NCBI GenBank assembly: GCA_963798485.1
Contig: CAWCTR010000008.1
Span: 64,001-128,000, forward strand
DNA: 64,000 nt
Direction: 5' to 3'
Source of the DNA: an uncultured delta proteobacterium
GTDB taxonomy: Bacteria; Desulfobacterota; Desulfomonilia; UBA1062
Part shown: positions 1 through 64,000 of the stretch, in pieces
Layout of the letters: each line of letters begins with the position of its first letter
How positions within the stretch are numbered: the stretch's first letter is position 1
Program-made: the position numbers and the translations under genes
The notes under the pieces: model-generated
The model's input: only the letters and a program-made list of their open reading frames with translations
The model's database searches: none
Told to the model about the DNA's origin: nothing

Positions 1-134
1 CCATGGCAAACCTTGCAGTTATTGTTATAAAGATCTTTTCCATTGTCAGTCTTATCTGCCGCCCTTGATAAGCCCTGTAAGGCAAGCATTGATAAGAACA
101 ATACCACTATTGAAAATATCATAAGTTTTTTCAT
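1..134 (-). CDS. c-type cytochrome, N-terminal part (runs off window start)
   Basis: Manual translation from ATG at 134: MKKLMIFSIVVLFLSMLALQGLSRAADKTDNGKDLYNNNCKVCH; signal peptide plus CxxCH heme motif. Not in ORF track. Confidence 0.8.
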   Translation of the reverse strand, partial: MKKLMIFSIVVLFLSMLALQGLSRAADKTDNGKDLYNNNCKVCH

Positions 135-285
135 AACATCACCTTTCATTTTTTAATATGAAATGGAATCTAACCCAATATATCAAACTCTACAACAGGT
201 TTATTATAAGAATTTTAAAATATCTCATTATCTATATCTATTAGATATAACCTCATGATCACAATTATCAAGTAATGAATATTAG

Positions 286-570
286 ATAGTTAATCATTCT
301 GCGGAGGAAATACTGGTAGGTGAAAAGATATTTGAAGCAAATTGCAGAAGCTGCCACCCCCAAGGTGGAAACATCATCAACCCCAAACTCTCTTTACGGA
401 ATTCGCCACAGCTGGCAGATCTCAATGCTTTCATTGCCTACAATCGCAATCCGAAGCAGCCTGACGGATCAAAAGGCATAATGCCGCCATACCCTCCCGA
501 TAAGATATCGGACCAGCAGATGAGAGATCTGTATAACTATAGTAAAGCCGGTTTTGGGAACAAGCCATAG
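286..570 (+). pseudogene. cytochrome c6-like domain lacking start codon and signal peptide
   Basis: Open frame after TAG 283-285: GEKIFEANCRSCHPQGGNIINPK...KGIMPPYPPDKISDQQMRDLYNY; CxxCH and distal MP motif; no upstream in-frame ATG. Confidence 0.65.
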
Positions 571-814
571 TTAATGAAATAACAACAAACATTTTCCCGT
601 GCATTTGCGCATGTCTACGACAGCCTACAGCCGCCGCTGATACCTATTGTTTTGCCGTTGCGCACAGCTACGCATTATATGTTAGAATACGCACTACAAC
701 TTAAGAGTGCAGCGGAGGCGCTGGAATGGGCAGCTTGGTCTTTTGAGGTTACTCCCATGCCAAGGTAGTAATGGGCAACCCTGCTCTCACCACCAATCCA
801 TGAGGAGATTTGAT

Positions 815-2662
815 ATGAAGCGAATATCTTTGAAATCAATCATCCGCACCTGGCTCTGGTTTGTAAATTTCAGTACCATGATTCGTCTGACCATGTGGTG
901 GCTGTGGCCTCGGCGCAACCGGATCTTCTTTATCTTTGAAGGCCGGGAGTACACCTATCGCGAGGTCTACCGGCAAGCCGAGCAATATGCCAATTTCTTC
1001 CTCGCCGAGCGCAAGAGGCTGCTTGATAGTGGGAAGTTGGGCCTGAACGAGCGCTTCGCGCTGGGTATTTACATGGAAAACACCCCGGAATTTATTTTTG
1101 CGGCCCTGGGGGCCGGACTCAGCAATTCGATCCTTTTCGCCATCAACACCGGTTTCCGTGGCGAGATCCTGGCAAAGGTCATCAACCAGGCGAACATTAC
1201 GCGCCTGATCATGAATGCGAGCACGGCCGTGGAGGTGGAGCGCGTTATGGGCGAGGTGTCCGTGCTCGGGCCTGCGGATATTCTGTATGTCGGCGGGGGG
1301 AGCGAGATCGCAGGCAAGGGCTATCGGGACATGGAACGCTCTGTTGCCAATGCCGAGCCCGACGTCCCGCGGAGCTACCGGGTGCCTATCGACAATTTCA
1401 GCCCGGTGATCGTCATCTACACCTCAGGCACGACCGGTATGCCCAAAGGGGTTCCGTGTACGCATATCAAGCTCGTGGGTGCGGGGTTCGTCGTACGAAA
1501 CGACACCAAGCTCACGAAAAAAGACCGCGGGTACATCTCCATGCCGCTCTTCCACTCGAATGCCTGGTACGTCGGCATCCTGTCGCAATTGGTCGCGGGC
1601 GGGAGCTTTGTGCTCAAGCGCCGTTTCGGGGCCCGCGCCTTTGAAGAAGACATGCTGGACTATGGGGTGACCTTCCTGAATTATGTCGGCCAGCCGCTGC
1701 ACTACATCCTGGATGCACTGGAAAAGAAATACGGCGGTAGCGAGGCGGTGGAGAAGGCCCTGGCGACGCATCCGAAGAACAAGTTCCGGATCGCGTACGG
1801 CAACGGGGCCTCGGCAGTGGACCGGAAAAAACTTATGCGTTACCTCGGCATGGAGCACATCTATGAGATCTATGGATCGACCGAGGCGGTCATCACCACG
1901 GCCAACCGGCCCGGCGACCCCATCGAATCCGTGGGCCGGGTGGATAAATCCATCCTGATCCTGGATGAAAAGGACCGGGAATGCCCCCCGGGGATCGCGG
2001 ATGCAAACGGCAGGCTCACCAACTATGACCAGGCGGTGGGTGAGATATGCCGCAAGGTCGGCGACAACAACCTCAGGTTTGAGGGCTACTTCGGTAATGC
2101 CCAGGCCACCACGCAAAAATTCCGGGGCGGCATCTACCATTCCGGGGATATCGGCCATATCCGGGTCGCGGGCAACAAGCGCTATCTGTATTTCAACGGC
2201 CGCACCGACGACTGGATCCGCAAGGACGGCGAGAATTTTTCGGCCGAGAATGTCTTGCAGTATGCCCAGGAGATGCCCGGTGTGGATTCCGCCATCGCCT
2301 ACGGCGCACCCTGTGATGTCTCGGATGAGAAGGTCATGGTTGCGGTCCAACTCAAGAAAGGTGAGGAATTCTGCCCGGATGCGGTCTATGATTGGTTGAT
2401 CCGGCAACAGAAAGAGGGTGGTATGGATCCGAAATGGATGCCTGACTTTATCCGCGTCATCGAGAGTTTCCCCGTGACCGATACCCATAAGATAGTGGTA
2501 CGTCCCTATAAACGGGAGCACTACAATATCGAGAACAACCCTGCGATGCAGATCTATTACCGTGCCAAGGGGGACACCACCTATCACCCGCTGACACTTG
2601 AAAAGTACCAGGCCATGAAGACCTGCTTCATCAACAACGGCCGCGATTCCCTGCTGGGTTAG
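815..2662 (+). CDS. AMP-binding acyl-CoA synthetase (long-chain/FATP-like)
   Basis: YTSGTTGMPKG, YGSTE, SGD and GRTDDWIRKDGENFS motifs; start moved to ATG 815 behind AGGAG RBS. Confidence 0.88.
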   Translation: MKRISLKSIIRTWLWFVNFSTMIRLTMWWLWPRRNRIFFIFEGREYTYREVYRQAEQYANFFLAERKRLLDSGKLGLNERFALGIYMENTPEFIFAALGAGLSNSILFAINTGFRGEILAKVINQANITRLIMNASTAVEVERVMGEVSVLGPADILYVGGGSEIAGKGYRDMERSVANAEPDVPRSYRVPIDNFSPVIVIYTSGTTGMPKGVPCTHIKLVGAGFVVRNDTKLTKKDRGYISMPLFHSNAWYVGILSQLVAGGSFVLKRRFGARAFEEDMLDYGVTFLNYVGQPLHYILDALEKKYGGSEAVEKALATHPKNKFRIAYGNGASAVDRKKLMRYLGMEHIYEIYGSTEAVITTANRPGDPIESVGRVDKSILILDEKDRECPPGIADANGRLTNYDQAVGEICRKVGDNNLRFEGYFGNAQATTQKFRGGIYHSGDIGHIRVAGNKRYLYFNGRTDDWIRKDGENFSAENVLQYAQEMPGVDSAIAYGAPCDVSDEKVMVAVQLKKGEEFCPDAVYDWLIRQQKEGGMDPKWMPDFIRVIESFPVTDTHKIVVRPYKREHYNIENNPAMQIYYRAKGDTTYHPLTLEKYQAMKTCFINNGRDSLLG

Positions 2663-2725
2663 GGGCGCATAAAGGGGGAGAGGGACAGCCCCTCATTATA
2701 TTAATGTTCGGCTATCGAGAGAACC

Positions 2726-5407
2726 TTAATACCGCTTGTTTCTGTCTTTAACGTGTGTCCCCGGATCCGCTTTCTCCTTGCTCATCAACTTAACACGGGG
2801 AAGCCCTTCATCAAGGTTAAGGATTCTCTCGGTTCCGGCCGTGTCGGCCATCTCAACGAAATCTTCCGCAACCTCTCTCTTAAATCCGAGCTCGGGCAGA
2901 TAAATGTCAAAAGTGGTTCCTTGTCCCGGAGCGCTCTTACAGCTGATTGCGCCTCCATGGCTTTTCACAATCCCATGAACAATCGACAACCCCAGACCCG
3001 TACCATGGCCTTTCCACTTGGTGGTAAAATAGGGGTCAAAGATTCGCGCCATAACCTTTGAGGTCATTCCATGACCGGTATCCCTAACCGTCATCCTGAG
3101 ATAAGGTCCGGGCGGTACATCCAGATTAAGGGCGGCATCACTGTCGATAAAAGCTCTCTGAAGGCTCACTTCCAATTCCCCTCCGGTCTCACCCATAGCA
3201 TGGGCTGCATTGGTACAAAGGTTCGTCATAACCAGGTGGATCTGAGCCGGATCTCCCAGGACCTGTCCTGAAGGTTCAAGCATCTCACGAATCTTGATGT
3301 TCGAGGGTAATGACGGCCGCAACATTTTGAGCGATTCCCGTATGACAGGATCGAGCACGAGCGGGACATATTCTTTTTCAGCATGCCGGCTGAAGGCAAG
3401 GATCTGATTGACAAGGTCTCTCGCCCGGATAGCCGCCTTACGCACTTCATTGAGGTCGCCGTGTACTACGTTTAAGTCTTTATCCCCCCTCGTCAGGCCC
3501 ATAATATCTTTCATCGACATCTTGGTGTAGCCGAGAATGGTTGTCAGAATGTTATTGAAATCATGGGCTATACCGCCTGAGAGTGTTCCGATAGACTCCA
3601 TTTTCTTTGTTTGAATCTCCAGCCTCTTCTTCTGTTCTTCTATCTCTTTAAGAGCGGTAATATCGGTCATTACCATGACCATACAGTCTTCTCCACTGTA
3701 GTGCACCGGCCTGGCAGATACGAGGGTATCTAAAATAATCCCACCTTTTGACCGGCACTGGCACTCCAGGCTATCAACCAATTCGTCGTTTTTTATGAGC
3801 TTAATATAATAATCAAAATCTTCGGAACTCACAGGCAGATTCAGGTCAAGAGGCGTTTTCCCGATGGTTTCTTCAAGGGAATATCCGGTTATCTTGCAGA
3901 ATGTATCATTTACATAGAGATAGCGTATATCTTTGATTTTTATAATACTCACGGCATCCGGCATGCTCTGAAGGGTGATACGGTATCTTTCCTCGCTTTC
4001 CTGCAAAGAATTTTCCATCTCGATACGCTTGGTGATATCTCTGACCACCGTGATCATCGCGACAACGCGGCCATCACGAATGACCGGAACACCGTTTGAC
4101 TCCCCAAATTTCACTTCCCCGTCTTTGGTGATAAACCGGTAAATGTTGGTATAGACTGTCTTCCCCGAGAGCACATGCAGGGCATTCTCAAAGGCATCAC
4201 CCACGTCATCGGGATGCACGAGCATCGTGAGATCTTGAAAGTGCTTCCCGATCAGTTCCTCGGGCTTGTACCCAAGTGCCCTCTCTACGTTCGGAGAGAC
4301 GCTCAGGACCTTGAACTGGCTATCGTATGAGAACATAACATCATCGGTGAGGGAGAAATAGCTGCGGTATTTTTCATCACTCTTCTGCAACGTTTTCTCT
4401 ATATGTTTACGCTCCTCAATTTCCTGCTTGAGCTTCTCATTTACCTTCGTGAGTTTCAGTGTACGATCTTTGACCAAGTCTTCCAGATGGTCACGATGGC
4501 TCTTAAGTTCTTCCTCAGCCCGCCTGCGCTCGGTGATATCACGTACGATTGCCCACATACCGGTGGGTTTCCCGATATCGTCCTTGAGGAGGAACATCCT
4601 CAACTCCACAGGGAAGACCGTACCATCTTCCTTGCGGTATTCCTTTTCATAGATATCCGAATACCCCCTTTGAAGAACCTGTTTTTCAACGATGGCGGCT
4701 TCAAGCGCATGCCATTTCTCAGGGGTAAGGTCGGAATAGGTCCGCGCGCTGATCTCTTCCGGCTTATAGCCGAGCATATTCCTGTACGTTTCATTATATT
4801 CCTTTACCTGACCGTCCATATCAGTACTGACAAAGGCATCCATCATACTGTCATATAATCGGCGATACTTGGCCTCCGAAGCCCTTAGCGCCTCCTCAGC
4901 CTGTTTGCGCTCGGAAATATCGCGGGTAATCCCCATAATGCCTTTGATCCAGCCTTTTTCATTGTAAAGAAGGTTCAGCGTAACCTCTGTCCAAACTTTC
5001 GAGCCATCCTTCCGGAACATCTCAAGCTCGATGGTCTTTGACCAGTCAGGACCATGCCGCTGTCCAGCCGCCTCAAGGAAACGTTCTTTTGCAAATATCT
5101 CCATTGCCTTTGTGTAGGAATCAGGCGTGAGTACTTCATTAAGCCTAAGTTTCATGGCCTCTTCAACAGTATATCCCCTGAGATGTTTGACTGATGGGCT
5201 CACATAGGTGTAGCCGAAGTTGAGGTCGAAGACCCAGATCAAATCATGGGCATTCTCGGCAAGGATTCGGTAGCGCTCTTCGCTCCCTTTGATAGCCTCT
5301 TCCATGCATTTGCCCTCATAAACCGAATTTTCCAGTTCAGCGATGCGCCGGCGTGCCTCTGATAACTCTTCAATGAACTGCTGGCTTGTCGTAATGTCAT
5401 CTTTCAT
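2726..5407 (-). CDS. multi-PAS sensor histidine kinase with vestigial receiver stub
   Basis: Four PAS/PAC repeats, H-box GIAHDFNNIL, N-box NLCTNA, DTGHG, FDPYFTTK, GTGLGL. Confidence 0.92.
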   Translation of the reverse strand: MKDDITTSQQFIEELSEARRRIAELENSVYEGKCMEEAIKGSEERYRILAENAHDLIWVFDLNFGYTYVSPSVKHLRGYTVEEAMKLRLNEVLTPDSYTKAMEIFAKERFLEAAGQRHGPDWSKTIELEMFRKDGSKVWTEVTLNLLYNEKGWIKGIMGITRDISERKQAEEALRASEAKYRRLYDSMMDAFVSTDMDGQVKEYNETYRNMLGYKPEEISARTYSDLTPEKWHALEAAIVEKQVLQRGYSDIYEKEYRKEDGTVFPVELRMFLLKDDIGKPTGMWAIVRDITERRRAEEELKSHRDHLEDLVKDRTLKLTKVNEKLKQEIEERKHIEKTLQKSDEKYRSYFSLTDDVMFSYDSQFKVLSVSPNVERALGYKPEELIGKHFQDLTMLVHPDDVGDAFENALHVLSGKTVYTNIYRFITKDGEVKFGESNGVPVIRDGRVVAMITVVRDITKRIEMENSLQESEERYRITLQSMPDAVSIIKIKDIRYLYVNDTFCKITGYSLEETIGKTPLDLNLPVSSEDFDYYIKLIKNDELVDSLECQCRSKGGIILDTLVSARPVHYSGEDCMVMVMTDITALKEIEEQKKRLEIQTKKMESIGTLSGGIAHDFNNILTTILGYTKMSMKDIMGLTRGDKDLNVVHGDLNEVRKAAIRARDLVNQILAFSRHAEKEYVPLVLDPVIRESLKMLRPSLPSNIKIREMLEPSGQVLGDPAQIHLVMTNLCTNAAHAMGETGGELEVSLQRAFIDSDAALNLDVPPGPYLRMTVRDTGHGMTSKVMARIFDPYFTTKWKGHGTGLGLSIVHGIVKSHGGAISCKSAPGQGTTFDIYLPELGFKREVAEDFVEMADTAGTERILNLDEGLPRVKLMSKEKADPGTHVKDRNKRY

Positions 5408-5655
5408 ATCATCCCCATGTAAAATCATTGAGCACTCATGATTATAATAACAATATAATTAAATTGTGGACCGATGCAATGATATATGAATAACGGACCT
5501 ATTAAAATCTTCGATTTCCCCGTTTATCGCCATAAAAAGGCACTTGTGTTGATAAAGAATCCATGTATGATCATAACAAGTAATACCTTTTAATATACGC
5601 ACCAGGGGGTAGGATAATTTAGATACCATATCATTCACGATAGGGGGGGTATACA

Positions 5656-7761
5656 ATGGGCATTGATGTTCATAGCGGGGAAGAACTCCGGAAAAATTCT
5701 TTACTTGATAACCCTTACCTTATCCCTTTCAGGCGATCGGACCTCAAGCGATCCCCATTTTTCTCGTCCGGCATTGATCAAAAACAATTCGTGAATGCAA
5801 TGAATTTCAGGAACTTTGTTGACGATCAGATTTTTGCACACATGATCTTCCCTCATACCAAAGAGGAGTTTCTCTTCAAGGTAATCCCGGGGCCATGCAC
5901 CGGAAGCGAGGTAACTTTCTCGCTTCCGGAAGGATCCATCCAAGACTTTGAAGACTTCATTTTCAAGGGCCTCCTGGTGGACAACGGAAAGTCCGTGATA
6001 ATGATGCAGGCGGACCCTCTTTTTGTCACATCCCGTCTTTTGGCTGTCAAGCTTCGGAAGACAGGCGTCATATATCAGGCCCGTCATGCCGGAAGGCATC
6101 TGTGCCAAAATGTGAATGCACGGGTCAGTCATGATGACATCGAATATGCCGGGGCCCTTTACGAGTTTAATCCTGCAGGGCTGCGGATCGAATTGAAAGG
6201 CATCCCATGGACGTCTTCCGGGTCCCAGGCCTCAGCCGAGCCCATTAAAGTAGATCTTATGCGCGGTGGCAGGCTGATATTTTCGGGTATGTCAAAACTC
6301 ATCCGTACCGAGAACCAGGGCAAAACCATTGTTCTCACACCCCTGAACATCCCCCAGAAAAAAAACGGCGGGCGGAAAAACCGTAATCCGCGCCTGAATC
6401 TTGTTCCAAGCCCTGAGGTGAAATTCACGCATCCTCTGACAGGGATGAGGGTATCCTACGACATAGTCGACATCAACTCTTCGGGCTTCTCCGTGATGGT
6501 GGAATCAGACTCGTCGCTCCTTATGCCGGGCATGATTATTGAAGAAGCCTTCATAGACTTTGCAGGCGGCCTCAACCTGAAGTGCCCGGTCAAGGTCGTC
6601 TATGGGGAAAAGAAGAAAAAGAACTGCATCCAGTACGGTTTTCTGATCACTGATATCGATGTCGCTTCCTACAATCAGCTGTTCAACGTTATATCAAGGG
6701 CCGACGACCCCTATGCGCGGGTATCTTATGACGTGGATATGGCATCCTTATGGAACTTCTTTTTCGAGTCCGGGTTTATATACCCGGAGAGATACACGGG
6801 CATCGCCCAGTATAAAGACGATTTTAAAGAAACATATAAAAAATTGTACCATCAATGTCCTGATATATTCGCGAACTTGACGTATGAGCGCAACGGTGTG
6901 ATCTATGGCCACGTTTCCCTGATCAAGGCATATGAAAGGTCATGGCTGGTCAACCACCTTGCCACCAAGGACATCGGTATGAAAATTACCGGGCACTATG
7001 TCCTGAAACAAATACTCAACTATCTCGACAGCATCACCCGGATGCCGTCAATCGGCATGGATTATATGATCATCTATTTCCCCCCTGAAAACCGTTTTCC
7101 CAATAATTTTTTCAGCAACGCCTACAGGGCGGTGAACAACCCTTCGCACCTCTCCATGGACACGTTTGCCTATCTGAACATAGACCTGCCCCAATCAATT
7201 CCCGACCTGCCCAAGGGCTGGACGGTGAGTGAGAGCTCCCCCAAAGACATCCTTAATCTTGGCGCCGCATACAAGCAGCTCTCCGACGGCATCCTGGTGG
7301 ATGCCTTAGGTCTCGATTCACAGAAACGCACCGGGGAATCCATCGGGGAAACTTATAAAAAATACGGGCTCAGCAGGATATGCAGTTCATATACCTTGTT
7401 CCATGACAACAATCCCCAGGCATACTTTGTAGTCGACCAGAGCGACAGGGGCGTTAATCTTTCCGATCTGATCAACAGTATTAAGGTTATTGTGCCTCAA
7501 AGCAGCTCTGTCCCATGGTATGTGCTCCATGCAGCCATCTGTGAGTGCGGCAAAGATTACGATATAAAGACGATAACGGTACAGATCTTCCCTTGCGAAT
7601 ACATGGACAGGGCAGGTGTCCCGTATAAGAAACGTCATGTAATATGGGTGCTGGACACCCACTATCTGAACGCCAACATCGATATCATAAAGAATATGGC
7701 CCGGATCAATCCTGCCCAATACCTGAAAGGTGTCGTCAGCAGTTTTATCAGGGGCGGCTGA
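5656..7761 (+). CDS. PilZ-domain protein with large C-terminal domain
   Basis: RNPR (RxxxR-like) and DINSSG (DxSxxG) c-di-GMP motifs; an earlier degenerate PilZ (RHAGR). Confidence 0.7.
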   Translation: MGIDVHSGEELRKNSLLDNPYLIPFRRSDLKRSPFFSSGIDQKQFVNAMNFRNFVDDQIFAHMIFPHTKEEFLFKVIPGPCTGSEVTFSLPEGSIQDFEDFIFKGLLVDNGKSVIMMQADPLFVTSRLLAVKLRKTGVIYQARHAGRHLCQNVNARVSHDDIEYAGALYEFNPAGLRIELKGIPWTSSGSQASAEPIKVDLMRGGRLIFSGMSKLIRTENQGKTIVLTPLNIPQKKNGGRKNRNPRLNLVPSPEVKFTHPLTGMRVSYDIVDINSSGFSVMVESDSSLLMPGMIIEEAFIDFAGGLNLKCPVKVVYGEKKKKNCIQYGFLITDIDVASYNQLFNVISRADDPYARVSYDVDMASLWNFFFESGFIYPERYTGIAQYKDDFKETYKKLYHQCPDIFANLTYERNGVIYGHVSLIKAYERSWLVNHLATKDIGMKITGHYVLKQILNYLDSITRMPSIGMDYMIIYFPPENRFPNNFFSNAYRAVNNPSHLSMDTFAYLNIDLPQSIPDLPKGWTVSESSPKDILNLGAAYKQLSDGILVDALGLDSQKRTGESIGETYKKYGLSRICSSYTLFHDNNPQAYFVVDQSDRGVNLSDLINSIKVIVPQSSSVPWYVLHAAICECGKDYDIKTITVQIFPCEYMDRAGVPYKKRHVIWVLDTHYLNANIDIIKNMARINPAQYLKGVVSSFIRGG

Positions 7762-8251
7762 GGGCCCGGCAATCATTTAAATCACAGAGATTTCTACTTT
7801 TGTTTGAGTAAGGTGTTCTTATAGAACGATATACAGTACCTCTCTACGTAGCGTGTCGAGATCTCCGAATGATAGCTTCAGTATTAACTGACTAGAGATA
7901 ACCTCACGAAAGCATAACTTTTTGAACCGAGCCATAATTCAAGGTTTCGTGCCAGTATCGTCATTCCAGACATGGAACTCAAACAACATAGATATCATCA
8001 GCAGATCTTCAGTTTCAAAATATATTAAAACCTGAACATTTATCGCAGGAATCAACGATCCAGCAAATGATCTCATATTTATGATTATACTGTAGAGAAT
8101 TCTCAGGTCTTGTAATCCAACCATAATGCTATATAATTAAAACAATGGCTCTTTCCTCCTTTGTGATTTCCTATTCATCCAGAGAGCCCTTTGTTTTGGC
8201 ATTCTGAGTTACAGTATCATTGTTTATTATCGAAAGTGATAAGGAGAAACA

Positions 8252-9037
8252 ATGCACATAGAATTAATAAGGCACAAACCAGTGAATGAAGTAAAATCAA
8301 CTCCGATATTGTTTGTTCATGGAGCATGGCATGGCGCTTGGTGCTGGGAAGAACATTTTTTGCCTTACTTTGCTGATCATGGATACGATTCATACGCTCT
8401 AAGTCTTCGTGGCCATGGAAATAGCGAAGGACGTGAAGGTCTACGTTGGTGGAGTATTTCTGATTACGTGGATGATGTTTCTCAAGTCATTACTCAACTG
8501 CCTAATGTTCCAATTTTAGTGGGACATTCAATGGGTGGACTCATTGTTCAAAAATACTTGCAGTTTCATAGAGTTCCTTTAGCAGTATTGTTGGCGCCGG
8601 TCCCAACTACAGGAGTGATGAAGACAACATTAAGAATAGCCAGTCGACATTTTTCAATTTTGTTAAAGGTATTCTCCTCATTTAGCCTATATCCAGTAAT
8701 TGCTACTCCAAATTTAGCTCGCGAAGCTTTCTTCTCATCCGATATTTCTGAGGATAAGCTGGATAAGTACTTCAAACAGTTACAAGATGAATCATTTAGA
8801 GGGTTTTTAGATATGACCTTCTGTTTGCCAAGGCCCAAAAAGGTTTATGATCCTATATTATTGGTCGGTGCTCAAGATGATAATATTTTCTCAACAAAGC
8901 AGATGGATGCGACAGCTAGAGCTTATCACAGTAAAGCTGTGATATTCAATAATATGGCCCATGATATGATGCTTGAAAAGGATTGGCAAGATGTCGCAGA
9001 TCATATCCTTGACTGGTTGAAAGCCCAAAAGTTTTAA
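8252..9037 (+). CDS. alpha/beta hydrolase
   Basis: HGAWHGAWCW, GHSMGG nucleophile elbow, C-terminal AHD; AAGGAG RBS. Confidence 0.9.
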   Translation: MHIELIRHKPVNEVKSTPILFVHGAWHGAWCWEEHFLPYFADHGYDSYALSLRGHGNSEGREGLRWWSISDYVDDVSQVITQLPNVPILVGHSMGGLIVQKYLQFHRVPLAVLLAPVPTTGVMKTTLRIASRHFSILLKVFSSFSLYPVIATPNLAREAFFSSDISEDKLDKYFKQLQDESFRGFLDMTFCLPRPKKVYDPILLVGAQDDNIFSTKQMDATARAYHSKAVIFNNMAHDMMLEKDWQDVADHILDWLKAQKF

Positions 9038-9283
9038 AACCAGAGACAAACTCAGTGATGATTTCGTTCCAGGATCGGCACTCAGCGCTTGTAGCCTGAA
9101 TATCATAGATTTGAAAACGAAATGTTCAGTTTTCAGCCTTCTCAAAACCGTGATGAAATCGCAGAGATCTACGGTTTCATAAAAAGGCAGAGCCACAATT
9201 GACTCTGCCTTAAATTATTCATAGGATCTATCAGGTCAAGAGGGTATTGCGTGTGCCATTATCAAAGGAGATAGAATATATTT

Positions 9284-10264
9284 ATGAAACCAGAATTAGT
9301 TCTCAGCTTATGTATGAAATTTATGGAATCAAGGATCCTACTAACTGCTACTGAACTTGATATATTCAGTCTCTTAACACATCCGATGTATGCCCGGGAA
9401 ATTGCGGATAAAACACAGGCCACCTTGCGCGGTGTCACGATATTACTTGATGCGCTTGTGTCTATAGGCTTACTCGAAAAGAAACAAACGAAATATTGTT
9501 GTTCACAGGAAGTATCCTCATTGTTATCGAAAGACTCACCGACTTCAATAGTACCAATGGTCATGCATACAGTTGGACTATGGAAAAGATGGTCAGATCT
9601 AACTGAGATCGTTCGACACGGTATACAAGAAACAAAACCTTTAGGACCTGCCAGGAGTGAAATCGAACAAGAGGCGTTCATTGGAGCCATGCATGCGATC
9701 GCATCCAGAATAGCCCCTGGTATCGTTGCAGCTATCAATCCTGGAGCAGCGAAAAATTTACTCGACATAGGTGGTGCATCAGGATCGTATACGCAAGCTT
9801 TTCTTGAGGTCTCCCCTGAAATGAGAGCGACAATATATGACTTACCTTCAGTTATTAACATGGCTCAAAAGCGTCTTGCTGCCACTGATTTTCATAATCG
9901 GATTACATACATTGCCGGCGATTTTTATTTAGATGAATTACCTGCAGGTTATGACCTTGTTCTCGTATCAGCTATCATTCACCAGAATAGTAATGAACAG
10001 AATATTGAACTGTACCGCAAGATTTATCGTTCTCTAATCTCAGGTGGAAGGCTTGTTATACGAGACCATGTCATGAGTCCTGATCATACCCATCCTACAA
10101 CGGGAGCCATTTTTGCTGTGAATATGCTGGTTGGGACCCTTGGTGGTTCCACCTACAGTTTTAAAGAAATCGATGAAGGACTTAAAACAGCTGGGTTTAC
10201 TAAAATCAGGCTTATTCAACCCGATAAGCACATGGATGGATTGGTGGAGGCATCTAAGATTTGA
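9284..10264 (+). CDS. SAM-dependent O-methyltransferase with dimerisation domain
   Basis: LLDIGGASG, YDLP, AGDF motifs; N-terminal wHTH-like region. Confidence 0.88.
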   Translation: MKPELVLSLCMKFMESRILLTATELDIFSLLTHPMYAREIADKTQATLRGVTILLDALVSIGLLEKKQTKYCCSQEVSSLLSKDSPTSIVPMVMHTVGLWKRWSDLTEIVRHGIQETKPLGPARSEIEQEAFIGAMHAIASRIAPGIVAAINPGAAKNLLDIGGASGSYTQAFLEVSPEMRATIYDLPSVINMAQKRLAATDFHNRITYIAGDFYLDELPAGYDLVLVSAIIHQNSNEQNIELYRKIYRSLISGGRLVIRDHVMSPDHTHPTTGAIFAVNMLVGTLGGSTYSFKEIDEGLKTAGFTKIRLIQPDKHMDGLVEASKI

Positions 10265-10383
10265 TTTACAAGATCAGAGGTCTCTCATATAGGGAGATGA
10301 ATGTCCTGGAAAGTTCTCAACCTACCTCCCTGTTATTTATTTCTGATTTCATTATAATAAGTGAAAAACTCCAGGAGGGAGAT

Positions 10384-11052
10384 ATGGACGTCATTGATGC
10401 TATGAAGTCGCGATTCACATGCCGGGCTTTCACCTCTGAACCAGTGGACAATAAGACGATCCTCACGATTATGGAGGCTGCGCTGCGGGCCCCTTCATGG
10501 GGGAATACGCAGCCCTGGGAGATATTCGTCGCCAGCGGGAAGGCAGCGAACAGGTTACGGGAGGCCTATACGGAGAGGTTTGCCGGGGAAATGCCCGTTA
10601 ACCCGGATATTCCCAGGCCGCTTCCGAAGGACTGGCCTCCTGCACTCAAGGAACGGTATGAGAAATTGAGAAATGACCGTTCAGATTTTCTGGGGCTGAA
10701 TCGTGATAATGAGAAGGACATGCGTGAGCTCATGGTTCGTAACTTTTGCTTTTTCGATGCGCCTACTGTCATCTTCCTCTGCATGGACCGCACCCTGACA
10801 CCTTGGTCCTTATTCGACCTGGGTGCACTATCGCAGAGTATCATGCTCATCGCCTGTGAGAATGGGCTGGGCTCTGCAGTGGCGGTCCAGCTGGCTTCAT
10901 ATCCAGACCTGGTCCGCAAAGAGCTGGGTATCCCTGAGAAGCTGGCTGTGTGCATCGGGATAGCTATCGGCCACATCGACCCTTCGAACCCACAAAATAC
11001 ATTCAGAAGCACACGCAGGCCTGTGGACGAGATCGTAAGGATTAAGGACTAG
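10384..11052 (+). CDS. nitroreductase family protein
   Basis: SRFTCRAF and APSWGNTQPW motifs; ATG 10384 behind GGAGG RBS. Confidence 0.9.
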   Translation: MDVIDAMKSRFTCRAFTSEPVDNKTILTIMEAALRAPSWGNTQPWEIFVASGKAANRLREAYTERFAGEMPVNPDIPRPLPKDWPPALKERYEKLRNDRSDFLGLNRDNEKDMRELMVRNFCFFDAPTVIFLCMDRTLTPWSLFDLGALSQSIMLIACENGLGSAVAVQLASYPDLVRKELGIPEKLAVCIGIAIGHIDPSNPQNTFRSTRRPVDEIVRIKD

Positions 11053-11103
11053 GCAGGAGATATCCCAAGGGACACTGATGATCTTGAGAAAGGAGATTCA
11101 TTC

Positions 11104-11862
11104 ATGGAAAACCATCTTGCACAAAAGACAGCCATTATCACTGGAGCAAGTTCCGGTATTGGGCGTGCAACAGCGTTAGCCCTGGCAAAGGCAGGTGCAT
11201 CGGTTGTTATTTATGCCCGTCGAAAAGACAGGCTTGACGAACTGGCTTTAGAGATTGCGGCCTTGGGTGGCAAAGCCCTTGTTGTGGCAGGTGATGCAAG
11301 TAATCAATCTGAGATCGATCTGCTTCTGGATAGTACGTTGGCCTGGAATGATGGTGGAAACAAGTATGACATTGTTATCGTAAACGCAGGTCGTGGACTT
11401 GCAGGAGGAATCCTCAGCAGTGAAGAATCACAATGGGAAGATCTTTATCAGATTAATGTCCTTGGCGCTGCACATCTGATGCGCCGTGCGGGGCAATACA
11501 TGGTTCAGCGAAAAAGTGGTGATATCGTGGTTCTCGGTTCGGTTGCCGGGAGGAATATCTCTCCTTTTAGTGGTTTTTACGGTTCAACCAAATTCGCTAT
11601 TGGGGCCATTGCAGAAGGTCTTCGTCGTGAGGTATGTCAGCATGGTGTGCGGGTTGCCACTGTCATGCCGGGGGTGGTTCTCAGTGAATTCCAGGAAGTG
11701 GCCGGCTATAATGAAGAGAATTTTGGAAAAGGTGTAGCCCAATTCGGCACACTGCTGGAGCCCAAGGCCATTGCCGACGGAATTTGTTGGTTACTCACAT
11801 TGCCGCCGTATGTCAACGTTAACGAGATCATGATCCGACCTACAGGTCAAAGCTACCCATGA
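11104..11862 (+). CDS. SDR family oxidoreductase
   Basis: TGASSGIG, NAG, YGSTK catalytic motif. Confidence 0.92.
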   Translation: MENHLAQKTAIITGASSGIGRATALALAKAGASVVIYARRKDRLDELALEIAALGGKALVVAGDASNQSEIDLLLDSTLAWNDGGNKYDIVIVNAGRGLAGGILSSEESQWEDLYQINVLGAAHLMRRAGQYMVQRKSGDIVVLGSVAGRNISPFSGFYGSTKFAIGAIAEGLRREVCQHGVRVATVMPGVVLSEFQEVAGYNEENFGKGVAQFGTLLEPKAIADGICWLLTLPPYVNVNEIMIRPTGQSYP

Positions 11863-12083
11863 CATAAGATGCAATAAGGTTAGATTGTTATCGAAGTGGG
11901 ACTGATAGTAATGTTTAAGGCATGTGTTAGTTCACATAAGATATTAGAAGCTCGCCTTCCATAAAAGTTGCGATATCTGTAATGGATGACAGCTTTTATA
12001 AGCTCGCAAAAGTTATGCTATCCAAGATATATTATTCCAGAAAGATGGGGAAAGGGTGAACAGAGTCCACCCATTCCCATTTG

Positions 12084-12227
12084 TTAGCAGTACAGGTTAT
12101 CAATCCATCGTGAGGCTTCTTTATCAGTGACCATACAAACATTGATGCCTTGTGATAGTAACACTATATACCACCAAATATCATCAAGATCGGCTGCAGC
12201 CAGTGGCCGTCTAAAAACCTTTGGCAT
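12084..12227 (-). pseudogene. parE: truncated ParE/RelE toxin
   Basis: ATG overlaps parD stop; MPKVFRRPLAAADLDDIWWYI resembles a ParE N-terminus, then unrelated-looking sequence and a stop after 47 codons. Confidence 0.7.
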
Positions 12228-12493
12228 CAGGATTTCGATTTCCCCTGTTGTGCTGCAAGGCGTTTGCGACCTCGTGCTTTAATTCCTCCTATATCCAAGG
12301 GAGTAGGATCACCGCTGTCTATACCCTTCTTTATTTCGGCTCTAAGTTCTTCCAGGCGCACGGCCCGTAGCCGGTCACGCTCGTCGAGAAGTCTCAATGC
12401 ATCTCGCATGACCTCACTTGCGGAACCATAAAGTCCGCTGTCGACTTTGCTTTTGACTAATTCTTCAAGTTGAGGGGTAAGGGATATATTCAT
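12227..12493 (-). CDS. parD: ParD-family antitoxin (ribbon-helix-helix)
   Basis: MNISLTPQLEELVKSKVDSGLYGSASEVMRDALRLL is a typical ParD/CC2985-family N-terminus. Confidence 0.9.
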   Translation of the reverse strand: MNISLTPQLEELVKSKVDSGLYGSASEVMRDALRLLDERDRLRAVRLEELRAEIKKGIDSGDPTPLDIGGIKARGRKRLAAQQGKSKS

Positions 12494-12509
12494 AGTAAGC
12501 TCCTAATAT

Positions 12510-12551
12510 TTAATAAACATGATAACAATAAATGTCAATCTTTGTTATCAT
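12510..12551 (-). promoter_or_regulatory. parD sigma70 promoter with operator palindrome
   Basis: Minus-strand TTGACA (12538-12533), 17 bp, TATTAA (12515-12510); perfect IR ATGATAACAA-N13-TTGTTATCAT (12519-12551) around the -35. Confidence 0.7.
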
Positions 12552-12947
12552 CAGATTTTATCGGCAGATAAAAAATGATGGATTAATAAAGACCCGATTG
12601 AGATCAGGAAAGTTAAGATATTCAAGAGAGATCGAAAAGAGCTTCAAGACTTATTTTGATAGGAAGATCCTCACGATATCTGTACTTTCTGAGATGCTGA
12701 TTTGCGAAACAGTTCGCGATACGATGTGGATTCTGAAAAGATTAGCTCACGAGTATAGCTATCATCACAAGAGTTACACTTTGCCCACGCCGAAGATTTT
12801 GAAACAGAACATCTACTCTTCCTTTTAGCCTTCTACTCGGTGGAGGATGTGCCTTTCGTAAGCGAGGCGGTTACGCCTTACCGGCTGCCGCTCCCGCGCA
12901 GGTGGGAACATTTTGTATTGAAGATGTGTAAGAGAAAAGATTGATGT

Positions 12948-15900
12948 TTATAATTGAATAAGCTCTTTTGCCAGCTGCAGGGTCTTCCGGCTCAAAGGGC
13001 AGCCGAGATCGGCAACAATACGATTTTTGCACCGTTCATAGGTCTTGCGCACCATGGGGTTGTTTCCTGAAAGGGCATATAGGCGCATGAGATGAAGGTA
13101 GATATTTTCTGCATAGGCATCCACTGCAAGGTGCTTAATGCAGTAATCAATGGCCTTTGAATATTCTTTTTTTGAAAAAAAGAAGTCAATGATGCACTCA
13201 AGGACCGAGAGATACAACTCCTTGATGCGGTCACGTTCCTCCATACACCATGGCTCGTAGAGATCCTCGGTAAAAAGGTCGCCCTGATAGAGCTGCTCGG
13301 CCTCAAAGAGATGATCAATAGCCCTTGCAGGATCATGTGCAGTCTTAGCCTTGCGGCAAGCCTCTACAAATGACTCCAGGTCCACCGCGCCTTCTTTCCC
13401 GAGATCAAGCAGGTAGGTATCTCCATCGCTTTTCAGATAGGCTGAAGGGAGGCCACGTTTGAGGCCAGGTTCGAGTATCCTTCGCAGTGTCGTGAGTGCC
13501 ACATGGAAGCGGGCCGAGGTCTTTTCAGGATTGCCCTCCGGCCACAAATGCTCCATGAAGATCTCTTTACTTACAAAGCCTTTGCTGCGATAATGGATGA
13601 ACAGCTTGAAGAGCATCTTTGCCTTGCTGCTCGTCCACTTCTCGGGCTTTATCTCTTCCTGGCCTCTAAATACCTGGAACCTCCCCAGACAATGGACCCT
13701 CAATCCCGGCCGGGATGCCTCGGGAAGGGCCTTTAAGATGTCAGATATGGCCTGTGCCGATTCCCGGTCCACCTGTCTCTGGAAACCAATCAAACTCACA
13801 CGGGCACTGTCGCCTGCAATCATGAAGATCTTCTGGATATAGCCCTTCATAATGCCTTTCGAAAAGAGCATTACCAGGAGTGGCATCATCCATTCCCATT
13901 CACGGGCGACCCATCCCTCGTATCCATTGTCCTGTGCTATCCGGAGACATCTTTGAAGCCAAGCAAGTGCCTCTTCCCTCCGGCCCTTAAGCCAATAAAA
14001 AAGGGCATATATCCTGAAGATGAGACAATCAAAATAGGTCGAATAAGAGTTCTCGGCATGCACCTCCTGAAGAAGCCTCTCAGCCTCATCCATCCTGCTT
14101 TTCAATATAAAAACAGTAGCAAGTATGCATTTGGCCGGTACGGTTATATATGGCAGACTGATACCTCTGAGGGCTTCCAGGCATGCATCTGCCATTTGCT
14201 CTGCAAGGTCGACTTGCCTGGAATAGATATAGATTGTCCCGAGGGTGAGGTAGGCGCAACCTTCACCAAAATATGATCCCAGCTTTTGAAAATGCTTGAG
14301 ACTGTCTTCTGCATAGAGGATGGCTTCTTCAAACTTTCCAAGACCCGAAGCATTCATTCCCGCGAAGCACAGGATCCATCCGTATGAAAAATCCAGAAAA
14401 CCCTTTTCTTTTGACAGGGCCAGACCTTTGCAGGCCTCTTCAAGGCCAATCGCAAATGAGCCGAGAAAAAAATGCGCTATGGAGGTGAGTTGATAACAGA
14501 TGGTCAGAATACGTTGACTTTGGTATTTATAAAGTTTTTTCTTGGCAGCTTCCGCCAGATCGAGGGCCTTGAACATATCTCCGGAATTAACGTGCCGGAA
14601 GCCGTGATAGAGCATGAGATTGGCATGAGACACTTCCCTTAAAACAGGTTCTTCGATACCAGGCATGAACATGAGGGCCTTTTCATAATACCTGTCCGAT
14701 TCTTCGAGCTTACCGTATTGAGACGTTATGAACACCAGATGGATAAGCGCCTCCACCCGTGAAGAAAGGCTTAAGGAGGGACTCTTTAGCAATTCTTCAA
14801 AGATCTTCTCAGCCGAGGCGAAATCGCCTCTCAAGTAGAGACCTATTGCCATGGTATTCAAACAACTGTCTATACCGTGCTGATCCTGTTTCTCTTTGAA
14901 GAGAACCAGCGCCTTGAAGAAGCAGTTCCTCGCCTCCATGAACCTACCCGAGAAGATGTGGGTAAACCCACGCTGATATTCGAGCCATGGGTGGGGATGG
15001 AAAAAAGGCTCAGGGATCTTTTCCAGAAATGCATTCATGAGCTCAAGCCTGCCCGACCCGATCAGGGCCATGCTCATCCTTTCCAGAATAGGACAGGCTA
15101 GCTCGAATGCGCCGGCATTGAGATAGTGCCGGGCAGCTTCTTCATCATCACCGCTCTCTTCCAGGATCTGAGCCGCTTGAAGGTGCAGGCGGTCCTTTTC
15201 CTCACTGCCCATTTCACGGCTGAGTGCGGTCTGTAGATATTCCTGGAAGAGATGGTGATAGCAATATTCCTGCCCTTCTTCATCCAGGACAAAGGTGAAG
15301 AGGTGGCTCTTCTGGAGTCTTCTCAGGATCTTCGCCGCATTCGAAATATTAAGGAGCCGGTTGCAGAACAACGCGTTCAGCCTGGAGAGGATGGAAGTCT
15401 TGAGAAGGAAACTTTTCAACTCCGTATGGAGCAGGGCATACACGTTTTCCGCCAGGTAATCGGATATGAGCCTTCCCGAGCCCTTGAGCCTATGTATTTC
15501 CTGTTCGATATCCATGGTATTTTTTTGTCTAATGGAATGGAAAAAGAGGATCAGGGCGCTGACCCAGCCGGCTGTCTTTGCGTAAAGCACCTCAAGGGAG
15601 TCTTCCGTCAAGTCGATCCGGAAGAGCTGCTGGAAAAACTCGCCGGATCTCCTCGGAGGTGAAGATGAGGTCATCCTGGGAGATGTCGAGGACCTCGCGC
15701 ATGGTCCTCAGACGGGAGAGCTGCAGCGGATACCTCGGCGCGGCTGATGATGATAAGATGCGCCCGCGGGCAAAGGTTCTCCGCCAGAAGCTGAACCGTA
15801 TCACGGATCAGGGAGGTGTCCTGCACATGGTGATAATCATCCAGCACGATCATTAAATCTTTCTTCGAGTTCCGAACCGAGCTCATGGATAAAGAGGGCG

Positions 15901-16241
15901 ACCACCCCTTTATACTCCAGGCTTAAGGTTTCGCCTTCCTCCAATCGTTTTGCCGTTTCCTTCCCGAAGTCAGGATAAATCCTTCGGATGCCTGCGACAA
16001 GATGGGAAAGGAAGGTGGCAAAGTCACGGTCAAGGTCGTCCAGCCGATACCACGCCGTGTCATACCCCTGTACGGCCTGGGCGATCAGGGTGGTCTTGCC
16101 GTAACCTGCACCGGCTGTAACAACAGCAACCCTCTTTTCAGGAATCTCCAGTGTGAGCGGCCTGAGCTTGTTCCGGATGATAGTATCCAAAGTGCGCGGA
16201 ACCATCAGCTTCGAGAATAATATCGGAAATTCTTTTGCCAT
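12948..16241 (-). pseudogene. MalT-like STAND ATPase-TPR-BTAD transcriptional activator split by three frameshifts (possibly sequence errors)
   Basis: Walker A AGAGYGKTT (ORF 15837-16298), Walker B IVLDDYH (ORF 15671-15886), PLQLSRLR (ORF 15592-15804), then TPR region and C-terminal wHTH/BTAD (CLGRFQV, LYQGDL) in ORF 12948-15674. Confidence 0.8.
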
Positions 16242-16331
16242 GATAGCAGTATATCGATTCGGGCAAATTAATTCACCATTAATTGTACTGTGATACAATG
16301 ATATGCATCAAACATTGAGGAGGTTTCTGTT

Positions 16332-16694
16332 ATGAGAAAGTTTGTTGCCATGTGTTTGCTTTGTTGTTTTGTCGGCTGCGGATCATTGGCCTATGCCGCG
16401 GACAGTGAATGCGACTGCAACTGCAAGACCGGAGGGTTGGGCATCAAGATCGGCAAATTCGTCTGTGGTTTCGGGTTTAAAAAGTTCAATTCGAAACTGG
16501 GATGTGATAAAAACATCGGTATTGGTCTCGGATTGGGTAGCGAGCTTCACCGGATTCAATTGGGTTTCGGGTTTGATGAGGGGGTATTCGGTTTCGGCAT
16601 CGGGTTAAAAGGCCCGGAAGAGACCACCAGTATGGGTTTCAGTCTGGGATACAACTATGGCGACTGCAGGATGGTCTGGCCCATAGAAGAATAA
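16332..16694 (+). CDS. small secreted Gly/Cys-rich beta-strand protein of unknown function
   Basis: GAGGAGG RBS, signal peptide ending AYA, alternating GxGxG hydrophobic strands. Confidence 0.7.
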   Translation: MRKFVAMCLLCCFVGCGSLAYAADSECDCNCKTGGLGIKIGKFVCGFGFKKFNSKLGCDKNIGIGLGLGSELHRIQLGFGFDEGVFGFGIGLKGPEETTSMGFSLGYNYGDCRMVWPIEE

Positions 16695-16755
16695 TTATTC
16701 CATTCTCCTTTGATTTGTTTGATATTGGAGTGGGGAGATTTGAAAGGGGGGTCAT

Positions 16756-17652
16756 ATGATGATTTTGCGTCTTTCACGGCATTTTGTACTGTTCCTTTTT
16801 GTTTCGGCAAGCTTTCTCACCGGCTGCGCATCCACCATGGCCAAAATGACGGTGGACGGCATGAAGCCCCTCATGGAGGACATGCACACTGCAACGAACA
16901 GGAACCCCGATGTGGACCTGGTACGTACCGCCATGCCGGCGATGCTCGTGCAGATGGACGGGTTCATCAGGGTCTCTCCGGAAAACAGATACCTCCTGTA
17001 CAGTGCGGCTGAAGCAAACATGGGCTATGCATTCCTGTTCGTGGAAGACACGGACAAGGAACGGGCCAAGGCACAGTATCTGAAAGCCAGGGATTATGCC
17101 CTGCGAAACCTGGAGCTGAATCAGACATTCAAACATGCCCTGGAACAGGACGATGTCCAGGTTTTCACCAAGGCCCTGAATACTATCCATAAACGGGATA
17201 TCGCGGCCCTGTATTTTGCAACGAATTCCTGGCTGCAATGGATCAACCTCTCCCTCGGCGACCACCCGGAAGTTTTGAAAGATCTGCCCAAGGTGGAAGC
17301 CATGATGGACCGAGTGCTCGTTCTGGACGATACCTTTTATCATGGCGGCATCCATGCGCTTTTCGGCGTCTATTATGTTGCCCGGCCCGAGATGTTCGGA
17401 GGGCAGCCCGAGGAGTCACAAAAACATTTCAAGGAAGCATTCGATATATCGGAATCAAAGTATCTCATCTGGCATTTTCTGTATGCAAAATACTATGCGG
17501 TGCAGACCAAGGACAGGGAGCTCTTTGTATCCACGTTGAACAAGATCATGACCGCGCCGGATGATCTCCTGCCGGAAGAAGCCTTTGCGAATGCGGCAGT
17601 CAAACAGAAAGCCAGGGAGCTACTGCTCCATGTCGATGATTACTTTAAATGA
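16756..17652 (+). CDS. tatT: TatT-family (TRAP T-component) TPR lipoprotein
   Basis: Lipobox FLTGC; DLVRTAMPAMLVQMDG, YAFLFVED, LDDTFYHGG, PEMFGG, YAKYYAV, NAAVKQKA resemble the TatT family as I recall it. Confidence 0.78.
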   Translation: MMILRLSRHFVLFLFVSASFLTGCASTMAKMTVDGMKPLMEDMHTATNRNPDVDLVRTAMPAMLVQMDGFIRVSPENRYLLYSAAEANMGYAFLFVEDTDKERAKAQYLKARDYALRNLELNQTFKHALEQDDVQVFTKALNTIHKRDIAALYFATNSWLQWINLSLGDHPEVLKDLPKVEAMMDRVLVLDDTFYHGGIHALFGVYYVARPEMFGGQPEESQKHFKEAFDISESKYLIWHFLYAKYYAVQTKDRELFVSTLNKIMTAPDDLLPEEAFANAAVKQKARELLLHVDDYFK

Positions 17653-18614
17653 ACATGAGACAGTACATCATCAGAAGAATCCTCTATTCCCTGTTGATCC
17701 TGTTTCTTGTCTCCATTCTCATTTTCATCCTGGGGAGGGTATTGCCCGGAGATCCGGTGCGCGCCGCAATCCTTTCCTCAAGAATCGATGCCGTCAACAA
17801 CGAGATCATCCAGGAGCTCCGGATCCAGTTCGGGTTGGATAAGCCCCTTCCCGTACAATACTTCATCTGGATCAAAAGCTTCATCCGGGGTGACTGGGGC
17901 GTATCCATCGCCAGCGGAGAGCAGGTGTTCCCCATGTTCATGACCAGGCTGCCCATCACCCTGGAGCTCTTTGCAGGCTCTGTTTTCTGGGCCTCTCTCA
18001 TCGGGTTTCCGTTCGGGATCATCTCTGCGCTCAGACGCAATTCGTGGCTCGACGTATCCGTAACCACCAGCGCCATCATCGGTGTTTCCATCCCGGTATT
18101 CTGGGAGGGGATTATCATGATCTACCTCTTTGCAGTGATCACCCATATCTTCCCTCCATCAGGCTATGTACCCTTTTCAGAGAACGCATGGGGCAACCTC
18201 CTTTCCGTGGCCATGCCCACCTTTATCATGGGAACCCAGGGCGCGGGACTTCTGAGCAGATTCGTGCGGTCGAGCCTGCTGGAGGTTCTGGGCCAGGACT
18301 ACATCAGGACTGCATATGCCAAAGGCCTGCGGGAAAAGGCCGTGCTCCTCAGACACGCCATGAAGCCCGCCATGATACCCGTGGTCACGGTCATAGGGCT
18401 GACCTGGGGCTATGTGGTGGCAGGTTCCTTCATCGTCGAGTATATGTTCGCCATCCCCGGTCTTGGCCGCATGGGGGTGAATGCGATCTTTGCCAAAGAT
18501 TTCCCCGTGATCCAGGCCACCCTGATCATGGTCGCCGCCAACATCCTGCTGGTGAATCTTCTTGTGGACCTCTTATACGGGCTCATCGACCCGCGGGTGA
18601 GGGTGCAGCAATGA
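17649..18614 (+). CDS. dppB: peptide/nickel ABC permease
   Basis: PGDP, GLDKPLPVQY, DYIRTAYAKGL EAA motif. Confidence 0.92.
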   Translation: MNMRQYIIRRILYSLLILFLVSILIFILGRVLPGDPVRAAILSSRIDAVNNEIIQELRIQFGLDKPLPVQYFIWIKSFIRGDWGVSIASGEQVFPMFMTRLPITLELFAGSVFWASLIGFPFGIISALRRNSWLDVSVTTSAIIGVSIPVFWEGIIMIYLFAVITHIFPPSGYVPFSENAWGNLLSVAMPTFIMGTQGAGLLSRFVRSSLLEVLGQDYIRTAYAKGLREKAVLLRHAMKPAMIPVVTVIGLTWGYVVAGSFIVEYMFAIPGLGRMGVNAIFAKDFPVIQATLIMVAANILLVNLLVDLLYGLIDPRVRVQQ

Positions 18615-19507
18615 ACAGCAATTATGAACAGAGTAACGGCCTTCTTCCCGGCCGAACCCATGGGCGGGCGGTCATACACACCCTTGCACATCACCGGATC
18701 GCATCCACAGGGATCATCATCTTTCTCTGCATCGCAGCCATGGCGATCTTCGCCCCTTTCCTTGTACCGTACAATCCGAACCAGCAGGATCTTTATCATG
18801 TCCTGGAAGGTCCTTCCCGGCTGCACCTGCTCGGCACCGACGACGTGGGCCGCGATCTGCTGTCCCGGGTCATCTATGGGTCCCGTGCCACGCTGCTCAT
18901 GGGAGGGCTTTCGACCTTGTTTTCAGCCGTCATAGGCGTGCTGCTGGGCTTGGTGGCCGGATACAAAGGCGGCATCATGGATATGATCATCATGCGCACC
19001 ACCGACACCTTCATGTGCATGCCTTCACTCGTATTGCTGCTCGCCATAGTGGCCGCTTTGGGGCCGGGCATTCAAAGCGTGATCATATCCATCACAGTTC
19101 TCTCGTGGACCGGGTTCGCGCGCATCGTCCGGGGCCAGGTGATGCAGGTGCGGGAGCTTCCTTATATCGAGGCGTCTCAGGCGCTGGGCGCTTCGGGTTT
19201 AAGGATCATGTTCAAACACCTCCTGCCCAATGTCATGGCCCCGATAATCGTCACCGCCTCTATTGCCCTTGGTGGAAACATCATGCTGGAAAGCGCGGTA
19301 TCATTCCTTGGACTCGGCGTGCAGCCTCCCACGCCGAGCTGGGGGAACGAGCTGAGAATAGGTTATTCTTATCTGGAGATCGTGCCTCTGTTTTCCTTTG
19401 CACCGGGATTGATGATAACGCTTTCCGTCCTTGCCTTCAACTTCATGGGCGACGGCCTGAGGGACGCCCTCGACCCGCGCCTGCGAGGTAATAACAGAAC
19501 AATATAA
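18611..19507 (+). CDS. dppC: peptide/nickel ABC permease
   Basis: HLLGTDDVGRDLLSRVIYG and PYIEASQALGAS; ATG 18611 overlaps dppB stop. Confidence 0.92.
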   Translation: MNSNYEQSNGLLPGRTHGRAVIHTLAHHRIASTGIIIFLCIAAMAIFAPFLVPYNPNQQDLYHVLEGPSRLHLLGTDDVGRDLLSRVIYGSRATLLMGGLSTLFSAVIGVLLGLVAGYKGGIMDMIIMRTTDTFMCMPSLVLLLAIVAALGPGIQSVIISITVLSWTGFARIVRGQVMQVRELPYIEASQALGASGLRIMFKHLLPNVMAPIIVTASIALGGNIMLESAVSFLGLGVQPPTPSWGNELRIGYSYLEIVPLFSFAPGLMITLSVLAFNFMGDGLRDALDPRLRGNNRTI

Positions 19508-19515
19508 TAAACAAT

Positions 19516-20478
19516 ATGCTGCTGAAGGTTAACAACCTGACCACCCATTTTTATTCCGACGACGGCATCATCAAGGCCGTGGATGATATCTCATACGACC
19601 TTAAGGAAGGAGAGACGCTTGCCATTGTCGGAGAAAGCGGCTGCGGCAAGACCGTCAGCGCCCTTTCCCTTATGCGGCTCATCCCCGATCCTCCTGGGAG
19701 AATCGTGAATGGCGAAGTCATATTTGAAGGACGGGATCTTCTGAAAATGAGCGATGAGGAGATCTGCGACATCAGGGGCAACCGGATCGCCATGATCTTC
19801 CAGGAACCCATGACATCCCTCAATCCGGTGCTCTCTGTCGGCCTTCAGGTCATGGAACCCCTGATGCTCCACAAGGCCATGAGCAGAAAATCGGCGCTGA
19901 TTACATGCATCGATCTTCTCAAGAAGGTGCAGATCCCTGACGCCGAGACCATGACGAACGCATACCCGCATCAGCTCAGCGGCGGTATGAGGCAGCGGGT
20001 CATGATCTCCATGGGTCTTGCCTGCAACCCCAGGCTCATCATCGCAGACGAGCCCACCACCGCCCTTGATGTGACCATCCAGGCAGAGCTCCTGGAGCTC
20101 ATGAAGAATCTTACCCGGGACCGGGGCACAGCCCTGATCATCATCACCCACAACCTTGGTATTGTGGCACGGTATGCAGACAGGGTCATGGTCATGTATG
20201 CCGGTAAAATCATCGAGAAGGCTGTGACAAGGGACCTCTACCGCACCCCGCGGCATCCCTATACCATCGGGCTTCTTGAGTCGGTCCCGAGGCTCGATCA
20301 GGATATCAAACAGAAGCTCATCTCCATTGAAGGCCGGCCGCCGGACCTGGCCTGCCTGCCTTCCGGCTGTTCCTTCCATCCGCGGTGCAGGTATGCCCTC
20401 GACAGATGCGCTCAGGAAGCACCGATACTCAGAGAAACAGACGACGGTCATGAAGTTGCGTGCTGGATAGGGGTTTGA
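19516..20478 (+). CDS. dppD: peptide ABC ATPase
   Basis: GESGCGKT, LSGGMRQR, IIADEPTTALD, C-terminal Cys-rich oligo_HPY domain. Confidence 0.95.
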   Translation: MLLKVNNLTTHFYSDDGIIKAVDDISYDLKEGETLAIVGESGCGKTVSALSLMRLIPDPPGRIVNGEVIFEGRDLLKMSDEEICDIRGNRIAMIFQEPMTSLNPVLSVGLQVMEPLMLHKAMSRKSALITCIDLLKKVQIPDAETMTNAYPHQLSGGMRQRVMISMGLACNPRLIIADEPTTALDVTIQAELLELMKNLTRDRGTALIIITHNLGIVARYADRVMVMYAGKIIEKAVTRDLYRTPRHPYTIGLLESVPRLDQDIKQKLISIEGRPPDLACLPSGCSFHPRCRYALDRCAQEAPILRETDDGHEVACWIGV

Positions 20479-20479
20479 C

Positions 20480-21463
20480 ATGAACGATACGCTTATCCAT
20501 GTAAACGGGCTTTCAAAGCACTTCCCCATCTATCACGGCGCGATCTTCAAGAAGAAAATAGGCGATCTGAAGGCCCTGGACGGGGTCAGCTTCGATATCT
20601 CAAAAGGGGAAACTCTCGGGCTCGTGGGAGAAAGCGGGTGCGGCAAAACGACAACCGGCCGGACCGTCCTCCAGCTCGAGCGACCCACATCCGGGGAGGT
20701 CCTCTTTCAGGGCAACGATATAACCAGGCTTAAGGAATACGAGCGCAGGAAGCTTAGGAAGCATATGCAGATCATCTACCAGGATCCCTTCGGGTCTCTG
20801 GACCCCAGGATGACGGTGGGCGATATTGTAGGCGAAGCGCTCCTGATCCATAATCTAACCCAAGGGAAAGGCGAATACGCCGAGAAGGTCCGTCACCTGC
20901 TGGAGATCGTGGGCTTGAACCCCGCCATGGCCGTGAGATATCCCCACGAGTTCAGCGGGGGGCAGCGGCAGCGCATCGGGATAGCACGGGCTCTGGCGGC
21001 AAGCCCGAGCTTCATCGTGTGCGATGAACCGGTCTCGGCCCTGGATGTATCGATACAGGCGCAGATCATCAACCTGCTGGAAGACCTTAAGGAAAAGCTC
21101 AACCTGACCTACTTGTTCATCGCCCATGACCTGTCGGTGGTCAGGCATATCAGCGACAGGATAGCGGTCATGTATCTGGGCGGGATCGTCGAGATCGCAA
21201 GCAGGGAGGACTTGTATCATAACCCGGGGCACCCCTACACAAAAGCGCTGCTTGCCGCTGTGCCCATACCCGACCCTGAGAAGGAGTACGGCCGGGAACA
21301 CTGCATGATCAAAGGAGAGGTCCCGAGCCTGTTCAATACCCCTCGGGGCTGCAAATTTCATCCCCGCTGCCCTCTCGCGCAGAAGACCTGCACGGAATCC
21401 AAGCCCGTGCTGAAGAGAATAAACAACAAAGATCATCTGGTGGCCTGCCACCTGGAAATTTGA
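20480..21463 (+). CDS. dppF: peptide ABC ATPase
   Basis: GESGCGKT, FSGGQRQR, DEPVSALD, HPYT motif. Confidence 0.95.
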   Translation: MNDTLIHVNGLSKHFPIYHGAIFKKKIGDLKALDGVSFDISKGETLGLVGESGCGKTTTGRTVLQLERPTSGEVLFQGNDITRLKEYERRKLRKHMQIIYQDPFGSLDPRMTVGDIVGEALLIHNLTQGKGEYAEKVRHLLEIVGLNPAMAVRYPHEFSGGQRQRIGIARALAASPSFIVCDEPVSALDVSIQAQIINLLEDLKEKLNLTYLFIAHDLSVVRHISDRIAVMYLGGIVEIASREDLYHNPGHPYTKALLAAVPIPDPEKEYGREHCMIKGEVPSLFNTPRGCKFHPRCPLAQKTCTESKPVLKRINNKDHLVACHLEI

Positions 21464-21482
21464 TGTGAATGAGGAGGTTATC

Positions 21483-23456
21483 ATGATGAAACATTCTCAA
21501 AGAGAAAGAAATCTCACCACGAAGAACACAAAGGGAAAAGAATCACTTTGGTTTGGGAAACAAGTTCCTCCCTTTTGTAAAGGGAGGACAGGAGGGATTT
21601 TACGCCCATGCACTAAAATCTCCCCTGTCCCCTCCTTAAAAAGGAGGGGAACCTTATACCCTGCTTTTCTTCGTGCCCTTCGTGGTAAAAATATTATTGT
21701 GGCAGGCCTAGCCCTCGTTCTCTGTCTGACATTTTTAATCGATCATCCTGCTCAAGCACAGGACAATACTAAGGAAAAGTCGGGGTGGATGGAATGGGGG
21801 ACCAAATACTGTCCCGACAAGCCGGTCAGGGGCGGGTATGTCCGCGCTGCAGCGCCTCTGTACATCGGGTCCATGAATCCCAACCATTTCCCGGTCATGG
21901 ACTGGATAACCATGAGCACCATGTACGAGAAACTCATCAACCTGGACGGCAGCTACAAACCGACAATACCCTGGTTGGCCGAGTCCTGGGAGTATCTTGA
22001 CGATGTCACCGTGGTCATGAAGCTGAGAAAGGGCGTCATGTTCCATGACGGCTCGCCCTTCAATGCCAAGAGCCTGAAGTATCAGATGGACTGGATAATG
22101 GATAAGGACAACGCAGCATGGACCAGGGCCTGGATCGAGCCGCTGAAATCCGTAGACGTGATGGATGAGTACACGGTGAAATGGCATTTCAAAAGGTCAT
22201 GGGGTGCTTTTCTCGGTACCATGGCAAGTGTACCCGGATTTGCTGTTTCAGCAAAAGCGCTGGAACGTGATGCCGCCATGACAAAGACAAAAAAGATCGA
22301 ACGTGAACTCGTAACAGCAAGACGGAAGGCTGCCAATGAAAATGATGCCTGGAAGGCTGCAGAGGCAAAAAAGAGAGTGGCTGACCTGGAAGCACAGCTG
22401 AAAAGTTTCTCCGCGATTGCTCAAAATGCAAAGCCCCTCGACACCAACCCGGTGGGCACCGGACCGTATATGCTGGAGGCAGCAAGCACGGATAACTATG
22501 TAACGCTGAAAAGAAACCCGAACTGGTGGTTCGGCAGGAGCATCGGCATGCCGGACATGCCGTACTTCGACGGGATGAAGATATCCGTCATTCCCGACCC
22601 GTCCGTAAGGCTTGCAAATCTCAAGGCCGGCACAATCGACTTCATCGTGCTGAACGCCAACCAGTACAAACTGGTAAAAGACGATCCGAACTTTGATGTA
22701 GCCACCTTTCCCGTGAACTGGCTGGTATTTCTGACCTTCAACAATGCAAAGGGGCCTTGCGCGGATATCCGTGTCCGCCAGGCAATCTCCCACGCAATCG
22801 ATAGGAAAGCGCTGGTCATGGGAACCCAGTTCGGCCTCGGCAGAGTCTCCAGCTGCATATATCCGAACGATCACTGGGCCCACAATCCTGACTTGAAGCC
22901 CGTCAGCTACGATCCTGAATTATCCAGGAAGCTCCTTGCTCAAGCCGGTTATGGCGGTGGCCTCACCATAAAAGGGTTCACCCTCAATTCACCCGAGGCC
23001 CAGGCCTTCGCAAAGGCAGTGATGGCCATGCTCGAAAAGGTCGACATCACGTGGAAGCCGGTATTTCTGGGCGTTACCGGCATGATGGAGCCGTTTAAGA
23101 AAATGGATTTCGATATGATCGGGAACCTGTATCCCTGGATACAGGAACCGGATCATGTAGCCACCCTTCTCTATGACCCGGACAGCCCGTTCAACAATGG
23201 CCGGAGCCGTAATACAAAGGCCATTGCACTGATAAAGGCAGGGAGAGAAACAACCGACGTTGCAAAAAGGGCAAAGATCTACCACCAGCTGGAAAAGGTG
23301 CTCTACGACAACTACGAGGACGCCTGGCTCTGGTGGCCCAATGCAGTCCTGGCTTCCAGCAGGAATGTACGGGGATTCAACCTTGACATGAATATTAAAT
23401 ACGGGGAAGGGTACTATTTCTCACATCCGCAATGGTTCAGAGATGGGCATCCTTGA
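21483..23456 (+). CDS. family-5 ABC solute-binding protein with N-terminal repeat insertion and internal helical insertion
   Basis: GAGGAGG RBS before ATG 21483; PWLAESWE, LRKGVMFHDG, NPVGTGPY, VRQAISHAIDR. Confidence 0.88.
   Translation: MMKHSQRERNLTTKNTKGKESLWFGKQVPPFCKGRTGGILRPCTKISPVPSLKRRGTLYPAFLRALRGKNIIVAGLALVLCLTFLIDHPAQAQDNTKEKSGWMEWGTKYCPDKPVRGGYVRAAAPLYIGSMNPNHFPVMDWITMSTMYEKLINLDGSYKPTIPWLAESWEYLDDVTVVMKLRKGVMFHDGSPFNAKSLKYQMDWIMDKDNAAWTRAWIEPLKSVDVMDEYTVKWHFKRSWGAFLGTMASVPGFAVSAKALERDAAMTKTKKIERELVTARRKAANENDAWKAAEAKKRVADLEAQLKSFSAIAQNAKPLDTNPVGTGPYMLEAASTDNYVTLKRNPNWWFGRSIGMPDMPYFDGMKISVIPDPSVRLANLKAGTIDFIVLNANQYKLVKDDPNFDVATFPVNWLVFLTFNNAKGPCADIRVRQAISHAIDRKALVMGTQFGLGRVSSCIYPNDHWAHNPDLKPVSYDPELSRKLLAQAGYGGGLTIKGFTLNSPEAQAFAKAVMAMLEKVDITWKPVFLGVTGMMEPFKKMDFDMIGNLYPWIQEPDHVATLLYDPDSPFNNGRSRNTKAIALIKAGRETTDVAKRAKIYHQLEKVLYDNYEDAWLWWPNAVLASSRNVRGFNLDMNIKYGEGYYFSHPQWFRDGHP
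21516..21686. repeat. nested REP/MITE-like palindromic elements inside coding sequence
   Basis: Outer IR ACCACGAAGAACACAAAG...CTTCGTGCCCTTCGTGGT (15/18 match); inner IR 21564-21652 whose arms are each hairpins. Confidence 0.75.
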
Positions 23457-23490
23457 GTATAAAGTCCGACACAATACGAGGTATGATAAA

Positions 23491-24790
23491 ATGGAAACAT
23501 TTCAGGAGCGCATTGCGTATTTGGATAACATAAGAAATATTCTAGTATATAATGTCGTTCTTGTTCATATCATCTTAATGTTCGCCTATCCTTTGAGTTT
23601 CTGGTGGTCGGTTATCGATAAAAATGGGTCATCCAGTGTCTATAAAAATCATCTCGTTATAATGGATATTTACTTGATGCCTCATCTTATGTTCATTGCC
23701 GCACTTTTTATATTCCCTTCCCTGAATGCTACATCTACAATAATTTATATTAAAAAAAGATTTTTTAGAATCTTTGTACCGATAATTGTATTTACTTTTT
23801 GCGCAGGAGATATTTTTTATCAAATCCTATTTAAACGATTAGACAACTCCAATCCAACCTATATCCTTACATTCCTTGATTACTGGCGTGACTTTATAAA
23901 TTTTTAAAGTAATTACTTTTATCGGGGAAGGTAAAATGTTGAACCAGATTAGTTTTAATATGTCTCATGCCTGGTTTTTATCATTTCTTTTTTTCATGAC
24001 ATTAGTAGCCGTCTTATTGACTATACCCTTCAAGAAAAAAGAAAAAGTGCAGAGTGAAGTTGAAAGCAGGAAAAAAATAATAATTAAAACAATTATCCTG
24101 GCCGTGATACTCGGCTTTTTCTATGCAGTGCTCGCAATATTGTTTTCTGTTAAGGGTATTCGTTTTGATTCATGGATACGGGTATTCGGATTGGTTCAGG
24201 TTCGGCTTAATCAATTCTTTATACTTCTACCCTTGTTTCTACTTGGTTTATTTATGTACAGGAAGGATTGGCTGACCAGAGGAGATATCGGGAGCTGGAA
24301 AATGTGGGGCATGATATCAGCAGTTTTGATTTTTGTTTATGTCTTGCTTTTCCATAACAGACTTTCCCCCACTTTGGACGAATTATATAAGATTGCTGAA
24401 CATAATATGATTTACTCGGATAAAATACCATTCCCGGTAATTACAGATTCTTTTAAACAGACCGGTTTGATTATTTATATTCTGACTGTGCCGATATGTA
24501 TATTTCTTTTAATGTTTTTTCTTTCTTTTACTAAGAAATATTTTAACAAACACAATAAAATAACGGAATTTTGTTCAAAGCATTCCATCAATGTATATCC
24601 TCATCCACTGATTGCTCTATCATTTTTTGTAATACTAAAACTGGTCTCGCTATTTATAGGCTTTGACTTTTATTATATAGCTCTTTTGACCGTGATTTTT
24701 ATTTCTTTTGCAGGCGCCATCTATGAATCTGTAAGGTTACTGGTATCTGGAAAAGCCAGCGGACAGAAATTTATAAGTTCGCAGTTATAA
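23491..24790 (+). pseudogene. acyltransferase-3 (OpgC/MdoC-like) membrane protein, frameshifted
   Basis: RIAYLDNIR, IKKRFFRIFVP, HAWFLSFLF; removing one T from the T5 run at 23901-23905 joins both ORFs; visibly AT-rich. Confidence 0.75.
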
Positions 24791-24985
24791 CATCATAGCA
24801 GATTTGATTACAAGTCAGTTTTATAATAGCTTTATTTTTAGTTCAGCAGATGTGAAGATGTATGTACCACATGACAAAGGGAATAAATAATAATATAGAT
24901 TAGCAACTAGGGGCGGTTTTATTGGTAGTGAATGACAATCAACTGAATCGCCCCCCTATCTGGTTAAGAAAGGAGAAGAAAACAG

Positions 24986-25270
24986 ATGTCAACATTCATT
25001 TTATTCGGAAGGTATTCACCCGAGGCATTAAAAGGGGTAAGTTCAGCTCGAACCAAGAAGGCATTGACCCTGGTTAAAAAATTCAATGGCAAGATCCTTT
25101 CCATGTATGCCCTGCTTGGAGAAAAGGACCTCATGTTCATTGCAGATTTTCCCGGAATTGAAGAGGTCATGCAGGCATCGGTTGCCTTGCACAAACTTAC
25201 AGGCATCTCATTTTCCACATCAGCTGCTGTTTCAGTCGATAAGTTCGACAAACTGATGGCAGAGATCTGA
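24986..25270 (+). CDS. GYD-domain protein
   Basis: 94 aa with MYALLGEKDLMFIADFP GYD-like pattern; AAGGAG RBS. Confidence 0.75.
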   Translation: MSTFILFGRYSPEALKGVSSARTKKALTLVKKFNGKILSMYALLGEKDLMFIADFPGIEEVMQASVALHKLTGISFSTSAAVSVDKFDKLMAEI

Positions 25271-25326
25271 TCAAGGCCAGTTAAACAATAACTGGATAGA
25301 TCCATAAAAACTGAAGGGGTGGATCT

Positions 25327-25398
25327 GGGGTCAGGTCTTGCTTTTTGCTTTTCATAAACCGTGCATGTCCCTATAAGCAAAAAACAATACCAGACCCC
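25327..25398. repeat. REP-like inverted repeat (GGGGTCAGGTCTTG type)
   Basis: 24-bp arms GGGGTCAGGTCTTGCTTTTTGCTT / AAGCAAAAAACAATACCAGACCCC, 21/24 complementary. Confidence 0.65.
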
Positions 25399-25529
25399 GC
25401 GCTTTCCTTATCTCCGCTCCAGCGGAGATTAACAGAAAATCGACCCTATTTGCCTCGTGTAGGCATAGACGCCAGAGGTGCCAATCAAGGTCTTGATGGA
25501 GCTGAGGGGCGCAGAATATTATCTATCTT

Positions 25530-25557
25530 CCTGGGCAAGCCTTCGGCTTTGCCCAGG
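25530..25557. terminator. GC-rich hairpin between convergent genes
   Basis: CCTGGGCAAGCC-TTC-GGCTTTGCCCAGG; no clear U tract. Confidence 0.4.
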
Positions 25558-25654
25558 CCACCCAGAAACCAGTCTGTCATTTATTTAGGCCACCCGCCCA
25601 TGCTTGTAAGGCACGGCATGGCGCAGCTCTACTCCCATCAGGCACAGGCTAAGG

Positions 25655-26623
25655 TCAATTGACCAAGCTCTCCGGTATCTGACCCTGCATTACCTTAACA
25701 ATATTGGAGATGGTCATGGTGATGATGCGCCCCTGGGCCTCCTGGGAGACGCCCGCGACATGCGGGGATAGGATGACATTGTCCGCGGCTGTCGCGAGCA
25801 GCGGATTCGTCTGATCGATGGGTTCTGCGCTGAAGACATCGAGGGCCGCTCCGCCGAGTTTCCCGCCCCGCAACGCCTCGGCCAGGGCCGGCTCATCGAT
25901 GACCTCGCCGCGGGCCACGTTGATGACCACGGCCCTGGGTTTCATGAGGGCGATATTGTCCCGGCTGATGAGGCCCGTCGTCTCCTTTGTCAGCGGACAA
26001 TGCAGGCTGAGCACGTCGGCGCTTCTGAGCACGTCTTCCAATCCGGCAAAGATTACCTGGTAGCGTTTTTCTTCCGCGGCCTCTATCCGGAAGGGATCGA
26101 AATAGATCATCCGGGGGCCGAAGGGGATCAACCGCTCGGCCACGGCCTTGCCGATCCGTCCGAATCCCACGAATCCCCATGTCTTGCCGAAGAGCTCGAC
26201 CGGCCGCACTTCCATTTGCCGCCATTCACCCGAGGCCGTCGTACGGGCGGCGTAGAAGATGTTCTTGAGAAGACACAGGGCGGTCATGACGGTGTGCTCG
26301 GCCACGGCGATGGTATTGGCCCCGGCGGTGTTGGCGACCTTGATGCCGAACTCCGTGCAGGCGGCGACGTCGATGTGCTGATAGCCCACGCTCGGCTGTT
26401 GGATGAGCTTCACCCGCCGGGCGGCCTGTGCTACCTCGCGCGTGATCCGGCGCTGGAAGGTGTAATCGCCGATGATATACCCGGCGTCCTTGACGGCCTC
26501 AACGATCTGCTCAGGGTTGAATCCGCTCCCATCGACTACCTCGAGCCCCTCCACTCCTTGCATCTTGAACAATTCATTGATGATTACGGCCGGCAGCGGC
26601 GCCAGGGAAACAATCTTCTCCAT
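25655..26623 (-). CDS. D-isomer-specific 2-hydroxyacid dehydrogenase
   Basis: GFGRIG, LHCPLT, INVARG, LDVFSAEP, SPHVAG; ATG 26623 behind GGAGG. Confidence 0.9.
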   Translation of the reverse strand: MEKIVSLAPLPAVIINELFKMQGVEGLEVVDGSGFNPEQIVEAVKDAGYIIGDYTFQRRITREVAQAARRVKLIQQPSVGYQHIDVAACTEFGIKVANTAGANTIAVAEHTVMTALCLLKNIFYAARTTASGEWRQMEVRPVELFGKTWGFVGFGRIGKAVAERLIPFGPRMIYFDPFRIEAAEEKRYQVIFAGLEDVLRSADVLSLHCPLTKETTGLISRDNIALMKPRAVVINVARGEVIDEPALAEALRGGKLGGAALDVFSAEPIDQTNPLLATAADNVILSPHVAGVSQEAQGRIITMTISNIVKVMQGQIPESLVN

Positions 26624-26744
26624 ACCCTTGCCTCCTTTCCCGATTTCACTCACCTCACGAGGGGAAATGTAATGAAAGCGCATACCCCCCCAACACCGAA
26701 GGTCTCACCCCTCGTGAGGCCAAGGGGGGATTCAGCTTCTTTTC

Positions 26745-27666
26745 CTATTCCAGGACAGCGCCGCGGGCGGCAGAGCCGACCATTTTAATATAGCGGCGCA
26801 TATACCCCGGCGGGATCTCACGCAGAACCGGTTTCCAGGCCGCCAGACGCCTCTTGATCTCCTCGTCGCTGAGGTTGACGGTGAGTGCGCGGGCCGGGAT
26901 ATCGATGGTGATCATGTCGCCGTCGCGGATGACGGCGATCGGTCCGCCGCAGTCCGCCTCCGGCGAGACGTGGCCGATGCACGGTCCGGCCGTGGCCCCG
27001 GAGAAACGCCCATCCGTAATGAGGGCCACGCGGGTAAAGCCCGCCAGGTCGAGGCCCATGGTCACGGCCAAGGTTTCGGGCATGCCGGGGCCGCCCTCGG
27101 GGAGCGGATGACAGAAGGCCCATGGGCCTTGTCCGGGATGACGCGCCTCGGCGTATCTTGACCACGGCCTGCTCCACGATCTCGCGCACCGTCAGGCCTG
27201 AGACCGTCATGGGACCCGGGTGCAGGTCGTCGGCGAGCATCTTCATGACGGCAGGTATGCCGCCGGCCACGAAGAGGTCGATGATCCCGTGCGGACCGTT
27301 GGGGGAGATCCCGCACAAGGTGGGGATAATGCGGTTGAAATCATTGATATCGGCGATGAGATCGCGCTGCGCCGGAACGAAGTGCATCCCCGGGTGGCCT
27401 TCGGTCATTCCGTCGCAGGGGGCGGGGACGTTGAACTCAAAAGGCAGTCCCCCGGCTGCGTGTACCCCTTCCTTGACCCGCTGGGCAATGGGCCCGAGGT
27501 GCATGTGACCGGGGTTGATCTCAGTCAGCGAGTTCGCGATGCCGATGATCGGTTTGGCGCGGCCCTCGTCCAGGTCGACGCCCGTGCCTTGAAAGATCGA
27601 CTTCCGTACGATGCTGATGGGAAAATCGCTATCGTCGAAGATAGGTGTACTCTGCGGTTTCTTCAT
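26745..27666 (-). pseudogene. ilvD: dihydroxy-acid dehydratase (IlvD/Edd family) relic with internal deletions
   Basis: PGHMHL and CDG N-terminal motifs, GGIPAVMK middle piece, C-terminal TDGRFSGAT...GHVSPEA in another frame; ~920 bp versus ~1.7 kb for an intact gene. Confidence 0.85.
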
Positions 27667-27971
27667 GTACCTCCTTCTATGTTCATGCCTGCGGTACAAG
27701 CTTACCATACTAGAAATAGCATGACGTTGGAAGACCTACCCCATTATCTCGCTCGTCATGACAAATCAATTTTTGATGATGCAATAGAACACTATGATGC
27801 CATCGGCCTGGCAGGTAACACGAACCCTGATCTTGCAGAGCCTTCCTGGATGCCGGCCTGGAACAGGGAGAAATACCCCGATAGTCACCCGTTGTCTGTC
27901 CAGGAGGCGCATGTTATATAACCGCCAGGTGAGGATATGTTTGTAGTTGTTCTTACAAAGGAGGTTCCTGA

Positions 27972-30560
27972 ATGAAAAAGACAGCCGTTGGCGTCGCCAT
28001 CTTCATCGGGGTGGTCATCCTCATTCTTGCAATAGTGCCCTTTGCCATAGATCTGAACAAGCACAAGGGCACAATCCTTACACAGATTAAAACCTATACG
28101 AACAGGCAGGTGGATTTTCAGAGTATCAGGCTCACGATCCTGACAGGCCTGGGCGCCGAGATCAAAGGCCTTCGCATTTCCGATGACCCTGCATTCTCTC
28201 ATGAAGATTTTGTTTCTCTCAATGCGGCAAAGGTTAAGGTTGCACTTCTCCCCCTGTTAAGCAGACAGATCAAGATCAAGACCGTTGTTCTCAAGGAGCC
28301 GCAGGTTCATATTGTGAAGAATGCCTCGGGTGTATTCAACTTCACGACCCTGCTCATACCAAAGCCCGGGGAGGAAGCAAAAAAAGAGACCTCGAAATCA
28401 AGGGCAAAACCCGGGGCTTTTGCTGCGCTGCTGGTGAGCAATGTAGTGATCAAGCATGGGCTCATCACCTATAGCGATGACACGCTCAAGAACAGGGCCA
28501 AACCCTTTACCATCAGCAACATCGACCTTGAATCCCAGGATATCTCCACGCTCAGGCCCGTCTCCTTTTCTCTGTCTGCTTCGGTCATGAACCCTAACGG
28601 CCAGAACTTGGCCCTGGCTGGCGCCATCGGTCCTGTCCCCCGGGAGGGGGGTCTTTCTCAGACCCCGATAGACGTGCATCTCCTCCTTGATGCCCTGCCG
28701 CTCAATACCTTGCCCGTGAATATGCCCATTCAGGCAGGCACCATGAAGATAGACATCACGGCAAAGGGGATATTGAAGGACAAGGTTACATCCAAGGCCG
28801 TTATGGATGTTGCCGGCCTTGTGCTCGGAAGTCCGGCCGGGACACGGCAGGTAAAGGATCAGAAAGGCATATCGTGCAGGTTTTCCAGCGGCCTGGCCCT
28901 TGAGATTGAAAGGCAGCAGCTTGTGATCGATAACGGGACATTCGATATCGGCCAGGACCATGGCAATTTCGAGGGCTCGGTGCAAAATCTCAAGACAATC
29001 CCGACCTGGAATATAACGCTTAAGTCCAGCTGTATAACCCCAGGGCCCATCCTTGCTCAGCTACCCATGTTTGCCGGGATTATACCGGGGAAGATCATGC
29101 TTACAGGCCCTGCCGGTCTCAGTGTCACTTCAACAGGCAATAAAGAGGCCTTTCAGGTTGACACGGCAATAGAGATGAGTCCCATGGCCATAACCTTCGG
29201 GAAGATCTTCGATAAACCGGTAAACAGCCCCATGGGCCTTTCAAGCCGGATGATAATGAAGAAGGACGTCACGGAGATTAGCTCCCTTGATATCAATCTG
29301 GGTGCCATCACCGCCTCGGGCACGGGTGAGGTAAGAAAGGTCCAGGACAAATCAAGCTACCAGATCAGAATCCAGACAAACCCGGCTCCGCTTGAGACCG
29401 CACAGGCCCTCATCCCCATGCTCAAGGATTTCAAGCCCACAGGAAATATCGTGTTGAAGACAGCCATCAACGGCGGGGCAGGGGCCATGACCGTGAATGT
29501 GGCAGCACTCTCTGAGCACATGGGCCTCGTTCTGACCAAGCCGGCGGTTGAAGATCAGGCCGAGGGAAAGTTCATTGCCGGACCGGTCACGGCGAGTCTG
29601 AATGGGGTAACCCTTTCAATGGAAGCCCTGAAAAAGGAAAAGGGCATGGGCATGAATGGAACCATCAAGTCGCGCCAGGGAACAATTAAGGATCTGCCGT
29701 TCACAAGCCTCACCAGTACATTCACCTATGCCGACGATCAGTTTAAGGTTAAGTCCTTTGACATTGAGGCCCTGAAGGGGTCCATCAAGGGTGCGGTTTC
29801 CTACGACCTCAAGACCAAGGCATGGGCGGCATCCCCCACCTTTAACAATGTCCAGGCAGGCAACGTTCTGGATACAATGACAAGCTTCAAGGGTGTCTTC
29901 GCAGGAATACTCACAGGCGATGTCAAGGCGCAGGGAGTGGCCGGCGCTCCTGCGTTGAACAACCTGGGCGCCCAGGTGAATCTCCGCATCAATAAGGGCG
30001 AATGGAAGAACTTCGACCTTGAGGGAAAGGTTCTGGGCACCCTGGTGGGTGTTCCAGGCCTGTCCGAGGCCTTCGGGATGGCCCCGTCCGAGATTAAGAA
30101 ATATCAGACTACCCGTTTTGAGACAATGAACGCGCAGGTCGATCTTGCCCACAAGGTGATCAAGGTGAATTCCATGCAGCTTTTGAATATTTCGAGCGGC
30201 AAGGATCTGGATATAGAGTCCGACTTGAAGGGCACCATCAGCATGGAGACCAACAAGCTCGATCTCAACGGCCAAGTGATACTGCCCAAGAGGTTCTCCC
30301 AGCGCATGGGCGCCAGGGCCGATGCCTTCTCAACGCTTATGAACGAACAGAAGAGGCTCGTGCTGCCCATGACGATAACCGGCTCTCTCAAGAAACCCAT
30401 ACCCATGGTTGACGCGAGATCGTTAAGAAGCGCAATGACCCGGTACTATGCAACCAAGGCCCTCAAGAAGCTCCAGGACAAGGTCGGGCTTCCGCAAGGC
30501 AACGAGGATACGATGAAGAACATTCAAAACACGCTGGAAGGTCTGTTCAAGAAGAAATAG
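27972..30560 (+). CDS. AsmA-family protein
   Basis: N-terminal TM anchor, VKVALLPLL and FNF AsmA-like motifs, beta-rich body, C-terminal LPMTITGSLKKP. Confidence 0.85.
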   Translation: MKKTAVGVAIFIGVVILILAIVPFAIDLNKHKGTILTQIKTYTNRQVDFQSIRLTILTGLGAEIKGLRISDDPAFSHEDFVSLNAAKVKVALLPLLSRQIKIKTVVLKEPQVHIVKNASGVFNFTTLLIPKPGEEAKKETSKSRAKPGAFAALLVSNVVIKHGLITYSDDTLKNRAKPFTISNIDLESQDISTLRPVSFSLSASVMNPNGQNLALAGAIGPVPREGGLSQTPIDVHLLLDALPLNTLPVNMPIQAGTMKIDITAKGILKDKVTSKAVMDVAGLVLGSPAGTRQVKDQKGISCRFSSGLALEIERQQLVIDNGTFDIGQDHGNFEGSVQNLKTIPTWNITLKSSCITPGPILAQLPMFAGIIPGKIMLTGPAGLSVTSTGNKEAFQVDTAIEMSPMAITFGKIFDKPVNSPMGLSSRMIMKKDVTEISSLDINLGAITASGTGEVRKVQDKSSYQIRIQTNPAPLETAQALIPMLKDFKPTGNIVLKTAINGGAGAMTVNVAALSEHMGLVLTKPAVEDQAEGKFIAGPVTASLNGVTLSMEALKKEKGMGMNGTIKSRQGTIKDLPFTSLTSTFTYADDQFKVKSFDIEALKGSIKGAVSYDLKTKAWAASPTFNNVQAGNVLDTMTSFKGVFAGILTGDVKAQGVAGAPALNNLGAQVNLRINKGEWKNFDLEGKVLGTLVGVPGLSEAFGMAPSEIKKYQTTRFETMNAQVDLAHKVIKVNSMQLLNISSGKDLDIESDLKGTISMETNKLDLNGQVILPKRFSQRMGARADAFSTLMNEQKRLVLPMTITGSLKKPIPMVDARSLRSAMTRYYATKALKKLQDKVGLPQGNEDTMKNIQNTLEGLFKKK

Positions 30561-30630
30561 GAGAGGCTGCCGGGGTGAAGGCCTGTTCGGCCGTTGTTAC
30601 CGTGAGATTTTCTATGGCTGATAGCCGGGT

Positions 30631-31485
30631 TCATACCGCACACTTGAAGGCCCTGCCGGGGATCAGGCCCATGGTGAGCGGACGAACGGGGAGCTTGTCC
30701 TTCTCAAGGCCCGATGCTACTTCATGCAACGGGCAGATCCGGTAACCGAGCGAGACGGCCAGGGTCAGCATCTCCTTGAATTGGCCCTGGTATACCAGGC
30801 CCTCCACCTCTGCATGAACGGGCAGTACCTGGGGCACCTGGATATCAGAGCGGTCTTTGATGGCTGCCATGACGCCGTCTACGCCCACTTCCTCAATGCA
30901 CGGCATATTCGAGGGGACCTCGATCATGGAGTTATCCTCAAAGACGAACGGGGCTTGGGCCCTGGTGCAGCTCAGATACGAGAGTTTATAGGTTTCAACG
31001 ACCTCGAGCGAGCGTTCATCAATCATCCAGCCGGGCGCGCCGAAGGCCTTCGGCTGTGTACCTGTAATCTGGACATAGGCCCCTACCATCTTGGCAAACC
31101 ATGCCTCTATGGAGTTTCTGCTCATGAGAAAGAGCCAGTCCTGCCAGAGGCGGTGGTCCCAGGCGTGGCAGGCTACCTCGTGTCCGGCCTTTATGAGGCC
31201 TTGGATTATGTCCGGAAAATCCATGCCGATCATGGGCGCTCTCAGCAGGGTGCCGTATAGGGCCGTCTTCCACCCGTAGAGGCCGGGTGCGTTGGTGCGG
31301 ATCATCTTTTTTAAAAACGAAGGCCGCAGGAGCTGCAGCACGGCCAGGCCCGACCTGTCCGGGCCGAAGCTGATGAAGAAGCTCGCTTTCAGACCGTACG
31401 CTGAGAGGATTCCGGCGATAGCCGGAACACCCTCCTTCATGCCGCGGAAGGTGTCAACGTCAACCTTGAGGGCCAGATCAGGCAT
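30631..31485 (-). CDS. arnD: undecaprenyl-P-Ara4FN deformylase
   Basis: LALKVDVDT, FGPDRSG, HAWDH, HAEVEG; arn context. Confidence 0.85.
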   Translation of the reverse strand: MPDLALKVDVDTFRGMKEGVPAIAGILSAYGLKASFFISFGPDRSGLAVLQLLRPSFLKKMIRTNAPGLYGWKTALYGTLLRAPMIGMDFPDIIQGLIKAGHEVACHAWDHRLWQDWLFLMSRNSIEAWFAKMVGAYVQITGTQPKAFGAPGWMIDERSLEVVETYKLSYLSCTRAQAPFVFEDNSMIEVPSNMPCIEEVGVDGVMAAIKDRSDIQVPQVLPVHAEVEGLVYQGQFKEMLTLAVSLGYRICPLHEVASGLEKDKLPVRPLTMGLIPGRAFKCAV

Positions 31486-32509
31486 TATCGGTAGCTATTT
31501 CTTCAAGGAAGCTGTCCAGTGTCCGCTTGAGGGCCTCATCAAGGCCCACCTTGGGCTCCCATCCGAGCCTTGTTTTGGCATTCTTTATTGAAGGGACCCT
31601 GGTCTGTATGTCCTGGTAGCCGACGCCGTAGAATTCACCTGACGGCTTTATGATGATTTCGGAAAAGGTCTTATCTTTCTTATGGTCCGGGTGCTGCTTG
31701 AACATCTCGAGAAGCTTATGGGCAAGATCCTTGATGGAAAGGTTATTGGCCGGGTTGCCTATGTTGAAGATCTGCTTGCTCGCTTGAGAGCCCTCATTGT
31801 GAAGGATCTTCATGAGTGCGCCGATGCCGTCGTCTATATAGGTGAAGGACCTGCTCTGCATGCCGCCATCCACCAAGGCGATCGGGGTCTTGAAGACCAG
31901 CGATGCTATGAACTGGGTCACCACCCGTGAGGAACCTTCCTTTGCCGTCTCCAGTGAATCCAGCCTCGGGCCGATCCAGTTGAAGGGCCTTATCAAGGTA
32001 AAGTCCAGCTCGTCCCTGCTGCCATAGGCCCAGATGACCCTGTCTAAAAGCTGTTTGGAACAGGAGTAGATCCAGCGCTGCATGGGGATGGGCCCCAGTA
32101 CGAGAGGGGAGCTGTATTCATCAAAGGCCTCATCAGCGCTCATGCCGTATACCTCTGAGGTTGAGGGGAAGATCACCCTCTTGTGGTATTTCACGCACGC
32201 TCGGATGATGCGCAGGTTTTCCTCGAAGTCCAGCTCGAACACGCTCAAGGGACGCTCCACATAGGTCTTGGGGGTGGCAATGGCCACCAGCGGCAGCACC
32301 ACGTCGCATTTCTTGATGTGATATTCGATCCATTCCTTGTTGATGGCGATGTCGCCCTCGATGAAGTGGAACCGCTCGTTGTCGATCACTGCTTTGAGCT
32401 TGTTATCTCCCAGGTCCATGCCGTAGACGTTCCAGTCCGTTTCTCTCATGATCCGCTCGCTTAAATGCGAGCCGATGAACCCGTTCACACCCAATATGAG
32501 TACTTTCAT
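31478..32509 (-). CDS. arnA: UDP-glucuronate oxidase/decarboxylase (stand-alone ArnA C-terminal domain)
   Basis: GVNGFIG, WIEYHIKKCDVVLPLVAIATP, RWIYSCSKQLLDRVI. Confidence 0.92.
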   Translation of the reverse strand: MKVLILGVNGFIGSHLSERIMRETDWNVYGMDLGDNKLKAVIDNERFHFIEGDIAINKEWIEYHIKKCDVVLPLVAIATPKTYVERPLSVFELDFEENLRIIRACVKYHKRVIFPSTSEVYGMSADEAFDEYSSPLVLGPIPMQRWIYSCSKQLLDRVIWAYGSRDELDFTLIRPFNWIGPRLDSLETAKEGSSRVVTQFIASLVFKTPIALVDGGMQSRSFTYIDDGIGALMKILHNEGSQASKQIFNIGNPANNLSIKDLAHKLLEMFKQHPDHKKDKTFSEIIIKPSGEFYGVGYQDIQTRVPSIKNAKTRLGWEPKVGLDEALKRTLDSFLEEIATDNA

Positions 32510-33420
32510 TGCACCAGTTCTCCTTCGTGGTCTTTGAAATATTTCTGCAGGGCTTCCTCCTTGAGTGTCCTGCCGTTCACCTCTATCTCAAGGGGCCTTA
32601 TACATCCGTAGCCGGTGCCGATCAAAACAGTATCTTCGTGAAAAATGATCTTGCCAGGCTCCTTTGTAGCCCCTGCCTCAGGCACGGCCCACCAGAAGGT
32701 GACCATTTCATCACCCACAAACCCAAAGGCGCCGGGGTAGGGCGTTGTAACTGCACGTATGAGGTTATAGATCTCCGAAGCGGGTTTGTCCCAGAATATC
32801 CGGCCGTCTTCCGGCTTCCTGCCCCCATAGTAAGAGCCTTTGGACAGGTCCATGTGCATCTTAGGGATATCTCCCATGATAATACGCGGCAGGATCTCGG
32901 TAAGCATGGCATCGGCGGCCTGTTCGAGTTTGTTAAAGAGGGTAAGCGCAGAATCGTCCGGGGTGATCTCCACCTTCTTCTGGCTTACGATAGCCCCGGC
33001 ATCGGGCTTTTCCACCATCTCGTGCAGCGTAACGCCCGTTTGCTGTTCGCCTTTGATGAGAACCCAGTTCACCGGGCACCGGCCACGGTAGGCGGGCAGA
33101 TATGAGCCGTGGAGGTTATAGGCGCCGAGCCTCGGGATGTTAAGGATCGCGGGTTTGAGCATGTGCCGGTAATAGAAGCTGAAGATGATGTCCGGTTTAG
33201 CCGACTTGATCCGTTCGATCCACCCGTACTGGTTTGGGTCTCTCGGATGGACGCAGTCAATAGCAAGCTCACGGCACAGGTCAGGTACCGAGCCGAACCA
33301 CACATTCTCGCCCGGGTCATCCTCGTGGGAAAAGACCAGGGGGATCTCAAAGCCTGCACGCCCAAGCCTCCTGATGCCGACGAGGCCCATGTTATGGTAG
33401 GCGAAAACCACGGCCCTCAA
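32506..33420 (-). CDS. arnA: UDP-L-Ara4N formyltransferase (stand-alone ArnA N-terminal domain)
   Basis: TTG start overlapping arnC stop; AVVFAYHNMG, FSFYYR, NLHGSYLPAYRGRCPVNW. Confidence 0.88.
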   Translation of the reverse strand: MRAVVFAYHNMGLVGIRRLGRAGFEIPLVFSHEDDPGENVWFGSVPDLCRELAIDCVHPRDPNQYGWIERIKSAKPDIIFSFYYRHMLKPAILNIPRLGAYNLHGSYLPAYRGRCPVNWVLIKGEQQTGVTLHEMVEKPDAGAIVSQKKVEITPDDSALTLFNKLEQAADAMLTEILPRIIMGDIPKMHMDLSKGSYYGGRKPEDGRIFWDKPASEIYNLIRAVTTPYPGAFGFVGDEMVTFWWAVPEAGATKEPGKIIFHEDTVLIGTGYGCIRPLEIEVNGRTLKEEALQKYFKDHEGELVQ

Positions 33421-34346
33421 TGGTATACCTTCCTTATGGTATACGGCGGGCGTTTCTTCACCTCGCGGTAGATCCTGCCCACATATTCGCCCATGACTCC
33501 GAAGGCCAGGAACTGCGCGCCCACAAAGAAGAACAACACGGCAAACAGGGTGAATATGCCTTGCGCCGCCCACTGGGCCCCAAAGGCGAGCCTGGCCACC
33601 GCAAGAAATGTGCCGAAGCCCATGCCGAGGAAGGCCAGGACAATGCCGGTATAGAGCATTGCCTTTAAAGGGAAGTCCGAGAAAGAGGTCACCAGGTCGA
33701 ATTGCAGAGAGATGAGCTTTGAGAGCGAATACTTGGACTCGCCTGCAAACCGTTCTTCGTGCCTCACCTCGATCTCGGCAATGTCCTTGGCGAAGCTGGT
33801 GGCGAGCGCAGGGATGAAGGTCGAATGCTCTTGGCTCGAAAGCATGTAGTCCACTACGTGCCTTTTGTATGCCCGGAGCATGCACCCCCAGTCGGAAAGG
33901 TGCACGCCGGTAATGCGGCGGGTAATGGCATTGACGATCCTGCTGGCCGTCTTCCTGAAAGACGAGTCCTGCCTCATCTTGCGTACCGTTCCCACCACCT
34001 CGTAGTTACCCGTCTCCATCACATCCACCAGGCGCGGTATCTCCTCGGGCGGGTTCTGGAGGTCGGCATCCAGGGTGACCACGATTTCGCCGGTGCTGTT
34101 CTCAAACCCGGCGAATACGGCCGCATGCTGGCCGTAGTTGCGGGAAAGCTCTACGATGATGACGCGATCTGATGCATGGCTTCTCAGGATATCCAGAGAT
34201 CTGTCCTTGCTGCCGTCATCAACGAGGATCACCTCATAATCCCTGTTCATTGCTTCCATGGCCGGCATGAGCCGTTCGAAGAGTTTTGGGAGCACCTGCT
34301 CTTCGTTGTATACCGGTATGACAACCGAGATCCTGGCCTGGTTCAT
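33417..34346 (-). CDS. arnC: undecaprenyl-phosphate Ara4FN transferase (GT2)
   Basis: VVIPVYNEE, VDDGS, RNYGQHAA, DADLQNPPEEIP, two C-terminal TMs. Confidence 0.9.
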   Translation of the reverse strand: MNQARISVVIPVYNEEQVLPKLFERLMPAMEAMNRDYEVILVDDGSKDRSLDILRSHASDRVIIVELSRNYGQHAAVFAGFENSTGEIVVTLDADLQNPPEEIPRLVDVMETGNYEVVGTVRKMRQDSSFRKTASRIVNAITRRITGVHLSDWGCMLRAYKRHVVDYMLSSQEHSTFIPALATSFAKDIAEIEVRHEERFAGESKYSLSKLISLQFDLVTSFSDFPLKAMLYTGIVLAFLGMGFGTFLAVARLAFGAQWAAQGIFTLFAVLFFFVGAQFLAFGVMGEYVGRIYREVKKRPPYTIRKVYH

Positions 34347-35464
34347 GTGAAGGTCTCCTTGAGCGCGGTTATTACCCGGTCAACCTGTGACTCGACCAGA
34401 GAAGGATACAGCGGAATGCTTAAGATCCGTTCCGCTGCCGCCTCGGTCTCAGGCAAGTCCGTCTTCCCGAAGAGTTTTTTGATATATGTCAAGGTGTGGC
34501 ATGCCGGAAAGTGAAGCCCGTAGCCGATATTACGCTCTGCAAGCTCGGCCATGAGTGTCTTCCTGTCAACGGATCGGGCCTTGATCACAAAGAGGTGCCA
34601 GGAATGGACATGGCTGTAGGCAAGCACGCCCGGCAGGTCGAGACCCTTGACCTGGGAGAGGCCGTCAATATAACGCAGTGCTATATGGGTCCGCCCGGCA
34701 TTGATCTCATTGATCTTATTCAACTGCACAATACCGAGCGCCGCCTGCAGGTCGGTCAGGTTGTACTTGAATCCCGGTTCCTCGATGTCATAGGTGGGGT
34801 CTGAGGCCTTGCCGTAGCGCTTCCAGGCATCGCGCTCTATGCCATGGAATTTCAGCAGTTTCAGCTTATCCATCAGTTCCTTCGAGCCACCAGTGACCAT
34901 GCCGCCCTCTGCGGTGGTGATGTTTTTGATGGGGTGGAATGAAAACACGGCAATGTTATGTGCCCCGATATGGGAACCCTTGTAAAAGGTGCCGACGGCA
35001 TGGGCCGCATCCTCGATGATAGGGATCTTTCCGCAGGCCGCAACAATGGCATCCATATCCGCAGGTGCGCCGGCGAAGTGGACGGGGATAACGGCCCTGG
35101 TCTTTTTGGTGATGGCCTTGGCGATATCGTCGGGCTTCACCAGCAGCGTGCCGTAGTCTATATCGACAAACACAGGCTTGGCGCCTGAGAGCACAATCTG
35201 GTTCACCGTGGAGGCAAAGGTCATGGAAGGCGTGATGACCTCGTCGCCCTTGCCGATACCCAATGCCTTGAGCAGCAGGTGCATGCCGGCAGTGCCCGAG
35301 CTCAGTGCCAGGGCATGGCTGGAGCCGGTGTACCGTGCAAAGTCCTCTTCAAACCGGGCGCATTTGGGTCCGGTGGTTATCCAGCCGGACTTTATGACCT
35401 CGGTGACTGCATCGACTTCTTCGGTACCGAAGTACGGTTTGCTCATAGGTATGAATTCATCCAT
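34343..35464 (-). CDS. arnB: UDP-4-keto-arabinose aminotransferase (DegT family)
   Basis: SGWITTGPK, IEDAAHA, FSFHPIKNITTAEGG. Confidence 0.9.
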   Translation of the reverse strand: MDEFIPMSKPYFGTEEVDAVTEVIKSGWITTGPKCARFEEDFARYTGSSHALALSSGTAGMHLLLKALGIGKGDEVITPSMTFASTVNQIVLSGAKPVFVDIDYGTLLVKPDDIAKAITKKTRAVIPVHFAGAPADMDAIVAACGKIPIIEDAAHAVGTFYKGSHIGAHNIAVFSFHPIKNITTAEGGMVTGGSKELMDKLKLLKFHGIERDAWKRYGKASDPTYDIEEPGFKYNLTDLQAALGIVQLNKINEINAGRTHIALRYIDGLSQVKGLDLPGVLAYSHVHSWHLFVIKARSVDRKTLMAELAERNIGYGLHFPACHTLTYIKKLFGKTDLPETEAAAERILSIPLYPSLVESQVDRVITALKETFT

Positions 35465-35466
35465 CG

Positions 35467-37119
35467 TTAGTGGACCCCTTTCGATGGTGATGGTTTTGAG
35501 AGGAGCCAGAGCTCGGTGAGTCTCATTGTTTCCTTATCGGTAAGTTTGGGCATCAGGCCGCTCCATGCCGGGATATGTATGGCATCCGTCATCTTGTTAT
35601 CAATATGTAAAAGCATATGGCCGGTCGATTCCAGTAAATGTCCCAGTTCAATATCATTCTTCCTTGGCAGGAACAAGACATACCGGGTTTTGCCTGTTGA
35701 GACAAGATCAAGGAACTGTTTTCGATCAGTCACGTTCTCTATGGGGAATCCGCCATAGAAGGAACTCAGGGCCAGCGCGGTCTCGGTCAGGTCATACCCG
35801 ATTATATCGGCCTTGCCCACTGCCTTTCCGGCTTCCGAGAAAAACCCTTTGTAGCTCTTGATTGTGTCCACCTGGGGAAATAAAACGATTGACCAGGCGA
35901 TGATCAGGATTGCCCAGCCGCATATGATCCGCTCGGGTATGGTGAAGGCCAGGGTCTTGAATAGAAACCACTGGAGTGCAATGGACAGAACACATATGGC
36001 CGCGGCTGCCGGCAATGACCCTCCGATTATCATATAAATTATAGGAAGGCCAAGGCCTGCAAGCCCCACCAGGGTGGCAATAAACCTCAGCCAGCGCTTC
36101 TCCCACTGTGAGGCGGCCCCCTGTGCAGCCCTCTCCGCCCAGACAGTGATTATTACTGCCATGGCAGGGTACATGGGGAAGAAGTAGATGTTGCGTTTTG
36201 TGGAGGCAAGGCTCAGGAGAAGCAGCCCGCCAAAGAACCAGCAGTAAAAGAACCGCAACCTTTCATCGGGTTTTTTCAGGAAGACGAGTGCCGGGATGAG
36301 GATGAAAGACCATGGCATTCCCTCGGAAAAGAGAACAGGGATATAGTGATAGAAGGGCATCACATGGCCCCCCTGGTATATACCCACATTGAGAAATCTC
36401 CCGAGGTTGTTGTACCAGAAGAAGGTAGAGAGGAACTCCCTGCCGCCGCGCAAATACAGGATTCCGCCCCAGGCGCCGAGGGTGGCGGCCAAGAGGATTA
36501 TCCCTGGTATCACCCATGCCCTTTTGATGATTGTGAAGTCTTTCTGCCAGAGCACAAACAGGAAGACAGCGATTCCGGGGATGGCAAGCCCGATGATGCC
36601 CTTGGTGAGAAAGGCGCCTGCCAGGCACAGCCAGAAGATGGGGTAACCCTGCTTAAAGGTTCCCCGGTAGGCCAGGAGGAACGCAAAAAGCGCTGTCGTG
36701 ATGAAGAAGCCAAGGGCATTATCGACGATCATCTTATGCGTTATCATGAAGAACCCTGCCGTAGAGGCGAGCATAAGCGATGCCGGGGTTGCCGACTTGT
36801 TATCGTAGAGGGATCGCATCCCGAAGAATACCACCATCAGCGTGCCCAGGGCAAAGAAGACGGAAGAGAGCCTGCCGAAACCCTCGTTGCCGGTGCCGAA
36901 GATCTTCCACAAGAGACCGGTCAGTGCATAATATACAGGTGGCTGCTCAAGAAATGGCTCTTTCCCGAGATGGCAGATGAGGTAATCCCCTGTTATCGCC
37001 ATTGTTCGTGAGATGTCTGCAACGCGTGGCTCATCTGGCGTCCACAGCGAATGGTCGAAGATGCCCACAAATAACAGGGTAAGTGCCAGTATCAGTAAGA
37101 GAAAGTCTTTTTTCTGCAT
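35467..37119 (-). CDS. arnT: ArnT-family (GT39/83) glycosyltransferase
   Basis: LWTPDEPR, EQPPVYY, FLTKG; polytopic membrane protein heading the arn operon. Confidence 0.8.
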   Translation of the reverse strand: MQKKDFLLLILALTLLFVGIFDHSLWTPDEPRVADISRTMAITGDYLICHLGKEPFLEQPPVYYALTGLLWKIFGTGNEGFGRLSSVFFALGTLMVVFFGMRSLYDNKSATPASLMLASTAGFFMITHKMIVDNALGFFITTALFAFLLAYRGTFKQGYPIFWLCLAGAFLTKGIIGLAIPGIAVFLFVLWQKDFTIIKRAWVIPGIILLAATLGAWGGILYLRGGREFLSTFFWYNNLGRFLNVGIYQGGHVMPFYHYIPVLFSEGMPWSFILIPALVFLKKPDERLRFFYCWFFGGLLLLSLASTKRNIYFFPMYPAMAVIITVWAERAAQGAASQWEKRWLRFIATLVGLAGLGLPIIYMIIGGSLPAAAAICVLSIALQWFLFKTLAFTIPERIICGWAILIIAWSIVLFPQVDTIKSYKGFFSEAGKAVGKADIIGYDLTETALALSSFYGGFPIENVTDRKQFLDLVSTGKTRYVLFLPRKNDIELGHLLESTGHMLLHIDNKMTDAIHIPAWSGLMPKLTDKETMRLTELWLLSKPSPSKGVH

Positions 37120-37265
37120 AGCGATATGATCACAATCGTCCCCATCATAAGAAGGATCTCTGGAAATAACAAGCCCATTTCAAGGGACCGAAGAACTCTC
37201 CGGACCTTGGGTTGGATGCCTTGCGGCTTTTCATAAGGGCTATATTATTATAAAGAGATGGAACC

Positions 37266-38870
37266 ATGAGATGTGATCGTGAGAGATTTTTAAAAGGGGC
37301 ACTAATAGCCGGTTGTGCGGTCATGTTCCTCAGCCTGTGCCCCCGTGCCCTGTGGGACCCTGATGAAGGCAGGTATGCAGAGATGGCCCGGGAGATCCTC
37401 GTGCTTCATGACTGGGTCACCCCCCACCTGGATTATCTGCACTATTTCGAGAAACCCATGATGTTCATGTGGCTTGAGGCCATCAGCTTCAAGGTGCTCG
37501 GGGTCTCCGAGTGGGCGGCACGGCTGGTTTCCCTCATGGAGGCCCTGGGCGGAGTATTTCTCGTCGGCCTTATGGCCAAAAAGTTGTGGGGAATAAGGGC
37601 AGGTATCATAGCATCGTTATGCCTCATAACCTCTGTTGAATATTTTGTCCTGGCAGGCGCTGTGGATATCAACATGACGTTGACCCTGTTCATCACTGCC
37701 GCCTTTGTGTTCTTCTGGCTTGGTCATACAGAGGCAACGGCCGGGTACTTCTATCTCTTCTGGGCGTCCATGGCGTGCGCCACCCTCACCAAGGGGCCCA
37801 TCGGAGTCATCCTGCCCGTGGGTGCCATCGGGATCTACATCCTCTTGACCAGGCAGTTTAAACTCATCAAACAGTCGAGGCCGGTAACAGGAATCCTGCT
37901 GTACCTTGCCCTGACGCTGCCCTGGTTCATCCTTGTGAGCATGAGGAATCCCGATTTCTTTTCATTCTTTTTCATAAACCAGAATATTCAGAGATATGCC
38001 ATATCGGAAGAGCGATACCAGCCGTTCTATTACTTTTTCCTGATAATCATAGTCGGGTTTCTGCCGTGGACAGGCCTGCTCCCAACAGTGGTGAAAGAGA
38101 CATGGATGCACAGGATGTCACGGGAAATCATCTATATTGCCCTCTGGTTCGGATTCATCTTCGCCTTCTTTACACCGTCACATTCCAAACTCGCCACCTA
38201 TGTGCTTCCGTGCTTTCCGCCCCTGGCGCTTCTCTTGGCATATGCAGTTCATAGAGCACCGACCAATGCGCGGATGCCGCTCATCGCAACAGGTTTCTTC
38301 TGGTGTCTCGCAGGAATCGTCCTGGTCATGTCCCCATTTATGCCTATTCATGGGTTGATGAGTTTATCCGGAAGTGGAATTGAGCCGGTCATGCACGATG
38401 GACTGCTCATCGGGGGGGGCGTCATCATAGGGGTTGTTTCGGGCATGCTCTTCGGATTGAAATACGACAATGTTGCAGGCATAGGCATCATAGGGGCAAC
38501 TATAATGATTATAGCCCTGATATTCTCGCCGCTATGGGATGATATGCAATCGACCAAGACCCTGGTTAAGGATATGCCGCACCAGGCAAGGCTTTATACC
38601 TACAAGGACTATTACCCGAGCTCGAGCTTTTACACACAGGGCAACGTTGTGCTTGTAGATTACTCAGGTGAGCTGGATTTCGGTGTCAGGCACAGCATAT
38701 CTCAAGGGGTCGTGCTCACGGTCGATGAGCTGGCAAGGCTCATGAAGACAGACAAGGATACCTATTGCCTGAGCACGATGAAACGTCTCCCCGCACTTCG
38801 CGCAAGAATCCCGAATTTAATCGTAGTGAGGCAAACGGGCGGTATGTGCCTTTTGAATATACCCAGATGA
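37266..38870 (+). CDS. arnT: second ArnT-family glycosyltransferase
   Basis: LWDPDEGRYAEMAREI, YFEKP, LTKG, SKLATYVLP. Confidence 0.85.
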   Translation: MRCDRERFLKGALIAGCAVMFLSLCPRALWDPDEGRYAEMAREILVLHDWVTPHLDYLHYFEKPMMFMWLEAISFKVLGVSEWAARLVSLMEALGGVFLVGLMAKKLWGIRAGIIASLCLITSVEYFVLAGAVDINMTLTLFITAAFVFFWLGHTEATAGYFYLFWASMACATLTKGPIGVILPVGAIGIYILLTRQFKLIKQSRPVTGILLYLALTLPWFILVSMRNPDFFSFFFINQNIQRYAISEERYQPFYYFFLIIIVGFLPWTGLLPTVVKETWMHRMSREIIYIALWFGFIFAFFTPSHSKLATYVLPCFPPLALLLAYAVHRAPTNARMPLIATGFFWCLAGIVLVMSPFMPIHGLMSLSGSGIEPVMHDGLLIGGGVIIGVVSGMLFGLKYDNVAGIGIIGATIMIIALIFSPLWDDMQSTKTLVKDMPHQARLYTYKDYYPSSSFYTQGNVVLVDYSGELDFGVRHSISQGVVLTVDELARLMKTDKDTYCLSTMKRLPALRARIPNLIVVRQTGGMCLLNIPR

Positions 38871-38926
38871 AGTTTATCTGGTGAGGCAGAAGGCTTGCCG
38901 TCAAGGATAACAAAGAATATCAATAA

Positions 38927-39373
38927 TTAAGAGATATCCAGGGCAACCCTGATCTTGAAGACCTTGCTGGCGGGTAGGTCCAGGATCTTGATATCGAGGG
39001 CCTGCTCTATTTCACGAATGATCTCTTTAAGGCGCTCTTTGCTCGGGGCGATGAGGGTGAACCAGCAGTTGGGCTGGCCATCTCTTAAGTAGTTATGTGT
39101 AACCTCTTCATACCTGCCTACGAAGGCAGCAAACTCTTCAAGGCGCTCCATGGGGACATCAACGGCGCATAGTGTCGAATGCCAGCCGATGCCCCTGGGA
39201 TGAATGACAGCCCCGATCCTTCGGATGATGCGCCCGGCCTTCAGTTTCTTTATGCGGTCAATGGTTTCTTCCTCTGAGATGCCCACTGACCGGGCAACGA
39301 GCTGGAACGGCCGTTCTGCAATTGGAAGCGTATTATTGATGATACTGAGGATCTTGCGGTCAATCGTGTCCAT
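38927..39373 (-). CDS. ahbA: siroheme decarboxylase subunit (AhbA/NirD, Lrp/AsnC-like)
   Basis: DRKIL...LPIAERPF, IIRRIG, STLCA, VTHNYLR, NCWFT. Confidence 0.8.
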   Translation of the reverse strand: MDTIDRKILSIINNTLPIAERPFQLVARSVGISEEETIDRIKKLKAGRIIRRIGAVIHPRGIGWHSTLCAVDVPMERLEEFAAFVGRYEEVTHNYLRDGQPNCWFTLIAPSKERLKEIIREIEQALDIKILDLPASKVFKIRVALDIS

Positions 39374-39381
39374 ATGATCTA

Positions 39382-40371
39382 TTATCCATGGTACCAGCAT
39401 ATGGAGTCGACCTCCATGGCGTCGCCATGGACCTCATAGGCCCTGGCCCGGCAGCCACCGCAGACCGTGACAAATCTGCACGTGCCGCACTTTCCTTTCA
39501 GATTGCCCTCATCCCTTAACTGCATGAGCATGTGCGATTCGGCCCAGATGCCGGCAATAGGCTGTTTGCGGATGTTGCCGCAGTCGATCTGGAGGAACCC
39601 GCAGGGCTGCACCGTACCGGTGGCTGAGACAAAACCGAAGCCGGTGCCTGCCAGGCAGCCCTTGGTGGGGCTTGATCCTTCCTTTTCTGCGAGCATGCGG
39701 TAGTATTGGGGGGCGCAGGTGGCCTTGCATTCTATCTCAGCGCCCTTGGAGACGGCATGGAAGTCTTCAAGCATCTCGCGATACTGCCTGATCCTGGCTG
39801 CTTCAACGTTTTCGCCCCTGCCTGTGGGCACAAGGAAAAACACATGCCAGGCCATGACACGTAAGGACTTCAGGAAGCCGGGGAATTGCCTCATCTGGGA
39901 TATGTTTATGGCGGCTACGGTGGTGTTCACCTGTACGGGGACCCCGTTTTCAACGAGAATCCTGATGCCGGACAATGCCATATCAAAGGCCCCGGATAGC
40001 CCCCGGAAGGTGTCATGGATGTCGCTTGTCACGCCGTCGAGGCTCACGGAGACCCGGGCAATGCCCGATTCCTTCATTTTCAAGGCGACCAGCGGTGTCA
40101 CCAGGGAGCCATTGGTGGCCAGCGTCATGCGAAGGCCCAGGGAGGTTCCGTATGAGGCAAGCTCGAACACATCGTGGCGGGCAAGGGCCTCGCCGCCCGA
40201 GAGGATCACAAGCCGGGTGCCTCCTTTGGAAAGATCGTTCAGCAGGGCAAACCCTTCATCGGTTGTAAGCTCATCAGGGCCGGGTATATTTGTAGCCGAG
40301 GCCCTGCAGTGCATGCAGTTCAGATTGCATGCCTTGGTGAGCTCCCAGGCAAGGATGTTCGGCAGTTTCAT
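39382..40371 (-). CDS. ahbD: radical SAM/SPASM heme b synthase (AhbD-like)
   Basis: AWELTKACNLNCMHCRA, ATCAPQYYR, SPASM CxxCxxxxxCGGCRARA. Confidence 0.78.
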   Translation of the reverse strand: MKLPNILAWELTKACNLNCMHCRASATNIPGPDELTTDEGFALLNDLSKGGTRLVILSGGEALARHDVFELASYGTSLGLRMTLATNGSLVTPLVALKMKESGIARVSVSLDGVTSDIHDTFRGLSGAFDMALSGIRILVENGVPVQVNTTVAAINISQMRQFPGFLKSLRVMAWHVFFLVPTGRGENVEAARIRQYREMLEDFHAVSKGAEIECKATCAPQYYRMLAEKEGSSPTKGCLAGTGFGFVSATGTVQPCGFLQIDCGNIRKQPIAGIWAESHMLMQLRDEGNLKGKCGTCRFVTVCGGCRARAYEVHGDAMEVDSICWYHG

Positions 40372-41339
40372 GCGAGCAGCTCGGCCAGCCTCGGTGCAAA
40401 GTAGGTGATGATAATATCCGCGCCTGCACGCTTGATGGAGGTGGCTGACTCCAGTATGCACGCGTCTTCACTCAGCCAGCCACGCTCGCAGGCGGCCTTG
40501 ATCATGGAGTACTCGCCCGAGACCTGGTATGCCCCCAAGGGGCAGTCGAATTCGTCGGCAACAAGGCGGATGACATCCAGATAGGGCAGCGCCGGCTTTA
40601 CCATGAGCATGTCCGCGCCCTCCTCGATATCGTATGCCGCCTCGCGCATGGCCTCGCGCACATTGGCCGGGTCCATCTGGTAGCCCTTCCTGTCGCCGAA
40701 AGAGGGATTCGACCCGGCCGCCTCACGGAAGGGGCCGTAGAAACACGAGGCATATTTCACGGCATAGCTCAGGATGGGGAGGTGTTCATAGCCGTTTTCA
40801 TCGAGCGATTCGCGGATCATGCCCACGCGGCCGTCCATCATGTCGGACGGCGCGATGATGTCTGCGCCTGCCTTGGCATGCGAGAGCGCCACGGTAGAAA
40901 GCAGTTCCAGTGTGTCGTCATTGCTTACCTGCCCGGCGTCATCCAGGATGCCGCAATGGCCGTGGTCCGTGTACTCGCACAGGCACACATCCGTTATGAC
41001 CATGATTTCCGGGGCCGCATCCTTGATGCGCCTTATGGCCTGCTGGACCACCCCGTCTTTATGATGTGCCGAGGTGCCGGTAGGGTCTTTCTTTTTCGGT
41101 ATGCCGAAGAGCAGGATTGCCGGGATCCTCTGTGAGGAGATCTGTTTGGCCAGCTTGGGCAATAGGTCAGGGGAATACCGGAACTGGCCGGGCATGGCGT
41201 CGATGGGCTCTTTCAGAGAAGAGCCTTCCTTTATGAAGAGCGGGTAGACGAGGTTATCCACATGGACACGCGTCTCCCTGACCATCCTCCTGAGCGTATC
41301 CGTGCGCCGAAGCCTGCGGGGTCTGTTTTCTGGGAACAT
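40368..41339 (-). CDS. hemB: porphobilinogen synthase
   Basis: DVCLCEYTDHGHCG, MVKPAL, AYQVSGEY. Confidence 0.97.
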   Translation of the reverse strand: MFPENRPRRLRRTDTLRRMVRETRVHVDNLVYPLFIKEGSSLKEPIDAMPGQFRYSPDLLPKLAKQISSQRIPAILLFGIPKKKDPTGTSAHHKDGVVQQAIRRIKDAAPEIMVITDVCLCEYTDHGHCGILDDAGQVSNDDTLELLSTVALSHAKAGADIIAPSDMMDGRVGMIRESLDENGYEHLPILSYAVKYASCFYGPFREAAGSNPSFGDRKGYQMDPANVREAMREAAYDIEEGADMLMVKPALPYLDVIRLVADEFDCPLGAYQVSGEYSMIKAACERGWLSEDACILESATSIKRAGADIIITYFAPRLAELLA

Positions 41340-41402
41340 GCCAATCCTCCGGGTATGGTAAGAATGTTTAAGTTATATATCGTTATGCTTAAAGGATGCA
41401 AG

Positions 41403-42017
41403 CTAGGGAATGGAGAGCAGTATGGGAACGATCCCGGTTTTCTGCAAGTACCCAAGGAAATGGATAAGGATGAAGGCCAGCGGGAACCACATGACGCTGA
41501 ATAACGCCCGCCTGAAGAGCCGTGCATCAACCGGATATTCCTTGGGCTCATGGAAGAGGGATAACTTCGGAGTGAATGACGGCACGACAGAGCAGTATTG
41601 CCTGAAGCTTTCGCCGTGGACCTGGGCCAGGTGCTTTTCCTCAGCCCGGATAACCAGGGGGTAGTAGACGGCAAAGGCCAGCAGGATGGAGCCTGAGACG
41701 AGGATGCTCGTGGAGAGGAGGCAGATACCCAATGCCCCGCAGAGGCTGAAGAAGTACAAGGGATTTCTCATGATGGAATAGGGCCCCTCGGTGATCAGGT
41801 CTTTGGTCTTGTGGCCGCTGATATAACTCAAGGCCCAGAGCCTGCCGAATGCAGCGAACAGGACCAGGACAAAGGCCAGCAGCTCGCTTGCCATATGTGC
41901 TGCCAACCCCGGCTGCCAGACGGACCTCGAGAAGATCATAAGCAGCACCACGCAGCCGATAAACACCCGTGAAAGAAGGATACGGTTCTTTTTCGTGAAG
42001 GAAAGTATCTTTTTCAT
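41403..42017 (-). CDS. ICMT/PEMT-family membrane methyltransferase
   Basis: LITEGPYSIMRNPLY, EEKHL, YCSVVP. Confidence 0.85.
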   Translation of the reverse strand: MKKILSFTKKNRILLSRVFIGCVVLLMIFSRSVWQPGLAAHMASELLAFVLVLFAAFGRLWALSYISGHKTKDLITEGPYSIMRNPLYFFSLCGALGICLLSTSILVSGSILLAFAVYYPLVIRAEEKHLAQVHGESFRQYCSVVPSFTPKLSLFHEPKEYPVDARLFRRALFSVMWFPLAFILIHFLGYLQKTGIVPILLSIP

Positions 42018-42139
42018 ATAATGGGTGTAGGTTCTAGGATACCTTCCGACTTGTCGTCAACTAATTAATTAGAGTATAACAAGCCAATTCTTCAGTATTA
42101 AAAATCCAAATTCCTTTTGAGGGGATCAGGAGGGGTATT

Positions 42140-43195
42140 ATGGCCCTACAGGTTGTGATTATGGCAGGGGGAAAAGGGGAGAGGCTCTGGCCGGTATCAT
42201 CTGCACAGATGCCGAAACAGCTTATCCCGTTCGAAGGCGATAAGAGCCTGCTCAGGACAACTTTTGAGCGGTCGCTCGATCTTGCGCCGGCTGAGAATAT
42301 TTATGTAGTTACCTCCAGGGACCTGGCCGCCAAGGTCGCGGAAGAGGTCCCGGAGATCCCATCAGGCAATATCCTTGCCGAACCCGTAGGGCGCAATACT
42401 GCGCCATGCATCGGGTATGCGGCCGTGGTCATCTCGAAGAAGGACCCTGATGCAATGATGGCCGTATTTCCATCAGACCACATCATCCGGGAACCGGCCA
42501 AATTGAAAGAGGCGATACTCTTCGGCGCCAAGGCGCTGCACTCGCATCCGGACCTCCTTATAACCTTAGGTGTTGTGCCTGAGCGGCCCGAGACAGGGTA
42601 TGGGTATATCGCACCTGAGGTCGTCCTGTTGAGCCAGGGCGGTCTCACCCTTAAAAGGGTGAAGTCTTTTCATGAAAAACCTGCCCGGATTCTTGCCGAG
42701 CAGTACCTCAAGAGTGGGTACCTATGGAATGCAGGCATGTTCCTCTGGCGGGTGGACACCATCCTTGACATGTTCTCCCGCTACATGGCCGATCTTTCCG
42801 GCGAACTCATGAAGCTTAAATCTTCTCTTGATAGCGATCCTGATTGCGTCGAACGTTTCTACCTGGCCGCACCAAAGGTCTCCATCGACTATGGTATTAT
42901 GGAAAAGGCATCCCGGGTGGCCGTGATACCGGTGGACTTCGGCTGGAGCGATGTGGGCAGCTGGGATGCCATGGGGAACCTGTTCATGACGGATGCCAAG
43001 GGGAATACCATACGGGGTTCCGGGGAGCTTGTAGATGCCGAGCGAAATGTCATCTGGTCCACGGACAAGCATATCGTGCTCATCGGGGTAAACGACCTTG
43101 TAGTGGTGGAAGGGCCTGATGCAATCCTTGTATGCCCGAGGGCATGGTCCCAGCAGGTGGGTGCCATGGCCAAGAAATATTCAAAGGGTGATTAA
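42140..43195 (+). CDS. manC: mannose-1-phosphate guanylyltransferase
   Basis: MAGGKGERLWP, EPVGRNTAP, SIDYGIMEK, WSDVGSW; no cupin isomerase domain. Confidence 0.92.
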   Translation: MALQVVIMAGGKGERLWPVSSAQMPKQLIPFEGDKSLLRTTFERSLDLAPAENIYVVTSRDLAAKVAEEVPEIPSGNILAEPVGRNTAPCIGYAAVVISKKDPDAMMAVFPSDHIIREPAKLKEAILFGAKALHSHPDLLITLGVVPERPETGYGYIAPEVVLLSQGGLTLKRVKSFHEKPARILAEQYLKSGYLWNAGMFLWRVDTILDMFSRYMADLSGELMKLKSSLDSDPDCVERFYLAAPKVSIDYGIMEKASRVAVIPVDFGWSDVGSWDAMGNLFMTDAKGNTIRGSGELVDAERNVIWSTDKHIVLIGVNDLVVVEGPDAILVCPRAWSQQVGAMAKKYSKGD

Positions 43196-43361
43196 ACTTA
43201 TAGCGAATCATTATAATGCGTTAAAAGCCAGGCATCAGAACAAGGAAAACCCTTCCCTTAAGATTATAGTTTCCTTCTCAAAAAGCCGAAGAGAAGGGAG
43301 ATCAGTTCAAAGAAAATGGTGTGGAAAATGCACATTGTTTAAGGTAAAGGTACCAGATTAG

Positions 43362-44111
43362 ATGAAGATCGAAATCCTCGGCTGCAGCGGATCGGTGATG
43401 CAGGGCTTCAACACGACCAGCATCCTGATCAACAACAAGATCCTGATTGATGCAGGGTCTGTTATGTCCGTGCTCCCCGATAGCGCGCTCGAGGGGATCA
43501 GGAACATCCTGATCACACATCCGCACATAGACCATATCAAGGAACTTCCGTTCCTGGTGGATGCGCTCTTCGGCCAGAAGGCCCAAGGGATCCGGATCAT
43601 GGGCAGCCGGGCAACCATCGAGGCCTTAAAGGCGCATGTCTTTAACGGACTCATATGGCCCGACATGGCCGAGCTTGATACCGACAGGTCATTTTTAAGC
43701 CTTGAGCCTGTACCGCAGGACTGGTTCGACCTTGAGGGTATCCGTATTATGGCCTTTGCGGAAAACCATATAGACGGCTCATTGGGCTATGTGCTCTGCG
43801 AAGAAGGCAAGTATGCCCTGTTCACCGGGGATACCGGGTCCCATAAGGACCTCTTCGATCTCATCAAATCTCTCGGTTCCGACTTGAAGGCATGCTTTGT
43901 GGAGGCATCCTTCCCAAGCTCAATGGGCGCTATCGCTGCAATCACCCAACACCTGACTCCCGAACTGATCATGAAAGGCTTAAACGGTGTCCTTTCTCCC
44001 TCCACCCGGGTAATCATCTACCATATCAAGCCCAAGCATATGGAAGAGGTCGTAGCCGAGCTGCCAAAAAGGTACGAATATATCCGAGGGGGGGAGGTAA
44101 TAACCATTTGA
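43362..44111 (+). CDS. MBL-fold class II cyclic-nucleotide phosphodiesterase-like protein
   Basis: ILGCSG, IDAGS, THPHIDHI, FNGLIWPD, TGDTG. Confidence 0.78.
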   Translation: MKIEILGCSGSVMQGFNTTSILINNKILIDAGSVMSVLPDSALEGIRNILITHPHIDHIKELPFLVDALFGQKAQGIRIMGSRATIEALKAHVFNGLIWPDMAELDTDRSFLSLEPVPQDWFDLEGIRIMAFAENHIDGSLGYVLCEEGKYALFTGDTGSHKDLFDLIKSLGSDLKACFVEASFPSSMGAIAAITQHLTPELIMKGLNGVLSPSTRVIIYHIKPKHMEEVVAELPKRYEYIRGGEVITI

Positions 44112-44857
44112 CAGAGGTATTAGATATCGCCAAAAAGGACGGGAGATGGTCCGAGTGCCCTTCCTGTTCCGAGATAATCATAACATCCAAACTGCAAGAA
44201 AATAAGCTGGTCTGCCCCCACTGTGATTTTCACATGCGCATGAACGCGAAGGACCGGATAGCCCTTATCTGCGATGAGGGTTCGTTTGTTGAGATCGAGC
44301 CTGCCGCAATGCGGTCAGAGGAGCTCTCCTCTTCTTCCGATGATGCGCTGAAGTGCGGCCGGGCAATGATCCTCAGACAACCTTGCGTGTTAGGCGTCAT
44401 GGATTTTTCCTTTAAGGGCGGGTCCATGGGTGTGACTGTCGGCCAGACCATTGTGGACCTGATGCATAATGCCCAGCGCAAACAGATCCCCTTTGTGGTT
44501 TTCTGCGCCTCGGGCGGGGTGAGGGTTCAGGAGGGTATATGGGGCCTGCTCCAGATGCTCCGCACGGTCCATGCAAGGGCGTTGACCGGGGATGTCCCCA
44601 TGATCACCATATTCACCGATCCTACGACAGGCGGCGTCAGTGCAAGTTTTGCAGGATTATCGGATATCATGCTTGCAGAGCCCGGCGCACGGATCGGCTT
44701 CGCCGGACCACGTGTCATAGAAGCTACCATGAGCTGCACACTGCCACCGGACTTTCAGGATGCGAGTCGCTTGATGGCGAACGGTTTCATTGATATGATC
44801 GTGCACCGTCACCGGTTGCGCGAGGTTCTCGCCTTCTTCCTGAAATGGTTCTCTTAA
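44108..44857 (+). CDS. accD: acetyl-CoA carboxylase carboxyltransferase beta subunit
   Basis: Zn finger CPSC...CPHC, GGSMG, SGGVRVQEG, PTTGGVSASFA, GFAGPRVIE; TTG start overlapping the upstream stop. Confidence 0.92.
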   Translation: MTEVLDIAKKDGRWSECPSCSEIIITSKLQENKLVCPHCDFHMRMNAKDRIALICDEGSFVEIEPAAMRSEELSSSSDDALKCGRAMILRQPCVLGVMDFSFKGGSMGVTVGQTIVDLMHNAQRKQIPFVVFCASGGVRVQEGIWGLLQMLRTVHARALTGDVPMITIFTDPTTGGVSASFAGLSDIMLAEPGARIGFAGPRVIEATMSCTLPPDFQDASRLMANGFIDMIVHRHRLREVLAFFLKWFS

Positions 44858-45999
44858 GTGTCGATCAGCACAAGTGGTCCTTTGGCCTTGAGAGGGTAAG
44901 AAGGGCTCTTGATACCCTTGACCACCCGGAACGCGCGTATCCCCATGTTCTCGTAGCCGGGACCAACGGCAAAGGTTCCACCTGTATCTATCTCGAGAAG
45001 ATCCTTATGAGCACCGGACGCCGTGTCGGAACGACCATATCCCCCCATGTGAGCAGGTTCACGGAAAGGTTCAGGATCAATGGAAAAGAGGTAAGCCATC
45101 ATGAGCTGAAAAGACTACGCGAAGAGCTGGAAACCCTTGTCGGCAGTTTCAACCTCACCTATTTCGAATGGTGCGTGATCCTTGCCGCCCAGCTGTTTGC
45201 CAGGAACAAGATAGATGTGGGCATCTTCGAGGTCGGGCTTGGAGGCAGGTATGATGCATCCAATGCCCTGGACCCTGCCGTCTCGATTATAACCGGCATA
45301 TCCATAGACCATACCGACTACCTCGGTAACACAATAGCGGCTATTGCCGGAGAGAAGGCTTTGATAGCAAGGCCCGGCAGGCCCCTTGTTTCATCAGCCA
45401 CGGATGATGCCCTTCAGGTGATCAAGGACCATGCACGCTCTATCGGTGCACAGCTGTATGTGATGAATGATCCGATCGAATCGGCTGTAGCCTTGGCCGG
45501 GGGGCCTCAAAAGGATAATGCGGCGCTGGCTTTACAGGCCGCACATCTCCTTGGAGTCTTTGCCGGAGAACCGGCGCTGACCCATGCCCTTATGACCTCA
45601 TTCCTTCCGGGCAGGATTGAAAAGGTGGGCCCACATATCATCATGGATGTGGCGCACAATCCCTCATCTATGCTAGTCCTTGTGGAGCACTTGAAGAATA
45701 ACGGCTTTGATGGGGTGGCGGTTGCGGGTATCTTGTCCGATAAGGACTACCTGACGATCATCACGACATTGAAAGAAGTATGCTCCCACCTCTTCATAGC
45801 CCCGGTGCGATCGCCGAGATCGTGGGGAGAACCCGAAATGAGGCGTGTGGAGGCATTAGGCGGTGTCACGGTATTCAAAAGCATCACGCAGGCCTTTACT
45901 GAAGCGATTCAGACCGGATTACCCGTTGTGGTCACGGGTTCATTCTATACCGTAGGAGAGGTAAGGGAACTGCTCATATGCCCAGGCTGGTCTTCCTGA
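44845..45999 (+). CDS. folC: folylpolyglutamate/dihydrofolate synthase
   Basis: VAGTNGKGST, EVGLGGRYDASN, DVAHNP, TGSFY. Confidence 0.93.
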   Translation: MVLLSVDQHKWSFGLERVRRALDTLDHPERAYPHVLVAGTNGKGSTCIYLEKILMSTGRRVGTTISPHVSRFTERFRINGKEVSHHELKRLREELETLVGSFNLTYFEWCVILAAQLFARNKIDVGIFEVGLGGRYDASNALDPAVSIITGISIDHTDYLGNTIAAIAGEKALIARPGRPLVSSATDDALQVIKDHARSIGAQLYVMNDPIESAVALAGGPQKDNAALALQAAHLLGVFAGEPALTHALMTSFLPGRIEKVGPHIIMDVAHNPSSMLVLVEHLKNNGFDGVAVAGILSDKDYLTIITTLKEVCSHLFIAPVRSPRSWGEPEMRRVEALGGVTVFKSITQAFTEAIQTGLPVVVTGSFYTVGEVRELLICPGWSS

Positions 46000-48089
46000 T
46001 TGTCCTGATCTGTTTTTTCCTTCATGGGATTGCCGTGGCAAAGATGCTCAATGTGGAAGCGGATGATGTGCTCAAGATCGGCCAGCGCATAGAGGCATAC
46101 GGTAACGTTGTGGTAACGGGAGAGGAGCTCACCTTAAAGGCCGATTACATTGTCTACGATACCTCAACGGAAGATATCTGGGCCACAGGGGACTGCACCA
46201 TGAAGGAGGCCAAGGGAGAGGTCAAGTCCGATTCTCTTTCCTATAATGCCATGAGAAAAGACCTGCATATCCAAAACGGGACGATTTTCAGCTATAACCA
46301 GGCCATGACCATATCAGGAGAATCCATCACACGCTATGGTGACGATTATATTACCGGAGAATCCGTTGAATTCACCCACTGCCTTGGGACCCCGCCCGAC
46401 TGGTCCATTGCCGCCGATGAGCTTGAGGTCCCGGTGGGGGGGTATGGAAACGCACAGGATGCACGGTTCAAGGTCAGGTCATGGCCCCTCTTATGGAGTC
46501 CGTATCTTTTTTTCCCGGCCGACCTCGACCGTCACTCCGGACTGCTTTTCCCTGAGATAAGCCATGGGTCGGATTATGGCTATCGCCTTGGCTTGCCTGC
46601 ATATATCGTACTTGGCAGGTCAATCGACTGGACCATCACCCCTACCTGGCTTTCGGATCGAGGCTTGCTCATGAAAAACGAATTGAGGTACTGCAAAGAT
46701 TACGATCAGAACGGTCTCATCTATTTCGAGACCCTTCATGACAAGCTTGGAGGGGAAAAAGGGAATGGAGGTGTGCTGCAAACTGTTCCCTTCGACAGAT
46801 GGTTTGTCAAGACAGAACAGAGCGGTGGTAACCTGAACTGGGATATCAACCTGGTGAATAATGTTGACTACTTCAGGGACATAGGTACATTTTATGATTC
46901 GAAATACCTAACAGAATCGATGCCGGGCGGTGATGTAAATCAGCTTGATGATTCAAATCTTACAGAACTTATATCCAGGCTCCAGTGGGTGAATTCATAT
47001 AAGGGAGTTTCCTTGGCCTTATCCGGTCAATGGAAACAGGACTTAACCCAGAAAGACAACGGAACCACCCTCCAGGAGCTCCCCAAGATTACCGCAAGGG
47101 TGAGGGAGCAAAATATACCGTATACCCCCCTTCAGATATCAGCAGAGGCTGACTCCACAAGACTTTACACTCTTGCTTCCATAGAGGCCTTAAAAGATAA
47201 TGCCCAAACCGAGATCTCATGGCCTCTGAATGTATTTCCATACTTCACCTTCAGGCCATATGTGACGGAATTCTATCGCGACACATTGTTCTCCGAGACA
47301 AAGGATCTTTTTCCTGATTCAACCTATCAGGAGCATTGGGAAGAGCGGGGTGCATCACTATCGACAACACTTTACAGCTCCAGGTTTGCAGGAGGGTTGT
47401 ATCATCAGGTGATACCGGCGATATCATGGGCACACTTATCCCGAATCGGGGGTAACTATAATCTGCTTGATCCTAACGATACCTTCCCGCAACTCCTCAC
47501 CGGCGATGACTGGGAGAAGACCTCTAACATGGATTTAAGTCTATCCAATTATCTTCGGAACGCCCAAGGCGCATCGTTGGCTGATTTGAGTGTTGACAGC
47601 TATTACAGTTACCTCACAAAACAATGGAACGATATCAATGTGAGAGCAAACCTCCATCCATTCTCCTGGCTGAGTGCATCCCATACCAATATTTTTAGCA
47701 GGGCGCCGGGTAGTCCATATGCTACATCAGAACATTCAACAAGGCTTTCATTGACTGATACGGGGGGAGATGTGGTAACCTTTGGGGAGGAATATCACAG
47801 GCCGGACACAAAGCTCATTACTGCGGGCATTCAGGAAACGCTGACGAAAGGGTTTGTGGCCGGATGTGAAGTAAAGTTCAACTCCATAGACCATAAGCTC
47901 GACGACCAGACGCAAACCATTGGCTATAACTCTCAGTGCTGGGCCGTCATTGCCGAAAGACGAGTGGTGGCGCAAGGGAGTATCACTCCCAGGAAGACTA
48001 CATGGTCGCTGAATGTGAAACTTCTCGGCATGGGAGACCTTATACGTTCGGGTCAGAGTAATACTAATACAGGGGCAACTCAAAAATGA
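45978..48089 (+). CDS. lptD: LPS assembly protein LptD
   Basis: Signal peptide, OstA-like N-terminus, RHSGLLFP, C-terminal YNSQCW and LLGMG. Confidence 0.85.
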   Translation: MPRLVFLIVLICFFLHGIAVAKMLNVEADDVLKIGQRIEAYGNVVVTGEELTLKADYIVYDTSTEDIWATGDCTMKEAKGEVKSDSLSYNAMRKDLHIQNGTIFSYNQAMTISGESITRYGDDYITGESVEFTHCLGTPPDWSIAADELEVPVGGYGNAQDARFKVRSWPLLWSPYLFFPADLDRHSGLLFPEISHGSDYGYRLGLPAYIVLGRSIDWTITPTWLSDRGLLMKNELRYCKDYDQNGLIYFETLHDKLGGEKGNGGVLQTVPFDRWFVKTEQSGGNLNWDINLVNNVDYFRDIGTFYDSKYLTESMPGGDVNQLDDSNLTELISRLQWVNSYKGVSLALSGQWKQDLTQKDNGTTLQELPKITARVREQNIPYTPLQISAEADSTRLYTLASIEALKDNAQTEISWPLNVFPYFTFRPYVTEFYRDTLFSETKDLFPDSTYQEHWEERGASLSTTLYSSRFAGGLYHQVIPAISWAHLSRIGGNYNLLDPNDTFPQLLTGDDWEKTSNMDLSLSNYLRNAQGASLADLSVDSYYSYLTKQWNDINVRANLHPFSWLSASHTNIFSRAPGSPYATSEHSTRLSLTDTGGDVVTFGEEYHRPDTKLITAGIQETLTKGFVAGCEVKFNSIDHKLDDQTQTIGYNSQCWAVIAERRVVAQGSITPRKTTWSLNVKLLGMGDLIRSGQSNTNTGATQK

Positions 48090-48133
48090 TTCCCTATGAA
48101 AGATGCAATGTAGACTTGGAAGGCCTTGTGAAC

Positions 48134-49204
48134 TTAAACCTGATACCGCTCAATCAGGCGCTCTATGGCCGATGAGGTCTCCTGGGAGATTACGGACCTG
48201 TTGATAAGCAGTATGAGGGCGAAAATTTTGAAAGGAAAGAGCAGAACCAGCCTGCCCTGGTCGATAAACGTCACCTTTTTTGGCCTGGTGGGGCAGAGTT
48301 CGCCGAGCGCCTCGGGAAGGCTCATATAGAATTTTGCAACATAAGGAATATTAATTTCCTTACCGATGTTGCCGCTCTGGTAGAGGATTTCCTGAGCGGA
48401 TATCATCAAGGCGATGCCTGTACATTCATTGAGGGATGAGAGATTTTTCACAAGCGTACGTGTGGATTCGTCCACCGGCGCTGTATCGCTGTCCTCGATC
48501 TCGCCGCGTTCCAGGGCCAGGCTCATCTCGTCGGCGCGCCGCATGCCCTCTATGAGAAGGTATTCCCAATTTGTGGAGATGGAGTTCCTGGGCGCCTTCG
48601 TGCCGCCCACGAACTTGAAATTTCCTGTGGACCATGACAGGATGGTAAAAAGGGCCTCTTCCCCTTCGATGGCCCCCACCTCGGAGTGGGTGATCTGGCC
48701 GTCTTCAAAATAGATGCAGCCCTTGCGATCGTCCTTTTTTACAAAGAGGGCCGTGGTCATCTGGCTCAGGCAGTTCATCTGGATAAGGTCCGGCAGCTGC
48801 AGGCCGGTGATGCTTCCTGCAAACCCGCGTGCAGAATCCTCCTTGAGGGCCTTGAGGATGAGCCCCCTCATCTGTTCTATTTCAAAGGGTTTTTCGATGT
48901 AGAAAAGAGAGCCCCTCGCCTTGGCCTTTTCCTTAACATTTATCGACCCATAGGCAGTCATCATAATAACCTTTGTAGCAGGCTTCTTTTCCTTGATCTT
49001 TACCAGGACATCCAGCCCGCTTATGCCCGGAAGCCTGATATCAAGCACTACGACATCGAAGGCGTGTTCTTCAAAAACACTAAGCGCGGTTTCTCCATCG
49101 TTCACCGTTGTCACTTCGTAGGTTTCACGGTCATGTGCAAGCGATTTTGCCAGTGACCAGGTCAGGGTTTCTTCGTCGTCTACGATGAGTACCTGCTTGG
49201 GCAT
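48134..49204 (-). CDS. response regulator: REC + DUF4388/PATAN + Roadblock-like C-terminus
   Basis: VLIVDDE, LDIRLPGISG, MTAYG, KPF; FAGSITGLQLPDLIQM...GCIYFEDGQITH...WSTGNFKF. Confidence 0.85.
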   Translation of the reverse strand: MPKQVLIVDDEETLTWSLAKSLAHDRETYEVTTVNDGETALSVFEEHAFDVVVLDIRLPGISGLDVLVKIKEKKPATKVIMMTAYGSINVKEKAKARGSLFYIEKPFEIEQMRGLILKALKEDSARGFAGSITGLQLPDLIQMNCLSQMTTALFVKKDDRKGCIYFEDGQITHSEVGAIEGEEALFTILSWSTGNFKFVGGTKAPRNSISTNWEYLLIEGMRRADEMSLALERGEIEDSDTAPVDESTRTLVKNLSSLNECTGIALMISAQEILYQSGNIGKEINIPYVAKFYMSLPEALGELCPTRPKKVTFIDQGRLVLLFPFKIFALILLINRSVISQETSSAIERLIERYQV

Positions 49205-49205
49205 G

Positions 49206-49955
49206 CTATCTCCTCGAGATCCTCTCAAGGGCCATTTCCAAAGAGGTCTTTAAACGGAGATATGATTCGGTGAATGATTCCATCTCTTTGCTCTTTGTTG
49301 CTTCAATCTCATGTTTGAAATCGCCCAGGCTCAAGGCCTCTAAGGCATCGAGCGCATGGCGGGTCGGGGCTGCAACGGTCCTGGTTATGACATACGCTAT
49401 CAATATAGCTATGCACGATCCGATAATCAAGAAGATGCCCAATATCGTTAAAATGCTCGACAATGCATCTTTGATCTGTTTGTTGTGCTCCGAAAATAGG
49501 GCATTTTCCCATGCCTTTGGCTTCAAGGCAATGATGGACTGTTCGGCATTGAGCGGTTGAACCACCACCATGAATTCTTTGGAGCTCACTGTTGATGGTT
49601 TCTCGGATTTTATCGCATTTATGATTTTATCCGCCTGGTCCAGAAGATCAGGGTGTTTGTACAGGGCGACACCTTTGTGGGCCGCGTTCGTGGAAGAGAC
49701 AAGCTGAAGATCACTGTTGTTCACCACAAAGATCTCGGCCCATGATTCGGGCAGCCTCAAGGTATCTATCTTTTCAGGGGGGATTGATGATAATATCCAC
49801 GTCAGGATCTTTGAATCCTCTTTAAAGAGAGAATCCGTCAGCGGGTCCAGATTCACCTTCTGCACGGAGCGCACCTGGGTGAAAATGAGTATTGATGAAA
49901 GCGCCAACATAACCACAGCACCAATGCACACTATGAAAAATACCTTTATCTTCAT
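49206..49955 (-). CDS. membrane protein with periplasmic domain and terminal HAMP, no output domain
   Basis: Two TMs; PTRHALDALEALSLGDF...EMESFTESYLRLKTSL HAMP at the C-terminus. Confidence 0.75.
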   Translation of the reverse strand: MKIKVFFIVCIGAVVMLALSSILIFTQVRSVQKVNLDPLTDSLFKEDSKILTWILSSIPPEKIDTLRLPESWAEIFVVNNSDLQLVSSTNAAHKGVALYKHPDLLDQADKIINAIKSEKPSTVSSKEFMVVVQPLNAEQSIIALKPKAWENALFSEHNKQIKDALSSILTILGIFLIIGSCIAILIAYVITRTVAAPTRHALDALEALSLGDFKHEIEATKSKEMESFTESYLRLKTSLEMALERISRR

Positions 49956-49961
49956 GGGAGA

Positions 49962-50768
49962 TCAAACCTCCGCCTTGAGCCAGTCTGTCATGGCATCTAA
50001 GAATTTCAAGGACATCTTTTCACTGGGTATCTTGCTGGAGAGCGTTTCAATGAGGAATGCCTTCTGATCCGTGCTGTCTGAGAGGAGATCGGCCTTCAGG
50101 TCTTCAGCCGTCTCTACGATGATATAGGGGGCAATGGGCCCCATGGCCTGTGTAAGGGCGCTTCTCAGGGAATTGATGAATTCCGTCTCGGGCAGATTTA
50201 TTGACCGGCGTATCTCCTGGTTGTCCTGCTGGGTTGCATCACGGAGCAAGCCCATCCTGAGCAGGGTGTAGAGAATCTTCATGCAATCCGAGACACCGAG
50301 GTTGATCCCCTGCGCTATGTCGGCTATGGATTTCTTACCGTCGATGGCGGTCAAAACCCTCCACTGAATGGATTTGAGCTGGACCTCCTTGTCTCTGATG
50401 TCCGGTTCCAGGGTGTAGACAGCCGAAGAGGACGGGATGAGTGAGGTGATCTTATCCATCTGGCGTAAATGAGAAGTGGTTTCAGCAAGCACCTCATCAA
50501 TGCCCATGATGACGGTCTGCATGTCTGCAGGTTCATCGACAAAGAAGCGGTATTCGCCGGATGCCCAGACCGCAATCTCCTGGACGGCCTTAATGCCATT
50601 TAAGGAGCCGCACTGGGCATGAATAACCTCTCCGTCAGTGAAAAAGATATTGCCGGAATCGGACCCGTTGGTCAGGTAGAGCCTTCCCGATCGCTTGCCC
50701 AGTGAGAGTATCTTGATGATCTCCGGGCACCGTGTGTTTTCAAGATCGCCGCTGATATCCTGCTTCAT
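49962..50768 (-). CDS. DUF4388/PATAN-domain protein
   Basis: SGDLE...GKRSGRLYL...IFFTDGEVIHA...WASGEYRF; WRVLTAIDGKKSIADIA wHTH. Confidence 0.82.
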   Translation of the reverse strand: MKQDISGDLENTRCPEIIKILSLGKRSGRLYLTNGSDSGNIFFTDGEVIHAQCGSLNGIKAVQEIAVWASGEYRFFVDEPADMQTVIMGIDEVLAETTSHLRQMDKITSLIPSSSAVYTLEPDIRDKEVQLKSIQWRVLTAIDGKKSIADIAQGINLGVSDCMKILYTLLRMGLLRDATQQDNQEIRRSINLPETEFINSLRSALTQAMGPIAPYIIVETAEDLKADLLSDSTDQKAFLIETLSSKIPSEKMSLKFLDAMTDWLKAEV

Positions 50769-50777
50769 ACGTTCTTA

Positions 50778-51098
50778 TTACTCCTTGGTCATATTCGCAA
50801 TAATAAGCTTGCCGGTCATGCGAAGCAGCGCCTGGTTGGCCCTCAGGCTCGATACCACCATCAACATGGTGTCCCCTGAGAGGAAGACCGTAAGCAGCAC
50901 ATCATCCAGGAGGATTTCCACCGTATTTCCAGGGCGGCAGTTGTCTCCGATAAGATCATGATAAAGGAGCCACAACTTGTCTTTTGCCCCTGAAAACTTG
51001 TTTTTTGAAGGCAGCTTAATCTGCATGCTCTTCCCTTGTGCTATGATATAACCCTGCACACCTGGTATCTGCAAGAGGTCTTTTATAGCTCCTTTCAT
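50778..51098 (-). CDS. Roadblock/LC7-like small protein
   Basis: IKDLLQIPGVQGYII and ANQALLRMT resemble Roadblock/MglB-type proteins. Confidence 0.6.
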   Translation of the reverse strand: MKGAIKDLLQIPGVQGYIIAQGKSMQIKLPSKNKFSGAKDKLWLLYHDLIGDNCRPGNTVEILLDDVLLTVFLSGDTMLMVVSSLRANQALLRMTGKLIIANMTKE

Positions 51099-51213
51099 AT
51101 CAATTGCCCTATCGGCAAAGGGGCGTTGTTTCTTTACGTGCAAGGAAACCTCAAGGTTTGCCATGCAGGGCCGATAAGTCATTTATCAAGCAAAATACGG
51201 CAGGATTAAGGGA

Positions 51214-51486
51214 ATGTTTACACAGATACTACGTGCACTAAGAAAATTCTGGTTATGGATGACAGGCAATCCGTTTCAAGGCGTAGAACTTTACCGCATT
51301 AAAGATGAAGACCTGCAATTTGACCCGGATATAGACCGGATTATGCGTGAAAGCGAGCTTGATGAAATCTTCAGGAGCTTCGGAAACCTGGAGGAGTACA
51401 ACAAGGAGTTTGTAGTCTTTTTCAAGGCTCACCGCAGGGAATTCCTTCTCGATTACTCACAAAGAGACGGCCACTTCCGGGTATAG
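51214..51486 (+). CDS. hypothetical protein
   Basis: 90-aa ORF with AAGGGA RBS filling the intergenic space. Confidence 0.5.
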   Translation: MFTQILRALRKFWLWMTGNPFQGVELYRIKDEDLQFDPDIDRIMRESELDEIFRSFGNLEEYNKEFVVFFKAHRREFLLDYSQRDGHFRV

Positions 51487-51640
51487 CGTCAAATCCCCTC
51501 AACAAGACCTCGACCACCTCGTTTCTTTCCACATTTTTATCCTATGTATGCGCACAGGCGTTTCAATGGATTTTGATCCTTGTGATAAGGGCTCTTCTCA
51601 CCTATTATGATAAGTAATTATTGAAATGTAAGGATTATGA

Positions 51641-52201
51641 ATGGAAGACACAATTTCTGCAATCTTTGAGGAAAGCAAAGGCCTCCATGAACGGCTTATG
51701 CCTTTGGCCCCGAAGATCGAGCAGGCTGCCCGGTTGATGATTGAATGTATCGAAGTGGGCGGCAAGATCATGTTTGCAGGAAATGGCGGGTCGGCAGCCG
51801 ATGCCCAGCATCTTGCCGCAGAGCTGGTGAATAGGTTCAAGAAAGAGCGCAGGCCGATGGCAGGCCTTGCGCTCACTACCGATACCTCGGTGATTACTGC
51901 AATCGGGAACGACTATTCCTTTGATGAGATATTCGCAAAACAGATCATGGCCGTCGGCAGGGCAGGGGACCTTTTTGTCAGTATATCCACAAGCGGCAAT
52001 TCAAGAGATATTATCAGGGCTATCGAGACTGCCCGTGACATGGGCATAGCCACCATAGCCCTTATAGGTGAAGGCGGGAAGATCAAGGACCTTGCAGGCT
52101 GCGCCATCGCTGTACCTTCCTGCAACACCCCGAGGGTCCAGGAGGTGCATATCCTCATCGGCCACATCCTGTGCGAACTCCTCGAAAATGCCTTGAGCTG
52201 A
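51641..52201 (+). CDS. gmhA: phosphoheptose isomerase
   Basis: GNGGSAADAQHLAAEL, NDYSF, ISTSGNS, TPRVQEVHILIGHILC. Confidence 0.96.
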   Translation: MEDTISAIFEESKGLHERLMPLAPKIEQAARLMIECIEVGGKIMFAGNGGSAADAQHLAAELVNRFKKERRPMAGLALTTDTSVITAIGNDYSFDEIFAKQIMAVGRAGDLFVSISTSGNSRDIIRAIETARDMGIATIALIGEGGKIKDLAGCAIAVPSCNTPRVQEVHILIGHILCELLENALS

Positions 52202-52202
52202 T

Positions 52203-52231
52203 TTGACAAATGCCAACAGAGGTACTATTAA
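52203..52231 (+). promoter_or_regulatory. sigma70 promoter of ssrA
   Basis: TTGACA (52203-52208), 17 bp, TATTAA (52226-52231). Confidence 0.65.
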
Positions 52232-52245
52232 CAAGTATAACCCAT

Positions 52246-52600
52246 GGGGGCGTAATGGGTTCGACGGGGGTAGTTGATACCCAAGGAGCATGCCGAGTTC
52301 TGCTGACTCGTAAAACAGGCAGAGACACGATAAGTGCCGACGATTATAACTACGCAATGGCTGCTTAACGAGTAGCCCGTCTAAGCATGACCCCGCCCAT
52401 CGGATCATGTTTGGGCGTCAAATTAAGATGGGCAAACCCTGCAGTCAGACCCCTGGGTTGCAGGGTATCAAAGAGGGGTTGGGGCCGGGAAGCCTGTCTG
52501 TGGGCGGAACGAGCCCGAGACATTAATACACTGACTAAGCATGTAGACGCCTTGTGTTGAAGGCCTTCGGACGGGGGTTCGATTCCCCCCGCCTCCACCA
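52246..52600 (+). ncRNA. ssrA: tmRNA
   Basis: 5' GGGGGCG...GGTTCGAC; 3' T-arm GGGGGTTCGATTCCCCC and CGCCTCCACCA; tag frame 52336-52368 ADDYNYAMAA*. Confidence 0.96.
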
Positions 52601-53033
52601 AAAAATATAATATAATCAATAGGTTGAATATTGTATATCATAAGTGACATTACTGTAAGCAATTAGTATATCGTCTGATAAACCGCATAGTTCCTGGGTT
52701 TCCTGGAACTTACATACCGTAAAGCGCACAAAGAGTAATATGATGTGTAAAAGAGGTGTGGACTATCTTAAACAGCAGGCTGGATGTAGGAGTACGGGGG
52801 TGCAGTTTTTACTATGTAGCCAGCAGTTTCATGGATCGATTGAAATATATTGAGTAGGAAAATCAGTCCGAAGAATTGATTACTCATCATCATGATTTAA
52901 GCGAGAACCTCCAATCTATTGAGTCCAAGCATATCAGGCTATCAGTTTAAATCTCTTCGCAAATTGCTAGCATTCCTAGCATTACAGGTACTATTATAAA
53001 CTAAGATTGAATGGATGTCCCAAGTAGCAGTTT

Positions 53034-53130
53034 TATTGCCTAACAATTGCTTTGCAAACAACAAATGTTAGGCAATATTTCTGTTGATTTATTGCCTAAC
53101 AATATCTATAATTAATCAGAATGTTAGGCA
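53034..53130 (+). promoter_or_regulatory. promoter with two tandem palindromic operators
   Basis: TGCCTAACA-N20-TGTTAGGCA twice, 56 bp apart; TTGATT (53084)-17-TATAAT (53107), with the -10 inside the second palindrome. Confidence 0.8.
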
Positions 53131-53140
53131 GAGGTCAGAT

Positions 53141-53455
53141 ATGAGTGTCATAAGGGGTATTTTAGAAGAAGAATGCGACCGGTTGGAAGAGCTTTCTGTT
53201 TTCTATAAGGAAAAGATTGCAGAAGCCCCTCGTGGATCGATATCAGTGAAGGGAAGGGGTGGAAAGAAGTATATCTATCTCGCACGTCGTGAAGACAAGA
53301 AGATCATTTTCGAGTATGTCGGGAAAGATGTTCCCGAAGTCCGAAATGCCCTCAATGAACGTATAAGGCAGAGGAAAGAATATCAGGCAAAGCTGCGCCA
53401 AGCGAGGGAAAATCTCAAGGAAGTAAAGAGGGCCCTTCGTGGAAAAAGAGCATGA
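53141..53455 (+). CDS. small basic protein, putative DNA-binding antitoxin (DUF6788-like)
   Basis: PRGSISVKGRGGKKYIYLARREDKKIIFEYVGK flanked by helices; overlaps the next gene. Confidence 0.6.
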   Translation: MSVIRGILEEECDRLEELSVFYKEKIAEAPRGSISVKGRGGKKYIYLARREDKKIIFEYVGKDVPEVRNALNERIRQRKEYQAKLRQARENLKEVKRALRGKRA

Positions 53456-54122
53456 TCTATTCCTCGTCATATTAGCCAAGCTCGATAAGGAAGAGGTTCT
53501 CCAGGACATCATTCTTATAGGCGGCTGGTGTCCTCTCATTTACAAGGAATATTTCGGTAACCCGGTGGAGATTTCCATGCAACGGACAGCCGATTTGGAT
53601 TTCCTGATTCCCAACCCTCCACGGATACATAAAGACGTCGATGTCTCTCTGATCTTGGAAGGTTTGGGCTTTGACAAGAAATTATCGTTGTTGGACGGTT
53701 ATGAGAAGTATGTCCATCCGGATCTGGAAGTTGAATTTCTCACACCTGAAAAGGGTAGAGGGCGGGATAAGCCCTATACAATTGATAAACTCCACATTAA
53801 TGCGCAAGGGCTGAGGTATCTGGATCTTATACAGTCTTACATAATGAAAACCGTATACAATGGAATATCAATCAATGTGCCGGAGCCGACGGCCTATGTT
53901 TTACACAAGTTCATCGTAAGCGGTAGGCGCAAGAAGTCTTTTAAGCGGGAGAAGGATATCGAAACCGCGCGACAACTTGGAGAATACCTTTTAGAGCAAG
54001 AGAAGCAGAGGAAAAGAATGCATGAGATTTATGTGGACATGGCTGATAAGTGGAAGAGAGATCTCATGAGAATCGTGAAAGGAGCTTCAGAAAAGATCTA
54101 CACATTTTTGAATTCTATTTAG
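53439..54122 (+). CDS. nucleotidyltransferase-fold protein (GSU2403-like)
   Basis: LIGGWC, RTADLDFLIP, VEFLTP, VPEPTAYVLHKF, KREKD. Confidence 0.78.
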   Translation: MEKEHDLFLVILAKLDKEEVLQDIILIGGWCPLIYKEYFGNPVEISMQRTADLDFLIPNPPRIHKDVDVSLILEGLGFDKKLSLLDGYEKYVHPDLEVEFLTPEKGRGRDKPYTIDKLHINAQGLRYLDLIQSYIMKTVYNGISINVPEPTAYVLHKFIVSGRRKKSFKREKDIETARQLGEYLLEQEKQRKRMHEIYVDMADKWKRDLMRIVKGASEKIYTFLNSI

Positions 54123-54455
54123 AAATAGTGTGCTGCAAGTGATGTCAATCCATCGTGCTGTTCCTATGGCAAAGTCACTCAGACGATGAATCTCCCATAA
54201 GTGCAATTCTCCAGCCTATGGACCGAACAGTATGCGAAAGATTTAACCGCGCACACGCAAGAAGATCAGTTGTAACGATGTGTTCATTCGTTCGCTTTCA
54301 CCATACATACGTGCTGCATGACCATACAAATATTAATACAACAGTCACTGTTAAGGTTGTCCTAGAACTATCCATATCAAGAACCTAATTTGTGCAAAAC
54401 CTGTGTAGCAAGATTATAATACCTTATAATCATTATCAATAAATTACTATGAGAA

Positions 54456-54474
54456 GGGTTCGATTCCCCCCGCC
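54456..54474 (+). repeat. att site: duplicated ssrA 3' end
   Basis: Identical to 52575-52593; followed by tandem 11-mers CTCGCCCGCAA/CTCACCCGTAA (54514-54535), possible arm sites. Confidence 0.85.
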
Positions 54475-54541
54475 ACTTTAGTGATTAATATTAGGTAGAT
54501 ACATTATTTTACTCTCGCCCGCAACTCACCCGTAATAGGTA

Positions 54542-55666
54542 TCACTTTTTTTCAAGGATTTCCCTCTTTTTCGCGACACTTGCCTTAGCGTATGCCTCGG
54601 TGCTCTCGATTCTTGCCCAATCACCAGCAATCTGAAGCTCCGCTCGCGTGATCCCTACTTCATTCATCAGTTGAGAGGCCCGGCTTGTTTTCGTGCCACG
54701 GTACACATCAATGTTCTCCCCTGCTTTCCCACAGGCCTCTTTCCAGATTCTTCGATAGACCTTCTCAGTGTATCTTTTCCCTGGTACCCGAGAATCTCTA
54801 CAGGTGAAGAGGAAAGGGCTGAATGGATTGCTGTTCATAGCCAAATTAAGGTAAGGTTTAAACTCAGAATGGCAGGGTATGATGTGGATCTCACCAGTCT
54901 TTGTCCTATCAATCAACTGGCCATTGCTTACGCCCCTTCTGACGATAAATATATCCTGGTCTGAATCATAATCTTCTTTAAGTAAGGCACAGGCTTCTCC
55001 AGGTCTCCTAAGATGGAGATACAACCACATGAAGAAAGGTTTATCCTCTTCGGGTATATACTTTATTACTTCATTATAACGTTCTGTGGGCAACCATACC
55101 GGTTGCTTCTGTCTGATGTCATAAAGGTTCCGTTCCGGGAAAGGAGGAACAGCTTGGATACGTTCAGACTTCCAGGCATATTTTAAGCAGCAACGCAGCG
55201 TATCGACTACGTTCTTTTTATTCTTACCCGAGCCTTTGACACAGTTAAGGAGCTGCACCAGGGTATCATATTTGATCTCATGGAGCATGATTTGATTCTG
55301 TTCGAAGAAGGGAACAAGGTGCTGCTCGACAGCTGTCCTATACTTCTTATATCCGCCAGGGGTCAACGTGGGATGCCGTGCATCAAGCCAGGATCTTAGG
55401 TAAGGAATAACATCGGTATAAATTTCACCAATGTATTTCTCGATCCTAAAGACACCTCGTTCGGTATCACCTTGCATGAGGGCCATAAGTTTATCGGCCT
55501 TCCTCTTTCCGATATCATGTTTTTCAATCGGGTGGGTCTGGTACATTACCTCGGTTTCGCCGGGGTAGCGGGATATCTTGTATTCCTTGTTGTGTGGAAC
55601 ATGCCACCAGTGAACCCGCCAGTAAGGCCGGTTTACGTCTGTCCTTAGTTTGACACACCCCTTCAT
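54542..55666 (-). CDS. tyrosine recombinase/integrase
   Basis: LRRPGEACAL, TKTG, C-terminal TEAYA; ends ~70 bp from the att copy; start behind GGAGG. Confidence 0.88.
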   Translation of the reverse strand: MKGCVKLRTDVNRPYWRVHWWHVPHNKEYKISRYPGETEVMYQTHPIEKHDIGKRKADKLMALMQGDTERGVFRIEKYIGEIYTDVIPYLRSWLDARHPTLTPGGYKKYRTAVEQHLVPFFEQNQIMLHEIKYDTLVQLLNCVKGSGKNKKNVVDTLRCCLKYAWKSERIQAVPPFPERNLYDIRQKQPVWLPTERYNEVIKYIPEEDKPFFMWLYLHLRRPGEACALLKEDYDSDQDIFIVRRGVSNGQLIDRTKTGEIHIIPCHSEFKPYLNLAMNSNPFSPFLFTCRDSRVPGKRYTEKVYRRIWKEACGKAGENIDVYRGTKTSRASQLMNEVGITRAELQIAGDWARIESTEAYAKASVAKKREILEKK

Positions 55667-55982
55667 ACATAGACCTCCCACATTGCAATTGGGAGATATT
55701 ATGGAATTGGGCGCTATTCCCGCCAAGTTGATAGTGGTATCCAAGTGTCCTTCCTCCATTGCAGAAAAAAATAAAAACCAACTTTTTCCTCCCTTGCCCC
55801 TTTCACAGATGAATGAAGGGGAAGGGAGGAACGACCGGAGAAAGAACAGCCTGGAAGGCTCACCTTATGTGGTCACAGATTGTGGCCACGGAGGACCCCC
55901 GAAGCGCAGCAAGAAGCATGACAACAGTTTTTTGTTGGCGTGCTGCTTTCTCAGCGAGCGGAGGGGGCTTTTAGATTATTTT

Positions 55983-56029
55983 GATCATTTGCAAAACGTT
56001 ACAATAAGTGTTACTTTCTTCAAACGATC
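55983..56029. promoter_or_regulatory. putative AbiEi operator
   Basis: Imperfect 21-bp IR (16/21) with a 5-bp spacer just upstream of abiEi. Confidence 0.5.
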
Positions 56030-56051
56030 CATATTCTATTCTGAGGCAGAT

Positions 56052-56831
56052 ATGTATACGGGATTCATAGATGAACTTGTTGCCAAGGGACGCTTTTGCT
56101 TCACGATAGACGATATCAAGAAGCTGACGAATGGGTCCCAGCAAACGATCAGGGTTGCGCTGTATCGGCAGCAGAAAAAGGGCGAACTCGTTATGCCACA
56201 TCGGGGGTTTTATGTCATTCTGCCTCCTGAACATCGATCACGGGGTTGCCTGCCCCCGGAGCAGTTCATCCCGGACCTGATGGAGTATCTGAGAGAAACC
56301 TATTATGTCGGGCTGCTCAGTGCTGCTGAATACTATGGAGCAGCCCACCAGCGGCCCCAGGTCTTTCAGGTTATCGTTGCAAAAAGCCGCAGGCCCCTCA
56401 GATGCGGTAAAGTCACTGTACAGTTTATCTTCAGGAAGAATGCAGCCAAGATTCCGACCCAGTCGAGGAATACCCCTGCCGGGATCATAAAGATAGCCAC
56501 CCCTGAAGCCACGGCGCTGGATCTCATCGGATATGTCAAACATTGTGCAGGTCTGGACAATGTTGCCACGACACTGACAGAACTCTCTGAAAAGATCGAG
56601 GTGAAGCGTCTCATCGAGATTGCAGAACTATCACCCATTGCATGGGTGCAGAGGCTTGGGTATCTGTTCGATCGGATAGGTGAGCAGGAGAAGGCCTCTG
56701 TGCTTACAGACTACCTGATTAAAAAACACCCTTCACCCACTGCATTGATACCCACCATCACTATGAAGGGATCAAAGAAGGACGACCGGTGGCAAATTTT
56801 TGTCAATGCCGACGTGGAGTCTGAAGTTTGA
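56052..56831 (+). CDS. abiEi: type IV TA antitoxin AbiEi
   Basis: N-terminal wHTH, YYVGLLSAAEYYGAAHQRPQ, ATPEATALDL, QRLGYL. Confidence 0.88.
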   Translation: MYTGFIDELVAKGRFCFTIDDIKKLTNGSQQTIRVALYRQQKKGELVMPHRGFYVILPPEHRSRGCLPPEQFIPDLMEYLRETYYVGLLSAAEYYGAAHQRPQVFQVIVAKSRRPLRCGKVTVQFIFRKNAAKIPTQSRNTPAGIIKIATPEATALDLIGYVKHCAGLDNVATTLTELSEKIEVKRLIEIAELSPIAWVQRLGYLFDRIGEQEKASVLTDYLIKKHPSPTALIPTITMKGSKKDDRWQIFVNADVESEV

Positions 56832-57634
56832 TACCCCTGGCATATATCAACGAGTGGCAGCAGTTCGCCCCATGGCCGATGAGATCGCAGGTCGAGCAGG
56901 ACCTGATCATCTGCAGGGCACTTGTTGAAATATTCAATGATCCATTCCTGTCCAATGAACTCGCATTTCGTGGTGGAACAGCACTCTTCAAATTATATCT
57001 GCCACCGGCCAGGTATTCAGAAGACATCGACTTTGTACGGGTGAAGGCTGGTCCTATTGGTCCTGTCATGGATGCACTCCGGGAAAGACTCAACCCATGG
57101 CTGGGAACTCCAAAGCGAAAGCAATCAGAAGGAAGGATAACATTAATTTACAGATTTGAATCTGAGGAAGGCTTGCCGTTGAGGTTGAAGGTTGAGATCA
57201 ATTCCCGGGAGCAGTTCTCGGTTCTGGGGTTTGAAAGAAAGGATTTTACCATCAAATCGAGGTGGTATTCCGGAGGCACTTCTATCCTGACCTATCAGCT
57301 TGATGAACTACTGGGAACAAAATTACGAGCACTCTACCAGCGGAAAAAAGGGCGAGACTTGTTTGATATCTGGAAGGCATGTACGGACATGGATGCCAAT
57401 CCGGAACGGATAGTAAGTTGCTTCCTGAATTATATGGAACATGAAGGCCATACAATATCACGTGCTGAGTTTGAGAAGAACCTGTATGAAAAGTTGAACG
57501 ACCCTCGTTTCCTAGATGACATAGACCCCTTGTTGATGATTGACAGTGACTGGGATCTTCATAAAGCGATGGAGTATGTACTTGATAAAGTTGTAACATT
57601 AATCCCTGGAGATCCTTGGAAAGGTTTGTCGTAG
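56828..57634 (+). CDS. abiEii: type IV TA toxin AbiEii nucleotidyltransferase
   Basis: QVEQDL, FRGGTAL, RYSEDIDF, KLRALYQRKKGRDLFD. Confidence 0.92.
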   Translation: MIPLAYINEWQQFAPWPMRSQVEQDLIICRALVEIFNDPFLSNELAFRGGTALFKLYLPPARYSEDIDFVRVKAGPIGPVMDALRERLNPWLGTPKRKQSEGRITLIYRFESEEGLPLRLKVEINSREQFSVLGFERKDFTIKSRWYSGGTSILTYQLDELLGTKLRALYQRKKGRDLFDIWKACTDMDANPERIVSCFLNYMEHEGHTISRAEFEKNLYEKLNDPRFLDDIDPLLMIDSDWDLHKAMEYVLDKVVTLIPGDPWKGLS

Positions 57635-58231
57635 TCCTGCATTATAATGTGAAACAACAAAGTAAAATCTCTTGTTTGATCCTTCTTTTTTCTACTGATA
57701 TTTCCCAAGTGAACCTGATTTTTTCGGATGCATTCCTACCGCTTAAAAGAATATAAGTACAAATATTTTACCCCTTTTTTATTCATGTTCTGTCCTATCG
57801 ATTCTTCCGTGCTGATGTAATGCAACCCTGGATCAAGATAAATAGGTTTTATCAGGACATATATTGAGTACAATAATATCTGAGTTGCCTCATCAAACAC
57901 ATTAATGAATAACCTCAACAGGCAAGCCAACCATGCCCTAAACAAATTATATCTTCTCATAATAGTATCATCTGATAAATTACTGAAACATAATGGTATA
58001 AAATTACATTCCCGTTGTACACGTCAATTTATCTCGAGCAGGATTTATATTCATAAAATAATTATTATGCCTGATGCACCTCCCCAAGACATATTACAAC
58101 TTGATACGCCTGAAACAACAGCTGATCAATCTCTTTTTATCATTAATTATTAACACAGTACTCATCAATTGTCCTTATATTAATTGATAATGGCTATTGG
58201 TTGAGGGGTAAGATATGTTTACCCACAAAAA

Positions 58232-58987
58232 TCAAATAAGCCCCCAAAACATTTTGGCGGCAATTGCGTAGAGCACGATGCCAATTACTTTCTTCACCTG
58301 ACCCGCCTCAAGCTTATGTTGCATGAGCCATGATCCAAGCAGGGCACCGGCCACAGACCCAATGGCTGAAAATGCAAGCAGCGTCATATTGATCTTTTCT
58401 AGAGCAGCGTGCCCAAAAAATCCACTCAGGGAAGAAAATACCACTATGAACGCAGTAGTGGCGGAGGCACGTTTGGGGTCAAAACCAAGCCAGACTAGGG
58501 CGGGAACAATAAAGTTGCCTCCCCCCACTCCCAGGAGCCCCCCAAGATACCCTGCGCCGATACCCAGACCGATGCCCGTCTTTATCTCTCTATCCCGATG
58601 CCCAGCATGATCGATCCGGACCTGTGGTTTGTAGAAAAGCATCATGGACCCGGCAAAAATTAGAAAAAGAGAAAAAAGTATGATCAGCAAGCTCTTGGGA
58701 AACAAGTGTGCCGAATAGGCACCGAGTGGTGAAAACACAATCGCCAGAAGGATGATTGGTATAGCAGTTTTGAATACCACTAGCCTGTACCTTATGTAGT
58801 TGAACGAGGCAAAACTCATACTGAGGGCATTCAGGAGCAGGGCAACAGCCATTGCCTCCGTCAAGGGGAAGCCGAGCCAGTAGAAGGTGGGGATGATGAT
58901 GAATGCTGCCCCGACACCCGCAATTGTGAGCACTGTGGTGAAGAGAAAAACAAGTACCGATGCGATAATAATCGTGGAAGTCAGCAT
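58232..58987 (-). CDS. TauE/SafE sulfite exporter family protein
   Basis: Multi-TM protein with GLLGVGGGNFIVP motif. Confidence 0.88.
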   Translation of the reverse strand: MLTSTIIIASVLVFLFTTVLTIAGVGAAFIIIPTFYWLGFPLTEAMAVALLLNALSMSFASFNYIRYRLVVFKTAIPIILLAIVFSPLGAYSAHLFPKSLLIILFSLFLIFAGSMMLFYKPQVRIDHAGHRDREIKTGIGLGIGAGYLGGLLGVGGGNFIVPALVWLGFDPKRASATTAFIVVFSSLSGFFGHAALEKINMTLLAFSAIGSVAGALLGSWLMQHKLEAGQVKKVIGIVLYAIAAKMFWGLI

Positions 58988-59016
58988 TCCTCATCCCCTT
59001 TTATTTTGTTCTATAA

Positions 59017-59625
59017 TTACCTATTCGATTCGCTGCACGGGATGCAGAGCAGCTTGCCTCCGGGACCTTCCTTCAGCTTGTCCGTAAAAACGGCCTCACC
59101 GCACTCCGCACATCTCTTGGTCTCGAAGTTCCCCTTGCCTTTGGGCAGCTTCCTGGTGAACACTTCGCTCAGATTGAGAAAGTCTGCCTCGGGCAGAGAG
59201 AGTACCCGATCCACCTGGGGCTGGGTAATCTCTGCAGGGATATCCTGAGGCAGGACCCCCTCCTTCCTCTTCTGCACAAATGGTGAGGAAAGGGCCTTTT
59301 CAAAGAACTCGGGCTTGAGCGAGACTCTGATGGCCCGGTCTGTAGCTGTATCGATGAGGGTGAAGGCCATCTTGCTGTATCCCAGCTTCTTTATGTTCGA
59401 CTTGCCGTAGGTGGCTCCAGTGGCGACCATGACACCGTCCACGAAGCACCCGGCGGCATGGCCTTCTGCAGTCTCGGCCTCCACCACCAGTTCCTTGTCC
59501 TGTGAGCGTTTCACGCCGAGGACATTCATTGCGGCAAGACCGGCCCTGATCCCCATGGGCATGGCGGGGCATTTGTGTCCGTGAAATTTCAGTCCGACTT
59601 CAAAAAGTTCCTTCAGTTCGTTCAT
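59017..59625 (-). CDS. FmdE-family protein with C-terminal zinc finger
   Basis: FHGHKCP, CFVDGV, CAECGE...CIPC; ATG behind AAGGAG. Confidence 0.88.
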
Positions 59626-59776
59626 AGTTATCTCCTTTCTCTTGGGTACGAATATCCTCGTAACCGAACATGCTAAAGTCTGAACTACATCGTTTGATGA
59701 TCCTTTACTCACAGCAACACTTCCTCTTTGGTCAATCAATAATACCTTTCAATTTTCTCCCGATATCTCTGCATAA

Positions 59777-60124
59777 TTATGCTTGTTTTCTGATACAGCA
59801 TGCGATCTTCATCTGCTCATCAGCCAGGTCGCACACGGCTTGTTCAACACAGGAAAGCATGGAGATAAGGCACGGCATCTTGTTGGAGTAGTAGACATTG
59901 AGGCCGTCCTTCCTTGTGGCTACGAGGCTTGTAGTCCTGAGCACAGCAAGATGCCGTGAGGTATTCGCCACCTTTTCTCCAATGATCTGTACGATATCTC
60001 CCACGGTCTTTTCCCCGGCTGCAAGAGCCTCAAAGATCCTGATCCTTACAGGATGGGCAAGAGCCTTGAGAATAATAGCCTTGTGTTCGGCAGTATCAGT
60101 TACTCTATCTTGTGCCCTTGTCAT
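59777..60124 (-). CDS. ArsR/SmtB-family repressor
   Basis: KALAHPVRIRI, SRHLAVLR, VYYS; C-terminal Cys residues. Confidence 0.9.
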   Translation of the reverse strand: MTRAQDRVTDTAEHKAIILKALAHPVRIRIFEALAAGEKTVGDIVQIIGEKVANTSRHLAVLRTTSLVATRKDGLNVYYSNKMPCLISMLSCVEQAVCDLADEQMKIACCIRKQA

Positions 60125-60152
60125 GTGGAAGTTGTCTCCTTTTGAATAATTA

Positions 60153-60190
60153 CTAATTTACTGAATAGTAAATTAGATGCCGCATGTCAA
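60153..60190 (-). promoter_or_regulatory. ArsR-type operator/promoter
   Basis: Perfect IR CTAATTTACT-GAAT-AGTAAATTAG (60153-60176) over -10 TATTCA; -35 TTGACA at 60190-60185 with 17-bp spacer. Confidence 0.75.
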
Positions 60191-60335
60191 TACCGTTTAT
60201 TACTCTACCGAAAAGAAGCATTTATGCCCTACACGGAAGGAAATAGATATCACCGCAAGAAATTATCAAACTACGATGATCTAATAATTAACATCTACGT
60301 GTAGGGATATCCAATCCTAAATCCTAAAATCCACT

Positions 60336-61511
60336 TCACAAGAGAATCAGTGAAATAACAGATCCTATTAGTACGACATATAAAATGTCTACCTTCCTGA
60401 AAAGGGCTACCGTGGAGGCTGAGACTAATATGATCCTGATCAAATCCCAGTGCACTGTTACTGCAAACTTAATAGTTACAAACATAAGCAGTCCGACAAA
60501 GGAAGCCAAGATCCCCTGAGAAGCACTTATGAAGAGCCTCGATTGCTTCAGCCTATCAAAGAACGGAGCGGTAAAGACAAGTAAAATAAATGAAGGTGTG
60601 AAAATAGCGAGAGTAGCCACGAGAGCACCCAGGAGCCCATTAGTCAATAACCCGACAAAGGTTGCTGTTATGATAATCGGCCCAGGTGTGACCTGACCGA
60701 GTGCGATCCCGTTCATGAATGTCTTGCTGTCCATCCACTTCTGCACATGGACCACCTGCTGCAGCATAAGAGGCAGGGAAGAAAAACCACCCCCAAAGGC
60801 AAACAAGTCTGTCTTGAGCATGAGGAGAGCTAATTTAAAGAGATGCGTATTCAGTAGATAAAGCATTGCAAGACCAGTCAAAACCGGGAGCAACAGCCCC
60901 GCAATGTGGGCAATGGGAAACCCATGCTTTTTCTGTATAGATGCTGAAGGCGAAGGGGTTTTTGTCCACAACAAGGCAATGCCGGCTATTGAAGCACCTA
61001 TGATGATGAAGAAGGGGCTCAAGCTGAAGCTGAAAGCAACTGCGGATGCAGATGCTACGATGACATCGGCAATCCCCTTTATGGACGTTTTGCCAAATGT
61101 ATATGTTGCCATAGCCACAAGGGACACGACGATTATCTGCAGACCTGCAAATATGGATGTTATCCAGTGCAAGTCATGGGAAATGGTATAGAGCAAGGAT
61201 AGTATGGTCATGAAGAAAAAAGCAGGAAGACCAAAACCTATGTATGATAACAAGGCACCCGCCAACCCTCCTACTCTCAATCCCACAAAAGCGGCTACCT
61301 GCATGGCAGTTGCACCGGGGAGAGACTGACAAAGGACAGTACCTTCTTTAAAGGTCTCCTGGTTCAGCCATTTTTTACGCTTTACAGCGAGGTCAGAGAT
61401 ATACGCAACCATGGCAGGGCCGCCGAAGGCTGTCAAACCGAGACGGAGGAAGGAAAAGAACAAGTCCGCGAGTGGAGGCGTCTTCTTTTCCGGGGTCAGA
61501 TTGCTTGACAT
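60336..61511 (-). CDS. chrA: chromate efflux transporter
   Basis: Two CHR repeats: LTAFGG...QSLPG and AFGGG...GQVTPGP. Confidence 0.92.
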   Translation of the reverse strand: MSSNLTPEKKTPPLADLFFSFLRLGLTAFGGPAMVAYISDLAVKRKKWLNQETFKEGTVLCQSLPGATAMQVAAFVGLRVGGLAGALLSYIGFGLPAFFFMTILSLLYTISHDLHWITSIFAGLQIIVVSLVAMATYTFGKTSIKGIADVIVASASAVAFSFSLSPFFIIIGASIAGIALLWTKTPSPSASIQKKHGFPIAHIAGLLLPVLTGLAMLYLLNTHLFKLALLMLKTDLFAFGGGFSSLPLMLQQVVHVQKWMDSKTFMNGIALGQVTPGPIIITATFVGLLTNGLLGALVATLAIFTPSFILLVFTAPFFDRLKQSRLFISASQGILASFVGLLMFVTIKFAVTVHWDLIRIILVSASTVALFRKVDILYVVLIGSVISLILL

Positions 61512-61540
61512 CGATTATTCCATAACCATATGTTCATAAT

Positions 61541-62092
61541 GTGTCAAATGCTCTGACTGAAGACATCAACCTGATCATCCGTTTCAAGGATGGGGACCTT
61601 TCAGCATTCGAGGAGCTTGTCCGGAAGAACGAGGACAGGATATACAACCTCTGCCGCTACATGCTTCGCGATATATCCGATGCACAGGATGCAGCACAGG
61701 ACACCTTCATAAAAGCCTACAAGGGCCTGAAAGACTTCCACCCCGAGGCATCTCTCTCCACATGGCTTTACCGGATCGCAGTAAACACCTGCCTTGATCA
61801 CAGAAAGAAATACCGCCGTGATCCATTGAACGGGGAGATCCTGTCAGAAGACCTGCAGTCACCCGAGCCCTCACCTGAGGGCCGTTATCACGAGAAAAAG
61901 AGCACAGAAGAATTACGTGCAGCGCTCCGGAATCTTCCTGAAAAGCTCAGATCGGCAATTGTCCTAAGGGAGGTCGAAGGGCTCTCTTATGAAGAGATCG
62001 CCGTGGTTCTCGATAGCTCCGTGGGTACAGTGAAATCGAGGATAGCACGGGCACGTGATGAGCTGAGGGTTATTTTCCACGGAAAACGGTAA
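61541..62092 (+). CDS. ECF sigma factor
   Basis: DAQDAAQDTF, WLYRIAVN, GLSYEEIA...GTVKSRIARAR. Confidence 0.92.
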   Translation: MSNALTEDINLIIRFKDGDLSAFEELVRKNEDRIYNLCRYMLRDISDAQDAAQDTFIKAYKGLKDFHPEASLSTWLYRIAVNTCLDHRKKYRRDPLNGEILSEDLQSPEPSPEGRYHEKKSTEELRAALRNLPEKLRSAIVLREVEGLSYEEIAVVLDSSVGTVKSRIARARDELRVIFHGKR

Positions 62093-62110
62093 GCTAAAAA
62101 TAATTTTCAC

Positions 62111-62135
62111 GGAACAAATTATCTCCTCGCTCGTT
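62111..62135 (+). promoter_or_regulatory. ECF-type promoter upstream of the TolC-family gene
   Basis: GGAAC-N16-CGTT. Confidence 0.55.
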
Positions 62136-62177
62136 TAATCATATGAAACAGGATGAACAATAGAGAGGAGAAAGTTC

Positions 62178-63530
62178 ATGCGTTCCACGTCAAAAGGCAT
62201 TGGTTATATTGTTTGTGTCGTCTGCGCTTTCCTTATTCTTCTCTCGGATGAATCCGTAGGAGCGCAGGAGGTAAACTACCAGGCACTTTCCCTGGAAGAC
62301 TGTCTGGCCCTTGCTCAGCAGAATAACCCGATTCTCGGCGCAAGCAGGGAGAAGGTCCGGGAACTGGAGGCCGACTATCAGGCGGCACGGTCGAAGTTCT
62401 TCCCGAGGCTGGCCTTGTCGTCTTACTTTGAACGGCTTGCCCCGGGCCGTCTGTCACCTGGCGGAGCTTCTGCAAACGTACCATTGTTTGGCCTTGAAAC
62501 ATTCGGTGGTATTTCCGGCAAGCAGATCCTGTTTGACGGGATGAAAACTTATTATAACTCTCAGGCTGCCGAGCTTGGGACCCAGGCGCAGAAGCAGGAA
62601 GTCCAAAGAACCTCGGACGAGGTGACCTTTACGGTGACCGAGGCCTATTGTCGTCTGATGGAGGCCAAAGAGGATGTGAAGGTTGCCGGGGATGCCTTGA
62701 AGCAACGACAGGATTTTGCACTACTTACCCGGGCTTTTTTCAAAGCCGGTAAAGTGACCCATCTTGATTCCTTGCGAGCTCAGTCGCAGGTTGCTGATGC
62801 AGAGCAGGCAAATGTCGAGGCGGAAAACGCAGTCCGCATCGCTCGGGAAATCCTGATCCGGGTCCTGGGGCTCAAAGAGCACGTGGAAGTGGATATCCAG
62901 GGGCAATTGCCCCAGCAGGCGGTTCAGGCCGGGAACGTCGAAAACTTGTGGCAGGAGGCTTTACAACACAATCCTGAAATCAAGTCGCTCGATCTGGAAA
63001 TAGAGCAAAGCCGGACCTCGGTTAAAGCAGCACAAGGCGGGTATTTCCCGGAGCTCAGCCTGCAGGGAAGCACTGGGGTGCGCCACCGGGACATCGGCGG
63101 CTCCGAGCCGGAATGGCTGGCCGGAGTTTTTGTGGATTATCCCCTTTTTGAAGGAGGCGTGACCAAGGCCCAGATAGCCAAGGCTTCCTCCCAGAACCTG
63201 CAGCTTCTGGAGAAAAAAAGGGACCGGCTTGGCAGCCTCAAGGTGGACCTCGCAGCAGCATGGAAGGATCAGGAGACTGCCCGCCAGGGAATGATTGCTA
63301 CCAGGCAGATTGTGACAGCGAATGAAGAGGCTTATGCGAGCGCAGAGAGTCTCTATCGATACGGCAAGGTAACCGGCCTCGATGTGCTTCAGGCCCAGGT
63401 TGATCTGACCACATCGCGTTTCAGGATGATACAATACCATGTTTCTTACAAAATTGCCCTTGCACGGATCAAACAGATCATAGGCTCCGGTCCTTCGGTC
63501 CCTTCCCAACAAAGTCATATCGGGGGTTAA
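62178..63530 (+). CDS. TolC-family outer membrane efflux protein
   Basis: Signal peptide, two OEP repeats, YFPELSL, PLFEGG, LDVLQAQ. Confidence 0.92.
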   Translation: MRSTSKGIGYIVCVVCAFLILLSDESVGAQEVNYQALSLEDCLALAQQNNPILGASREKVRELEADYQAARSKFFPRLALSSYFERLAPGRLSPGGASANVPLFGLETFGGISGKQILFDGMKTYYNSQAAELGTQAQKQEVQRTSDEVTFTVTEAYCRLMEAKEDVKVAGDALKQRQDFALLTRAFFKAGKVTHLDSLRAQSQVADAEQANVEAENAVRIAREILIRVLGLKEHVEVDIQGQLPQQAVQAGNVENLWQEALQHNPEIKSLDLEIEQSRTSVKAAQGGYFPELSLQGSTGVRHRDIGGSEPEWLAGVFVDYPLFEGGVTKAQIAKASSQNLQLLEKKRDRLGSLKVDLAAAWKDQETARQGMIATRQIVTANEEAYASAESLYRYGKVTGLDVLQAQVDLTTSRFRMIQYHVSYKIALARIKQIIGSGPSVPSQQSHIGG

Positions 63531-63534
63531 AATA

Positions 63535-64000
63535 ATGAGATTACCAAGGAGGAATAAATCCATAGGGATTGCCATAGGGGTCGCATTACTGGTTTTGCTG
63601 GGATATCGTTTTTTCTGGTATCGTCCGCCGGTGGCAGTAGTAACTGTCGATATGGCAGAGATTCACGGGAAAGTCCACGGACCGGGAACGGTTCAATCCA
63701 GGGTGTCCGTGACAGTAAGCACAAAAATTACCGGTATCCTTGAGAAACTTCATGCAGATCAGGGCGACAGGGTGCAAAAAGGTCAACTCCTAGCTGTACT
63801 TGATGCTGTGGAACTGAAAGCACGGAAAGAAGCGGCCAATGCAGCCAAAGGCCGGACGGAACGTGATCTGGCAAAGGCCCGGGCTGATTTGATAAGGACC
63901 CAGGCCAACTTGAGCCTGGCGCAAAGCAATTATCGCAGGGATCTGGAGGTATTTAAACCCGGTTATATCTCCCAGGCCGCCTTCGACACCACAAAAGCAG
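63535..64000 (+). CDS. efflux periplasmic adaptor (MFP), partial
   Basis: Manual translation MRLPRRNK...VSTKITGILEKLHADQGDRVQKGQLLAVLD (lipoyl-like motif) followed by a coiled coil; runs off the window end. Confidence 0.85.
   Translation, partial: MRLPRRNKSIGIAIGVALLVLLGYRFFWYRPPVAVVTVDMAEIHGKVHGPGTVQSRVSVTVSTKITGILEKLHADQGDRVQKGQLLAVLDAVELKARKEAANAAKGRTERDLAKARADLIRTQANLSLAQSNYRRDLEVFKPGYISQAAFDTTKA

Follow-up and report, generated by a model that had tools for sequence, protein, structure and literature searches.

Gene content and layout of the locus

The window, i.e. the whole analysed stretch of 64,000 nucleotides, contains seven same-strand genes at positions 16332-23456 (+), as determined by ORF calling and Pfam searches. 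They are arranged in the order small Cys/Gly-rich secreted protein, tatT, dppB, dppC, dppD, dppF and family-5 solute-binding protein (SBP5), and every element of the co-oriented unit described in an earlier sequence-only reading was recovered in its place on the + strand. The features discussed here and below are the following:

16266..16299, + strand: promoter candidate, TTCACC-16-TACAAT plus TG; the inverted repeat AATTAAT-N5-ATTAATT overlaps it (weak evidence)
16332..16694, + strand: Cys/Gly-rich small secreted protein of 120 aa, of which about 97 aa remain in the mature form, with an SPase-I-type signal peptide
16756..17652, + strand: TatT-family lipoprotein, 298 aa, assigned by Pfam PF16811, PDB matches and lipobox
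17649..18614, + strand: DppB/OppB-type permease, with BPD_transp_1 and BPD_transp_1_N
18611..19507, + strand: DppC/OppC-type permease, with OppC_N and BPD_transp_1
19516..20478, + strand: DppD/OppD-type ATPase, carrying oligo_HPY at its C terminus
20480..21463, + strand: DppF/OppF-type ATPase, carrying oligo_HPY at its C terminus
21483..23456, + strand: family-5 solute-binding protein (SBP_bac_5, E=3.1e-71)
21490..21700, + strand: structured, window-specific insertion (about 200 nt) early in the SBP5 reading frame

The ATGA at 17649-17652, in which the tatT stop had been said to overlap the dppB start, was read directly in the sequence; a further in-frame ATG is found at 17655, near the junction. 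The stop of dppB and the start of dppC share 4 nt. For dppC, a raw ORF start at 18044 was rejected, the true start being the ATG at 18611. Walker A, signature, Walker B and H-loop are all found in the DppD-like ATPase, and the motifs of the DppF-like ATPase are intact. With two BPD_transp_1 permeases, two oligo_HPY ATPases and one SBP_bac_5 protein, the genes make up a PepT-type (Dpp/Opp/Nik) ABC importer, within which no component reaches the NCBIfam equivalog cut-off of a substrate-defined subfamily (DppA, OppA, NikA, GsiB and others). Pfam matches to DctP, DctQ and DctM, already reported as missing from the window, are absent from all 57 ORFs scanned; TPAT systems carry tatT in an operon with DctP-type and DctQ/DctM genes, and here DppBCDF lie downstream instead. 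The window DNA gave no match to E. coli genomes. Several genes in the window are frame-shifted.

The identity of the lipoprotein as a TatT holds by the family profile (PF16811, E=5.6e-70; 236.1 bits, the cut-off being 26.5), with residues 50-297 aligned to profile positions 2-263 of 263, and its sequence is related to both solved TatTs (PDB 8g52, E=1e-16; 3u64, E=5e-11). The lipobox is LTGC, and the predicted lipidated residue, Cys24, is invariant in 41 of 41 aligned TatT sequences. Position +2 is Ala, which corresponds to outer membrane placement under the sorting rule established for E. coli. TatT fusions were not found among proteins larger than 522 aa, a search that provides weak evidence and was counted against the explanation preferred below.

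Four Cys residues of the small protein (C29, C31, C58 and C112) are invariant in an alignment of 15 copies. Its supposed beta character is borne out by hydrophobicity, which alternates with a period of about 2, as in amphipathic beta strands, the observed value being reached by 4 of 1000 shuffles. No Pfam match was obtained even at E<=10, nor a PDB match by profile search, nor anything usable from PHROGs or NCBIfam; a search with its own profile retrieved only 15 matches at E<=1e-3 among 1.84 billion representatives, and all protein atlas scores of the homologue P0241 (<=0.78) were rated as chance level. Judged by these comparisons, the small protein is outside every known family.

SBP5 is predicted to be soluble, with cleavage between AQA and QD and no lipobox; its start is ambiguous (ATG 21483/21486 or GTG 21699). 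A K/E/A-rich, helical-looking insert of about 40-50 aa is carried by 59 of 59 members of its subfamily and by none of the five best PDB relatives, and the top PDB match (5u4o, E=3e-38) is aligned in two stretches around it. The subfamily includes over 120 members at >=53% identity. The best PDB matches are DppA, HbpA and NikA, and the best NCBIfam match is NikA (E=4e-44, 150.9 against a cut-off of 393); both results were counted against the explanation preferred below. The score against the DppA equivalog is 92.4, for a cut-off of 1005, and SBP5 reaches the cut-off of no NCBIfam equivalog among those for Dpp, Opp, Nik and Gsi. Asp408 of DppA, which we take to be the peptide-anchoring residue, falls in a query gap of the HMMER alignment between SBP5 and 1dpp, where the local alignment is too uncertain to be used.

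Recurrence and phylogeny of the linkage

A survey was performed on species-representative genomes by using peptide patterns from this TatT subfamily, and produced 53 related TatT loci. The linkage of tatT, dppBCDF and SBP5, whose recurrence the sequence-only reading had proposed to check, is found in 20 of the 53, from 20 different MAGs, and has a TatT clade of its own; the proportion describes this survey and not TatT overall, since the patterns came from one subfamily. With one and the same gene order downstream of TatT in these 20 loci, the arrangement goes beyond chance. The same SBP5 closes the module in 17 of the 17 ABC-type loci with a long enough contig. The 4-nt tatT/dppB overlap is shared by the window and four loci (L006, L007, L012 and L048), and a gap of 3-68 nt separates the two genes in 12 further loci, for an overlap or short gap in 17 of 21. 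The small protein is present in 14 of the 20 ABC-type loci, and also in L008, where it accompanies a TatT with no ABC genes within 1.6 kb downstream; this locus was counted against the preferred explanation. In that explanation the protein is a clade-specific accessory, which may act on the outer-membrane or entry side.

The window TatT, 16 loci and L008 form a clade with support 100/98, nested among TRAP-linked TatTs, which also occupy the basal branches; a single origin is not rejected for the ABC-linked rows as a whole (p-AU 0.43). By its position in this tree, the window TatT is a descendant of TRAP-associated TatTs. Only three residues (D133, G198 and E227) are specific to the ABC clade, too few for the definition of an interface; their small number was counted against the preferred explanation.

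TatT might still serve a TRAP transporter encoded elsewhere, its place beside the ABC genes being a historical accident: 64 kb of this genome were examined, and TRAP-linked TatT paralogues do exist in related MAGs. Such an accident appears highly improbable, however, as a well supported clade sets the ABC-linked TatTs apart and tatT is translationally coupled to dppB in 5 loci. Furthermore, in the MAG JTS-AC21 one TatT is ABC-linked (L027) and another TRAP-linked (L036), each adjoining its own partner, so that the TRAP-linked TatT is there a different paralogue beside its own DctPQM. In Desulfosudis FI88_44_71, the ABC-linked TatT (L011) similarly coexists with paralogues located by other partners (L015 and L029). 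One further observation, the presence of the SBP5 subfamily member P0199 on the same contig as L052, whose detected TatT is TRAP-linked, was counted against the preferred explanation. In the same genomes, TatT paralogues also adjoin Tat-exported aldo-keto reductase/Fe-S gene sets and MarR/beta-lactamase-fold genes.

The ABC genes could alternatively encode an ordinary peptide, nickel or metallophore importer, with TatT and the small protein co-transcribed for a separate envelope job, e.g. outer-membrane lipid homeostasis. The ABC parts are indeed typical of the PepT family, the nearest solved or curated relatives being DppA, HbpA, NikA and GsiB, and lipid-A or lipoprotein acyl enzymes are encoded near some loci (LpxR in L002, PagL in L005, Lnt in L027). 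Against this stand the stop-start overlap and the order conserved in 20 genomes, which point to a single functional unit, the failure of the SBP to reach any equivalog cut-off, and the characterised role of TatT, which in the accessible literature is ligand hand-off to a binding protein. Evolutionary distances also argue in the same direction: over 12 complete operons, those of TatT correlate with SBP5 at r=0.93, with DppB at 0.90 and with DppD at 0.51, which is suggestive of TatT divergence tracking SBP5 and DppB better than DppD. We consider this alternative rather unlikely, all evidence included.

Control by the divergent MalT-like activator, suggested by the sequence-only reading, had to be abandoned: the NTPase part of the gene contains at least 3 frame changes, and the gene is not conserved beside the operon, being represented in the 20 related loci only by a 90-aa C-terminal fragment, in L002. 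FadR-like or TetR neighbours are found in its place in related loci, and in L003 and L014 FadR-like regulators are accompanied by a common 15-16-nt inverted repeat upstream of the module. Promoter-like matches in the region are not above those in shuffles (15 against 10.8 +/- 3.9), and the inverted repeat AATTAAT-N5-ATTAATT is not conserved in the relatives. The insertion of about 200 nt is absent from L001, L002, L003 and L014. Its predicted RNA fold reaches -77.7 kcal/mol (z=-6.2); it corresponds to no Rfam family and has no second copy in the window or the loci, and an Rfam search over 15600-25000 returned a single sub-threshold miRNA match and nothing else.

Proposed function and ligand

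TatT has so far been treated as a fourth subunit in a small subset of TRAP transporters, and long-chain fatty acid binding by two TatTs was demonstrated only recently. Import is the established direction of ABC systems that pair BPD_transp_1 permeases with a family-5 SBP; the usual annotation of PepT-family members is peptide or nickel transport.

Our preferred explanation, to which we give somewhat better than even chances, is that the conserved seven-gene operon encodes a PepT-type ATP-driven importer with a recruited TatT as an extra periplasmic component, acting on a hydrophobic, fatty-acyl-type ligand. Membrane-anchored TatT, located in the outer membrane if the E. coli rule applies, would capture the hydrophobic, probably fatty-acyl-type ligand. 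We infer a hand-off from TatT to the SBP, by which the soluble family-5 protein would take over the ligand; the loaded SBP would dock at DppBC, and ATP hydrolysis by DppDF would drive the ligand inward. TatT would thus be a transporter-independent hand-off module and not a TRAP-specific subunit. The frame-shifted genes of the window and the odd 5' end of SBP5 weigh against this explanation, in that this particular copy may be non-functional.

The ligand class is probably hydrophobic, judging from published TatT ligands and neighbouring acyl-CoA genes. According to the accessible text of PMC11713862 and PMC5812351, long-chain fatty acids are ligands of the solved TatTs, and the pore of TatT lines up with the cleft of the P-protein. 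Genes for ADC-family proteins and acyl-CoA dehydrogenases lie on the flanks of the module in seven loci (L008, L009, L037, L041, L011, L013 and L027), and also in the TRAP-type L047; the FadR-like regulators upstream in L003 and L014 are a further hint at this ligand class. A ligand typical of family 5, such as a peptide, nickel, an opine or haem, is possible for the SBP.

More tentatively, the operon could support an envelope-spanning, ATP-powered uptake of lipids or fatty acids, with TatT in the outer membrane, the small protein at the entry side and the SBP insert as the TatT docking arm; we regard this extended version as fairly doubtful. An envelope lipid might instead be exported or recycled, with no nutrient uptake, as proposed for BstABC: the accessible part of PMC11713862 proposes a sterol export role for BstC, a relative of TatT, envelope-lipid genes occur near some loci, and an Acyl_transf_3 gene of the window overlaps the SBP5 stop. 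Export is nevertheless very unlikely, as systems of BPD_transp_1 permeases with a family-5 SBP work inward, and the neighbouring catabolic genes (acyl-CoA dehydrogenase, ADC-family, FadR-like) suggest that the ligand is taken up to be degraded.

The description of the system as undescribed stands in part. About 25% of TatTs are already noted, in the accessible text of PMC11713862, to have partners unrelated to TRAP PQM; a Dpp-type ABC partner was found nowhere in the accessible literature, while the neighbourhood analyses of Zhai et al. 2023 (ChemBioChem) and Brautigam et al. 2012 may list ABC partners.

If the preferred explanation is true, the T component can be plugged, as a portable module for ligand delivery, into transporters with different energy coupling; a PepT-family ABC system has a hydrophobic substrate, and for sulfate reducers and syntrophs many PepT annotations may be mistaken. 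If the lipid-uptake version also holds, a Dpp/Opp-type ABC transporter would be a lipid importer and TatT a general lipid hand-off module. TatT, SBP5 and the small protein provide a defined set for studying the passage of hydrophobic nutrients across the periplasm, of relevance to anaerobic degraders of fatty acids and hydrocarbons.

Comparison with known systems

The operon has the five-component layout of the Dpp, Opp, Nik and Gsi importers. It differs from them in having the SBP last and tatT translationally coupled to the first permease, in the insert of the SBP, and in the position of all its components below equivalog cut-offs.

In the BstABC system of Methylococcus capsulatus, a TatT relative, BstC, is likewise found outside TRAP, beside an ABC-type SBP-fold periplasmic protein, BstB (PF12974). 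BstABC combines an RND membrane component with a phosphonate-family SBP, and export is proposed, whereas the window encodes a full ABC importer with a family-5 SBP; neither an RND transporter domain nor PF12974 was detected in the operon by Pfam scan.

The TPAT system of Treponema pallidum (TatT Tp0956 with TatP/TatQM) likewise contains a TatT lipoprotein (PF16811) in an operon with a binding-protein-dependent importer. Its partner is a DctP/DctQM TRAP transporter, whereas that of the window is a PepT-type ABC system with a family-5 SBP; its SBP is a lipoprotein, whereas that of the window is predicted to be soluble; and most window-type members have the extra small secreted protein upstream of tatT. 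The presumed role, as far as the accessible literature describes it, is alike in the two systems: a hydrophobic ligand would be passed to a periplasmic binding protein.

The operon and its surroundings

Seven genes, identified by ORF calls and Pfam, lie in one orientation at 16332-23456 (+) and make up the operon listed below.

Genes of the operon, with the basis of each call
16332-16694, +, small secreted protein, 120 aa (ORF)
16756-17652, +, TatT-family lipoprotein, 298 aa, lipobox LTGC (PF16811, E=5.6e-70, 236 bits, cut-off 26.5)
17649-18614, +, DppB-type permease (Pfam)
start ATG at 18611, raw-ORF start 18044 set aside, +, DppC-type permease (Pfam)
19516-20478, +, ATPase with oligo_HPY domain, motifs intact (Pfam, motif reading)
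20480-21463, +, ATPase with oligo_HPY domain, motifs intact (Pfam, motif reading)
end at 23456, +, family-5 solute-binding protein, SBP5 (SBP_bac_5, E=3.1e-71)

One ATGA (17649-17652) serves as both the end of tatT and the beginning of dppB, a like overlap joins dppB to dppC, and the other intergenic gaps measure 61, 8 and 1 nt. Among the 57 window ORFs run against Pfam, none is a DctP, DctQ or DctM, the components of TRAP transporters. The sequence-only reading had drawn the operon in this form, and its observation was right on every point, since gene content, orientation, the overlap at 17649 and the absence of TRAP genes from the window all checked out; its assignment of the lipoprotein to TatT is confirmed by the PF16811 match. 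By sequence, it matches both TatTs of solved structure, the palmitate-bound one of Enhygromyxa (8g52, E=1e-16) and Tp0956, the TatT of Treponema pallidum (3u64, E=5e-11).

The same reading had considered a divergent MalT-like gene as a possible activator. This STAND/MalT-like gene, on the - strand from 12948 to about 16270 (region 12948-16298), encodes NTPase, MalT-type TPR and BTAD domains. It is split into ORFs of 153 and 908 aa, with at least three frame changes between 15674 and 15840, and tblastn found it in related loci only as a 90-aa fragment in L002. A broken gene of such narrow occurrence is no tenable candidate for the activator of the operon; the frame changes may reflect real decay (a pseudogene) or assembly indels. 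On the other side, an Acyl_transf_3 gene (23443-24790) has a 14-nt overlap with the SBP5 stop, is frameshifted near 23907-23936, lies in a region of low GC (about 43-47%) and was not found behind SBP5 in related loci.

Other features of the window were recorded. The ORF at 26818-27708 (-), of 296 aa, matches just the N-terminal domain of dihydroxy-acid/6-phosphogluconate dehydratase, possibly a further case of truncation or frameshift. The cluster at 30631-38870, with deacetylase, epimerase/dehydratase, formyltransferase, GT2, DegT-type aminotransferase and two PMT/ArnT-like transferases, presumably resembles the Arn pathway for aminoarabinose modification of lipid A. A phage-type integrase adjoining an AbiEi/AbiEii type IV toxin-antitoxin pair, together with a low GC (~45%), suggests a small mobile island at 54542-57634.

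Four cysteines of the small protein are invariant, glycine makes up 22% of it, and its hydrophobicity is periodic as in beta strands (4 of 1000 shuffles were as high). A profile search of 1.84 billion representatives gave 15 matches at E<=1e-3; two of them, 962 and 885 aa long, align in many short stretches, and the one inspected (P0251) is an unrelated tandem repeat. As far as these profile searches reach, the family is very small.

Recurrence and ancestry of the ABC-linked TatTs

Forty-one TatT relatives were aligned, and patterns obtained from the alignment were used to scan species-representative genomes. Fifty-three TatT loci (L001-L053) were confirmed out of 100 pattern matches, all of them in MAGs, nearly all titled as Desulfobacterota-type taxa; those of L011 and L012 bear the titles Desulfosudis oleivorans and Desulfonema limicola. 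Their contexts were established by tblastn with the window proteins, ORF clustering and Pfam analysis of cluster representatives.

Contexts of the 53 TatT loci (the scan patterns derive from the TatT subfamily of the window, so the proportions hold for that subfamily, not for TatT at large)
TatT then DppB-C-D-F (ABC-type): 20 loci in 20 different MAGs
DctP/DctQ/DctM, classical TRAP: 13 loci
TatT then Tat-signal aldo-keto reductase, DUF6599, DUF362, Fe-S protein: 8 loci
MarR, plus beta-lactamase-fold or M20 genes: 6 loci
Cut off or other: 6 loci

The linkage of tatT to dppBCDF and SBP5, for which the sequence-only reading had proposed a survey, is thus conserved beyond one genome (20/53 loci, 20 MAGs). 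SBP5 is the same last gene in all 17 ABC-type loci with a long enough contig, L010, L025 and L037 stopping earlier. Of the 20, 14 have the small-protein gene ahead of tatT, as does L008. Between tatT and dppB the spacing amounts to -4 nt in five operons (the window, L006, L007, L012 and L048), 3-68 nt in twelve more loci, and over 100 nt in L010, L014 and L027; L033 could not be scored. L008 (2236-3621) departs from the pattern: ADC and ACAD genes precede its small protein and its TatT of the ABC clade, but the 1.6 kb downstream contain no ABC gene. The MAG of L008 also carries, in L048, a complete Ank-TatT-DppBCDF-SBP5 set.

In the aldo-keto reductase loci (L017, L026, L029, L030, L032, L035, L038, L045), likewise a conserved context, the reductase signal is of the twin-arginine type, the Fe-S protein is polyferredoxin-like, and an acyl-CoA thioesterase gene is often found upstream; TatT may serve a periplasmic redox system there. 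In the MarR context (L015, L016, L019, L020, L021, L023), MarR is upstream of TatT in four loci, a beta-lactamase-fold or M24 peptidase gene is downstream, and the neighbourhood includes genes for an M20 peptidase or a flavoprotein of fumarate-reductase type; these TatTs form a single clade (support 98/94). In L018, L022, L036, L039 and L052, DctQ/DctM follow TatT or its neighbourhood with no recognisable DctP between, and in the last three a conserved protein of ~320 aa, matching no Pfam family, comes after DctM.

A TatT tree was built from 50 rows, omitting the frameshifted L014, L047 with its internal stop, and the partial L050 and L053. In it the window TatT groups with those of 16 ABC-type loci and L008, in one clade supported by 98 SH-aLRT in a quick tree and by 100/98 in a careful one, with L049 as sister (87/89). 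L025 and L027 are placed outside, on long branches. Constraining these 21 rows to one group cost just 2.27 log-likelihood units (p-AU 0.43), so that a single origin of the ABC-linked TatTs is not rejected. When the tree is rooted on the distant L051, TRAP-linked TatTs occupy the basal branches; the simplest reading of this topology is that a TRAP-type TatT would have been recruited to an ABC system inside this lineage.

An ABC-adjacent TatT might also serve a TRAP system encoded elsewhere in the genome. Several MAGs have more than one TatT paralogue, each with its own partner set, as in JTS-AC21 (L027, ABC; L036, TRAP) and Desulfosudis FI88_44_71 (L011, L015, L029), which argues against such remote service. 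In 12 complete operons, pairwise distances between TatTs follow the SBP5 distances (r=0.93) and the DppB distances (0.90) more closely than the DppD distances (0.51); the greater co-variation with the first two is suggestive only, because the pairs are non-independent and the operon is inherited as a unit.

The binding protein and clues to the substrate

SBP5 is a divergent family-5 member of a large subfamily. In the PDB, 5u4o scores best (E=3e-38), with HbpA, DppA and NikA next, and no NCBIfam equivalog reaches its cut-off. The five best PDB alignments all break around a K/E/A-rich stretch of ~40-50 residues. This insert, measured as 60-82 aa from one conserved motif to another, occurs in every one of the 59 subfamily members aligned. 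The signal peptide of its relatives is of the ordinary SPase-I kind, without a lipobox. In the window, an in-frame insertion of ~200 nt (21490-21700) separates the conserved SD/ATG (21470-21488) from the signal-peptide core. It folds as three stable hairpins (z=-6.2), is missing in four relatives (L001, L002, L003, L014), matches no Rfam family and occurs nowhere else in the window or among the loci. In the source annotation the protein (P0121) is 555 aa long, which puts its start past the signal peptide, probably at ATG 21789.

According to PMC11713862, long-chain fatty acids are the ligands of both Tp0956 and the TatT from Enhygromyxa; PMC5812351 describes a TatT trimer with a pore in line with the P-protein cleft, and TPATs in hydrocarbon degraders. 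In our loci, ADC-family and acyl-CoA dehydrogenase genes are found upstream of the module in L008, L009, L037 and L041, downstream in L011, L013 and L027, and after TatT-DctP in the TRAP-type L047. Since the same catabolic neighbours occur with either transporter type, TatT appears to set the ligand class, and the energy-coupling module appears to be interchangeable. TetR-type regulators are found in L004, L033 and L041, and a GntR/FadR_C regulator gene is divergent in L003 and L014. An inverted repeat of 15-16 nt, common to L003 (4187-4223) and L014 (9329-9363), lies between the FadR-like and small-protein genes; it is a candidate operator, which may resemble FadR operators.

Genes for LpxR and PagL (outer-membrane lipid A deacylases) and Lnt (apolipoprotein N-acyltransferase) adjoin three ABC-type operons (L002 1400-2473; L005 17864-18355; L027 4163-5806). 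A link to envelope acyl-chain turnover is possible, or the neighbourhood may be a coincidence.

Proposed working and comparison with known systems

The most likely working is a relay from TatT through SBP5 to DppBC/DppDF. TatT, anchored by Cys24, would capture a hydrophobic, acyl-type ligand and hand it over to the soluble SBP5, which would bring it to DppBC, DppDF powering import by ATP. The make-up of the operon, its coupling, its conservation and its ancestry are shown; for the relay we infer the TatT-SBP5 contact, the ligand, the membrane holding TatT and any role of the small protein.

According to PMC11713862, ~2% of TRAP systems have a TatT, and TatTs with non-TRAP partners are already known, ~25% having genomic partners unrelated to PQM, e.g. 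BstC. A Dpp-type ABC partner was not found described in the accessible literature on TatT/TPAT/TRAP, PF16811 and Enhygromyxa.

The window system shares its composition with PepT-family ABC importers, although it fits none of their substrate-defined subfamilies. As in BstABC, a TatT relative is used outside TRAP, but the operon encodes no RND protein, nor any binding protein of PF12974. The system would work in the manner of a TPAT, but it lacks the TRAP linkage by which TPATs are defined and so does not count as one.

Follow-up and report, generated by a model that had tools for sequence, protein, structure and literature searches.

A two-gene cassette of ~1.1 kb (53035-54122, + strand), made up of an operator, a small gene and an enzyme gene, is moderately likely to represent a new autoregulated toxin-antitoxin (TA) family, possibly one with a role in defence. 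The cassette lies within a 64-kb stretch of DNA, referred to here as the window. The original prediction had read it as a TA or defence module with a non-AbiEi partner. This reading stands where it concerns a conserved mobile unit, an operator and the non-AbiEi partner, whereas no profile test places the enzyme in the AbiEii/MenT family. As had also been proposed, the pair appears to be undescribed, with no match to a characterized system in PADLOC, NCBIfam or the searchable literature.

The cassette and its islet

The first gene of the cassette (53141..53455, + strand) starts with an ATG located 6 nt downstream of a Shine-Dalgarno-like GAGG (53131..53134, + strand; read from the sequence) and encodes a 104-aa basic protein (pI 9.99) assigned to DUF6788 (PF20586). 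It overlaps by 17 nt the second gene (53439..54122, + strand), which starts with a GTG after AGAGGG and encodes a 227-aa nucleotidyltransferase that matches PF12281 NTP_transf_8 ("GSU2403 family") over residues 11-190 (86.1 bits, E 4.3e-24, cut-off 26.3). These results bear out the earlier description of overlapping genes for a small basic protein and a GSU2403-type nucleotidyltransferase, and the DNA conserved in relatives (53035-54118) agrees with the extent first assigned to the cassette (53034..54122). DNA similarity to Smithella-type loci runs from the first half-site of the operator to the stop codon only.

The cassette occupies a 1.88-kb, AT-rich islet that lacks a recombinase and is bounded by a 19-nt exact direct repeat (D3). 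The left copy of this repeat (52575..52593) lies inside the 3' end of the tmRNA gene ssrA, the integration target (52246..52600, + strand; detected by ARAGORN and by Rfam RF00023 with 202 bits), and the right copy (54456..54474) immediately precedes the integrase gene of the adjoining element. In an Rfam search of 51500-58500, tmRNA alone scored above threshold. Besides the pair, all ORFs in the islet are at most 77 aa long save a 98-aa antisense ORF (53243-53539, - strand). Four other ORFs were scanned, including the antisense one, and none had a Pfam match. The pair is the sole recognizable cargo of the ssrA islet, as had been claimed.

The adjoining island carries a tyrosine recombinase/integrase gene (54542..55759, - strand; PF00589, E 1.9e-11) and the canonical AbiE pair that had been noted ~2 kb away. 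The latter comprises an AbiEi antitoxin gene (56052..56831 from its likely start, with a mechanical ORF from 55650; + strand; Pfam AbiEi_1 E 3e-54, PADLOC E 4e-94) and an AbiEii (DUF1814) nucleotidyltransferase toxin gene (56828..57634, + strand; Pfam E 3e-39, PADLOC E 3e-109). A search that tolerated up to 3 mismatches in 26 nt revealed no third ssrA-end repeat that would close the integrase/AbiE island.

An islet that is bounded by att repeats (here the ssrA 3' end repeat), lacks a recombinase and lies directly before an integrase-bearing island resembles the cis-mobilizable elements (CIMEs) described for streptococcal ICEs (ICEberg 2.0, PMC6323972). At L009, one of the related loci, the pair lies in another islet without an integrase, this one bordered by a repeat of tRNA-Glu. 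It is our conjecture that the islet in the window is mobilized by the integrase of the neighboring element. Across relatives, tRNA or tmRNA genes adjoin the pair in 9/60 loci scanned, and the genes neighboring the pair are not conserved. Comparison of the loci strongly supports the view that the two genes form a conserved, self-contained and mobile unit. Its exact borders, and its position as sole cargo of integrase-less, att-bounded islets, are relevant to the way in which small TA cassettes pass from one genome to another.

Putative operator palindromes and the DUF6788 protein

The gene pair is preceded by two palindromes. The distal one (53036..53075; repeat I10) consists of 10-nt half-sites, TTGCCTAACA and TGTTAGGCAA (53036-45 and 53066-75), flanking a 20-nt spacer. 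The proximal one (53092..53131) has half-sites at 53092-101 and 53122-131, with a deviating outer base in the latter, and its 20-nt spacer encloses the -10 element. The palindrome unit has a period of 56 nt and is accompanied by a 16-nt direct repeat at 53032 and 53088 (D8). These positions exactly verify the original prediction of two TTGCCTAACA-N20-TGTTAGGCAA palindromes 56 bp apart, the second of which encloses TATAAT. The promoter-like site itself (53084..53112, + strand) combines a -35 TTGATT (53084-89), a 17-nt spacer and the -10 TATAAT (53107-12), with 10/12 matches. The -35 is directly adjoined by the proximal palindrome, which also extends over the likely transcription start. The 9-mer TGCCTAACA is found on the + strand at 53037-53045 and 53093-53101, and as its reverse complement at 53066-53074 and 53122-53130, and these four are its only exact copies in the window. 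When one mismatch was allowed, 13 matches were found compared with 10.5 expected, so the near-matches elsewhere in the window can be attributed to chance.

Conservation of the operator upstream of homologs had been proposed as a check, and it was observed: perfect inverted repeats (arm of at least 8, span 34-46) were present in the 160 nt upstream in 62/66 loci, and at least two repeats were present in 49/66. By comparison, control windows from the same loci contained at least one such repeat in 113/2028 cases and at least two in 2/2028, and shuffled sequences in 94/1320 and 5/1320 cases, respectively. The half-sites of relatives follow the order > < > <, and their spacing within a palindrome is 30-31 nt in 77/81 cases (spacer 20-21 nt); the spacing between palindromes is variable, from 13 to 69 nt. 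Among 37 loci, a -10-like hexamer was found in the proximal spacer in 30 compared with 17 for the distal spacer, and a -35-like hexamer was associated with the proximal palindrome in 24 compared with 5 for the distal one. The half-site bases TT..C..ACA are invariant across clades, which argues for base-specific reading. Taken together, the comparison of loci strongly supports the palindromes as a conserved, putative operator over the core promoter, and operator repeats over the own promoter are a trait of type II-like TA systems.

The small protein had first been described without a family. The precomputed label PF20586.4 is attached to it and to 99/103 proteins listed, and the nearest ESM Atlas clusters are named "DUF6788 domain-containing protein" (score 0.96). 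PF20586 was absent from a local Pfam-A hmmscan even at E <=10, probably because of the library copy used. The protein has no match to AbiEi profiles in Pfam or PADLOC, in agreement with its description as a non-AbiEi partner. No NCBIfam or PHROGs family matched it or the enzyme, and a sequence search of the PDB returned nothing significant for it. Its gene is under purifying selection (dN/dS 0.06-0.10), and the predicted fold is a helix, a three-stranded beta-sheet and a long helix (pLDDT 91), for which Foldseek gave no match at E <=1e-3 in the PDB or among viral models. For the beta-sheet core there is a weak similarity to the arm-type DNA-binding domains of integrases (Pfam Arm-DNA-bind_5, E 0.03; Foldseek 3rmp_C at prob 0.75, 3jtz and 3ju0, all at E >0.1), and these are the sole DNA-binding folds among the protein's weak matches. 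The likeness to the arm-type domains of P4-like and HPI integrases lies in a three-stranded antiparallel beta-sheet, followed by a helix, that reads DNA. However, none of these scores reaches significance (Foldseek E >=0.26), and the small protein has extra helices of 26 residues at its N terminus and 36 residues at its C terminus and does not belong to a recombinase.

Two residues of this beta-sheet, 39 and 57, co-vary with bases of the half-site. Base 3 is G when residue 39 is Arg and A otherwise (50/50 rows), and base 6 is C when residue 57 is Ser or Thr (49/50 rows), with about five changes of each residue/base couple on the enzyme tree. In an independent-contrast test, all contrasts were concordant (3/3 and 2/2 co-changes on well-supported branches), although their small number left the result short of significance (sign test p 0.25 and 0.5). 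Because of this co-variation, the small protein is the likely binder of the operator, and from sequence comparison we consider the DUF6788 protein very likely to be the repressor of its own operon.

Based on the comparison of loci, we propose that a DUF6788 dimer would bind each of the two palindromes, its three-stranded beta-sheet reading a 10-bp half-site and the half-sites of a palindrome lying 30 bp apart. With a proximal palindrome that adjoins the -35, surrounds the -10 and extends over the transcription start, such binding would repress the operon's own promoter. The operator is unusually clean: it has two units, its spacer is fixed at 20 nt, and its half-site variants follow two protein residues. 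Together with its protein, it could serve as a ready model for the recognition of DNA by beta-sheets and for pairs of orthogonal repressors and operators.

The weak matches to arm-type domains would also suit a role in mobility, in which DUF6788 would bend DNA as an arm-site or excisionase-like factor, with the repeats as recombination or structural sites (cruciform, RNA hairpins) of an integrase-less element. The first half-site is the exact start of the conserved DNA, the cassette sits in att-bounded, integrase-less islets both in the window and at L009, and a compensatory change in both arms is compatible with a hairpin. However, the sites are found at one side of the cassette only, with no further copy in the window, and they are locked to the promoter hexamers and the start codon. 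The constancy of TT..C..ACA across phyla and the co-variation with protein residues point to base reading rather than pairing, the predicted promoter would transcribe the last half-site only, and most loci lie outside recognizable islets. We therefore regard a mobility role as very unlikely and prefer the repressor-operator reading.

The nucleotidyltransferase compared with known enzymes

All but one of the enzyme homologs listed carry the precomputed NTP_transf_8 label, relatives in metagenome bins bear the "GSU2403 family" name, and the family amounts to 1130 clusters at 50% identity. The enzyme gene is under purifying selection (dN/dS 0.03-0.10), and the enzyme model has a pLDDT of 95. Across 48 diverse enzyme sequences, the residues G28, D52, D54, K157, R164 and K169 do not vary, and conservation of T50, E99 and D173 is at least 90%. 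Polymerase-beta motifs I (hG[GS]) and II ([DE]h[DE]h) are both present, the former as G28 followed by G/S and the latter as D52 and D54, which belong to an R-T-A-D-L-D motif at residues 49-54. The arrangement K157-x6-R164-x4-K169-x3-D173, invariant or nearly so, has an order like that of K-x6-R...RD in the window's AbiEii, with a different spacing. Overall, an apparently similar order, G-G, [ST]-x-D-x-D-F, h-E-h, K-x6-R ... [KR]-D, can be read in the enzyme and in the window's AbiEii (motif III and the DUF1814-specific motif IV are defined in PMC7450476).

By every profile test, the enzyme lies outside the DUF1814 (AbiEii/MenT) family, which had originally been cited as a parallel. Neither Pfam AbiEii (PF08843) nor about 40 PADLOC AbiEii models matched the enzyme at E <=1, and hhalign comparison of the 48-sequence enzyme profile with the window's AbiEii or with a 5-sequence AbiEii profile gave a probability of <1%. 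PADLOC-DB 2.0.0 had 0 families matching either protein of the cassette at E <=1, compared with E 1e-94 and 1e-109 for the adjoining AbiE pair. Sequence searches of the PDB returned nothing for the enzyme alone and only 5uvd (E 0.036) for the enzyme profile, and no match to the enzyme was found in the phage collection. In the searchable literature, PF12281, NTP_transf_8 and GSU2403 led to a single RNA-seq table entry with no function, and no published work on the function of DUF6788 or NTP_transf_8 was found.

The structural neighbors of the enzyme in the PDB include MenT1 (8an5_B, E 8.6e-4), MenT3/TglT (E 3e-3) and JHP933, as well as ANT(2'')-Ia (5kqj, 5cfu, 4wqk), LnuA (4fo1), TM1012 and an antigenic fungal protein, the last four with scores equal to or better than those of MenT1 and MenT3. 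Since all of these neighbors are distant (TM 0.4-0.6; up to 0.6 on target length) and antibiotic-modifying enzymes are among them at equal or better scores, the fold does not single out a toxin. ANT(2'')-Ia and LnuA, which are among the best structural matches, share a minimal polymerase-beta-type core with the enzyme. However, they are 13-16% identical to it and lack a partner gene and an operator of this kind. The C-terminal four-helix part is peculiar to PF12281, as is the K157/R164/K169/D173 motif.

Top structural neighbors such as ANT(2'')-Ia, LnuA and TM1012 would be expected if the cassette encoded a harmless accessory enzyme that modifies a small molecule (e.g., an antibiotic) or a non-essential target, with DUF6788 acting as a mere transcription factor of the operon. 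The lack of a profile link to AbiEii/MenT is in line with this possibility, and autoregulation alone does not imply toxicity. Nevertheless, the small protein, with its helix, beta-sheet and helix in 104 aa, has no recognizable ligand-sensing domain, the order T-x-D-x-D and K...R...K...D is like that of MenT/AbiEii, and the minimal cassette sits among TA/restriction genes and in tRNA/tmRNA islets. Together with the pattern of gene decay described below, these observations lead us to consider an accessory enzyme unlikely.

The preferred reading, that the enzyme is a putative toxin, is supported only indirectly, through its conserved catalytic residues, its MenT-like motif order, one-sided decay and a TA-like layout and mobility. 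Like the cassette, MenAT1 combines a nucleotidyltransferase with a short upstream protein unrelated to AbiEi, and MenT1 is among the solved folds nearest to the window enzyme. The T-x-D and K...D of the enzyme echo T39, D41, K137 and D152, conserved in MenT1, and S78 of MenT3, as given in PMC11375011. MenT1 is, however, a DUF1814 protein, whereas the window enzyme belongs to PF12281 and has no profile link to it. According to PMC10435456 and PMC11375011, MenA1 is a 68-aa protein without a DNA-binding domain in a system without transcriptional autoregulation; the window partner, in contrast, has 104 aa, its beta-sheet core is predicted to bind DNA, and the operator is conserved. With AbiE and MenAT3 the cassette has in common a nucleotidyltransferase effector, an upstream overlapping gene for a DNA-binding autoregulator (predicted here) and an association with mobile islands. 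It differs from AbiE in that AbiEi is a protein of about 260 aa with a winged-helix and a kinase-like domain, in contrast with the 104-aa DUF6788 protein, and in that the operator consists of two palindromes with 20-nt spacers and the enzyme matches no AbiEii model.

By analogy with MenA1/MenT1 and AbiEi/AbiEii, the small protein may also keep the co-translated 227-aa enzyme inactive. This inactivation could occur by direct binding and possibly also through induced auto-phosphorylation of the conserved Thr50, which is located two residues before the catalytic Asp52. In the same analogy, the trigger would be loss or displacement of the small protein, for example upon cassette loss, stress or phage infection, and the freed enzyme would nucleotidylate an essential RNA, most likely tRNA 3' ends, and cause growth arrest. 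If the enzyme is indeed a toxin, DUF6788 and NTP_transf_8 would acquire a function, and the AbiE/MenAT nucleotidyltransferase theme would reach a second family beyond DUF1814, one that is hosted by many uncultured anaerobes and by rhizobial plasmids.

Pairing, decay and fusion among relatives

We gathered 70 related loci with the enzyme alone, using 13 closer sequences as the query, so the sample is biased to enzymes at least about 35% identical to that of the window. A homolog of the small protein was encoded directly upstream on the same strand in 69/70 loci (HMM E 1e-12 to 1e-59), and in the 70th the upstream DNA was absent. The ORFs overlapped in 42/44 loci with an enzyme match from residue 1, by 17 nt in 27 of them. 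Small, co-directional, overlapping genes that are kept together, as these are, represent a second trait of type II-like TA systems. The loci cover more than a dozen phyla, with sources that include Smithella-like Desulfobacterota, Actinomycetota, Atribacterota, Elusimicrobia, Spirochaetes, Leptospiraceae, Calditrichia, Cloacimonadota, Planctomycetia, Omnitrophota, Bacteroidetes, Clostridia and one Woesearchaeota bin. Current pipelines name the two products "hypothetical protein" and "nucleotidyltransferase fold protein", and the strict pairing would allow them to be annotated jointly.

The enzyme gene was interrupted in 16/65 loci with DNA present, compared with 0/69 for the small gene, a split with a chance of about 0.002 given the gene lengths; errors of assembly or sequencing in metagenome bins may account for some of the interruptions. 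A patchy, mobile distribution in which the toxin gene decays first is a further type II-like TA trait, and this pattern is the reverse of that expected for a useful accessory enzyme with a dispensable regulator.

In HEPN-MNT (type VII) pairs, a minimal nucleotidyltransferase is the antitoxin. If the roles were likewise reversed in the cassette, the nucleotidyltransferase would be a modifying antitoxin and the small protein, which at pI 9.99 is very basic, would be harmful, for example through wide DNA binding. However, it is the enzyme gene that decays while the small gene stays intact, the opposite of what would be expected were the small protein the toxin, and the half-site occurs nowhere else in the 64-kb window. 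We consider reversed roles extremely improbable and retain the enzyme as the candidate toxin.

The two parts are also found in a single protein. In P0331, a natural fusion, the enzyme domain comes after a region matching the small-protein HMM (E 1e-19). Natural fusions point to a functional link between the two proteins, and P0331 is the sole indirect evidence that antitoxin and toxin would bind each other directly. The second catalytic Asp is absent from P0331 (a fused relative has Tyr at position 54); catalytic residues are otherwise retained in fused forms. On alphaproteobacterial plasmids the fused form is the rule (353 records): the plasmid members of the GSU2403 family that we examined each consist of one protein, 364-387 aa long, that is extended at its N terminus, whereas the window enzyme is a member in split form. 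These extensions align with the small-protein signature at positions 30-90, but weakly (E about 1e-3, 13 sequences), and hhalign comparison of the small-protein profile with the N-termini of two plasmid GSU2403 proteins was not significant. In L072, the fused gene is preceded by related half-sites (TTGCCTACAA / TTGTAGGCAA); at L071, the second of the fused loci examined, the palindrome is a different one.

That fused forms are common on plasmids fits the classical labile-antitoxin model poorly. An alternative is a one-unit sensor-effector, resembling a fused-TA defence, in which one molecule or a stable complex would be silent until phage or another trigger appears and the split form of the window would be a variant. 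The full fusion in P0331, the alignment of the plasmid extensions, the half-sites of L072 and the catalytic residues kept in fused forms are consistent with this view, as is the AbiE system adjoining the window cassette. Against it, the homology of the plasmid extensions to DUF6788 is weak, the palindrome of L071 is different, and no match was obtained in PADLOC, the phage collection or PHROGs. A sensor-effector of this type thus seems improbable to us, and the autoregulated TA reading remains preferred.

The most far-reaching version of that reading is only tentative, and we doubt that all of its parts hold jointly. It would comprise a widespread, unrecognized TA/abortive-infection family with a new beta-sheet repressor and silencing through Thr50, in split form and fused on hundreds of plasmids, with an att-flanked islet that borrows an integrase. 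In its repressor code, base 3 would be G for Arg39 and A for Ile39, and base 6 would be C for Ser/Thr57; the half-sites would be bridged over 30 bp.

The fusion range of DUF6788 is poorly sampled by our search of longer proteins, in which the small-protein profile had 2 matches among 7999 scored candidates. One protein joins a DUF6788-like domain to a Fic/Doc domain, a second toxin-type partner.

The gene pair and its islet at ssrA

The ssrA (tmRNA) gene ends at 52600 of the window, and a 19-nt repeat of its 3' end, whose second copy lies at 54456-54474, bounds an AT-rich islet of 1.88 kb. Within this islet, a small gene (53141-53455; ATG start with GAGG 6 nt before it; 104 aa, pI 9.99) overlaps by 17 nt the gene for a nucleotidyltransferase, hereafter the enzyme (53439-54122; GTG start preceded by AGAGGG; 227 aa). 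The pair and a 98-aa ORF antisense to it are the islet's only substantial ORFs. Four of the ORFs other than the pair, including the largest (the antisense ORF and a 77-aa ORF), were scanned and had no Pfam match, in agreement with the original prediction that the pair is the sole recognisable cargo. Upstream of the small gene, half-sites at 53036-53045, 53066-53075, 53092-53101 and 53122-53131 run forward, reverse, forward, reverse, giving two palindromes 56 nt apart, each with a spacer of 20 nt; the half-site 9-mer has no further exact copy anywhere in the 64 kb. A promoter-like TTGATT-17-TATAAT places its -35 immediately 5' of the third half-site and its -10 within the second spacer, so that the predicted arrangement of two equally spaced palindromes, the second around the -10, matches in full. 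Beyond the second repeat copy lie an integrase and then the expected canonical AbiEi/AbiEii pair. Since palindromes, overlapping genes, promoter, islet and AbiE pair were all located, the earlier observation was correct in every detail.

The region from 52575 to 58200 is a tandem array at ssrA, in which the integrase-less islet (52594-54474) is followed by the integrase, AbiEi/AbiEii and ~600 nt of AT-rich DNA. A search allowing up to 3 mismatches in 26 nt detected no third ssrA-end repeat that would close the integrase/AbiE element. The AbiEi ORF as mechanically called (55650-56831) begins 134 codons upstream of the AbiEi-model match and overlaps the 5' end of the opposite-strand integrase gene; translation probably begins at the ATG at 56052. 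Rfam also gives a sub-threshold hit for permuted tmRNA (RF04321; 33.8 bits, gathering score 47) that extends across 52569-52812, out of the ssrA 3' end and into the islet, and is probably due to acceptor-arm sequence alone.

We scanned one genome per species with an enzyme profile, a search skewed towards relatives sharing about 35% identity or more; the 70 loci that it gave span over a dozen phylum-level groups. A small-protein HMM match (E 1e-12 to 1e-59) lay directly upstream on the same strand in 69 of them, and the 70th locus begins inside the enzyme gene. The two genes overlap in 42 of the 44 loci in which the enzyme match starts at residue 1 (L009 and L031, both described below, excluded), by 17 nt in 27. 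Nearest neighbours of the pair are not conserved (115 of 116 ORFs scanned, one duplicate being dropped) and comprise a housekeeping mix with scattered toxin-antitoxin, restriction and mobile genes (RelE, HigB, Phd, Panacea-HTH, PIN-PhoH, HsdR, HsdM/S, AAA_14-DUF4143, phage portal). DNA likeness between the window and Smithella-type loci is confined to 53035-54118, from the first half-site to the stop codon, with unrelated flanks, and dN/dS against nine such loci was 0.03-0.10 for both genes, with dS often saturated.

Of 60 loci scanned, 9 have a tRNA or tmRNA gene beside the pair, in seven cases no more than 500 nt away; two of the nine genes encode tmRNA, one in a Clostridia bin and one in a PVC-group bin. 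In locus L009 (2687-4397), the 3' end of a tRNA-Glu gene recurs as a 48-nt direct repeat (94% identical), and the 1.66 kb that it encloses have the pair as their only cargo, mirroring the ssrA islet. The small ORF of this long-read bin reads through into the enzyme frame, probably because of indel errors. No recombinase was found in either islet. The ssrA islet and the integrase that follows it resemble cis-mobilizable elements that adjoin an integrative element in tandem, a concept taken from PMC6323972, and we conjecture that the neighbouring integrase may mobilise the islet. Overall, these data, together with the operator comparisons below, strongly support the pair being an autoregulated, conserved, mobile unit.

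Two loci showed additional arrangements. L031 carries the whole pair twice in tandem within 3-2729 (3-985 and 1738-2729), with an opposite-strand HNH endonuclease gene between the copies and a minimal MNT-type nucleotidyltransferase gene just downstream (3093-3392, minus strand). In L059 (3501-4330), the enzyme ORF runs in frame past about residue 143 into protein-kinase-like sequence, which reflects either a rearrangement or a chimeric assembly.

The small protein and its candidate operator

The small protein and 99 of the 103 proteins listed bear the precomputed label PF20586, and its nearest ESM Atlas clusters are named DUF6788. It had no match in our local Pfam scan; the local Pfam-A copy also misses PF20586 on proteins that carry the precomputed label and are assigned to the family by ESM Atlas (Pfam 38.1), so its lack of a hit is unreliable for DUF6788. 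In the predicted structure (pLDDT 91.3), an N-terminal helix of 26 residues and a C-terminal one of 36 flank a three-stranded antiparallel sheet (residues 33-62); the model matched no solved or viral structure at E<=1e-3. Its sole DNA-related leads are weak likenesses to integrase arm-type DNA-binding domains (Pfam E 0.03; 3rmp_C, 3jtz, 3ju0).

We looked for operator conservation upstream of homologs in the 160 nt before the small gene (arm of at least 8, span 34-46), dropping three loci with shorter upstream DNA. Perfect inverted repeats were present in 62 of 66 loci, compared with 113 of 2028 control windows from the same loci and 94 of 1320 shuffles; at least two repeats occurred in 49 of 66 loci, compared with 2/2028 and 5/1320, bearing out the predicted operator. 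Half-sites cluster at about -107, -76, -50 and -19 relative to the start codon. The distance from a forward to the next reverse half-site was 30-31 nt, start to start, in 77 of 81 cases, while the gap between palindromes varied from 13 to 69 nt (mode 26, 15/40); the unit is therefore the palindrome including its 20-nt spacer, as would suit binding by a dimer. A -10-like hexamer was found in the proximal spacer of 30 of 37 loci versus the distal spacer of 17, and a -35-like hexamer just 5' of the forward half-site in 24 proximal versus 5 distal cases.

Half-site words are clade-specific (TTGCCTAACA, TTACCAGACA, TTGCCCAACA, TTGCCCTACA, TTAACCTACA, TTACCATACA, TTAACTAACA), with TT..C..ACA constant in all variants. 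Where residue 39 of the small protein is Arg, base 3 is G, and where it is anything else, mostly Ile, base 3 is A (50 of 50 rows); at base 6, C accompanies Ser/Thr57 and a base other than C accompanies Phe57 (49 of 50 rows). In the sheet, residue 57 belongs to strand 3, and residue 39 falls between the first two strands. Each base/residue trait changes about 5 times on the enzyme tree, and the independent contrasts on well-supported branches (3 and 2) were all concordant, but their number does not suffice for a sign test (p 0.25 and 0.5). Taken together, the occurrence, position and spacing of the repeats, their promoter overlap and this co-variation indicate that the small protein very probably reads the half-sites, and that, once bound to the proximal palindrome, it would obstruct RNA polymerase.

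The enzyme as a candidate toxin

The enzyme scored 86 bits against Pfam NTP_transf_8 (PF12281; cut-off 26), its relatives in public bins being named "GSU2403 family nucleotidyltransferase fold protein", and had zero matches among NCBIfam, PADLOC and PHROGs models. The pair likewise matched no catalogued system in the PADLOC search, as anticipated for an undescribed module. For the proposed anti-phage role, PADLOC, PHROGs and a search of the phage collection with the enzyme all gave no lead. In a library of 50%-identity cluster representatives, the enzyme has 1130 relatives at E<=1e-3, 491 at 1e-10 and 99 at 1e-30. Full-text literature, taken as main articles outside subscription journals, yielded for PF12281, NTP_transf_8, GSU2403, PF20586 or DUF6788 only GSU2403, a "hypothetical protein" in one paper's expression table.

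Across 48 diverse enzyme sequences, G28, Y35, D52, D54, K157, R164 and K169 are invariant and T50, E99 and D173 at least 90% conserved. Because this catalytic residue set is conserved, the sequences imply that the enzyme would be catalytically active. Its motif order, G-G ... T50-x-D52-x-D54-F ... E99 ... K157-x6-R164 ... K169 ... D173, parallels that of the window's AbiEii (G-G ... S-E-D-I-D-F ... K-V-E ... K-x6-R ... R-D) and echoes T39, D41, K137 and D152, conserved in MenT1, and S78 of MenT3, as given in PMC11375011. The Thr/Ser of MenT1/MenT3 is auto-phosphorylated upon antitoxin binding, according to PMC11375011 and bioRxiv 10.64898/2026.01.19.700257. MenT1, MenT3/TglT and JHP933 are among the solved structures nearest to the enzyme model (pLDDT 95.3), although all structural matches are distant (TM 0.4-0.6) and equal or better scores go to ANT(2'')-Ia, LnuA, TM1012 and a fungal antigen; 5uvd, itself among the structural matches, was also the sole PDB sequence match (E 0.036). 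No profile method linked PF12281 to DUF1814, and the failure of every DUF1814 profile test places the enzyme outside the AbiE/MenT families.

The partner, a 104-aa DUF6788 protein, is a non-AbiEi protein, as had been proposed, and is not MenA1-like; MenA1 has 68 aa and is described without a DNA-binding domain or autoregulation in PMC10435456 and PMC11375011. By analogy, the pair may nevertheless work as MenAT1 and AbiE do, with a nucleotidyltransferase and an upstream partner proposed to neutralise it.

The enzyme gene is interrupted in 16 of 65 loci with DNA present, by a stop at the G28 codon, frameshifts, internal deletions or truncations (several checked by eye), whereas the small gene is whole in 69 of 69. 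Gene length (684 versus 315 nt) would give a 16-versus-0 split with a chance of ~0.002, and since the loci were found through enzyme motifs, the asymmetry is not an ascertainment effect on the small gene. Some interruptions may be metagenome-bin errors. This one-sided decay is the strongest argument, an indirect one, that the enzyme would act as a toxin, and we consider toxin-antitoxin the most likely reading of the pair, with moderate confidence.

Fusions and other partners

Homologous proteins also join the two parts in one chain. P0331 (332 aa) is a full fusion, with a small-protein HMM match at residues 1-97 (E 1e-19) followed by an enzyme domain that carries Tyr instead of D54, and P0227 is a partial fusion. 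Such fusions support the view that the small protein and the enzyme are linked functionally, and probably physically as well; they also suggest that the family may be better described as a single-unit sensor-effector than by the model of a classical labile antitoxin. A limited search for longer DUF6788-like proteins found P0374 (312 aa), in which a DUF6788-like N-terminal domain precedes a Fic/Doc domain (Pfam Fic, 29 bits) whose Doc-like motif has Gln in place of the expected catalytic His, and P0373 (238 aa), with the same type of N-terminal domain and an unknown 100-aa C-terminal part. These architectures hint that DUF6788 may pair with more than one sort of toxin-type enzyme.

Distant enzyme relatives, all below 60% identity, occur in 353 records of the plasmid collection, mostly from Rhizobiales and Rhodobacterales. 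Two "GSU2403 family" proteins examined (364 and 387 aa) have PF12281 at about residues 105-320, and their N-terminal extension aligns weakly with the small-protein signature at the same positions, an alignment not significant by hhalign. Upstream of the Methylobacterium gene of these two lie the words TTGCCTACAA and TTGTAGGCAA, of the same family as the half-sites. The other, the Agrobacterium fabrum C58 plasmid At gene (L071; 292847-293941), has a different palindrome, a perfect 14-nt one, just before the start codon (1893-1921 of L071). Long (364-387 aa) proteins of this family are common on rhizobial and roseobacter plasmids, and the C58 gene adjoins a PIN-domain gene.
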